Shown in pieces: positions 1 to 32,000 of a stretch of DNA of 32,000 nucleotides. Under the pieces are notes generated by a model that saw only the letters and a program-made list of their open reading frames with translations, did no database searches and was not told the origin of the DNA. Made by a program: the position numbers and the translations under genes. This DNA is from Ferroglobus placidus DSM 10642. Lineage in GTDB: Archaea; Halobacteriota; Archaeoglobi; Archaeoglobales; Archaeoglobaceae. The number at the start of each line of letters is the position of its first letter. The first letter of the stretch is position 1. The DNA lies in assembly GCF_000025505.1 (NCBI RefSeq), contig NC_013849.1, positions 51,250 to 83,249 of the forward strand. Reading direction: 5' to 3'.

Positions 1-593
1 TTCTGCTCGACGATCTTTTCACTTCCCAAACTCTGCAGAAGCATCGGCGTTGCGAAGAGTCCAGTTAGGAGGGGAAAGTAGAAATCTCCAGCCTCTAAAG
101 CTTTAAAGCCGAGAATTCCCGAGACAAAGAAGACCGCGAGAAAGTAAAGTCTTCTTTTTAACGTCGACAGCGAGCCTCCGAATGTGTCCTTTTCGTACCT
201 GAGAAAAAATATAAGAGCGAAAATTATGGCGAATTTGTAGAAGAACGAGAGATCGAAGCTGCTTATCGCGGCGACAACGTAAAAGAGCGGTAGTGAGAGA
301 ATTGCTGAAAAAAGTGAGGAGAAAGCTGAAATGGATATAGCTTTCCCTCCTTCACCTCTGTTAACGAGCTCGTGGGCTGGGAAGATAGTCAAAGCGGTGT
401 CTTCTTCCGGAACTCCCACAAACGTTGCCGGAATTATGTTGAGGAATGTGTGAGTTACGAGCATCGAAACTAAAATCACAGCCTCTTCGCTGTTTGCCGA
501 GGAGTAAAGAGAAGCTATCGTATTCGGATGAATACCGGGAATTAATCCCGTTAAACAGCCGAGAAAAATTCCTATCAAGCTTTCGAGAATCAT
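1..593 (-). CDS. TctA / DUF112-type membrane transporter-like protein, N-terminal part (3' end outside window)
   Basis: Reverse-strand translation from ATG at 593..591 gives MILESLIGIFLGCLTGLIPGIHPNTIASLYSSANSEEAVILVSMLVTHTFLNIIPATFVGVPEEDTALTIFPAHELV..., with the GLIPGIHPNT signature of the archaeal TctA/DUF112 family. ATGA overlap with the upstream gene stop at 590. Confidence 0.75.
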   Translation of the reverse strand, partial: MILESLIGIFLGCLTGLIPGIHPNTIASLYSSANSEEAVILVSMLVTHTFLNIIPATFVGVPEEDTALTIFPAHELVNRGEGGKAISISAFSSLFSAILSLPLFYVVAAISSFDLSFFYKFAIIFALIFFLRYEKDTFGGSLSTLKRRLYFLAVFFVSGILGFKALEAGDFYFPLLTGLFATPMLLQSLGSEKIVEQ

Positions 594-1213
594 TTAATGA
601 ATCTCCTGACGAAATCCTCGCTGACGTTCGAAACTTCGGAAATTTTTGCAGCGTCTCTGCTCCCTATTCTCTTGGAAATCATTTCGAAGTAGTCCAAAGC
701 AACTTCTTCATCCTCCAGATCCCACATCCCCGAGAACATCGGGTGAGCGTCTTTTAGGAAGTCGCTAATCCACTCTATGTTCTTACCCTCCATAAATCGC
801 TCCAGGTACCCTTCTTCGTAGAGTAGGCAATCTTTAAGGATGAGCTTGACCGATTGAATTACTCTCTCGTAGTCGTACTTTCTGTTTGGAGGAGAGTACT
901 TCTCGATTATTCTATCAATTTCCTCCTTCGTGAAGTCGAAAACCTTCTTTTTCGAGCTTTTTGAAACTTCTTTTAAAACGTAAAACGTTCTCTCATCTAC
1001 CGGCGATTTCCTCGACTTGCCCCCACTTCTGAGCACCACGTAGTAAATAGAGTTGGCTACTCCCAAATCTCTCTTCGTGAAGTTCTCGATTTCCTCGTAG
1101 CTTGCCAGAGTCGACAGTATTAGCCTTATCAAAGCGTGCTCTTTCAAGTCCTTTCGCGAGGATATGCATATGTGCTGGAGATCCTCTTCGACCATTATCA
1201 GTTCTTCGTGCAT
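590..1213 (-). CDS. hypothetical protein (207 aa), probably co-transcribed with the TctA-like gene
   Basis: Long ORF with archaeal codon usage; 4-nt ATGA overlap with the downstream gene. Confidence 0.65.
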   Translation of the reverse strand: MHEELIMVEEDLQHICISSRKDLKEHALIRLILSTLASYEEIENFTKRDLGVANSIYYVVLRSGGKSRKSPVDERTFYVLKEVSKSSKKKVFDFTKEEIDRIIEKYSPPNRKYDYERVIQSVKLILKDCLLYEEGYLERFMEGKNIEWISDFLKDAHPMFSGMWDLEDEEVALDYFEMISKRIGSRDAAKISEVSNVSEDFVRRFIK

Positions 1214-1251
1214 AGTAAAAGTGATAATGCAGTAGCTGATATTTTAATCTT

Positions 1252-1530
1252 GTGAAGCATCCAGCCATAGTTCAGGTGAGAACGGAGATCGAAAAAGCCT
1301 TGGAAATAGCTAAAAAATTCGTTACTGAGGTGGAAAGAAGAGAGGATGGCGTGGACATATACTTTGAAGACGTTAACGAGGCGAGAAGGTTTATAAGCGT
1401 ATTTAAAAGAGCGACGAAAAAGAAAATCCTCGTAAAATCGAGCACTAGTTACGCTGGTTTGAGAAAGGGGAGAGTCAGGTACCTCTTTACTTACTCTCTG
1501 AAGGAGAATGAAGGTAGAAGACTACGTTAA
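1252..1530 (+). CDS. small hypothetical archaeal protein (92 aa)
   Basis: ORF starts divergently from 1213 and overlaps the TPD nuclease start at 1508. Confidence 0.5.
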   Translation: MKHPAIVQVRTEIEKALEIAKKFVTEVERREDGVDIYFEDVNEARRFISVFKRATKKKILVKSSTSYAGLRKGRVRYLFTYSLKENEGRRLR

Positions 1531-2428
1531 GATAAGGAACGAACTGAAAAGGATCGAGGATTTAAACAAAGTCGTCAGAAGGTATGGGATTAGAAGGGGG
1601 ACTGCTTTCAGCATTCTCGTTCAGAAAAAGGTTAGTTACGTAAGGAAAAACTACTACAAGTTTGAGAGGAGAGCTGAAGAGATCCTCGAGTACTGGGAAA
1701 CGAACAAAAGCTTTCCGAGCTGGTTGAAGCTTCCGCCGGTTATGAAGCTAAGACTGCTCTTTAAGGCTATGGGTATGAGCAAGAAGAGGATTGCGAAAGT
1801 TCTTAAAAATCCGGAGGAGTTGAGTGAATTCGAGGATTTAATTTACGACGCTATGTATAGAGATTACGTCTACTCCCCCGTAGCAGCTGAAAATCTGGCT
1901 GCGAGGGGAAAAATTGGTGAGAAAATAGTTGAAAGATATTTGATAGCTCGAGGGGTTGATTTTATCTCTGAGAAAGAAATTCGAGGAGACAAAACGCCGG
2001 ACTTTCTGATTCAAAGCGAGCTGAAAATTGGAGGAAGAAAAGTTCGCTGGATAGAAAGCAAGTCGATGTTTGGCGATGTTTTTGCCTACGAGGACAATCT
2101 CAAGCAGTTTGAAAAGTATTCGAGCGAATTTGGGGAAGGCGCTGTAATTTTCTGGCACGGCTTTTTGGACGTTTTGAGGGATAAGGAGTTTCTAATAATC
2201 TCGGATATCGGGCATCCAAGCGGGGAGAAGAGATTTCTGAAGGATATGGTGGTCAAAATTAGCGACGAAGGGGAGTTTTCTTGGAAGGGCGGAGAAGAGA
2301 TGAGGAGCGGAAAATTCGTCAGAGAGCTAATAAGATTTTTCAAAAGCTGCTCGACTTCGATTGCTGCTGAAGAGAAAATGGCTGTGAAGAAAGCGCTTGA
2401 AAAATTTGGGTATGTTGTCACTGCTTAG
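1508..2428 (+). CDS. TPD-motif (CDIN1/C15orf41-like) restriction-endonuclease-fold protein
   Basis: ARGKIGEKIVERYLIARGVDFISEKEIRGDKTPDFLI...VRWIESKSMFGD: TPD motif followed by an ExK-like WIESK, plus an N-terminal helical region. Confidence 0.75.
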   Translation: MKVEDYVKIRNELKRIEDLNKVVRRYGIRRGTAFSILVQKKVSYVRKNYYKFERRAEEILEYWETNKSFPSWLKLPPVMKLRLLFKAMGMSKKRIAKVLKNPEELSEFEDLIYDAMYRDYVYSPVAAENLAARGKIGEKIVERYLIARGVDFISEKEIRGDKTPDFLIQSELKIGGRKVRWIESKSMFGDVFAYEDNLKQFEKYSSEFGEGAVIFWHGFLDVLRDKEFLIISDIGHPSGEKRFLKDMVVKISDEGEFSWKGGEEMRSGKFVRELIRFFKSCSTSIAAEEKMAVKKALEKFGYVVTA

Positions 2429-3251
2429 CCACTCTTTCCGATCTCGGTACGAACTCAACGACCTCTCTTTGAAACATGGGCTGCGGATACAGCTCCATTA
2501 ACTCGTAAACCTCCTTAGGAACTTCCGTCTTCACGTTGAACCCCATTTTTTTCAACTCTTCTGGAGTTAGAGGGTAATCGTGAGTCCACCTACCTTCCGT
2601 GAGGGTCTTTGCTATTTCTTCCGCTTTTTCTCTACCCATTCTGTCTTCGAGAAGTTCCACTATAAATTCTCTCAGCTGTTTTATCGCCTTTTCAGCAACA
2701 TCTGCGAGAATCAAAGTTTGGTCGTCAACTTCGTTAACATCTTTTCTTTCAACAGCCTTCAGTATCGAAGGGGCTGGGTAGCCCATAATTTGAGGGTCGA
2801 GAGGTCCAAGGACAGCGTGAGGATCCATTATAATCTCATCAGCCGCTATCGCTATCAAAGTTCCTCCGCTCATCGCATAGTGAGGGACTATAACTGTCGT
2901 TTTAGCCGGGTGGTCCTTTATCGCTTTAGCTATCTGCGTTGCAGCAAGAACCAATCCACCGGGAGTGTGGAGAATCAGGTCTATCGGCGTGTCTCTCGGA
3001 GTCATTCTTATCGCTCTCAAAACCTGCTCCGAGTCTTCGATGTTTATAAAGCGATAAAAGGGGATGCCGAGCAAACCGATTCTTTCCTGTCTGTGTATTA
3101 GCGTTATAACGCTACTCCCCCTCACTCTGCTCAACCTTTCCATCGCCTTTACTCTCATCATCTGAAGCCTTCTGTAGTTTAACTGGGGAGATATTAGCAG
3201 ATAAAAGAACAGGAGAAACCAGAATATCGAAAACGGGTCGAAGTAGTTCAT
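2418..3251 (-). CDS. SDH_sah / DUF114-type ClpP-fold membrane-anchored serine protease-like protein
   Basis: N-terminal TM helix followed by DLILHTPGGLVLAATQIAKAIK...HYAMSGGTLIAIAADEIIMDPHAVLGPLDPQ, characteristic of the SDH_sah family (PF01972). Confidence 0.85.
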   Translation of the reverse strand: MNYFDPFSIFWFLLFFYLLISPQLNYRRLQMMRVKAMERLSRVRGSSVITLIHRQERIGLLGIPFYRFINIEDSEQVLRAIRMTPRDTPIDLILHTPGGLVLAATQIAKAIKDHPAKTTVIVPHYAMSGGTLIAIAADEIIMDPHAVLGPLDPQIMGYPAPSILKAVERKDVNEVDDQTLILADVAEKAIKQLREFIVELLEDRMGREKAEEIAKTLTEGRWTHDYPLTPEELKKMGFNVKTEVPKEVYELMELYPQPMFQREVVEFVPRSERVAKQ

Positions 3252-3289
3252 GTTTGATTATATCTCTATCTCTCATATATTTGCTTTTT

Positions 3290-3298
3290 GACGGCGAA
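3290..3298. repeat. Target site duplication, left copy GACGGCGAA
   Basis: Identical to 4513-4521, directly abutting the TIRs. Confidence 0.85.
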
Positions 3299-3318
3299 GG
3301 TTTTGGGACAAAATTCCT

Positions 3319-3477
3319 TTAATCCCTGACAACAATCACATACGCTCTCCACCCAATATACCTCTTGGGCACATCAACCTTTGCTGAATTACCGAAAGGC
3401 GTGACTCTCTTCTCGAAAACAACCTCAACCTCCTCTTTCAGAACAAAATCTCCCTTCTTCACTTCAACCCTCCTCAT
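3319..3477 (-). CDS. Small transposon-encoded DUF2080-like protein (52 aa)
   Basis: MRRVEVKKGDFVLKEEVEVVFEKRVTPFGNSAKVDVPKRYIGWRAYVIVVRD has the VTPFGNSAKVxVPKxYIGxxxxV pattern of the archaeal transposon-associated DUF2080 family. The track ORF 3319..3729 is overextended into the transposase 5' region. Confidence 0.7.
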   Translation of the reverse strand: MRRVEVKKGDFVLKEEVEVVFEKRVTPFGNSAKVDVPKRYIGWRAYVIVVRD

Positions 3478-3528
3478 GTTAAGTATATCCATAGAAATAC
3501 TTAAATACTTTTTGGTTGGAATCAGAAC

Positions 3529-4497
3529 ATGAACCTTGGATTCAGAGTGACAGGGAAGTTTGTAAGGGAACTTCTGGATGTTTTGGATGAAATTGCAGAG
3601 GAGATAAGACAGGAGGAGAAGGAAAAGTATCCGTACACAGAATGGGAGAGGAAGAGAGAAGTTGTTAAGGAAAGGCTGAGAAAACTCCCTGAATACGTTA
3701 GAGAGGCTATTTCTGTGATAACCGTGCAAAAGAGGGTGGGAAGACCAAAGAAAGTTGATCTGGAGAAGAGAGTTATGCTCTTTCTGTTTGCAAGGCTGAT
3801 GGACAAATCAAACAGAGATATTGAGGAGCTTTTAGAGCTGTTTGAACCTTTATTCGGGATAAAGGTTAGCTACAAAACGATAGAAAGATTATACTCGGAT
3901 GAAGAAGTTAGAATGGCTTTACACAACCTCTTCATCCTTCTGCTTAGAGAGGAAGGAGTTTCAGGAGATTTTTCAGGAGATGGGACAGGATACAGCCTAA
4001 CCATCACTAAGCACTATAGAAGCAATCCTAAAAGGAAAGGTAAAGACTTCAGATACGTTTTCAGGATAATTGACATCGATACGGGAATGTACGTTGGCTT
4101 TGGCTATTCTGACAGATCTGAGAAAGATGCCTTTGAGAAGGCTTTAGGAATGCTCAAAAGCATGGGGGTGAAGGTAAACTCGATTTCTCTGGATAAGTAT
4201 TACAGCAGTAGGAAGACTCTGAGGCTGTTTGATGCTGAGACAGCTGTCTACGTCATTCCAAAGCGAAATCTTGCCAGAATAGGATTTGACTGGTTGAGGG
4301 TTATCGAGAGGATTGTTGAAGCTCCTTATAGGTTTCTGAAGAGGTACTTCAAGAGGAACTTAAGTGAGGCAGGATTTTCTGCTGATAAGAGGAGATTTGG
4401 ATGGTTGATAAGGCAGAGGAGGGAGGACAGGAGAGAGATGGCTTTGTTTGCTGTCGGGCTTTGGCACAACATATTTGCTGTGAGGGTGATGAGGTAA
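3529..4497 (+). CDS. IS transposase (DDE/IS4-like fold)
   Basis: 322 aa, contains SGDFSGDGTGYSLT...FRIIDIDTGMYVGFGYSDRSEKDAFEKAL and lies between the TIRs; divergent from the DUF2080 ORF. Confidence 0.88.
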   Translation: MNLGFRVTGKFVRELLDVLDEIAEEIRQEEKEKYPYTEWERKREVVKERLRKLPEYVREAISVITVQKRVGRPKKVDLEKRVMLFLFARLMDKSNRDIEELLELFEPLFGIKVSYKTIERLYSDEEVRMALHNLFILLLREEGVSGDFSGDGTGYSLTITKHYRSNPKRKGKDFRYVFRIIDIDTGMYVGFGYSDRSEKDAFEKALGMLKSMGVKVNSISLDKYYSSRKTLRLFDAETAVYVIPKRNLARIGFDWLRVIERIVEAPYRFLKRYFKRNLSEAGFSADKRRFGWLIRQRREDRREMALFAVGLWHNIFAVRVMR

Positions 4498-4512
4498 TTT
4501 TGTCCCAAAGTC

Positions 4513-4521
4513 GACGGCGAA
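4513..4521. repeat. Target site duplication, right copy GACGGCGAA
   Basis: Identical to 3290-3298. Confidence 0.85.
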
Positions 4522-4573
4522 AATTAACTTAAAAATCGAAACGTTAATAGTCGTATCAGCGGGGTTGAAAGTG

Positions 4574-4711
4574 ATGATTAGCAGAGCTGAGAAAATCCTT
4601 ACCCCGCTTATGATTGGAGTTCTGATCTTTCTTGTGAACTTCTCTATTCTGACCTACGTCTTTTCAGCGTTTCCTTGGATCGTAAGCTTGTTTTTTGGGG
4701 TTCAGCAGACT
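4574..4711 (+). pseudogene. 5' fragment of an interrupted CPBP-family intramembrane protease gene
   Basis: ATG at 4574 encodes [43 protein letters not shown] and hits a stop (TAG) just inside the IS607-type element. The 3' part of the gene lies at 6559-6900. Confidence 0.65.
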
Positions 4712-5948
4712 TAGTGACAGACGTACGTCCGCCTTGGGACACATCAACCTCAGCCCCCTCAGGGTTCATCGGGAGCATATCATCGGTCTCGTCCCCTTTC
4801 AGGGTAACCCCACTCCTTCTCAGGATCGGGAGGATTACTTCCTCCCAAACCTTCATAGAAGGAGGGAAACCCCACATCTTTAGGTAGAGATTTATCGAAG
4901 CATTCAATTGTCTGTTAATCTTTAGTCCGCATTTACATTCCAAAACCTGTCCCTTTCGGTGCTTCATTTTTCCACCACATCTGGGACAGGTTTTGGTAGA
5001 GTTTTTAGGGTTGAGCAATTTGATTCGGGATTTGTAGCTCATTAAAAACACTATTTGCTTCCAATTTTGCTTAGAAATAACCCTATTATGAGTTCTCCTA
5101 TCGTTGTACATTCCTTGCTTATCTAAATTCTCGAAGCCGAGCTCGTAATCCTTAAACTCTTCAGCAAGCTTCGTGGTAAGCTTGTGCAGAAAGTCCTTAA
5201 CCTTGTTCCTATATCTCTTGGAATACTTCTCCATTAATCTTTTGGCGGTCTTCGGCTTAGTTTTACTTAAACTCTGGATTTTCCGCCTCTTGTTCTCGTA
5301 AGTTATGTGTAAAGTGTATAGAAGCTTCAAATCGACTTTGATCCATCCTCTATCGCAGAATCCGTCCATACTAAGTAGATTTAAATCCCACGCAATTTTC
5401 TTCTTAGGATTTCTTTCAACGGGTTTTCTGAACGTGATAATTAGCTCGTTCTCTTTCAGAATCAGCTCACCGAGATTGCAACCCTCCACCTTCTTCTTAA
5501 ACCAAATCCTCGATAGATCGAATTCGAGATAAGTCTTTCTCGGTTCTACTGTAACCTTAATTTTGTCATCTCTGAAAGTGTAAAGAGTCTCCTTAACCCT
5601 AACAAACTTCCTTTTGACGGTGGGTTTGTTCCTACCCCTTTTACCCCTTAGGTAGTTTTTCCTCCAAGAGTTCAGAATCGAGTAAGCTGTTTTTATTGCC
5701 GAATCGACATAATGAGATGCATAGCTCCAATCTTTCAGCAACTTGTTTCTCAGATTTCTCTTAAAATCTCTCGATTTTGGAATTGTCGGAATGAGTCTTT
5801 TACCTTTTCTCTTCCACTCAATTTTATCCCAGATCTCATCTATCGCTCTCTGCAAAAGACACCTGTAGCTACTTAGAAATTCCTTCACATCGTAGTCGTG
5901 CTTGATCTTGTAGCTAAGGATCACTAATGAGCTGTTTTGCACCTTCAA
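4644..5948 (-). CDS. tnpB: RNA-guided nuclease-family protein TnpB (IS607-associated), C-terminus reading out into host sequence
   Basis: Zn ribbon [38 protein letters not shown]-type region, WDLNL and GFENL motifs. The terminal RuvC motif reads [10 protein letters not shown]. Confidence 0.88.
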
Positions 5949-6561
5949 CCACCTTCTTATACTTATGACTCCTCATCCCGTAAAGCTTACCGGCGAAATG
6001 GGAAATTATAGTGATCAGATCTTCGATCAGCTCTTCTTGAGGTGTTTTAGCTCTCTTGTTTATCACTACGATCTCAGTCCCGTAACTTTTGAAAAATTCT
6101 TCCAGAATCTTGAATCCAAACCTCGTTAGTCTGTCTGGGTAAGCTACGATAACTTTGGAAACTTCTTTGTTCATTACCATCTTCAATAACTTTTGGAAAT
6201 TTTTCCTATCCTCTTTTAACCCAGATCCAACATCTTTAAGAATTTCTATATCATCCCATCCCTTCTCCTTAGCGTAAGCTTTGATCAGCTCAATCTGTCT
6301 CTCCAAATCGTCTTTCTGAGTATGTGACGAAACTCTCGCATATCCTACTACTTTCCTCTCCTCGTAGATCCCTAAAATCCTCTTTATCTCAGATTCTGGA
6401 ACTCTCCTCTTCCCTCCTATAGTTCTAATACATCTTATCTTCCCTGCTTTGTCCCATCTTTGAAGAGTTCTTACACTTACTCCAAGTATTCTCGATGCTT
6501 CTTTCATCGTGTAATGTTTTTCCATTAATGTGCATATTTGTCTATCAAATATTTAATAGTT
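4701..6561 (-). mobile_element. IS607-type element (serine recombinase tnpA + tnpB)
   Basis: Contains MerR-HTH serine recombinase and TnpB genes on the minus strand. Boundaries inferred from the split CPBP reading frame; both junctions share GTTC (4700-4703 and 6559-6562). No longer TSD seen, as expected for IS607. Exact ends uncertain by a few nt. Confidence 0.78.
5914..6525 (-). CDS. tnpA: IS607-family serine recombinase (MerR-like HTH + resolvase domain)
   Basis: [41 protein letters not shown]...[23 protein letters not shown]...[14 protein letters not shown]; overlaps tnpB by 35 nt. Confidence 0.95.
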
Positions 6562-6900
6562 CCGCAAAGCAAAGGCAGCTGGTGGATTCACCAGCCTTTT
6601 AACGTGAAAGTTCTTTACGTCGTTGGAGTCGCTCCTCTCTTGGAGGAGATTATTCACAGAAGAATCGTTCTTCAGTTCTTTCTCAGCAAAAATCTGATGT
6701 TTGCCGGACTTGTCGTTTCGAGTTTAACCTTCGGCTTCCATCACGTAATTTTCGGCTGGGGATGGCTCAAGGCTGTGGACATGTTCTTTGTAGGCTTGGT
6801 GTTCGGAGTTGTCTATATCAAATACAAACTCTTCGGTAGCTGGTTAAGTCACTTTTCGAATAACCTGATGTCGATACTATTTACGATCTTAATGAGCTAA
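6538..6900 (+). pseudogene. 3' fragment of a CPBP-family intramembrane metalloprotease gene, separated from its 5' end by the IS607-type element
   Basis: APLLEEIIHRRIV (EExxxR), FGFHHVIFG (FxxxH), SHFSNNLMS: CPBP motifs. N-terminal residues MSIKYLI derive from the IS end. Confidence 0.78.
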
Positions 6901-7123
6901 TCTTTATTTTAATCTCCCCGAAATTTGAAACTTTCACATCTGAAATTTTAAAAATGAAAAAGGAGTGTAGAACTGGGAATAAAAGTTCCTTGTAAATCTC
7001 AGATGACTGAGCATTTTGCTTAGAACTTTGGCTGTTTTCTAAGTCTGTAATGCTTTTTAAAATTACGAGTTTGACGAAGGTTTATATACGACTATTAATC
7101 GTTTTAAATTTAGCGGTGGTACT

Positions 7124-8425
7124 ATGGGAAAGTTGAAAGTGTTGGTGGCTTTAGCTCTTGCAGTACTTATAATCGGATGCGCTCAGCAAGCGACGAAGCC
7201 GAAGGAAGAAGAGAAAGCTGAAGTTGAACCTATCGTCATCGGCTTACCACTGCCAATAAACTTCCCCGACGGCTACGCTCCCTATCGAGGGGCAGTTTTA
7301 GCTGCTGAAGAGATTAACGCTAAAGGAGGAGTCAACGTTGGCGGAGTGAAAAGACCGATTAAGCTTGAGCTGGTGGATACGAGAGACCTCGAGCCGGGAG
7401 TTCCGATTTCGGAAGCTTTAGCAGCGGTGGAGAAGTTAATTCTCGAAAAGAAAGTTCACGTTCTCGTTGGAGGACCCGCGAGAAGTGAAGCTGCTTTGGC
7501 AACTCTTGACATTGTTGCGAAGTATAAAGTTCCTTGGATCGTCAGCTGCGGAGTTTTGACGCCAGCTTTCCACAAGAGAATAGAGGAGAACTACGATAAA
7601 TACAAGTACGCTTTCAGGCTTAACGCTCACGCTGTATGGCTGGCTAAAGAAAACGTTGACATCTTGGAGAAGCTCAGGGAAAAGTACGGATTTGACAAAG
7701 TTTACGTGATGGTTCAGGATGTCGAGCATGCGAGAAAGTTCGGAGAAGTTATAGCGAAGATGCTTGAAGAGAAGGGATGGAAGGTAGTTGGTTTCGACAG
7801 GTATCCCACCGGAACGACGGACTTCTCTTCCGGATTGCTGAAGGCGAAAAGCGAAGATGCTGACATCCTTCTCATTCAGATGGATATGCCCGAAACAATG
7901 ACGTTGATAAAGCAGTGGGCTGATTTGAAGGTTCCGGCTTTGCCAATCGGATTCATAAGGGCTGCTCAGGAACAAAAAGCTTGGGAAGCTACTGAAGGAA
8001 AAGTGAACTACTTCGTAGTCTCAGCCGGAGCCTTCACCGGAAACGCTCCGTCAAATGCTACGGAGTGGACGATGAAGTTCTACAACGCTTACACCAAGAG
8101 ATGGGGAACTCCTCCACAAGGACACGGAACTTCAGCAAGCTATATGGCGATATACGTCGTTGCCGACGCGATTGAAAGAGCCGGTAGCTTGGATCCGGAC
8201 AAAATCGTCAAAGCTTTGGAAGAGACGGACATGATGGGAGTTTTCGGAAGAATCAGATTCGATCCGAAGAGCCATCAGGTGATTTTAGCAGAGGATCCGA
8301 AGGAAGGTGCGGTAACATGCTGGTTCCAGTGGCAGGACGGAAAGAGAGTGACGATATATCCTCCTTCGATTGCTGAGGGAGAGATAAAGCTCCCACCGTG
8401 GATGCTTGAAAAGGCGAAGAGGTGA
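7124..8425 (+). CDS. Branched-chain amino acid-type ABC transporter substrate-binding lipoprotein (LivK-like; ligand may be aromatic)
   Basis: Lipobox MGKLKVLVALALAVLIIGC; IVIGLPLPINFPDGYAPYRGAVLAAEEINAKGGVNVGG...ELVDTRD; first gene of a Liv-type operon. Confidence 0.9.
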   Translation: MGKLKVLVALALAVLIIGCAQQATKPKEEEKAEVEPIVIGLPLPINFPDGYAPYRGAVLAAEEINAKGGVNVGGVKRPIKLELVDTRDLEPGVPISEALAAVEKLILEKKVHVLVGGPARSEAALATLDIVAKYKVPWIVSCGVLTPAFHKRIEENYDKYKYAFRLNAHAVWLAKENVDILEKLREKYGFDKVYVMVQDVEHARKFGEVIAKMLEEKGWKVVGFDRYPTGTTDFSSGLLKAKSEDADILLIQMDMPETMTLIKQWADLKVPALPIGFIRAAQEQKAWEATEGKVNYFVVSAGAFTGNAPSNATEWTMKFYNAYTKRWGTPPQGHGTSASYMAIYVVADAIERAGSLDPDKIVKALEETDMMGVFGRIRFDPKSHQVILAEDPKEGAVTCWFQWQDGKRVTIYPPSIAEGEIKLPPWMLEKAKR

Positions 8426-8428
8426 AGT

Positions 8429-9307
8429 ATGGAAGCTCTTTTAAATTTTTTAATTTACGGTTTAGTGCAGAGCGCGTTTCTATCTCTTGTCGCTATAGGG
8501 TTTTCGTTAACCTACGGCATAAGCAGGCTGCCGAACTTCGCCCACGGAGCTTTGTACATTCTTGCAGGCTTTTTAATCTGGAACGGGCTTAACGTCTGGA
8601 AGATAGGCTATCTACCTTCGGTAGTTTTGGCAATAATTTTCACGGCTTTGATAGGCTATACTCTCTACTACGGAATAATCATAAGAGTTAGAGGAATGGA
8701 GGTTTCGGAGGTAATAGCAACCTTTGCTTTCAGCTTCGTAGTCGTTGAACTTCTCAGATACTTCGGCTTGTTCGGACTTTCCTACACTCTGCCACCATTT
8801 TTGAGGGGAAGCTTGGAATTTGCTGGAATTGTGTTGGATTACCAGAGACTGATAGTTATCGTATCTACTCTTGCCCTCGTCGCCTTCCTCTACCTCTTCA
8901 CCCACTACACGAAGACCGGTTTGGCTTTTAGGGCTATAGCTCAGGATGAGCAAGTGGCTATGATGCTGGGAATAGACTCGGACAGAGTTGCAGCTTTAAG
9001 CTTAGCTTTCGGTTCGGCTTTAGCAGCTTTAGCAGCAGCAATCTGGATTCCCGTAAGCCAGCTGGCATCTGAATCAGCGTTGGAAATACTCCTTTACGCT
9101 TTAGTTGTCAGCATTCTCGGCGGACTTGGAAGCGTGGCTGGAGTGATAGTAGCCAGTTTGATCATAGGCTACGCTCAAGTCTTTACGGCTTCGTTTATAG
9201 CTCCCCATTACCAGATGATAGTTGCTCTTGTTGCAATAATAATCCTGCTTCTTACCAAGCCTTCTGGCATATTCGGAAAGCAGAAAGAGCTGGAGGAGAG
9301 AGTATGA
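8429..9307 (+). CDS. ABC transporter permease, LivH-like
   Basis: Multi-TM; LVAIGFSLTYGISRLPNFAHGALYILAGF typical of LivH. Confidence 0.9.
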   Translation: MEALLNFLIYGLVQSAFLSLVAIGFSLTYGISRLPNFAHGALYILAGFLIWNGLNVWKIGYLPSVVLAIIFTALIGYTLYYGIIIRVRGMEVSEVIATFAFSFVVVELLRYFGLFGLSYTLPPFLRGSLEFAGIVLDYQRLIVIVSTLALVAFLYLFTHYTKTGLAFRAIAQDEQVAMMLGIDSDRVAALSLAFGSALAALAAAIWIPVSQLASESALEILLYALVVSILGGLGSVAGVIVASLIIGYAQVFTASFIAPHYQMIVALVAIIILLLTKPSGIFGKQKELEERV

Positions 9308-10311
9308 ACGAGCTGAGAAGGGAAAGAATAGATCGACCTATTAAAGCAAGGACAGATGACATATACGCTTTGATGAGCTATAGGGAGTTGAGCTACCTTT
9401 TACTTCCGAGAATTTTACCAGTAGCGATTCTTCTCCTACTCCCGCTGATAGTTCCCAACCTATACTACCTGAGAGTTCTCAACATAGCTTTATCTTTCGC
9501 GATCCTCGCGGCAAGCTGGGATTTCTTGGCAAATTACGTCGGATTGGTCTCTCTTGGTCACGCTCTCTTTTTCGGAATAGGCGCTTATACAGCCGGAGCT
9601 CTCTCAGCCTACTTCGACTTGCCTATCTTTGTCACGATACCCTTAGCAACTTTGGCTGGAGGTGCGATTTCAACAGCGCTAATCTACCCAACTTTGAAGG
9701 TTCGAGGAATATACTTCTCCCTTATAACCCTCGCGTTCCCCTTGCTTTTAGCCAGGTTAATAGAAGCTACGGACATCCTCGGCGGGACTCTCGGAATAAC
9801 CGACGTTGAAGGCTTTCCAAATCCGTGGATAGAAAGTTACCTACTAATCTTCTCGCTAATCGTCGTAGTTTTCGGATTGAGAAGGTTGCTTGGAGAAGAC
9901 CTCGGAATAGTCCTGAGGGCTATAAAGGACAACGACTTAACTGTGGAAGCTTCCGGAATCAACGTGAATAAGTACAGAGCTGTTGCGGTTTTCATCTCCT
10001 CAGCCATAGCATCTTTCGTTGGCGCTTACACAGCCCACTCCTACATGTTCGTCGGTTTGCCCTACCTCAATCTTGAGTACTCGATTTTCCCTATAGCAGC
10101 TACAGTCGTCGGAGGAATGAGCTCCATAGCCGGAGCTGCTATAGGAGCTTTCGTTCTCGTTCCGCTGAGCGAAATGCTGAGAGAATTCGGAACGTTGAGA
10201 ATAGCGATATACTCCCTTCTGCTAATGCTCTTCATAGCTCTTCGTCCCGAGGGAATCTACATGTTCCTCTGGAGGAAATATCACCAGATCGAGAGGTGGG
10301 TGAAAGCTTGA
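9304..10311 (+). CDS. ABC transporter permease, LivM-like
   Basis: NYVGLVSLGHALFFGIGAYTAGAL...GGMSSIAGAAIGAFVLV typical of LivM; 4-nt overlap with upstream gene. Confidence 0.9.
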   Translation: MNELRRERIDRPIKARTDDIYALMSYRELSYLLLPRILPVAILLLLPLIVPNLYYLRVLNIALSFAILAASWDFLANYVGLVSLGHALFFGIGAYTAGALSAYFDLPIFVTIPLATLAGGAISTALIYPTLKVRGIYFSLITLAFPLLLARLIEATDILGGTLGITDVEGFPNPWIESYLLIFSLIVVVFGLRRLLGEDLGIVLRAIKDNDLTVEASGINVNKYRAVAVFISSAIASFVGAYTAHSYMFVGLPYLNLEYSIFPIAATVVGGMSSIAGAAIGAFVLVPLSEMLREFGTLRIAIYSLLLMLFIALRPEGIYMFLWRKYHQIERWVKA

Positions 10312-11048
10312 TAAGAGTTGAAAATCTGACGAAGAGGTTCGGAGGAGTCGTTGCGGCAAACAACATAAGCTTTGAGGTGAAAAAGGGAGAGGTTCTCGGA
10401 ATTATAGGACCTAACGGGAGCGGAAAAACTACTGTGGTGAATCTCATAACCGGATTCATAAAGCCAGACTCTGGGAAAGTGTTTTTTGCCGGAAAAGATA
10501 TAACTTCAAAACCTCCCCACGAAATAGCTAACCTCGGCGTTGTTAGGACTTTTCAAAACGTCAGACCTTTCTACAACTTGCCAGCTTACAAGAATCTCAT
10601 AATTCCTCTTTACTCCCCAAGGGCTAAAAGCTTCGAAGAGTTCAAACATGGGGATAGAGACCACATAGCTTTGGATCTTCTTGAAGAGGTCGGATTCGAA
10701 AGAGATTCTCCGATTCCGTACAAACCAGCCTCAGCTCTACCTCACGGATACATAAAAAGGCTTGAGCTTGCGAGGGCTTTGGCTTTAAAGCCAGAAGTTT
10801 TGATTTGCGACGAACTTTTCAGCGGTTTGAGTCAGGCTGAAATAGCGAGCTTGCTGCCGATACTTGAAAAGCTAAACGAGAACGGTTTGACGCTTATAAT
10901 GGTAGAGCACAGACTCAAAGAGCTTTTCGAGTTAGCTGACAAAGTTGTGGTTTTGGAGTACGGGGAAAAGATAGCCGAAGGAAAGCCGGAGGAAATCGTT
11001 GAGGACGAGAAGGTTAAGGAGGCTTTTCTCGGTGCGGAGGTGATTTAA
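10296..11048 (+). CDS. ABC transporter ATPase, LivG-like
   Basis: GPNGSGKTTVVNLITGF Walker A, RTFQNVRPF, HGYIKRLELARALALKPEVLICDE. Confidence 0.92.
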   Translation: MGESLIRVENLTKRFGGVVAANNISFEVKKGEVLGIIGPNGSGKTTVVNLITGFIKPDSGKVFFAGKDITSKPPHEIANLGVVRTFQNVRPFYNLPAYKNLIIPLYSPRAKSFEEFKHGDRDHIALDLLEEVGFERDSPIPYKPASALPHGYIKRLELARALALKPEVLICDELFSGLSQAEIASLLPILEKLNENGLTLIMVEHRLKELFELADKVVVLEYGEKIAEGKPEEIVEDEKVKEAFLGAEVI

Positions 11049-11794
11049 TGCTTAAAACGAATGAGCTCACGGTGTTCTACGAAAACGCAATAGCCGTTAA
11101 CAACGTTGACATTGAGGTTGAGGAGGGAGAGATCGTCGGGTTATTCGGACCTAACGGAGCCGGAAAATCGACGCTGATGTACACGATTTCCGGGATAATA
11201 CTTGATAAGAAAAAGAAGGAGGAGATGAGGGGTGGAGAGAGAATAACGATTCTCGGAAGGATAGAGTACGAAAAAAAAGATATAACTTTTCTCAAGCCGA
11301 ATAAGAGAGCGGAAATGGGCATAATTCTCTGTCCGGAGAGAAGAAGGGTTTTTCCGGAAAGCAGCGTTGTTGAGAACTTGAAAATCGGAGGTTACCTTAG
11401 AAGCTGGAGGGAGGTGAAAGAAGATATAGAAAAGATGTTCGAGATATTTCCGGAGCTTGAAAAGCATAAAAACAAGCCTGCAGGCTTTTTAAGCGGAGGA
11501 GAACAGCAGATGCTTGCGATAGCGAGAGCTTTAATGGCGAAACCCAAGCTGTTACTTTTGGACGAACCCCTGCTCGGACTGGCTCCTCTCGTTCAAAAAA
11601 GGATAGTCGAAGTCGTAAAAAGAATAAGGGATGAGCTTGGAGTTACCGTCCTCGTGGCTGAGCAGTACGCGAGACCCGTCTTTCCGATAATCGACAGAGG
11701 TTACATCATCGAGCGGGGAACTATCTCCTTCTCCGGCACTTCCGAGGAGTTGATGAGTAACCCGAACGTTAAAGCAGCATATTTGGGGGTGTGA
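11048..11794 (+). CDS. ABC transporter ATPase, LivF-like
   Basis: GPNGAGKSTLMYTISG, LSGGEQQMLAIARALMAKPKLLLLDEPLLGLAP. Confidence 0.93.
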   Translation: MLKTNELTVFYENAIAVNNVDIEVEEGEIVGLFGPNGAGKSTLMYTISGIILDKKKKEEMRGGERITILGRIEYEKKDITFLKPNKRAEMGIILCPERRRVFPESSVVENLKIGGYLRSWREVKEDIEKMFEIFPELEKHKNKPAGFLSGGEQQMLAIARALMAKPKLLLLDEPLLGLAPLVQKRIVEVVKRIRDELGVTVLVAEQYARPVFPIIDRGYIIERGTISFSGTSEELMSNPNVKAAYLGV

Positions 11795-11798
11795 GAGC

Positions 11799-13442
11799 AT
11801 GCTGAAAGATAATCTTCACGATAAAGTGCTGGAGATGACCGAGAAAGAAAAGACTGTTTTAACGAAAATTTACGAGATGAGCGAAAAGTATCCGGATCAA
11901 ACGGCGCTAATTTTCTTGGGAGAAAAGTACAACTACAAAAAGCTAATCAAACTAATAGAAAGCTTTTCTTCTGGAATTTCCGAGCTCGGAGTTAAAAAAG
12001 GAGATAGAGTAATGCTTTATCTTCCCAACTCCCCTCAGTTTCTCATCTCCTACTTCGGATTGATGAGGATAGGAGCTATTCCGGTGCCCGTCTCTCCCAT
12101 CTACACGAGTAACGAAATAAGGTACATGCTCGAAAACAGCGGAGCTAAAGTCGTTATCTGCAGCGATACGAACATAGGGTACGTTAGAGCCGTTGAAGAA
12201 GTTGGAGTTGAGAAAATCGTCGTTACGAACGTAGCTGATATGCTGCCAAAGTGGAAGAAAATTGTTGGAGAGCTTTTCGACAAAATTCCGAAGGGCAGCT
12301 ACGAAAAATCCGAGAAAGTATTTGAGTTCAAAAAACTGCTTAAAAAAGGAGAAAGCGTTGAAGAAGCAGAAATTGATCCGAAGAAGGATATAGCGCACAT
12401 TCTGTACACCGGCGGAACAACCGGAAGACCAAAAGGTGTCGTTCACACACACGCTTTTCTGCTAAGCGGAATAATCGGGTTGAGGGAGACTTACAAAGAA
12501 ATAAAAGAGCTTGAAAACAAGTTCGTCGTCGTCGTTCCCCTCTTCCACATGTTCGCATTGGACATGATAATGTCCACGACTCTCCACAAAGCCAACACCG
12601 CAATTTTGATGCCCAAGCCAAACATCGATGCAATCCTGGCGAGCATCGAGTACTACGAAGCTACTCTTTTTGCCGGAGTTCCGACTCTCTACAGGATGAT
12701 TCTCGAACACGATAGAGTCGACTATTACGACCTCTCCTCTCTCAAATTCTGCTGGAGCGCCGGAGACGTTCTTCCGGCTGAGGTTTACAAAATGTGGAAG
12801 GAGAAATTCGGAATTCCCCTCCACCAAGTTTACGGATCAACGGAAACCGTCGTCATTGCTGTAACGAGACTTTCTGAGGAGCCGAAGCTTGGTAGCGTTG
12901 GAAAGATAGTTCCGGGGAGAATCGCTAAGATTATCGATCCGGAAACGCTTGAGGAGGTTGAAGGGGAGGGGGAGTTGATCGTAACATCCGAATACCTCAC
13001 CATGGGTTATTGGAGAAACCCGGAAGAGACGGAGAAGGGATTCATAGAGAGCGGAGGTTATCTGTGGTGCAGAACCGGAGATTTCGTGAAAATTTACGAA
13101 GATAAGCTATATTTCGTCGATAGAAGGAAGGACATCATCAAGTACAAAGGGTACAGAATTGCGGCAAGTGAAGTTGAAGCTGTTTTGCAATCCCATCCGG
13201 CTGTTATTGCTGCAAGCGTTATTGGTGTACCAGACGAGAGAGTTGGAGAAAGAATTAAGGCTTTCGTGGTGTTGAAGGAGGACGCGAGAATTACAGCTCA
13301 TGATTTGAAGAGATGGTGCAGGGAAAGATTGGCACCTTACAAAGTTCCGGACTACATCGAGTTCAGGGACTTTCTTCCGAAGTCAAAAGTTGGAAAGATT
13401 TTGAGGAGAGAATTAAGAGATCAGGAACTCAGGAGGGGATGA
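11799..13442 (+). CDS. AMP-forming acyl/aryl-CoA ligase
   Basis: ILYTGGTTGRPKGVVHTHAF, YGSTETV, YRIAASEVEAVLQSHPAV, PKSKVGKILRREL: ANL superfamily motifs; 4 nt after livF-like gene. Confidence 0.9.
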   Translation: MLKDNLHDKVLEMTEKEKTVLTKIYEMSEKYPDQTALIFLGEKYNYKKLIKLIESFSSGISELGVKKGDRVMLYLPNSPQFLISYFGLMRIGAIPVPVSPIYTSNEIRYMLENSGAKVVICSDTNIGYVRAVEEVGVEKIVVTNVADMLPKWKKIVGELFDKIPKGSYEKSEKVFEFKKLLKKGESVEEAEIDPKKDIAHILYTGGTTGRPKGVVHTHAFLLSGIIGLRETYKEIKELENKFVVVVPLFHMFALDMIMSTTLHKANTAILMPKPNIDAILASIEYYEATLFAGVPTLYRMILEHDRVDYYDLSSLKFCWSAGDVLPAEVYKMWKEKFGIPLHQVYGSTETVVIAVTRLSEEPKLGSVGKIVPGRIAKIIDPETLEEVEGEGELIVTSEYLTMGYWRNPEETEKGFIESGGYLWCRTGDFVKIYEDKLYFVDRRKDIIKYKGYRIAASEVEAVLQSHPAVIAASVIGVPDERVGERIKAFVVLKEDARITAHDLKRWCRERLAPYKVPDYIEFRDFLPKSKVGKILRRELRDQELRRG

Positions 13443-13922
13443 CTCAAAAATTTCGGGGGAGAAGCGGAACTTGTAAATGTCGTAGACGAACATTAGGTTG
13501 AGCTCGTCCACAAATTCCCCGTGCCTGTCTAAGAACTCGTGAATCCACATGGTAACCTCTTTAAAGCTTCTGAAAGCTGCTAACACCTTCCATCTTCTCA
13601 CCCCTCCAGTTACGGCGAACATAACAACGTGAGCTGAACCTATTAAATATTCATACGCTTTCTTCCATTTTTTGAAGTGGTGGTTGTTGAAGCTCATCTC
13701 GATAAAAGCGAAAATTAAGTTGTTCTCGTTTGGAATTATTACTTCCCTTATCGCACCGCTCTTTTTTAGTTCTTGCAAAATTCTCGCAACTCTCGTCAGA
13801 CTTATTTGTATTCCGTACTCTTTCAGCAAAATTTCTCTGAGCTCCTTGACGGTGACGTTCGGATTTTTCACCTTTTCTTTGATTATGATCGTCTTAACTT
13901 TATCCAGCTTCATACCTTTCAC
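13413..13922 (-). CDS. Lrp/AsnC-like winged-helix transcriptional regulator
   Basis: N-terminal HTH (NPNVTVKELREILLKEYGIQISLTRVARILQELKKSGAIREVIIP) followed by a ligand-domain-like region; 51 nt downstream of the PpsB-like gene in the same orientation. Confidence 0.6.
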   Translation of the reverse strand: MKGMKLDKVKTIIIKEKVKNPNVTVKELREILLKEYGIQISLTRVARILQELKKSGAIREVIIPNENNLIFAFIEMSFNNHHFKKWKKAYEYLIGSAHVVMFAVTGGVRRWKVLAAFRSFKEVTMWIHEFLDRHGEFVDELNLMFVYDIYKFRFSPEIFESSPPEFLIS

Positions 13923-13973
13923 CTTGCTTCTTAGTCACAAAGTGTTTAAAGGTGATAAAAAATTAATATTTAA

Positions 13974-15044
13974 TCATTTCGGAATCTTGAAAGGAGTTAA
14001 AGCTCGTTCCATGAGCAAATCGAAACCGCTCTTTTTGCCAATGACTGGCTCCTTCTTCTTTTGACTCCACACCGTCTCTGGACGAGCTTGAAGAATGAAA
14101 ACGTTCTTTGGGAAGTCGAAGTCTTTATCTATTGCCCACTCTATGTCCATTGGATGAGAGTAATGTTCCTCAATCTTCTTCCCTATCTCCGCCAAGTAAA
14201 CAATTTCCTCATCGCTCAAGGACGGCTTTTCCCTCAAATCCTCAGGAACTTCTTCGTGAACAACTTTCCCATCCTTGTAAACGCACCACACGAGTTTTGG
14301 AGAGATCGTTCTGTCCAATATTTCCTTCGTAACTTTATCTACGACGAACCTGTCTGGAGTTACCTCTCCACTTACAATAGCCTCTCCAAGCCCCCAAGCA
14401 GATTCGATAACGATCTGACTCTCATCTCCGTTTGTCGGATTGAGAGTGAACATAACTCCGCTGCTCCTCGAATTTACCATCTTCTGAACTACGACGGCGA
14501 TGGAAACCTCATAATGATCAAAACCTTTCGTCGCTCTGTAGGCTATCGCTCTCGGAGTGTAGAGACTGCTCCAGCACTTTAAAACGTGCTTCACTACTTC
14601 ATCCTCTCCTTTAATCCAGAGATAAGTTTCCTGCTGTCCGGCGAAACTTGCGTCGGGCACATCCTCTGCTGTTGCTGAGCTTCTTACAGCCACAGCCACT
14701 TCTTCGCCGACGATTTCGCACAGCTTTCTGTAAGCTTCTCTAATCTCTTCTTCGATTTTTTCCGGAATCGGAGTCGATTCCACAATCTCCCTCGCCAAAG
14801 CACTGACTTTTTCAAGCTCTTCCGTATTCTTTACGTCAACCTCGGATATTATCCTCGCTATCTGCGCTTTCTTCCCCCTCTCTTTCGCCCCTTCTAAGAA
14901 TTCCTCAAAAGCGTTTATTGTGATAACAAAGCCAGGTGGAATCGGAAAGCCAGCCTTTACCATCTCTCCTAAATTTGCCCCTTTTCCTCCTGCTATGCCA
15001 ACATCTTCTTTGCTTATTTCGTCAAACCACTTAACATACTTCAT
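13974..15044 (-). CDS. PEP-synthase/PPDK N-terminal ATP-binding domain protein, candidate phenylphosphate synthase subunit B
   Basis: GGKGANLGEMVKAGFPIPPGFVIT...VRSSATAEDVPDASFAGQQETYL...MDIEWAIDKDFDFPKNVFILQARPET; stand-alone 356-aa domain ending after LQARPET, as in PpsB. Confidence 0.8.
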   Translation of the reverse strand: MKYVKWFDEISKEDVGIAGGKGANLGEMVKAGFPIPPGFVITINAFEEFLEGAKERGKKAQIARIISEVDVKNTEELEKVSALAREIVESTPIPEKIEEEIREAYRKLCEIVGEEVAVAVRSSATAEDVPDASFAGQQETYLWIKGEDEVVKHVLKCWSSLYTPRAIAYRATKGFDHYEVSIAVVVQKMVNSRSSGVMFTLNPTNGDESQIVIESAWGLGEAIVSGEVTPDRFVVDKVTKEILDRTISPKLVWCVYKDGKVVHEEVPEDLREKPSLSDEEIVYLAEIGKKIEEHYSHPMDIEWAIDKDFDFPKNVFILQARPETVWSQKKKEPVIGKKSGFDLLMERALTPFKIPK

Positions 15045-15055
15045 AGAGTACCACC

Positions 15056-15070
15056 TTCAACAATAGTCAA
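15056..15070. promoter_or_regulatory. Putative regulator site TTCAACAATAGTCAA (minus-strand TTGACTATTGTTGAA) upstream of PpsB-like gene
   Basis: Lies between a TATA-like TTTAAATATA and the GGTGGT SD; matches the site at 17057-17073. Confidence 0.4.
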
Positions 15071-15143
15071 TTATATATCGTTATATTTAAAACCTTGTCA
15101 AGTCTTAGCATTGATTAAAAATAATGGTGTAAAAAAAGTGGAG

Positions 15144-16997
15144 CTATTCTTCGGCTCTCTTCACAATCGTTACTACTCCCTTATCTCCGTCCACCCTGAT
15201 TATATCTCCGGTTTTTATCACCTGCGTAGCTATTCCCGTTCCGGTAACTGCTGGAATTCCGTATTCCCTACAAACTATCGCAGCGTGACTCGTCAATCCT
15301 CCTATGTCGGTCACAGCAGCTTTTATTTTCGTGAAAACGGGAGCCCAGCTCGGATTAGTATTTGGACAGACGAGAATCTCTCCCTCCTGCACCTGATCTA
15401 TCTCATCCAAGAACCTTATAACTCTGGCTTTCCCTTCAACAACTCCAGATGAAGATGCAAATCCTTTTATTTCCGTGACTTCCTCCGGTCGGTAGGTAAC
15501 ACCTTTAATCCACTCGCTGACTTTCTCCGAAGTTATTCCCCAGAGCATCACGGTAAATGGTTCCGTTACCTCTTCAGGAACGGTTCCCAAAGCTGGCGGA
15601 GGAGTCCAGTTCCTCGCTGCTTCGAGAATCTTCTTTCTCTTTTGAGCTTTTCTCTTCCAGTATTCAGCTCTCGGCGGCACGTTTTCTCCCAGAGCCCAAG
15701 CGGTGACGAGATCTTCAATGATCATTGGAATTTCGAAGCGATTGAAGAGGAAGATGTCGTCCACTTCGTTTAGCATTCCGTACCTGACGAAAAGTTTTCC
15801 GAACTCTCTCATTTTCTCAAAAACTATCGTGTGGAACCAGTGCTCGACCCAGAAGAGGTGGTTTTCGGCGTAATCGTAAATGTCTCTGACAATCTTGTAC
15901 GCTTCGTCGAACGCTTTTCTATCTTCGTCGGTTTTGATTAGCTTTCTGTACTCCTCAACGAGCTTTTCTCTCGCTTTGTGGATCTCGTCGATGTCTCTCT
16001 CTATCGTCTCACCTTTTTCAAGCATCTCTATGTAGCTTTTTAAGTAGCTGAAGGGGACTTCAAGGGTGTTTATCCAGCTTCCCTCGTAGTGGAACCATCC
16101 GCTACCGCAGGAGACGTAGAACCACGGATCTTTCGCCTCGTCAAATGCTCTAAGCCACTCTCTCCCTTCAGGAAAAATCTTTAATTCCTCAATCTTCTCC
16201 TCCGGGCTTTTGTCCGATTTCAGTATTTCCACAACCCTACCTCCAAGGGAAATGGCGAGCCTCGCAAGTTTTGCAAGCTCTTCTTGCGGTCGAAACATCA
16301 CCACGTCAGCTCCGGCTACCATCTTACCTATCGTGGACTCGCTTATTCCGGGGAAAAGCTTTCTGACAACGTCAGCAAAAGTCAGATAAGCCAAGTAGCT
16401 CAGATTTAGGTACTGGAAGTGGTACTGCCAAGCTTTGAATATCGCATCTATCAGCTTGTCGTAGGCTTCCATCAAGTCGTAGGAGGAATAGTACCCTCTT
16501 GGCTCCGGAATTACCCTTTCCTCTGGCTCAAAGGTTGGCAAATCAGGAACTTCTATGTTCTTAACGTACTCTCCGAGCTCTCTGAACTTCTTTTCCCACT
16601 TTTCATACAACTTCTCGCTCTTGTAATTCTGAAAAACCCAGAAAGCTCTTTTTTGAAACAGCTCGGCTTTCTTCTTAATCGTTTCCTCGCTTGGAGGCTC
16701 TACTGCGCAGATGTAGAAGTAGCAACCGAGAATTCTCTGGGCAACTCCCTGCGCTGGAGGAATGCAGAAGACCCTCGTGTTGTACTGAGATAAAGCGATC
16801 TGCCAAGCTTCGTGGAAGATCAAGTCGAAGGGATACATTGGATCTGGCGCGTGTATTTTGTCGAGGTACCAGAACTGCCTTTCTTCCCACTCTTTTCTCT
16901 CTTCGCTGAATATGTAGTGGGGTGGATACATCTCTTCCCATCCTTCAAGCTCCTTTGGAACTTCCACTTCCAGCGGTTTAGGAAATCCGTTTCCCAA
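15144..16997 (-). CDS. PEP-utilizing phosphohistidine-domain protein, candidate phenylphosphate synthase subunit A
   Basis: C-terminus GEILVCPNTNPSWAPVFTKIKAAVTDIGGLTSHAAIVCREYGIPAVTGTG contains the catalytic-His motif; long N-terminal non-PEPS region as in PpsA. Track start is 17015; a TTG start at 16997 after GAGGTGG is more plausible. Confidence 0.8.
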   Translation of the reverse strand: MGNGFPKPLEVEVPKELEGWEEMYPPHYIFSEERKEWEERQFWYLDKIHAPDPMYPFDLIFHEAWQIALSQYNTRVFCIPPAQGVAQRILGCYFYICAVEPPSEETIKKKAELFQKRAFWVFQNYKSEKLYEKWEKKFRELGEYVKNIEVPDLPTFEPEERVIPEPRGYYSSYDLMEAYDKLIDAIFKAWQYHFQYLNLSYLAYLTFADVVRKLFPGISESTIGKMVAGADVVMFRPQEELAKLARLAISLGGRVVEILKSDKSPEEKIEELKIFPEGREWLRAFDEAKDPWFYVSCGSGWFHYEGSWINTLEVPFSYLKSYIEMLEKGETIERDIDEIHKAREKLVEEYRKLIKTDEDRKAFDEAYKIVRDIYDYAENHLFWVEHWFHTIVFEKMREFGKLFVRYGMLNEVDDIFLFNRFEIPMIIEDLVTAWALGENVPPRAEYWKRKAQKRKKILEAARNWTPPPALGTVPEEVTEPFTVMLWGITSEKVSEWIKGVTYRPEEVTEIKGFASSSGVVEGKARVIRFLDEIDQVQEGEILVCPNTNPSWAPVFTKIKAAVTDIGGLTSHAAIVCREYGIPAVTGTGIATQVIKTGDIIRVDGDKGVVTIVKRAEE

Positions 16998-17056
16998 AAC
17001 TACCACCTCACCCAAAAGTTTTCAAACAATAAATAATTAGAAATATTTAGCTCTTT

Positions 17057-17073
17057 GTCAACAATTGTCATTG
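17057..17073. promoter_or_regulatory. Putative regulator site GTCAACAATTGTCATTG upstream of PpsA-like gene
   Basis: Minus strand ATGACAATTGTTGA matches TTGACTATTGTTGA at 12/14 positions; sits just downstream of TATA-like CTTTTAAAC. Confidence 0.4.
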
Positions 17074-17232
17074 AAAAGTTTAAAAGCTAAGTGCTAATTC
17101 GAATTGATCGAATTTTTCTTTGGCAGCGGGTTAATTCACAAGCAGAGTCTTGGTGTGCTCGGAAACGTAAATAACTTTGTCAACACCTGACGTTGAAAAA
17201 TCTTCTTATTGCTTCGCTCTTTTAAATTCTCC

Positions 17233-17652
17233 ATGAAGTTTGAGGTGATCGTCAGAGGCATTGTTAAGGATGGAGACAAAGTTCTCATCGGATTGAAGAG
17301 AAGGGACGATCCTCACCCGCTACAAGGTGAGTGGCACTTCCCCGGGGGAAGGTTGGAGTACGAAGAGAATCCTTGGGAGGCTGTTGAAAGGGAGATCGAG
17401 GAAGAGACCGGGTATAAAGTAAAGGCGGAGAGGATTATCGACGTCATTCCTAAAAAGCTCATCTGGCCGAACGAAATTGGAGAGCAGCAAACGCTACACG
17501 TAGTCTTTTCTTGCAAACTACTCGGAGGGAAAGCAAAAGCGGGAGACGATGTTGAAGAGGTCAAGTGGATTTCTGTGGAGGAGATAGACCGCTACTTGAA
17601 AAAAGAGTTTCTGCTGGAATCGAGTTTAGTTAGGGAGTTCATCGAATCTTGA
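17233..17652 (+). CDS. Nudix hydrolase
   Basis: Nudix box GGRLEYEENPWEAVEREIEEETGY. ATG at 17233 preferred over the track start at 17209. Confidence 0.9.
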   Translation: MKFEVIVRGIVKDGDKVLIGLKRRDDPHPLQGEWHFPGGRLEYEENPWEAVEREIEEETGYKVKAERIIDVIPKKLIWPNEIGEQQTLHVVFSCKLLGGKAKAGDDVEEVKWISVEEIDRYLKKEFLLESSLVREFIES

Positions 17653-18402
17653 TAGGATTAGATCTCTTATCGCCCTCGATATGTCTCTGTTCTTCAAAAC
17701 TACGGCTTCGTCGTACCACCTTCTCTCTTTTAAGCTACCTTCCGAAGGCATTATTATCGCCTCTTCGCAGTCTCTAACGTACATCCTCGCGGAGGATTTG
17801 AATTCCGAGCAGATGGCTACTTTGCTCAAAGTCTCTACTATATCCTTCGGAAGCTCGCTGAGGGGGGCGAGCAGATATATTTTCACACCCCTTTCACTTG
17901 CTTCGAATATCTCGGGCTTGTACTCGTAAACTATCCTAATAGATTCGTTGCTTGTGGCAGCGATGGCGAGCTCTTCGTCGCTTCTGTTTATAAACTCCTT
18001 AATCGTGCTTATCAACACCCTCCTCCCCGTCACTTCGTAGGAAATCGTGTTCGATACGTTTCCCCTTACACCTATTGACCTTACAATGTTAAGAAATTCC
18101 TCTCTCAATTTGAACAAATTATACAGTCTCTTCTCAACATCTCTTATGAGCATCGAAGTAGCCACTTCCGGAGACACAGCGTAGTACCTTCTCGGCTTCT
18201 GCGCGGAAACGTAGATTAACCCTTTTTCACTCAAATTTTCCAGGATGTCGTAGATTCTCTGTCTGGTCAATCCAACTTCCTTGGCTAACTCGCTGACTGA
18301 AGCCCCGGACTTCTTCAGTAGGAGCAGGTATATTTCAGCCTCCGTCTTACTCAAACCCAGATCTTCCAGAATGTTTGTCAACCGTGACTTATATTCCTGC
18401 AT
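17626..18402 (-). CDS. TrmB-family transcriptional regulator
   Basis: LEDLGLSKTEAEIYLLLLKKSGASVSELAKEVGLTRQRIYDILENLSEKGLI followed by an effector-binding domain. Confidence 0.88.
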   Translation of the reverse strand: MQEYKSRLTNILEDLGLSKTEAEIYLLLLKKSGASVSELAKEVGLTRQRIYDILENLSEKGLIYVSAQKPRRYYAVSPEVATSMLIRDVEKRLYNLFKLREEFLNIVRSIGVRGNVSNTISYEVTGRRVLISTIKEFINRSDEELAIAATSNESIRIVYEYKPEIFEASERGVKIYLLAPLSELPKDIVETLSKVAICSEFKSSARMYVRDCEEAIIMPSEGSLKERRWYDEAVVLKNRDISRAIRDLILSRFDELPN

Positions 18403-18560
18403 TACAATGTATTGAAATTCAAAGCATTACTTAAACCTTTCCACCAGCCTCCATTTAAATTAAATGTTGGTTATGGAAACTTCCAAGCTAAATCTGTAAA
18501 ATTGAAAATTTGACACAATTTTATCTACATTAAACATTACGGTAGTTTTTAGGTGGTAGG

Positions 18561-20090
18561 ATGGGGGAGTTTATAGAAAAAAAGGACTACTTCGGAGTGA
18601 GGTTTCCGATACCGAGAGATCTGAGAGCTTTCATTGAAATACTTGAGAAGGAGGGAGAGTTGAAGAGAATAAAAGCGGAGGTCGATTGGAATCTCGAATT
18701 GTCGCACATAGCAAAGCTGAATGAAGAAAGAAGCGGTCCGGCTTTACTCTTCGAGAACATAAAGGACTACAAGCCGGGAGAGAAGAGGGGAAGCAAAGTA
18801 TTCACTTCAGCTTTCACAACTCCGAAAAGGGTTGCGATAGCTTTGGGAATGGACAGAAGCGCTGGGGTTGTTGACATAGCGAGAGAATGGATGACGAGAG
18901 TTACGAAGGGAGGAAAGATTCCTCCGAAGAAAGTTAGCGATGGACCAGTTATGGAGAACGTAGTTGAGGGGGACAAAATTAATTTGCTCGATTTTCCAGT
19001 GCCGCAGGTTTATCCTCAGGACGGTGGCAGATACTTCGGCACGGCAGTTTACTTATTAACTAAAGATCCAGAGAAGGGGAAGGAGTGGGTAAATCTCGGC
19101 ACATACAGAATGATGGTCCTCGACGAGAAGAGCTTGGGTGTTCAGATTCTCAAGGGAAAGGATGCCGACGTGATGATGCAAAAGTACAGGGAAATGGGAG
19201 AAAAGGAGATGCCAGCAGCAGCAGTTATCGGAGGAACCCCTCTCGGCTTCCTAACTGGAAGCACCCTCGTCGAATACGGGACGAGCGAGTACGAGATAAT
19301 CGGTGCTTTGCAAGGTGAGCCAGTAGAAGTTATCGAGAGCGATTTGACCGGTTTGCCTATAGATGCGAGGGCAGAAATTGTCGCGGAGGGATTCATTCCG
19401 GTTGACGAAAAAGAGTGGAGACCCGAGGGACCTTTCGGAGAGTACACTGGCTACTACTCAGGAAAAGCTAAAGAGGAATTTCCAAAGCCTTGGATTAGAG
19501 TGGAGAGGATAATGCATAGAAACGATCCGATATTCTGGGTGACAACTGTCGGAAGACCGGTTACTGACACGCACATGATTCAGTCTATAAACAGAACAGC
19601 CGAGCTATGGACTCAGCTCGAACAGATGGGAGTTCCGGGAATACAGTCCGTCTACATACCTCCAGAAAGCGGTGGAAGATTCTGGGCGATAATTTCTATA
19701 AAGCAGATGTATCCGGGACACGGAAGGCATGCAGGATTGGCAGCTTTCGCCACAGTCGTCGGAAACTACGGAATGAAGGGAGTCATTGTTGTAGATGACG
19801 ACATAAGAGCTGATGATTTGCCGAGAGTCTGGTGGGCTTTGTCGGTGAGGTACAACCCGGTCGAAGACACCGAGATTATAAAGAAGGGTAGGTCAACGCC
19901 TTTAGATCCCTCACTGCCGATATACAAGGACTGGTACGACAGAAGGTTGCTGGTTTCGAGAATCCTCATAGATGCAACGACTCCCTACGAATGGGAGAGG
20001 AAGCCGCAGGTTATAGAGCTCGACAAAGAAACTGTGGAAAAGCTGAAGCAGAGGTGGGACGAGTTCGGCTTCGACTGGAAGCCGGAGTAA
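18561..20090 (+). CDS. UbiD-family prFMN-dependent (de)carboxylase, candidate phenylphosphate carboxylase alpha/beta-type subunit
   Basis: DLRAFIEILEKEGELKRIKAEVDWNLELSHIAKL, IIGALQGEPVEVIESDLTGLPIDARAEIVAEGFIP, GEYTGYYSG: UbiD motifs; SD AGGTGG upstream. Confidence 0.92.
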   Translation: MGEFIEKKDYFGVRFPIPRDLRAFIEILEKEGELKRIKAEVDWNLELSHIAKLNEERSGPALLFENIKDYKPGEKRGSKVFTSAFTTPKRVAIALGMDRSAGVVDIAREWMTRVTKGGKIPPKKVSDGPVMENVVEGDKINLLDFPVPQVYPQDGGRYFGTAVYLLTKDPEKGKEWVNLGTYRMMVLDEKSLGVQILKGKDADVMMQKYREMGEKEMPAAAVIGGTPLGFLTGSTLVEYGTSEYEIIGALQGEPVEVIESDLTGLPIDARAEIVAEGFIPVDEKEWRPEGPFGEYTGYYSGKAKEEFPKPWIRVERIMHRNDPIFWVTTVGRPVTDTHMIQSINRTAELWTQLEQMGVPGIQSVYIPPESGGRFWAIISIKQMYPGHGRHAGLAAFATVVGNYGMKGVIVVDDDIRADDLPRVWWALSVRYNPVEDTEIIKKGRSTPLDPSLPIYKDWYDRRLLVSRILIDATTPYEWERKPQVIELDKETVEKLKQRWDEFGFDWKPE

Positions 20091-20122
20091 ATTTCTAATT
20101 TTTTATTTTCGAGGTGGTAAAT

Positions 20123-20821
20123 TTGGTTAAGTGGATCGGCTTCGATTACGGACAATGCTTGATGGACTCTTCGAACAGAAAAGTCGAGTACTGGATGGCA
20201 GCAGTTTTCATAGACGAAGAAAAGGAAAGACCGGGGATAATAAACGAGAAGGTGAAGCTTTACAACGAGCTGATAGAGAAGTACGGAGATTTTAGAAGGT
20301 TGCACGAAAAGGGGAGGCACGAGGTTGAGGAGAAAGTTCTCGAGAACAATCCGTGTTTGATAAAGAGGTATTACGAAGTGGAACAAAAGCTTCTAAAACC
20401 AGCGGATGGAGCTGAAGACGCTCTGAGGTATCTGAAAAAGAAGGGCTACGTTCTCGACGTAGTTTCTGATATGAGCACGGTGAACGTGATAATCAATTTC
20501 CTAAACAACTACAACCTCCGCCACTTCTTCTCCAACATCTACTCCCCTATTGGTGTTGTTAGAGAGAGCGGAGAAATCGACGAGAGCTTTAAAGGAGTTT
20601 CAAAGGAAGACGGAAGCCTTTACGAGAAGTTGAAGGAAGACCTCGAGAGGAGAGGAATTGACGTTTCCGAGGCTGTAATGGTTGGAGATCATCCGGTGAA
20701 GGATGTTGAAATGGCAAAGAAGTACGGATTCATAACCGTCCACTACGACGTGAAAGGAAAACCTTCGGACAAAGCGGATTACGTAATAAGCCACTTCTCG
20801 GAGCTTAAAAAGATATTTTAA
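20123..20821 (+). CDS. HAD-superfamily protein, candidate phenylphosphate carboxylase delta subunit (PpcD)-like
   Basis: GFDYGQCLMDS, VVSDMST, VMVGDHPVKDVEMAKKYGF; embedded between UbiD-like and CoA ligase genes. Track start 20114 (GTG) overlaps the SD GAGGTGG; TTG at 20123 preferred. Confidence 0.75.
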   Translation: MVKWIGFDYGQCLMDSSNRKVEYWMAAVFIDEEKERPGIINEKVKLYNELIEKYGDFRRLHEKGRHEVEEKVLENNPCLIKRYYEVEQKLLKPADGAEDALRYLKKKGYVLDVVSDMSTVNVIINFLNNYNLRHFFSNIYSPIGVVRESGEIDESFKGVSKEDGSLYEKLKEDLERRGIDVSEAVMVGDHPVKDVEMAKKYGFITVHYDVKGKPSDKADYVISHFSELKKIF

Positions 20822-20830
20822 GGGGTCGAT

Positions 20831-22405
20831 ATGCCCATTTCCGGAGAAAAGTTCGAATTTAACGTTCCGGAAAGAATGAATTTAGCGGAGATCGTTGTTG
20901 ACAGGCAAGCTGAAAGGTTTCCAGAAAAAACGGCAATTGTTTGCGTTGGAAGCGAAAAAATGGGAATAAAAGAGGAGAAGGTAACATTTAAAGAGTTGAA
21001 AGATTTGACGAATAAAGCTGCGAACGCTTTTATTAATGAAGGAATGAGCTTTGACGACAGAGTTCTAATAGTTTTGCCCGACTCCATAGACTTCTACATC
21101 GCCTTTTACGGAGCTATAAAGCTCGGAGCCGTGCCAGTGCCTGTAAACACGTATCTTTTCGAGGAGGATTACGCTTACTTCTTGGAAGATTCCCGGGCTA
21201 AATTTGCGGTAATTTACAGCGGTTTCGAAAAAGCTTTGAAAGCAGCTGAAAATTCGAAGTATCTCAAAGAAGTTTTTACTGAAAAAGATTTGAGGGAACT
21301 TACGAATAAAGCATCTTCGGAATTCGAACCTTTAAAGCTCAGCAAGGATTCGATGGCTTTCTGGCTTTACAGTTCCGGAACGACCGGAAAGCCGAAGGGA
21401 GTTGTTCATCTCCACCACGATCCGATCTTCGTTTGCGAAAGCTATCACAGAAGAGTTCTCGGACTGAGCAGCGAAGACGTGTGCTACTCCGTTAGCAAGC
21501 TCTTCTTCGCCTACGGACTCGGAAGCTGCGGATACGGTAGTTTATACTTCGGGGCAACAGTGGTGGTTGATCCGGAAAGACCCGATCCGGAGAGAGCTGC
21601 AGAAATACTCGAAAAATACGGAGTTACAGCTTTGTTTACCGTCCCATCTTTCTACGCGAGGCTCGTAGAAATTGATAGGGATGTGAAGCATAAGTTAAGA
21701 ATCGCTGTGAGCGGAGGAGAGCCTTTGCCGGAAGCTGTATGGTACAAGTTCAAAGAGAAGTTCGGAGTTGAGATAGTTGAGCATATAGGATCAACCGAGG
21801 CTTTGTACGCTTTCATCGGTCACTATCCGGGGAAAGTCAAGCCCGGATACACCGGAGTCGTAATGCCCGGGTGGGAGGTTAAGCTTGTCGACGAGAACGG
21901 AAACGAAATAGTCGAGGACGGGATTCCCGGCAAACTTTTGATTAAGGGTGACTCGGTGGCTGCTTTTTACTGGGAAAAGCACGAAAAGACGAAAAAAGCC
22001 TTTCTCGGAGAGTGGTACGACACTGGCGACACCTTCGTTAAAGAGGGCGAATACTTCAAGTACCACGGAAGGGCAGACGACTTGATAAAAACGAGAGGGC
22101 TTTGGGTTTCTCCGGTTAAAGTTGAGAACGCTTTATTAAAGCATCCGGCGATAGAAGAATGCGCAGTTGTGCAGGGATTTAACGAGAAAAAACTCGAGGT
22201 CGTTGCGGCTTACGTTGTTCTAAGGAAAGGATACGACGAAAGCGTTGTGGATGATGTAAAAAGATTTTTGAGGGAGCAGGGGCTGAAAGGCTTCGAAATC
22301 CCTGAGAAATGGGTTTTTGTCAGAGAACTTCCGAGAACCGCTACTGGAAAAATTCAAAAATACAAGTTGAGGATGAAAGAGTTTGAGGAGGCGTTTGGGA
22401 AATGA
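20831..22405 (+). CDS. Benzoate-CoA ligase family protein (candidate 4-hydroxybenzoate-CoA ligase)
   Basis: MNLAEIVVDRQAERFPEKTAIVC, FWLYSSGTTGKPKGVVHLHHD, FFAYGLGSCGYGSLYFGAT, EHIGSTEALYAFIGHYPG, LPRTATGKIQKYKLR: typical of the benzoate/4-hydroxybenzoate-CoA ligase group. Confidence 0.85.
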   Translation: MPISGEKFEFNVPERMNLAEIVVDRQAERFPEKTAIVCVGSEKMGIKEEKVTFKELKDLTNKAANAFINEGMSFDDRVLIVLPDSIDFYIAFYGAIKLGAVPVPVNTYLFEEDYAYFLEDSRAKFAVIYSGFEKALKAAENSKYLKEVFTEKDLRELTNKASSEFEPLKLSKDSMAFWLYSSGTTGKPKGVVHLHHDPIFVCESYHRRVLGLSSEDVCYSVSKLFFAYGLGSCGYGSLYFGATVVVDPERPDPERAAEILEKYGVTALFTVPSFYARLVEIDRDVKHKLRIAVSGGEPLPEAVWYKFKEKFGVEIVEHIGSTEALYAFIGHYPGKVKPGYTGVVMPGWEVKLVDENGNEIVEDGIPGKLLIKGDSVAAFYWEKHEKTKKAFLGEWYDTGDTFVKEGEYFKYHGRADDLIKTRGLWVSPVKVENALLKHPAIEECAVVQGFNEKKLEVVAAYVVLRKGYDESVVDDVKRFLREQGLKGFEIPEKWVFVRELPRTATGKIQKYKLRMKEFEEAFGK

Positions 22406-22989
22406 GGATCGTCGTAGCTCTAACGGGAGCTTCCGGACAGATTTACGGAATAAGGCTTCTCGAATACTTAAGTAAAACGGATATCGAGACGCATCTTGTT
22501 ATCTCTCCGGCTGCCAAAGAAAATATAGAGATAGAGACGGAATACAGCGTAGAATACGTTGAGAGCTTGGCGGATTTCTGCTACGACTACATGGACTTCA
22601 CGGCTCCAATAGCAAGCGGAAGTTTCAAGCACGACGGGATGATCGTGATCCCCTGCTCGATCAAAACAGCTTCGGCGATAGCAAACAGCCTCAACTACAA
22701 CCTGATAATCAGAGCAGCAGACGTGACTTTGAAGGAGAGGAGAAAGCTCGTTCTCGTCGTTAGAGAGACTCCGCTTCATTCCGGTCACTTGAGGATGCTC
22801 GCCAAGCTTTCGGATCTCGGAGCGATAGTATACCCGCCAGTTCCAGCGTTTTACTCCAAACCGAAGAGCTTGGACGACATCGTAAATCACACGGTGGGAA
22901 GAGCCCTCGATCTTCTCGGAGTTGAGAACAACCTCTACAAACCTTGGATGGGCAGGGAGAGTATATCGGAGAAGGAGTTCAATTTGTAA
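22402..22989 (+). CDS. ubiX: UbiX-family flavin prenyltransferase
   Basis: MRIVVALTGASGQIYGIRLLEYL, PIASGSFKHDGMIVIPCSIKTASAIANSLNYNLIIRAADVTLKERRKLVLVVRETPLHSGHLRMLAKLSDLGAIVYPPVPAFY; ATGA overlap with ligase stop. Confidence 0.95.
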   Translation: MRIVVALTGASGQIYGIRLLEYLSKTDIETHLVISPAAKENIEIETEYSVEYVESLADFCYDYMDFTAPIASGSFKHDGMIVIPCSIKTASAIANSLNYNLIIRAADVTLKERRKLVLVVRETPLHSGHLRMLAKLSDLGAIVYPPVPAFYSKPKSLDDIVNHTVGRALDLLGVENNLYKPWMGRESISEKEFNL

Positions 22990-23546
22990 TCGGCATCAAG
23001 CTCTGAAAATTTATTTTCCCCCTCCAAAACAGCTATTTTAATTCCGGCTCTTTTGCAAGCCTCCACATCTGATCTGCTATCACCTACGAAGAGAACATCT
23101 TTTTTGCTGACCTTAAGCGATTCGATCGCTTTTAATATTCCCATCGGAGACGGTTTTAAAAGCTGAACGTCCTTTCTTCCTATAACAACCTCGAAGCTGC
23201 CGGCTATTTGAAATTTTTCAAGAGCTTTTTTCAAAACGTCCTTGCTTACGTTAGAAACCACCGCCTTTTTAACCCTCAGCTTTTCGAGAACTTCCTTGAC
23301 TCCCTCTCTAAGCTTCCACCTCTTAAAAGCCTCTAAATCGTACTTGTCGTAGATATTGTCGATCAAAGAAATTAAGGATGGATGATATGAAGCTACGAAG
23401 TTGTATATCTCGGCGTAGTTGCTACTCTCGATCTCAATTCCCCTCTCTTCGAGAACGCTTTTCGCTTCTTTCACTGCCTTACTCAAATCCCAAGCGAAGT
23501 TGACAAGTGTCCCCTCAAAGTCGAAGATTAGTGCTTTGAACGTCAT
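22935..23546 (-). CDS. HAD-superfamily hydrolase
   Basis: MTFKALIFDFEGTLV, VVSNVSK, LLKPSPMGI, VLFVGDSRSDVEACKRAG. Start at 23546 gives ATGA overlap with the upstream molybdopterin gene; track start 23582 lies inside that gene. Confidence 0.85.
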   Translation of the reverse strand: MTFKALIFDFEGTLVNFAWDLSKAVKEAKSVLEERGIEIESSNYAEIYNFVASYHPSLISLIDNIYDKYDLEAFKRWKLREGVKEVLEKLRVKKAVVSNVSKDVLKKALEKFQIAGSFEVVIGRKDVQLLKPSPMGILKAIESLKVSKKDVLFVGDSRSDVEACKRAGIKIAVLEGENKFSELDADYKLNSFSDILSLPIQGL

Positions 23547-25588
23547 TCTTTCCTCGCAAGGAGTGCTTTCAGCTCCGGGCATCCGGAAATCGGATCTCCG
23601 GGCTTGTTTGAGGTAAGAACGTTAACGTTCCCTTCGCTCCATCCGTGGGGGATGTTTATTACTCCCGGGGCTATGTCTTCGGTAACTTTAGCTCTGACGA
23701 CTATGCTTCCCCTCTCGGTTTTGACGATAACCTTGTCTCCGTCCTTCACTCCGAACTTCTCTGCAGTTTTCGGATTTATCTCAACGTAAGCCTCCGGAAG
23801 AATTCTTCTCATCTTCTCCACGTTTCTCATTTGGGAATGGGTGTAGTAAACGTCCCTCGCCCCGGTAGTTAGAATTAAAGGATATTCCTTGGCTTTTTCG
23901 CTGTACGGACTTTCGCTCGGCTCTTTCGGGGTTGGAATCGGATCGTAGCCGAGTTTTTTCAAAGTTTCCGAGTATATCTCGACTTTCCCGCTCGGAGTTT
24001 TGAATCCTCTCTTCTTGTACTCTTCGTACTTTACTTCTCCAGTCCAAACTCCTGAAGGATATTTTTCGTTCAGATCTTCGAAGGAGTAGCCGGTAGGCTC
24101 CAAAACGTAATCGAGAACTTCTTCAACGCTCGTCCACGGGAAGTAGTTATCGAATCCCATTTTCTTCGCAAGCTCAAGCCAGAATTCCACGTCACTCTTA
24201 GCCTCTCCCAAAGGCTCTATCACCTTCTTCCTCAGCATCATGTAGGGAATTCCGAATATCACGCTGTAGTAGTCGACGAGCTCGTATCTTTCAAGGAAAG
24301 AGGCGGCGGGTAAGAAAACATCTGCGTGTTTTGCTGTTTCCGTCATGAACATATCCATAACCGCCAGAAATTCCACCTTCTTCAGCATCTCCACGACTTT
24401 ATTCGAGTTGGGCCAGGTTAAAGCCGGATTTGATCCGGCGACAAAGATGCTTTTAATTGGGTACGGCTTTCCTTCGAGGACAGCGTCGTATAAATACATC
24501 CCCTGCCCCTCGCCAAGATGAGTTTCCCAGACTTGGTAGAATAGGGGGTGCTCCTTAATTCCGAGAGGCACGTCTTCCAGCATTTCCACGAGCCTGAGGT
24601 TTCTCGTGTGGACTCTTGCAGCTCTGACAAATCCTCCCTTTACATCGATGTTCCCCGTTAAAGCGTGGAGAATAGCCACGCTCCTCGCGTTCTGCACGCC
24701 AGTAGGAACCTGATCCAGAGCGTTCACCCCTTGGACTATGCATGCCGGCTTTGTTGTTGCGAAAGTTCTTGCAATCTCAGTAATCGTCTCTGCTTCAACC
24801 CACGTTCTTTCGGCTATTTCCTCCAGAGAATATTTGGCTACGTGATTTTTCAATTCTTCAAAGCCGACGCAGTAATTGGAGACAAATTCCTTATCGTAAA
24901 GCTCCTCTTCGATTATGACTTTCATCAACCCCAAAGCTAAGTAGGTGTCGCTGCCCGGTCTAATTGAGGCGTGTATGTCAGCCATCTTCGCAACCTTGGT
25001 TCTTCTCGGATCGATTACTATAAGCTTCGCTCCTCTTTCTCTGGCTTTGTCTATCCTCCAAGCCAAAGGTGGCTTGGAAGCGTGGGGATTGTGAGCCCAG
25101 ACGATTATGCAGTTAGCATTGTCTACATCAGCTACGTTGAACTTTCCGATCGTGAGAATGTAGCCTATTATCTGATGCCTGTAACACATGCTCTCGGGAG
25201 AGAAGCAGTTTGGAGTACCATAGACATCCATAAACCTCCTTATGAAGCCTACAGTAGATGAACCTCCGAGAAGTATCGGCATTCCGATTATCGTAGCAAA
25301 GTACCTCGGGTCCTCTTCTCTTATCTCCTTCAAATTCTCAGCCACGAGCTCTATAGCATAATCCCAGTCAACCTTTTTCCACTTCTCTCCTTCCTTGACC
25401 ATCGGACGCGTCACTCTTTCTTTCGAGTAGATGTAATCTGGAGCGACGCTTCCTTTCGGGCAGAGCCTTCCAAAATTGAGAGGGTGCTCCTTCATTCCCT
25501 TAACACTCGTTATTCTTCCCTTTTCAACTTTCACATCCATTCCGCAACTCCAAGCGCAAAGCTCGCAAGCTGTCTTGATTATCATCAC
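23543..25588 (-). CDS. Molybdopterin(-tungsten)-dependent oxidoreductase with N-terminal [4Fe-4S] motif
   Basis: CELCAWSCGMDVKVEKGRITSVKGMKEHPLNFGRLCPKG [4Fe-4S] motif; GVNARS-like cofactor-binding domains; C-terminal ...INIPHGWSEGNVNVLT MopB C-domain. Confidence 0.9.
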   Translation of the reverse strand: MMIIKTACELCAWSCGMDVKVEKGRITSVKGMKEHPLNFGRLCPKGSVAPDYIYSKERVTRPMVKEGEKWKKVDWDYAIELVAENLKEIREEDPRYFATIIGMPILLGGSSTVGFIRRFMDVYGTPNCFSPESMCYRHQIIGYILTIGKFNVADVDNANCIIVWAHNPHASKPPLAWRIDKARERGAKLIVIDPRRTKVAKMADIHASIRPGSDTYLALGLMKVIIEEELYDKEFVSNYCVGFEELKNHVAKYSLEEIAERTWVEAETITEIARTFATTKPACIVQGVNALDQVPTGVQNARSVAILHALTGNIDVKGGFVRAARVHTRNLRLVEMLEDVPLGIKEHPLFYQVWETHLGEGQGMYLYDAVLEGKPYPIKSIFVAGSNPALTWPNSNKVVEMLKKVEFLAVMDMFMTETAKHADVFLPAASFLERYELVDYYSVIFGIPYMMLRKKVIEPLGEAKSDVEFWLELAKKMGFDNYFPWTSVEEVLDYVLEPTGYSFEDLNEKYPSGVWTGEVKYEEYKKRGFKTPSGKVEIYSETLKKLGYDPIPTPKEPSESPYSEKAKEYPLILTTGARDVYYTHSQMRNVEKMRRILPEAYVEINPKTAEKFGVKDGDKVIVKTERGSIVVRAKVTEDIAPGVINIPHGWSEGNVNVLTSNKPGDPISGCPELKALLARKE

Positions 25589-25657
25589 ATGAAGTTAAGG
25601 ATTAATAATTTATAAAGGTTTGTAAAGTAAATTTTTGGAAAATCGGAAGGTGTCGAC

Positions 25658-27331
25658 ATGATCGGAAGCAGACTTGCCGAAGTTTACAGAAGTTTGATAA
25701 ACGTTGCGATGGGAAGGGAAAAAGCGGATCTCTTAATCGAAAACTGCAACATCGTGGATGTTATAAGCGGGGATATTTTCGAGGGAAGTATTGCAATTAA
25801 AGGAGACAGAATAGCTCTCGTCGGTGAGAAAGTTGACGCCTACGAATTTTTCGACGCAAAAGGGCTTTACGCCGTTCCGGGATTTATTGATGCTCACGCA
25901 CACCCGGATTTTTACCTAACCCTCCCGGAGTATTCGAGTTTGGCAGTTAAACACGGAACAACAACGCTATTTTCCGAATGCGACGCAGCTTTAAATGCTC
26001 TTGGAACAGAAGGATTCGAGCTCTTCGTCAAGTGGGCGAGGGAATGTCCAGCTAGAATATATATAAACATCCCCTACATATTCCCTCAGGATCCGGCTGT
26101 CGAGGATGCTAACTTCGAGATAAGCTACGAGGAACTTGCTGAGATAGCCGGAGATCTTTTGGTTGGACTCGGCGAAGTTCTGTCTTGGAGCGGAGTTATT
26201 TCATTGGATGAGCAAATTCTGAAAAAGATCGACTTCGCGTTGGAAAAAGACCTCGTAGTTCTCGGACACACTGCCGGTGCTAAAAGGAACAAGCTGCAAG
26301 CGTATTCCATTATCGCAGGTTCCTGTCACGAAGCAATAACTCAAGAGGAAGCTCTGGAGAAGCTTAGGAGCGGCTTGCACTTAATGGTTAGGGAGGGGTC
26401 GATAAGGAGCGATCTGGGCATAATTAAAGGGATAAAAAACGTCGACAAATCCTGGATTTCAATTGTTTCCGACGGAGTCGATCCGAGGAAACTTGTGGGG
26501 GGTTACATGGATTCAATAGCGAGAAAGGCTGTTGAACTTGGGTTAGATCCGATAGATGTGCTGAGGATGATCACGGTGAATCCGGCGAAATACTACGGAA
26601 TGGAGAGAGATCTTGGCATAATCGCTCCTCCGAGATACGCTGACATAGTTTTGCTGAAAAGCCTTGAAAAGTTTGAGGTTGAGAGAGTTTTCGTTGGGGG
26701 AAAGATTCCGAAGGAGGCGAAGACGAAAGATGAACCTTACAGCGTCATGAACGTTGAGAAGATTGAAAGAGAGGACTTAAAGATTGACGCCGATGGAAAC
26801 GTTAAAATCAGGATGATGCGCCTTGTCACCGAGAGCGTAACAAAGGAGGTTATCAGAGAGGTGGAGGTGAAAAACGGAGAGACGGATTTCTGTAAAGCTG
26901 TTTTGGTGGACAGGTTTAAAGGAAACAGAATAGTTATCGGGTTGATCGAAAACCTCGAAATGGAAGGCACAGTTTCTTCAACCTTCAACTTCGACGAGTA
27001 CAATATTCTGACCATAGGCAGAGACTACGACGAGATAGCTAAGACGACGAACAAACTCATAAAAATGGGTGGGGGGATAATTTACTCCGGAAAAACAAAC
27101 GTAGAGCTAAGGTTACCCTACGGAGGAGTTATGAGCAACGATGTTGGGGATGTAATCCAGAAACTCGAAAAGCTGAATGAAGTTTTAAAAGACGATGGCT
27201 TCGAATTCGAAAATCCATTGAACGTGCTGTACTTCCTAACTTTCGTAACGCTGCCTGAATTGAAGATCAGCAATAAAGGATTGGTGAAGGTCAAGGAGAG
27301 GAAGATCGTGCCGCTTATAGTGGAAAGTTGA
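25658..27331 (+). CDS. Divergent adenine deaminase-like amidohydrolase
   Basis: ADLLIENCNIVDVISGDIFEGSIAIKGDRIALVG, VPGFIDAHAHPDFYL, TTLFSECDAALNALG, VLGHTAG, VSDG; ade-like C-terminal domain. Metal-site motifs deviate from canonical Ade. Confidence 0.75.
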   Translation: MIGSRLAEVYRSLINVAMGREKADLLIENCNIVDVISGDIFEGSIAIKGDRIALVGEKVDAYEFFDAKGLYAVPGFIDAHAHPDFYLTLPEYSSLAVKHGTTTLFSECDAALNALGTEGFELFVKWARECPARIYINIPYIFPQDPAVEDANFEISYEELAEIAGDLLVGLGEVLSWSGVISLDEQILKKIDFALEKDLVVLGHTAGAKRNKLQAYSIIAGSCHEAITQEEALEKLRSGLHLMVREGSIRSDLGIIKGIKNVDKSWISIVSDGVDPRKLVGGYMDSIARKAVELGLDPIDVLRMITVNPAKYYGMERDLGIIAPPRYADIVLLKSLEKFEVERVFVGGKIPKEAKTKDEPYSVMNVEKIEREDLKIDADGNVKIRMMRLVTESVTKEVIREVEVKNGETDFCKAVLVDRFKGNRIVIGLIENLEMEGTVSSTFNFDEYNILTIGRDYDEIAKTTNKLIKMGGGIIYSGKTNVELRLPYGGVMSNDVGDVIQKLEKLNEVLKDDGFEFENPLNVLYFLTFVTLPELKISNKGLVKVKERKIVPLIVES

Positions 27332-27426
27332 CTCCGTAAATTTTATCTTAGCTTGAGATTTCAAATAATTATTAATTAATTTTATTAAAGCAAACAATTT
27401 AAATAGATTCCCGGCAAGAAGTCGTC

Positions 27427-29223
27427 ATGGGTTTTGAGGAGAAGGCTGAGAGGGATTTGGAAGAGGGAGGAATAGGTGATGTCTTAACTCAAAAGCACGA
27501 AATCAAGCATAGGTACACGAAAAGGCAGAAAATATCTTTATTCTTCGGAATTCTGTTATTCTTGGCTGTAATCCTCATGCCAACTCCCGCTACATTTGCA
27601 GAGTCGGCTCTGAAAAACTCCGAACTTCCGAAGGACTTAGTTTCGGAGATGGGAAAGCTCGGCTACGCCGAGGTTGAAGGGGGCAAGATAAAAAAAGTAA
27701 AGGATGTTGAGGCGGCTCTTTCTTACCTCAAGGAGAGAAGTCCGGAGAGTTACGAAAAAGTCGTAAAGAAAGCTAACGACATGAAAAGCGTCACGGCTTT
27801 AACGATCCTGATGGCTGTATGGTGGATTGGAGAAGCGATTCCGCTGCCAGCTACAGCTTTACTCCCCTTAGTCGCTCTACCAGTTCTTGGAGTTAGCAAG
27901 ATTAACGAAGTTGCCCCGAATTACGCCTCAAATGTGATTTTCCTCTTTATGGGAGGTTTCATGATCGCAGCAGCTATGATGAAGTGGAACCTTCACAGAA
28001 GACTTGCGTTGATAATAGTTAATGCGATGGGCACGAGTCCAAAAAGGATTATTCTCGGTTTTATGGTAGCAACGGCTTTCCTCAGCATGTGGATTTCCAA
28101 TACCGCTACGACGATGATGATGATGCCGATCGGTCTGTCGATAATTTTGCACATCGCAAAGGTTGGAGAGGAGTTGAAGAGAAAGGGAGAAATAAAAGGA
28201 GTTGACTTTAGAGCTGGCAGATTTAGATTTGGCACAGCTCTAATGCTCGGAATAGCCTACGCAGCATCGATAGGAGGGGTTGCAACGATAATAGGAACTC
28301 CGCCTAACGCTGTTTTTGTCGGGACACTTCCAAAGCTCTTCCCGAATGCTCCGGAAGTAACCTTCGTGGACTGGCTTTTTATAGGACTTCCAGTGTCAGC
28401 GATAATGCTTCTCCTGACTTGGATCGTCCTTGTGTACGTTCTGAACAAGCCGGAAATTGACGAAATTCCCGGAGGAAAGGAGTTAATAAGAAAGGAGCTG
28501 GAAAAGCTCGGTGCTTGGAGTAGGGGAGAAAAGATCGTTCTTTCTGTCTTCATTCTTACCGCTCTCGCATGGATTAACAGCAAACCGAAAAACATAGCGG
28601 GAGTAATTATTCCAGGAATTTCGAGCTATCTGCCCTTCGTGAACGATTACGTCATAGCGATGGCGGCTGCCATAGCTCTTTTCCTTATTCCGGTGGACTT
28701 AAAAAGAGGAGAATTCGCTCTCGACTGGGATCACGCCAAGGACATCCCGTGGGGCATCTTACTTCTCTTCGGAGGTGGAATAGCGTTGAGTAAAGCTTTC
28801 ACGTCCTCCGGACTTGCAAGCTGGTTGGCTGAGCAGCTTTTATTTTTAAAAGGTGCACCAACGATTCTCGTAATTCTTGCGGTGGTAACGCTTGTGATAT
28901 TTCTCACCGAGATGACGTCCAATACAGCAATAGCAACTCTGATGATGCCCATAATGGCTGGATTTGCCTTGGCTATGGGGGAAGATCCGAGAGCATTCAT
29001 GATTCCGGCAACGATAGCAGCGAGCTTCGCCTTCATGCTTCCGGTAGCGACGCCGCCAAATGCAATAGTCTTCGGGACTGGCTACGTGACAGTTCCTCAA
29101 ATGGTGAGAAACGGTTTTCTGCTGAACGTTATCGGCATAGCTCTCGTGACGACTCTTTGCTACCTTTTACTTCCAGTAGTCTTCGACGTAACTTGGGGTG
29201 TTAAGCCCGAATGGGTTCCCTGA
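27427..29223 (+). CDS. DASS/SLC13-family anion:Na+ symporter
   Basis: WWIGEAIPLPATALLPLVALPVLG, AFLSMWISNTATTMMMMPI, GIPPNAVFVGT-like ATIIGTPPNAVFVG, LTEMTSNTAIATLMMPIM, ATPPNAIVFGTGY. Confidence 0.92.
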   Translation: MGFEEKAERDLEEGGIGDVLTQKHEIKHRYTKRQKISLFFGILLFLAVILMPTPATFAESALKNSELPKDLVSEMGKLGYAEVEGGKIKKVKDVEAALSYLKERSPESYEKVVKKANDMKSVTALTILMAVWWIGEAIPLPATALLPLVALPVLGVSKINEVAPNYASNVIFLFMGGFMIAAAMMKWNLHRRLALIIVNAMGTSPKRIILGFMVATAFLSMWISNTATTMMMMPIGLSIILHIAKVGEELKRKGEIKGVDFRAGRFRFGTALMLGIAYAASIGGVATIIGTPPNAVFVGTLPKLFPNAPEVTFVDWLFIGLPVSAIMLLLTWIVLVYVLNKPEIDEIPGGKELIRKELEKLGAWSRGEKIVLSVFILTALAWINSKPKNIAGVIIPGISSYLPFVNDYVIAMAAAIALFLIPVDLKRGEFALDWDHAKDIPWGILLLFGGGIALSKAFTSSGLASWLAEQLLFLKGAPTILVILAVVTLVIFLTEMTSNTAIATLMMPIMAGFALAMGEDPRAFMIPATIAASFAFMLPVATPPNAIVFGTGYVTVPQMVRNGFLLNVIGIALVTTLCYLLLPVVFDVTWGVKPEWVP

Positions 29224-29227
29224 TTTT

Positions 29228-29884
29228 TTACCTTATTTTTCTTCCTCTGAAAGCGTCGTAAATTCTTCTCGCGTATTTCTCCCCTATTCCTTCGACTCTC
29301 ATGAGTTCGTAGAGTGAGGCGTTGGCAATTCTCTGCAAGTTTCCGAACTTTTCAAGAAGTCTTTTTGCTCTTTCCTCCCCTATTCCGGGAATTGCCGTTA
29401 GCATCGCTATTTGATAATCTTCCTTAGCTTTCACTCTCGGAAAAACTCTCAGCTCTCCTTTTCTTATCTTCGAATCTATGTACTTTAAAGCGAGGATAGA
29501 ATCGAACTCGTTCTCAAAAGTTATCGGAACTACTTGCCCCTTTTCTTTCTTCACGGCCAAAGATATAAGAGCTCCTATGACTGCTTCTCTCCTTATCTCC
29601 CTCCTCACAAGAACTTCTTCAATCGAGCCGATTATAAATATAAAGCTCAAGTTGTACCTTGAGGAGAGCAAGTAGTGCTGTCTGAAAATTCTGCCGTCGA
29701 TCGTTGAATTCACGAAGTCTTCTGCAGATTTTCTTTCGACGGCAACTTCGTAACTTTCGTGAACAACGAGGAAATCTCCAACCTCAAGTCTCCTGATTTC
29801 GTACTCAACTCCCGCTTCTTCAAGCATTCTGAAAACTTTTTCTGGCTCTCTGTCATCGACGAATATCATAAAAAGCCTCCGCAA
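29228..29884 (-). CDS. XPF/ERCC4-family structure-specific nuclease without helicase domain
   Basis: VDDREP...ERKSAEDFVNSTIDGRIFRQ nuclease motif, then tandem HhH (AIPGIGEERAKRLLEKFG, RVEGIGEKYARRIYDAFRG). Confidence 0.92.
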   Translation of the reverse strand: MRRLFMIFVDDREPEKVFRMLEEAGVEYEIRRLEVGDFLVVHESYEVAVERKSAEDFVNSTIDGRIFRQHYLLSSRYNLSFIFIIGSIEEVLVRREIRREAVIGALISLAVKKEKGQVVPITFENEFDSILALKYIDSKIRKGELRVFPRVKAKEDYQIAMLTAIPGIGEERAKRLLEKFGNLQRIANASLYELMRVEGIGEKYARRIYDAFRGRKIR

Positions 29885-31463
29885 TCTTCTCGTATACTTC
29901 TTTTTCTCTACCTTTCGAAGTTCTTCTGAGCTTTTCGACTATCAGTTCCGGAGTGCTTCTACCTATTTTTCCGAAGATCGGTTGCCTGTTCACGATCAAT
30001 CTGAAATTCTCATCCAAACCAACAGCTTCAATTCCGTCTACCCTCACAAAATCCAGCTTCGAAAGCTCCTCGCCGAGATGAGATACGACGATTGCGTAAT
30101 CTCCAGCGGAGTGGATAAGTTCGAGGATCTTTTTCAGAATTTTAACCGCCGCACCCGGTTCTGTTATCGCTTCGAACTCGTCTACGAGAATTAACTTTCT
30201 GCCTTTACTCGAAATTGCTCTGGCAAAAGACTTTATCGTGTTTTCAAACGCCCCACTTCCGTAGCTCATTTTCTTCCTCTTGAAAAAGAAGAGCTCATCG
30301 AAAACCCGTACTTCTGCTCTTTCTGCATTCACCGGCAAACCCATGTGAGCTAATATCACAATTTGGCAAACGAGTTCAAGCAACGACGTTTTTCCTCCGC
30401 TGTTAGCTCCAGTTAATATTGCAATTCTGTTTCTCTCATCTAAGTAGTAGTCTATCGGCTGGGGATTATCTATGAACAGATTTTTTCCTTTGAATATTCT
30501 TAGTCCCTCACCTATTTCAGGGAAAGCGAAATCCTGAAGAACTTTGTAGAGTGCCAGCGACCTGTACTTCTTTATTTTTTCATTCAAACCCTTTAGGTCG
30601 TACTTTTCAACGATCCTCCTGCATGCGAAATAAAAGTCGATCGCATGCCTCTCTTCAAGCTTTTTCTTCAATTCTCTCAACTTCTCCTCGTTCACTTCGA
30701 TAGGGTAGCTGATTGTGAACACGTTTTCGTAGATTCCAAATTTTTCGTAGATTTTTTCCTCAGCGGCTTTTACCTCCTCCTCTATCACGTCCCTTATTTT
30801 TTCGAAAGCCCTCTCAGCGAGAGACAGAACTTCTTTTCCACTTAGAATTATCTTAACGTTCTCAAGCCTTTCCTCTATCCTTTCGTTGAGCTGAACGAGA
30901 ATTTCGTGAACAGCAGTTTCCATCTCTTCAACTTCCTTAACTCTTTCGTACAACTCTTTAACTCTCTCAACTTCTTCGAGAATTTTGGCTACCTCCTCCT
31001 TTCCGTCTACCTTCTTTTCCATTTCCGAAAGCAGCTTTAAAGAGTGTAGATTCTGAAGGAGAGGCACGACGAAAATTTCAGGTGCGAGGTGCTCTATTTT
31101 CGGCTCGGCTTCGATGTCGTAGTTTAGGAGCAGAGTAAAAGGAGCTGGGGAGAATCGAACCTCGCAAACCCCTATTTTTAAAGCCTTTTCGTACTCGTCC
31201 TCGTCTTTAGCGATGTAGCATCGATCTTCGAAAAATCTCTTTTTGAATTCGAAGTAACTGAGTTTCGTTAGATCCTCGAAGCTAACTTTCTGAGCTTTTT
31301 CTATTAGTTCTTTCACGACTTTTTGCCTTTTCAGAATTTCCTCTCTATCGGAGACCAAATCGAACTTTTTCAACTCTTCTTCTGCTTCTCTCACCTTTGC
31401 CTCAGTTTTTAGGTAGTTTACAACTTTTCCGTAGATTTCTCTCGCGTCACCCCTTAATTTCAC
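29853..31463 (-). CDS. MutS-related ATPase (archaeal MutS-like, no mismatch-binding domain)
   Basis: GANSGGKTSLLELVCQIVILAHMGLPVNAE Walker A region, GSGAFENTIKSFARAISSKGRKLILVDEFEAITEPGAAVKIL Walker B region; 536 aa. Confidence 0.88.
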   Translation of the reverse strand: MKLRGDAREIYGKVVNYLKTEAKVREAEEELKKFDLVSDREEILKRQKVVKELIEKAQKVSFEDLTKLSYFEFKKRFFEDRCYIAKDEDEYEKALKIGVCEVRFSPAPFTLLLNYDIEAEPKIEHLAPEIFVVPLLQNLHSLKLLSEMEKKVDGKEEVAKILEEVERVKELYERVKEVEEMETAVHEILVQLNERIEERLENVKIILSGKEVLSLAERAFEKIRDVIEEEVKAAEEKIYEKFGIYENVFTISYPIEVNEEKLRELKKKLEERHAIDFYFACRRIVEKYDLKGLNEKIKKYRSLALYKVLQDFAFPEIGEGLRIFKGKNLFIDNPQPIDYYLDERNRIAILTGANSGGKTSLLELVCQIVILAHMGLPVNAERAEVRVFDELFFFKRKKMSYGSGAFENTIKSFARAISSKGRKLILVDEFEAITEPGAAVKILKKILELIHSAGDYAIVVSHLGEELSKLDFVRVDGIEAVGLDENFRLIVNRQPIFGKIGRSTPELIVEKLRRTSKGREKEVYEKIAEAFYDIRR

Positions 31464-31494
31464 GGAAAAAATTAGCTAAAATTGGGATAAAAAC

Positions 31495-32000
31495 TTAATC
31501 GAAGGCAGCTTCATAGACGAGTTCGATTACGTCCTTAACTTCAATTCTGTCGTCGAGTTTCTGCGTTTTAACGCCGTCCTCAAGCATTATTGCACAGAAC
31601 GGGCAAGCTACAGCCAGTATCTCTGCCCCAGTTTCTGCCGCCTCCCTCGCTCTTATGTTGTTCGGTCGATCCTCTCCGGGATATTCTCTCACGAGGTTCC
31701 CACCCCCGCCACCGCAGCAGAAGGATCTTTCTCTGTTCCTCGGCATTTCCACGAGCTCAATTCCCGGAATGCTTTTCAGGATCTCTCTTGGAAGATCGTA
31801 AATTCCGTTCCACCTTCCAAGGTAGCAGGGATCGTGGAAGGTCACCTTCTTGTTTATCTCCTTCTTGAACTTTAGCCTCCCGTCTTTTATAGCTTCGAGG
31901 ATGACTTCGAGCACGAATTTAGTGTTAATCTCGTACTCGTTTTTGAAGGTGTTGTAGCAGTGGGGGGAAACGGATATTAGCTTTTCAACTCCGTACTTCT
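31495..32000 (-). CDS. Cysteine-rich CCG-domain Fe-S oxidoreductase (HdrD/GlpC-like), partial, 5' end outside window
   Basis: Open frame continues to the window edge: ...KYGVEKLISVSPHCYNTFKNEYEINTKFVLEVILEA...VTFHDPCYLGR...SFCCGGGGGN...ILAVACPFCAIML, i.e. CCG domain motifs. Confidence 0.88.
   Translation of the reverse strand, partial: KYGVEKLISVSPHCYNTFKNEYEINTKFVLEVILEAIKDGRLKFKKEINKKVTFHDPCYLGRWNGIYDLPREILKSIPGIELVEMPRNRERSFCCGGGGGNLVREYPGEDRPNNIRAREAAETGAEILAVACPFCAIMLEDGVKTQKLDDRIEVKDVIELVYEAAFD

Follow-up and report, generated by a model that had tools for sequence, protein, structure and literature searches.

A probable gene cluster for anaerobic phenol activation in Ferroglobus placidus DSM 10642, with conserved helper genes as possible substitutes for absent enzyme subunits

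How strict anaerobes carboxylate phenylphosphate with one PpcB protein, lacking the alpha, gamma and delta subunits, is a question of the field, and it is raised again by a locus within the 32,000-nucleotide stretch of DNA analysed here (the window). The locus belongs to the chromosome of Ferroglobus placidus DSM 10642, its proteins being identical to ADC64272-ADC64281 by exact protein matches, and we consider it, with a probability of about 0.85, to be the anaerobic phenol-activation gene cluster of this strain. No other archaeal, hyperthermophilic case of anaerobic phenol activation is known to us. Work by Holmes and co-workers reportedly places the genes for phenol carboxylation via phenylphosphate in a single cluster, with transcripts higher on phenol than on acetate.

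The cluster and the core pathway claim are already published for F. placidus. The phenol pathway was described by Holmes, Risso, Smith and Lovley (ISME J 2012;6:146; doi 10.1038/ismej.2011.88), as represented in the papers citing that work; the locus and strain are identical to ours, and the core claim does not differ. The genome paper calls the phenol genes and pathway "recently characterized" and lists phenol and 4-hydroxybenzoate among the growth substrates, and a later paper names the PpsAB pair of strain DSM 10642 as a reported phenylphosphate synthase. That the cluster offers thermostable phosphotransferases and prFMN carboxylases is likewise in the literature. An earlier sequence-only reading of this DNA had itself remarked that, phenol growth being known in Ferroglobus, the pathway concept was not new. 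What may be fresh here is a group of conserved helper genes, possible stand-ins for enzyme subunits absent from the F. placidus cluster.

All open reading frames described in that reading were found at the positions and on the strands it gave (Table 1), and their domain content fits its description: PpsB-like and PpsA-like genes on the minus strand, a plus-strand block of UbiD, HAD, benzoate-CoA ligase family and UbiX genes, and, between the two, Nudix and TrmB genes with matching Pfam domains. Its proposed route from phenol through phenylphosphate and 4-hydroxybenzoate to 4-hydroxybenzoyl-CoA, encoded in about 9.5 kb, appears well supported, as the family assignments of the UbiD protein, the Pps pair, the ligase and UbiX hold. 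The basis is at the level of sequence: what was shown is which genes are present, the families they belong to, and that catalytic motifs and synteny are conserved. The divergent layout, with TrmB facing UbiD-HAD1-ligase-UbiX and with PpsA-PpsB, occurs in five other Archaeoglobi loci (kept in L003-L008 of our set of compared loci), and a PpsA-PpsB-UbiD(-UbiX) arrangement is found in dozens of bacterial loci; because of this recurrence, the gene arrangement is not due to chance.

Table 1. Features of the locus, in window coordinates
Feature	Position	Strand	Details
Liv-type ABC transporter	7124..11794	+	Peripla_BP_6, LivH/UrtB-like, LivF/LivG-like matches
Liv-type substrate-binding protein	7124-8425	+	
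Liv-type permeases	8429-9307, 9304-10311	+	
Liv-type ATPases	10308-11048, 11048-11794	+	
AMP-forming acyl-CoA ligase, FadD type	11799..13442	+	ADC64272; AMP-binding domains
Divergent Lrp/AsnC-like transcription regulator	13413..13913	-	166 aa, unannotated ORF
PpsB, ATP-binding subunit of phenylphosphate synthase	13974..15044	-	356 aa, ADC64274
PpsA, phospho-histidine and phenol-binding subunit of phenylphosphate synthase	15144..16997	-	617 aa, ADC64275
Repeat element TTTGTCAACA-NNTGNCN-TTGAAAA, 24-25 nt, two copies	17054-17077, 17176-17199	+	divergent ppsA/Nudix intergenic region, 17054..17199
Small MutT-like Nudix hydrolase	17233..17652	+	139 aa; PF00293 at E 1.4e-19, 70.9 bits, cut-off 21.1
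TrmB-family transcription regulator, divergent from UbiD operon	17626..18402	-	PF01978 at E 1.2e-20; weak Regulator_TrmB C-terminal domain
PpcB-type UbiD-family carboxylase, phenylphosphate carboxylase beta subunit	18561..20090	+	509 aa, ADC64278
HAD1, small HAD subfamily member	20123..20821	+	HAD_2 and Hydrolase domains (Pfam)
Benzoate-CoA ligase family enzyme	20831..22405	+	524 aa, ADC64280
UbiX flavin prenyltransferase	22402..22989	+	195 aa, ADC64281
HAD2, conventional HAD-IA hydrolase, convergent on ubiX	22935..23546	-	HAD_2 at E 1.7e-29; motif I DFEGT

The phenylphosphate synthase and its substrate

In Pfam searches, one product of the synthase gene pair matched PPDK_N (residues 17-334, E 2e-122) and neither a His domain nor a PEP-binding domain; with PPDK_N only, it is therefore PpsB-like, and PEP synthase models cover just its residues 1-335 at scores well below cut-off. 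The other product carries the PEP-utilizers mobile domain (PF00391, residues 543-613) at its C-terminus after a long unique N-terminal region and is therefore PpsA-like; PF02896, the PEP/pyruvate-binding domain, matched neither protein. The whole of PpsA is covered by NF006153, the model of the PRK08296 subfamily, at 1078 bits (cut-off 578). The sequence-only reading had wished the pair to be checked against PEP synthase and rifampicin phosphotransferase; for PpsA both are rejected, as their models match only the mobile domain of about 110 residues (107-117 bits). By these family matches, the PEP-synthase-like pair is assigned to the split PpsA/PpsB type; ppsB adjoins ppsA in 72 of 80 related loci. 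PpsABC of Thauera aromatica K172 shows the same split, between a phospho-histidine subunit PpsA (~70 kDa) and an ATP-binding subunit PpsB (~40 kDa). In F. placidus, ATP would be bound by PpsB and the diphosphoryl group handed to His571 of PpsA, giving the predicted reaction phenol + ATP + H2O -> phenylphosphate + AMP + Pi. The GG-TSH571AAIV motif of PpsA is invariant in 14 sequences, and the equivalent of His569, the phosphorylated histidine of Thauera, has been noted in the literature for the F. placidus protein.

PpsC (stimulating protein 3) was not found in the cluster region, where the sole open reading frame after ppsB encodes a 166-residue protein; since the intergenic gaps measure 52-212 bp, there is no space for a further gene after ppsB. 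This protein occupies the ppsC position of Thauera and has no Pfam match, including to HTH_AsnC and AsnC_trans_reg. Its AlphaFold2 model, built from a five-sequence alignment (pLDDT 74.9), shows a helix-turn-helix followed by a beta-alpha-beta-beta-alpha-beta domain, and the top 41 Foldseek matches in the PDB are all Lrp/AsnC/FFRP proteins or the sirohaem decarboxylase AhbA/B, which is structurally homologous to them. Among these, 2dbb_B ranks first (E 6.9e-8); 2dbb, 2cyy and others match over the full length with probability 1.00. A profile search gives 2dbb_A at E 0.0022, again over the full length. The protein is not PpsC; it is best described, from its predicted structure, as a divergent relative of Lrp/AsnC regulators, which agrees with the earlier label "Lrp-like" despite the lack of a Pfam match. 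An orthologue lies after ppsB in L007 (54-55% identity in protein alignments, 56% by tblastn).

Pps-like enzymes also phosphorylate other phenolics, such as acetovanillone and p-cresol, so that the substrate is not readable from sequence. The cluster might then activate another phenolic compound or an aromatic amine (p-cresol, hydroxyacetophenone, catechol/hydroquinone, or aniline via phosphoamidate) by phosphorylation and then carboxylation, with phenol as a side substrate. In line with this view, AcvAB (acetovanillone) and CreHI (p-cresol) are only 40-44% identical to phenylphosphate synthases, and related loci with HAD1-like or Pps-like genes hold other enzymes (Amidohydro_2 in L094, a PaaK-like ligase in L085). 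We nevertheless regard it as very unlikely: F. placidus grows on phenol and 4-hydroxybenzoate, the literature treats its PpsAB as a phenylphosphate synthase, its UbiD protein scores above the PpcB equivalog cut-off, and its PpsA is 66-77% identical to PpsA of Thermodesulfobacteriota, the phylum of Desulfatiglans and Syntrophorhabdus, in which phenol degradation and pps/ppc genes have been described. That phenol is the substrate is what we infer from published physiology and expression work on F. placidus.

The reduced carboxylase and the HAD1 protein

The UbiD-family protein contains all three Pfam domains (UbiD_N, UbiD and UbiD_C), and its NLGTYR and EGPFGEYTGY motifs align with those of the solved UbiD enzyme 7pda. 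It passes TIGR02724, the NCBI equivalog for the phenylphosphate carboxylase beta subunit (559.1 bits, cut-off 468.95, residues 20-505 of 509). The menaquinone type (252 bits, cut-off 496), the ubiquinone-type UbiD (211 bits, cut-off 788), VdcC (309 bits, cut-off 650) and the alpha subunit (TIGR02723; 202 bits, cut-off 565) were all rejected, which settles the earlier concern that the protein might serve ubiquinone or menaquinone synthesis. UbiX, which would supply prenylated FMN (prFMN) to the UbiD enzyme, also scores above its cut-off (TIGR00421, 262.1 bits, cut-off 108.9; PF02441 in Pfam, E 5e-43); the start of its gene overlaps the ligase stop, and ubiX occurs together with PpsA, PpsB and UbiD genes in at least 29 related loci.

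A second UbiD paralogue (PpcA) was not found in the window, which holds one UbiD gene, and the gaps of at most 212 bp leave no free coding space for a small gamma subunit (PpcC) within 13413-22989. None of PpsC, PpcA, PpcC and PpcD is encoded in the cluster. The sequence-only reading saw the gene architecture and the missing subunits as the interesting part; the absences stand, and the novelty does not, the reduced set of PpsAB, PpcB and UbiX having already been described for strict anaerobes. Compared with Thauera, whose PpcABCD system shares the PpcB-type UbiD carboxylase, a UbiX gene in the cluster and the logic of phosphorylation followed by dephosphorylation and carboxylation via phenolate, the F. 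placidus cluster lacks PpsC, PpcA, the small gamma subunit and the KdsC-type delta phosphatase; a different HAD subfamily and a CoA ligase share its carboxylase operon, and its regulators are of archaeal types (TrmB, Lrp). The minimal set of PpsA, PpsB, one PpcB-type UbiD and UbiX is shared with the reduced clusters of Geobacter metallireducens, Desulfatiglans, Syntrophorhabdus and many Thermodesulfobacteriota MAGs, with identities of 65-77% for PpsA, 49-64% for UbiD and 53-60% for UbiX, which are very high for an archaeon-bacterium pair. In these bacteria, UbiD and UbiX are separated by genes for a UPF0261/PRK02399 protein, a receiver-like 170-residue protein and a 127-residue protein; the loci lack HAD1 and a benzoate-CoA-ligase-family gene. 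In the archaea, the blocks diverge and TrmB lies between them.

The reduced enzyme would catalyse phenylphosphate + CO2 -> 4-hydroxybenzoate + Pi, with one PpcB-type UbiD protein and probably the co-transcribed HAD1 protein replacing the delta (phosphatase) subunit of Thauera. No reconstitution of a phenylphosphate carboxylase with a single UbiD protein is known to us, and carboxylase activity was, to our knowledge, not detectable in Geobacter extracts; both points, like the absent subunits, count against our main reading. It could also be argued that UbiD and UbiX form a reversible 4-hydroxybenzoate decarboxylase, or carboxylate phenol directly without phenylphosphate, PpsAB having a separate role and HAD1 and Nudix serving cofactor or housekeeping needs only. 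The absence of the alpha, gamma and delta subunits and the nature of the closest solved relatives of UbiD, which are simple prFMN decarboxylases, agree with such a scheme, and in one secondary source the UbiD-like protein of F. placidus is said to be an enzyme that "directly carboxylates phenol". Against it stand the scores of VdcC and PpcB relative to their cut-offs and the tight, wide linkage of UbiD to PpsA/PpsB in archaea and bacteria. Direct phenol carboxylation is, moreover, thermodynamically unfavourable at physiological CO2, which is why ATP-driven phosphorylation of phenol exists. This scheme is extremely unlikely in our view, and carboxylation of phenylphosphate is retained.

The pairing of UbiD with HAD in the sequence-only reading is reasonable, but HAD1 is no homologue of PpcD: neither a delta-subunit model of phenylphosphate carboxylase nor a KdsC model matched it at E <= 10, in a model library that may or may not include the delta model TIGR02726. 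Its best match is TIGR02253, at 59 bits for a cut-off of 170. The HAD1 family comprises only 25 clusters. W-x-G-x-D-[YF]-G, K161, G188-D189 and D194 are invariant. The catalytic Asp is kept, and the D+2 position is always Gly, so that all members lack the general acid of ordinary phosphomonoesterases. In three archaeal lineages, the HAD1 gene accompanies the PpcB-type UbiD gene, and the reading frames overlap or abut; it lies directly downstream in L003-L007 and L083 and after an intervening Nudix gene in L085. HAD1-like genes also stand beside Pps-like genes in bacteria (L043, L091, L093, L094); their occurrence in L087 and L089, with no pps or UbiD gene nearby, counts against the role proposed here.

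We suggest that HAD1 may be the phenylphosphate-dephosphorylating partner of PpcB, a non-homologous functional substitute for PpcD. A precedent is found in the acetovanillone pathway of Sphingobium sp. SYK-6 (AcvABCDEF), in which the Pps-like kinase pair AcvAB phosphorylates the phenolic hydroxyl and AcvF, a dedicated HAD-superfamily phosphatase unrelated in sequence to PpcD, fills exactly this role by dephosphorylating the product to feed the carboxylase. The Acv system differs in its biotin-dependent, non-UbiD carboxylase, its substrate and its organism, and AcvF is NagD-like, HAD1 being of a different HAD subfamily.

The Nudix hydrolase

The Nudix box GRLEYEENPWEAVEREIEEETG is intact in the MutT-like protein (consensus GX5EX7REUXEEXGU). 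E. coli Nudix enzymes produce DMAP for prFMN synthesis, and the neighbouring Nudix hydrolase may likewise convert DMAPP to the dimethylallyl-monophosphate used by UbiX. The gene is kept in L003 and L007, and Nudix genes of other subfamilies adjoin the PpcB-type UbiD gene in L083, L085 (an IDI/YfcD-like gene between UbiD and HAD1) and L021, amounting to at least three subfamilies beside PpcB-type UbiD genes. Among the related loci compared, the Geoglobus clusters lack a Nudix gene, which counts against this role.

A different explanation is that HAD1 and Nudix treat a cofactor or nucleotide in two steps, as a pyrophosphatase/phosphatase pair unrelated to phenylphosphate turnover, the carboxylase being PpcB alone. 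HAD1-like genes do adjoin Nudix genes in L083, L085 and L089, the last having no pps or UbiD gene nearby, and the automatic JGI label of the HAD1 family is FMN phosphatase YigB. The Nudix partners, however, fall into at least four subfamilies (MutT-like, NudE-like, IDI/YfcD-like and CoA-pyrophosphatase-like), which argues against one conserved two-step pathway; bacterial HAD1-like genes occur beside PpsA/PpsB-like genes without Nudix, and the missing D+2 acid in every HAD1 member also speaks against the pair. We hold this explanation to be unlikely. A broader proposal, offered tentatively and itself doubtful, is that archaea and some bacteria use a two-protein phenylphosphate carboxylase, in which a homomeric PpcB-type UbiD and HAD1, as a dedicated and previously uncharacterised HAD subfamily that, with Gly at D+2, would release phenolate rather than phenol directly to the carboxylase, would replace the Thauera alpha, gamma and delta subunits, and that non-orthologous Nudix hydrolases have been repeatedly recruited to make DMAP from DMAPP for the UbiX encoded in the same cluster. 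HAD1 and the associated Nudix genes are two concrete, cheap candidates for reconstitution of the carboxylation. Their roles, and those of both regulators, are what we infer in this study.

Ligases, regulation and flanking genes

4-Hydroxybenzoyl-CoA would be made by the benzoate-CoA-ligase-family enzyme ADC64280, which passes TIGR02262 (441.5 bits, cut-off 375.25), is not the same protein as Ferp_1044, the characterised benzoate-CoA ligase, and keeps its position unchanged in the Archaeoglobi loci (63-83% identity). It is probably a 4-hydroxybenzoate-CoA ligase; the specificity of CoA ligases, for example for 4-hydroxybenzoate versus benzoate, is not predictable from sequence.

The TrmB-type and the divergent Lrp/AsnC-type regulators would control the two divergent operons, and the TrmB gene adjoins the UbiD gene in L003-L008 and L085. 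The intergenic repeat element has two matches in the window versus 0.00 expected from shuffles, and both copies are kept in Ferroglobus sp. (L003) at the same 122-nt spacing; they are candidate regulator binding sites.

The membership of three flanking features is uncertain. The best NCBIfam matches of the second ligase, ADC64272, are long-chain-fatty-acid-CoA ligase models, all below cut-off, as is its score against the benzoate-CoA ligase family model (254 bits, cut-off 375), and its link to the phenol pathway is uncertain. HAD2 is syntenic in Geoglobus and Archaeoglobus loci (47-58% identity). The Liv-type ABC transporter is a possible uptake system of the island; in bacteria, L091, L093 and L094 likewise have genes of this type flanking Pps-, UbiD- and HAD1-like genes.

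Gene content of the phenol cluster and identity of its core enzymes

All of the open reading frames proposed in the sequence-only reading lie in the window at the positions and on the strands that it gave, and their domain content was assigned with Pfam and NCBIfam (see the table of features). Six of the translated window proteins are exact matches to ADC64272, ADC64274, ADC64275, ADC64278, ADC64280 and ADC64281 of F. placidus DSM 10642, and public assemblies of sequencing runs with these proteins contain the same DNA. The intergenic gaps measure 52, 100, 212-236, 159, approximately 30 and 10 bp, and two genes overlap by 4 bp. The region is fully coding, and there is no space in the cluster for a hidden gene encoding an extra subunit. 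Holmes et al. are said to have described in 2012 a single cluster of genes by which phenol is carboxylated through phenylphosphate, the transcripts of which were reportedly higher on phenol than on acetate.

Features of the F. placidus locus, in window positions
Feature	Position	Strand	Family evidence
DUF2080 "transposon-encoded" ORF	3319-3729		
TnpB-like RNA-guided nuclease gene	4644-5948		
IS607-family serine transposase	5914-6525		240 bits (cut-off 110)
Liv-type ABC transporter	7124-11794		
FadD-like ligase	11799-13442		
ORF169 (Lrp-like, 166 aa)	13413-13913	-	no significant Pfam or NCBIfam match
PpsB-like	13974-15044	-	PPDK_N only, E 2e-122
PpsA-like	15144-16997	-	PEP-utilizers mobile domain at residues 543-613; preceding ~500 residues without Pfam domain
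Repeat copy 1	17054-17077		
Repeat copy 2	17176-17199		
Nudix gene	17233-17652	+	Nudix (Pfam/NCBIfam)
TrmB regulator	17626-18402	-	TrmB (Pfam/NCBIfam)
Partial element	~18501-18516		
UbiD gene	18561-20090	+	UbiD_N/UbiD/UbiD_C
HAD1	20123-20821	+	HAD
Benzoate-CoA ligase family	20831-22405	+	TIGR02262, 441 bits (cut-off 375)
UbiX	22402-22989	+	TIGR00421, 262 bits (cut-off 109)
HAD2	22935-23546	-	HAD
Molybdopterin oxidoreductase	23543-25585		Fdh-alpha-like, 424 bits (cut-off 666)

Families were assigned by NCBIfam equivalog cut-offs; the homologue scan took in Archaeoglobi and Thermodesulfobacteriota rather than the Thauera and Geobacter reference loci. The UbiD protein scored 559 bits on TIGR02724, the equivalog model of phenylphosphate carboxylase subunit beta (cut-off 469), and fell far under the cut-offs of the models for the alpha subunit (202 against 565), VdcC (309 against 650), menaquinone decarboxylase (252 against 496) and E. 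coli-type UbiD (211 against 788). These scores make it an orthologue of PpcB rather than an enzyme of quinone biosynthesis. Among solved UbiD enzymes, 7pda is the closest (E 3e-80), and the family motifs NLGTYR and EGPFGEYTGY, which we take to correspond to the catalytic Arg and Glu residues of Fdc1, are present in the alignment.

PpsA matched NF006153/PRK08296.1-5 from end to end (1078 bits, cut-off 578), and the models of PEP synthase and rifampicin phosphotransferase matched its C-terminal mobile domain only, with 107-117 bits against cut-offs of 598-999; PpsA is thus neither of these enzymes. Its phospho-histidine motif, GG-TSH571AAIV, did not vary among 14 aligned homologues. PpsB is the counterpart of the N-terminal ATP-grasp third of PEP synthase, and a PEP/pyruvate-binding domain was absent from both PpsA and PpsB in the Pfam and NCBIfam searches. 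A preprint on the acetovanillone system, a related one, names the PpsAB pair of F. placidus DSM 10642 as one of the phenylphosphate synthases reported so far and notes that PpsA has the equivalent of Thauera His569 and PpsB the PPDK_N ATP-binding domain. The phenol-activation interpretation of the sequence-only reading is supported, as both UbiD and PpsA fall outside the families that it had named beforehand as arguing against it.

The cluster is the F. placidus phenol cluster, already published, and the genome paper of this archaeon reports the oxidation of phenol and 4-hydroxybenzoate and treats the phenol genes as recently characterized. Missing subunits had been proposed as the point of interest; our search for subunit genes covered the 32-kb window, and the subunits are indeed absent from the cluster, but their absence is not new. 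A published study that compared the Pps-Ppc operons of syntrophs with those of organisms reducing nitrate, sulfate or iron already describes it, with only PpsAB, PpcB and a UbiX-like gene common to all, and the reduced subunit set is a known trait of strict anaerobes.

Conservation of the locus in archaea and bacteria

Species-representative genomes were scanned with a PpsA alignment, and we ran tblastn and phmmer to compare the best 80 loci with the proteins of the window. Six of them are from Archaeoglobi: Ferroglobus sp. (L003), three Geoglobus (L004-L006), Archaeoglobus sp. JdFR-37 (L007) and a member of Archaeoglobaceae (L008). As far as the contigs extend, L003 and L005-L007 carry a divergent TrmB gene and UbiD-HAD1-ligase-UbiX opposite PpsA-PpsB, and this divergent layout is seen in part in L004 and L008, the contigs of which are short. 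In the bacterial loci (L009-L082, mostly Thermodesulfobacteriota), PpsA-PpsB-UbiD run in one direction and are followed by further genes and UbiX. Among the best 80 loci, the genes between bacterial UbiD and UbiX encode a receiver-like protein of 170 aa (in 32 loci), then a UPF0261/PRK02399 protein (in 43) and a protein of 127 aa (in 12), all three of which are absent from F. placidus (examples lie at 14903-16120 in the bacterial locus L021 and at 14633-16887 in L076).

F. placidus PpsA is 65-77% identical to bacterial proteins from Thermodesulfobacteriota, Dehalococcoidia and Anaerolineales metagenome-assembled genomes, and PpcB and UbiX are 49-64% and 53-60% identical to their bacterial counterparts. 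Such unusually high identity between domains suggests that the pps/ppcB/ubiX core was transferred horizontally between archaea and bacteria. No compositional island was visible in the composition profile, in which GC is 0.42-0.50 over the region.

The HAD1 and Nudix neighbours of PpcB

The conserved HAD1 and Nudix genes are testable candidates for explaining how a single PpcB carboxylates phenylphosphate. HAD1 is not a PpcD orthologue; neither a phenylphosphate carboxylase delta model nor a KdsC model matched it even at E <= 10. Its family is very small (25 clusters among 5.8 billion), and across 15 aligned members motif I, W-x-G-x-D-[YF]-G, is invariant, as are the Lys of motif III and the G-D...D of motif IV. 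The Asp nucleophile is kept in all of these members, and the D+2 residue, which in ordinary HAD phosphatases is the general acid/base Asp, is always Gly.

By its genomic context, the HAD1 family is linked to the metabolism of aryl phosphates. Ca. Caldarchaeum has the order UbiD of the PpcB type (500 bits on TIGR02724)-HAD1-Nudix-PpsA-PpsB, with overlapping UbiD and HAD1 frames. In L085, an archaeal contig of subsurface origin (Juan de Fuca), overlapping or abutting frames at 5021-7741 encode UbiD of the PpcB type (571 bits), a Nudix protein similar to YfcD/isopentenyl-diphosphate isomerase and HAD1, in this order; a divergent TrmB gene adjoins UbiD, genes for a PpsA-like protein, a PaaK-like ligase, a flavodoxin-like protein and UbiX are nearby, and no PpsB was found within 7 kb. 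Bacterial loci show the orders HAD1-229aa-PpsB-UbiD-Liv ABC, HAD1-229aa-PpsA-PpsB (L043) and PpsA...HAD1. In the locus L094 (4845-10222), PpsB-Amidohydro_2-HAD1-228aa-PpsA stand together without a UbiD gene; Amidohydro_2 takes in reversible aromatic-acid decarboxylases, and this locus could be a phosphorylate-then-carboxylate variant with a non-prFMN carboxylase. HAD1-like genes also occur without a pps gene, beside UPF0261 in L087 and beside a CoA-pyrophosphatase-like Nudix gene in L089.

In the published acetovanillone pathway, AcvF, a HAD phosphatase without similarity to PpcD, dephosphorylates the product of AcvAB and thereby feeds the carboxylase. Our preferred reading, with a probability of roughly 0.45, is that HAD1 stands in functionally for PpcD. 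The loss of the general acid would be tolerable with a good leaving group such as phenolate, and we speculate that HAD1 would hand the phenolate anion, the form thought to be used, to the carboxylase.

The F. placidus Nudix protein is small and MutT-like, with an intact Nudix box. Its gene is kept in L003 and L007 and is absent from the Geoglobus loci. Nudix genes were located by phmmer and in gene-call Pfam tables, as a strict Nudix-box regular expression misses divergent ones. Besides the L085 gene, Nudix genes of another subfamily adjoin PpcB-type UbiD or UbiX: NudE-like proteins are encoded in Ca. Caldarchaeum and in the bacterial locus L021, where the gene immediately precedes UbiX and a flavin reductase gene. 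In a benzene-degrading consortium, a published transcript spans a Nudix gene together with UbiD and UbiX, and the E. coli Nudix enzymes NudJ, NudB, NudF and NudI convert DMAPP to DMAP, the prenyl donor used by UbiX for prFMN. The repeated recruitment of non-orthologous Nudix genes, one of an IPP/DMAPP-binding type, fits a role in supplying DMAP, which we advance only tentatively, and these enzymes may act on other substrates.

A protein of approximately 229 aa without a family match is always encoded 3' of the bacterial HAD1-like gene (L043, 8983-9597; L087, 3881-4570; L091, 1224-1913; L094, 7738-8424). Identity among the copies is 25-38%, and the window has no counterpart.

The Lrp-like gene, intergenic repeats and flanking genes

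ORF169 is a real gene; it has an orthologue of 92% identity in another Ferroglobus and one of 54-56% identity at the same place after ppsB in Archaeoglobus sp. JdFR-37. Its relatives are few: only 11 emerged when 1.8 billion representatives were searched exhaustively with HMMER. The AlphaFold2 model from the single sequence was too poor (pLDDT 57), and the model from a 5-sequence alignment (pLDDT 74.9) was used; in this model, a beta-alpha-beta-beta-alpha-beta domain comes after an HTH of three helices. The best 41 Foldseek matches in the PDB are, over the full length, all Lrp/AsnC/FFRP proteins or the structurally homologous sirohaem decarboxylase AhbA/B. The top match, 2dbb_B (E 6.9e-8), was also matched by the sequence profile (2dbb, E 0.0022), and the label "Lrp-like" is thus right at the level of fold. 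De novo TIM-barrel matches in the profile search were artefacts of short repeated segments. In Thauera, the position of ORF169 after ppsB is occupied by ppsC; the Lrp/AsnC fold rules out ORF169 as PpsC.

The divergent intergenic region between ppsA and the Nudix gene contains two direct copies of a 24-25 nt element (TTTGTCAACA-NNTGNCN-TTGAAAA). Such a pair arose in 0 of 100 shuffles of the window, and both copies and their 122-nt spacing are kept in L003. Copy 1 is immediately 5' of a TATA-like, AT-rich stretch that precedes ppsA. Either TrmB or the Lrp-like regulator may bind to these copies, which are candidate operator sites as judged from sequence. A partial TTGAAAATTTGACA was also observed 5' of the UbiD gene. 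A scan for sigma-70-type promoters, the consensus of which does not apply to an archaeon, was uninformative (10 sites against 11.1 expected), as were the terminator-like sites from the same scan (15 against 11.6).

The Liv-type ABC transporter and FadD-like ligase genes abut the cluster and could perhaps belong to the locus; for the transporter, this possibility arises because Liv-type genes recur beside genes similar to Pps, UbiD and HAD1 in unrelated bacterial loci. No 4-hydroxybenzoyl-CoA reductase was found in the window. The adjoining molybdopterin oxidoreductase belongs to the DMSO-reductase/formate-dehydrogenase superfamily and not to the xanthine-oxidase family; a protein 79% identical to it is encoded beside the cluster in L007. 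HAD2, which is convergent on ubiX, has the motif I sequence DFEGT with Glu at D+2 and is syntenic in the Geoglobus and Archaeoglobus loci (47-58% identity). L002 (the SRR019238 assembly) has the genes for TrmB, the ligase, HAD2 and the molybdopterin enzyme in fragments; they are whole in the window and in L001, and the fragments are taken to be assembly or sequencing frameshifts, not biology. Upstream of the adjoining ABC transporter genes, at a distance of approximately 600 bp, is the IS607 transposase/TnpB pair, with the DUF2080 ORF near it.
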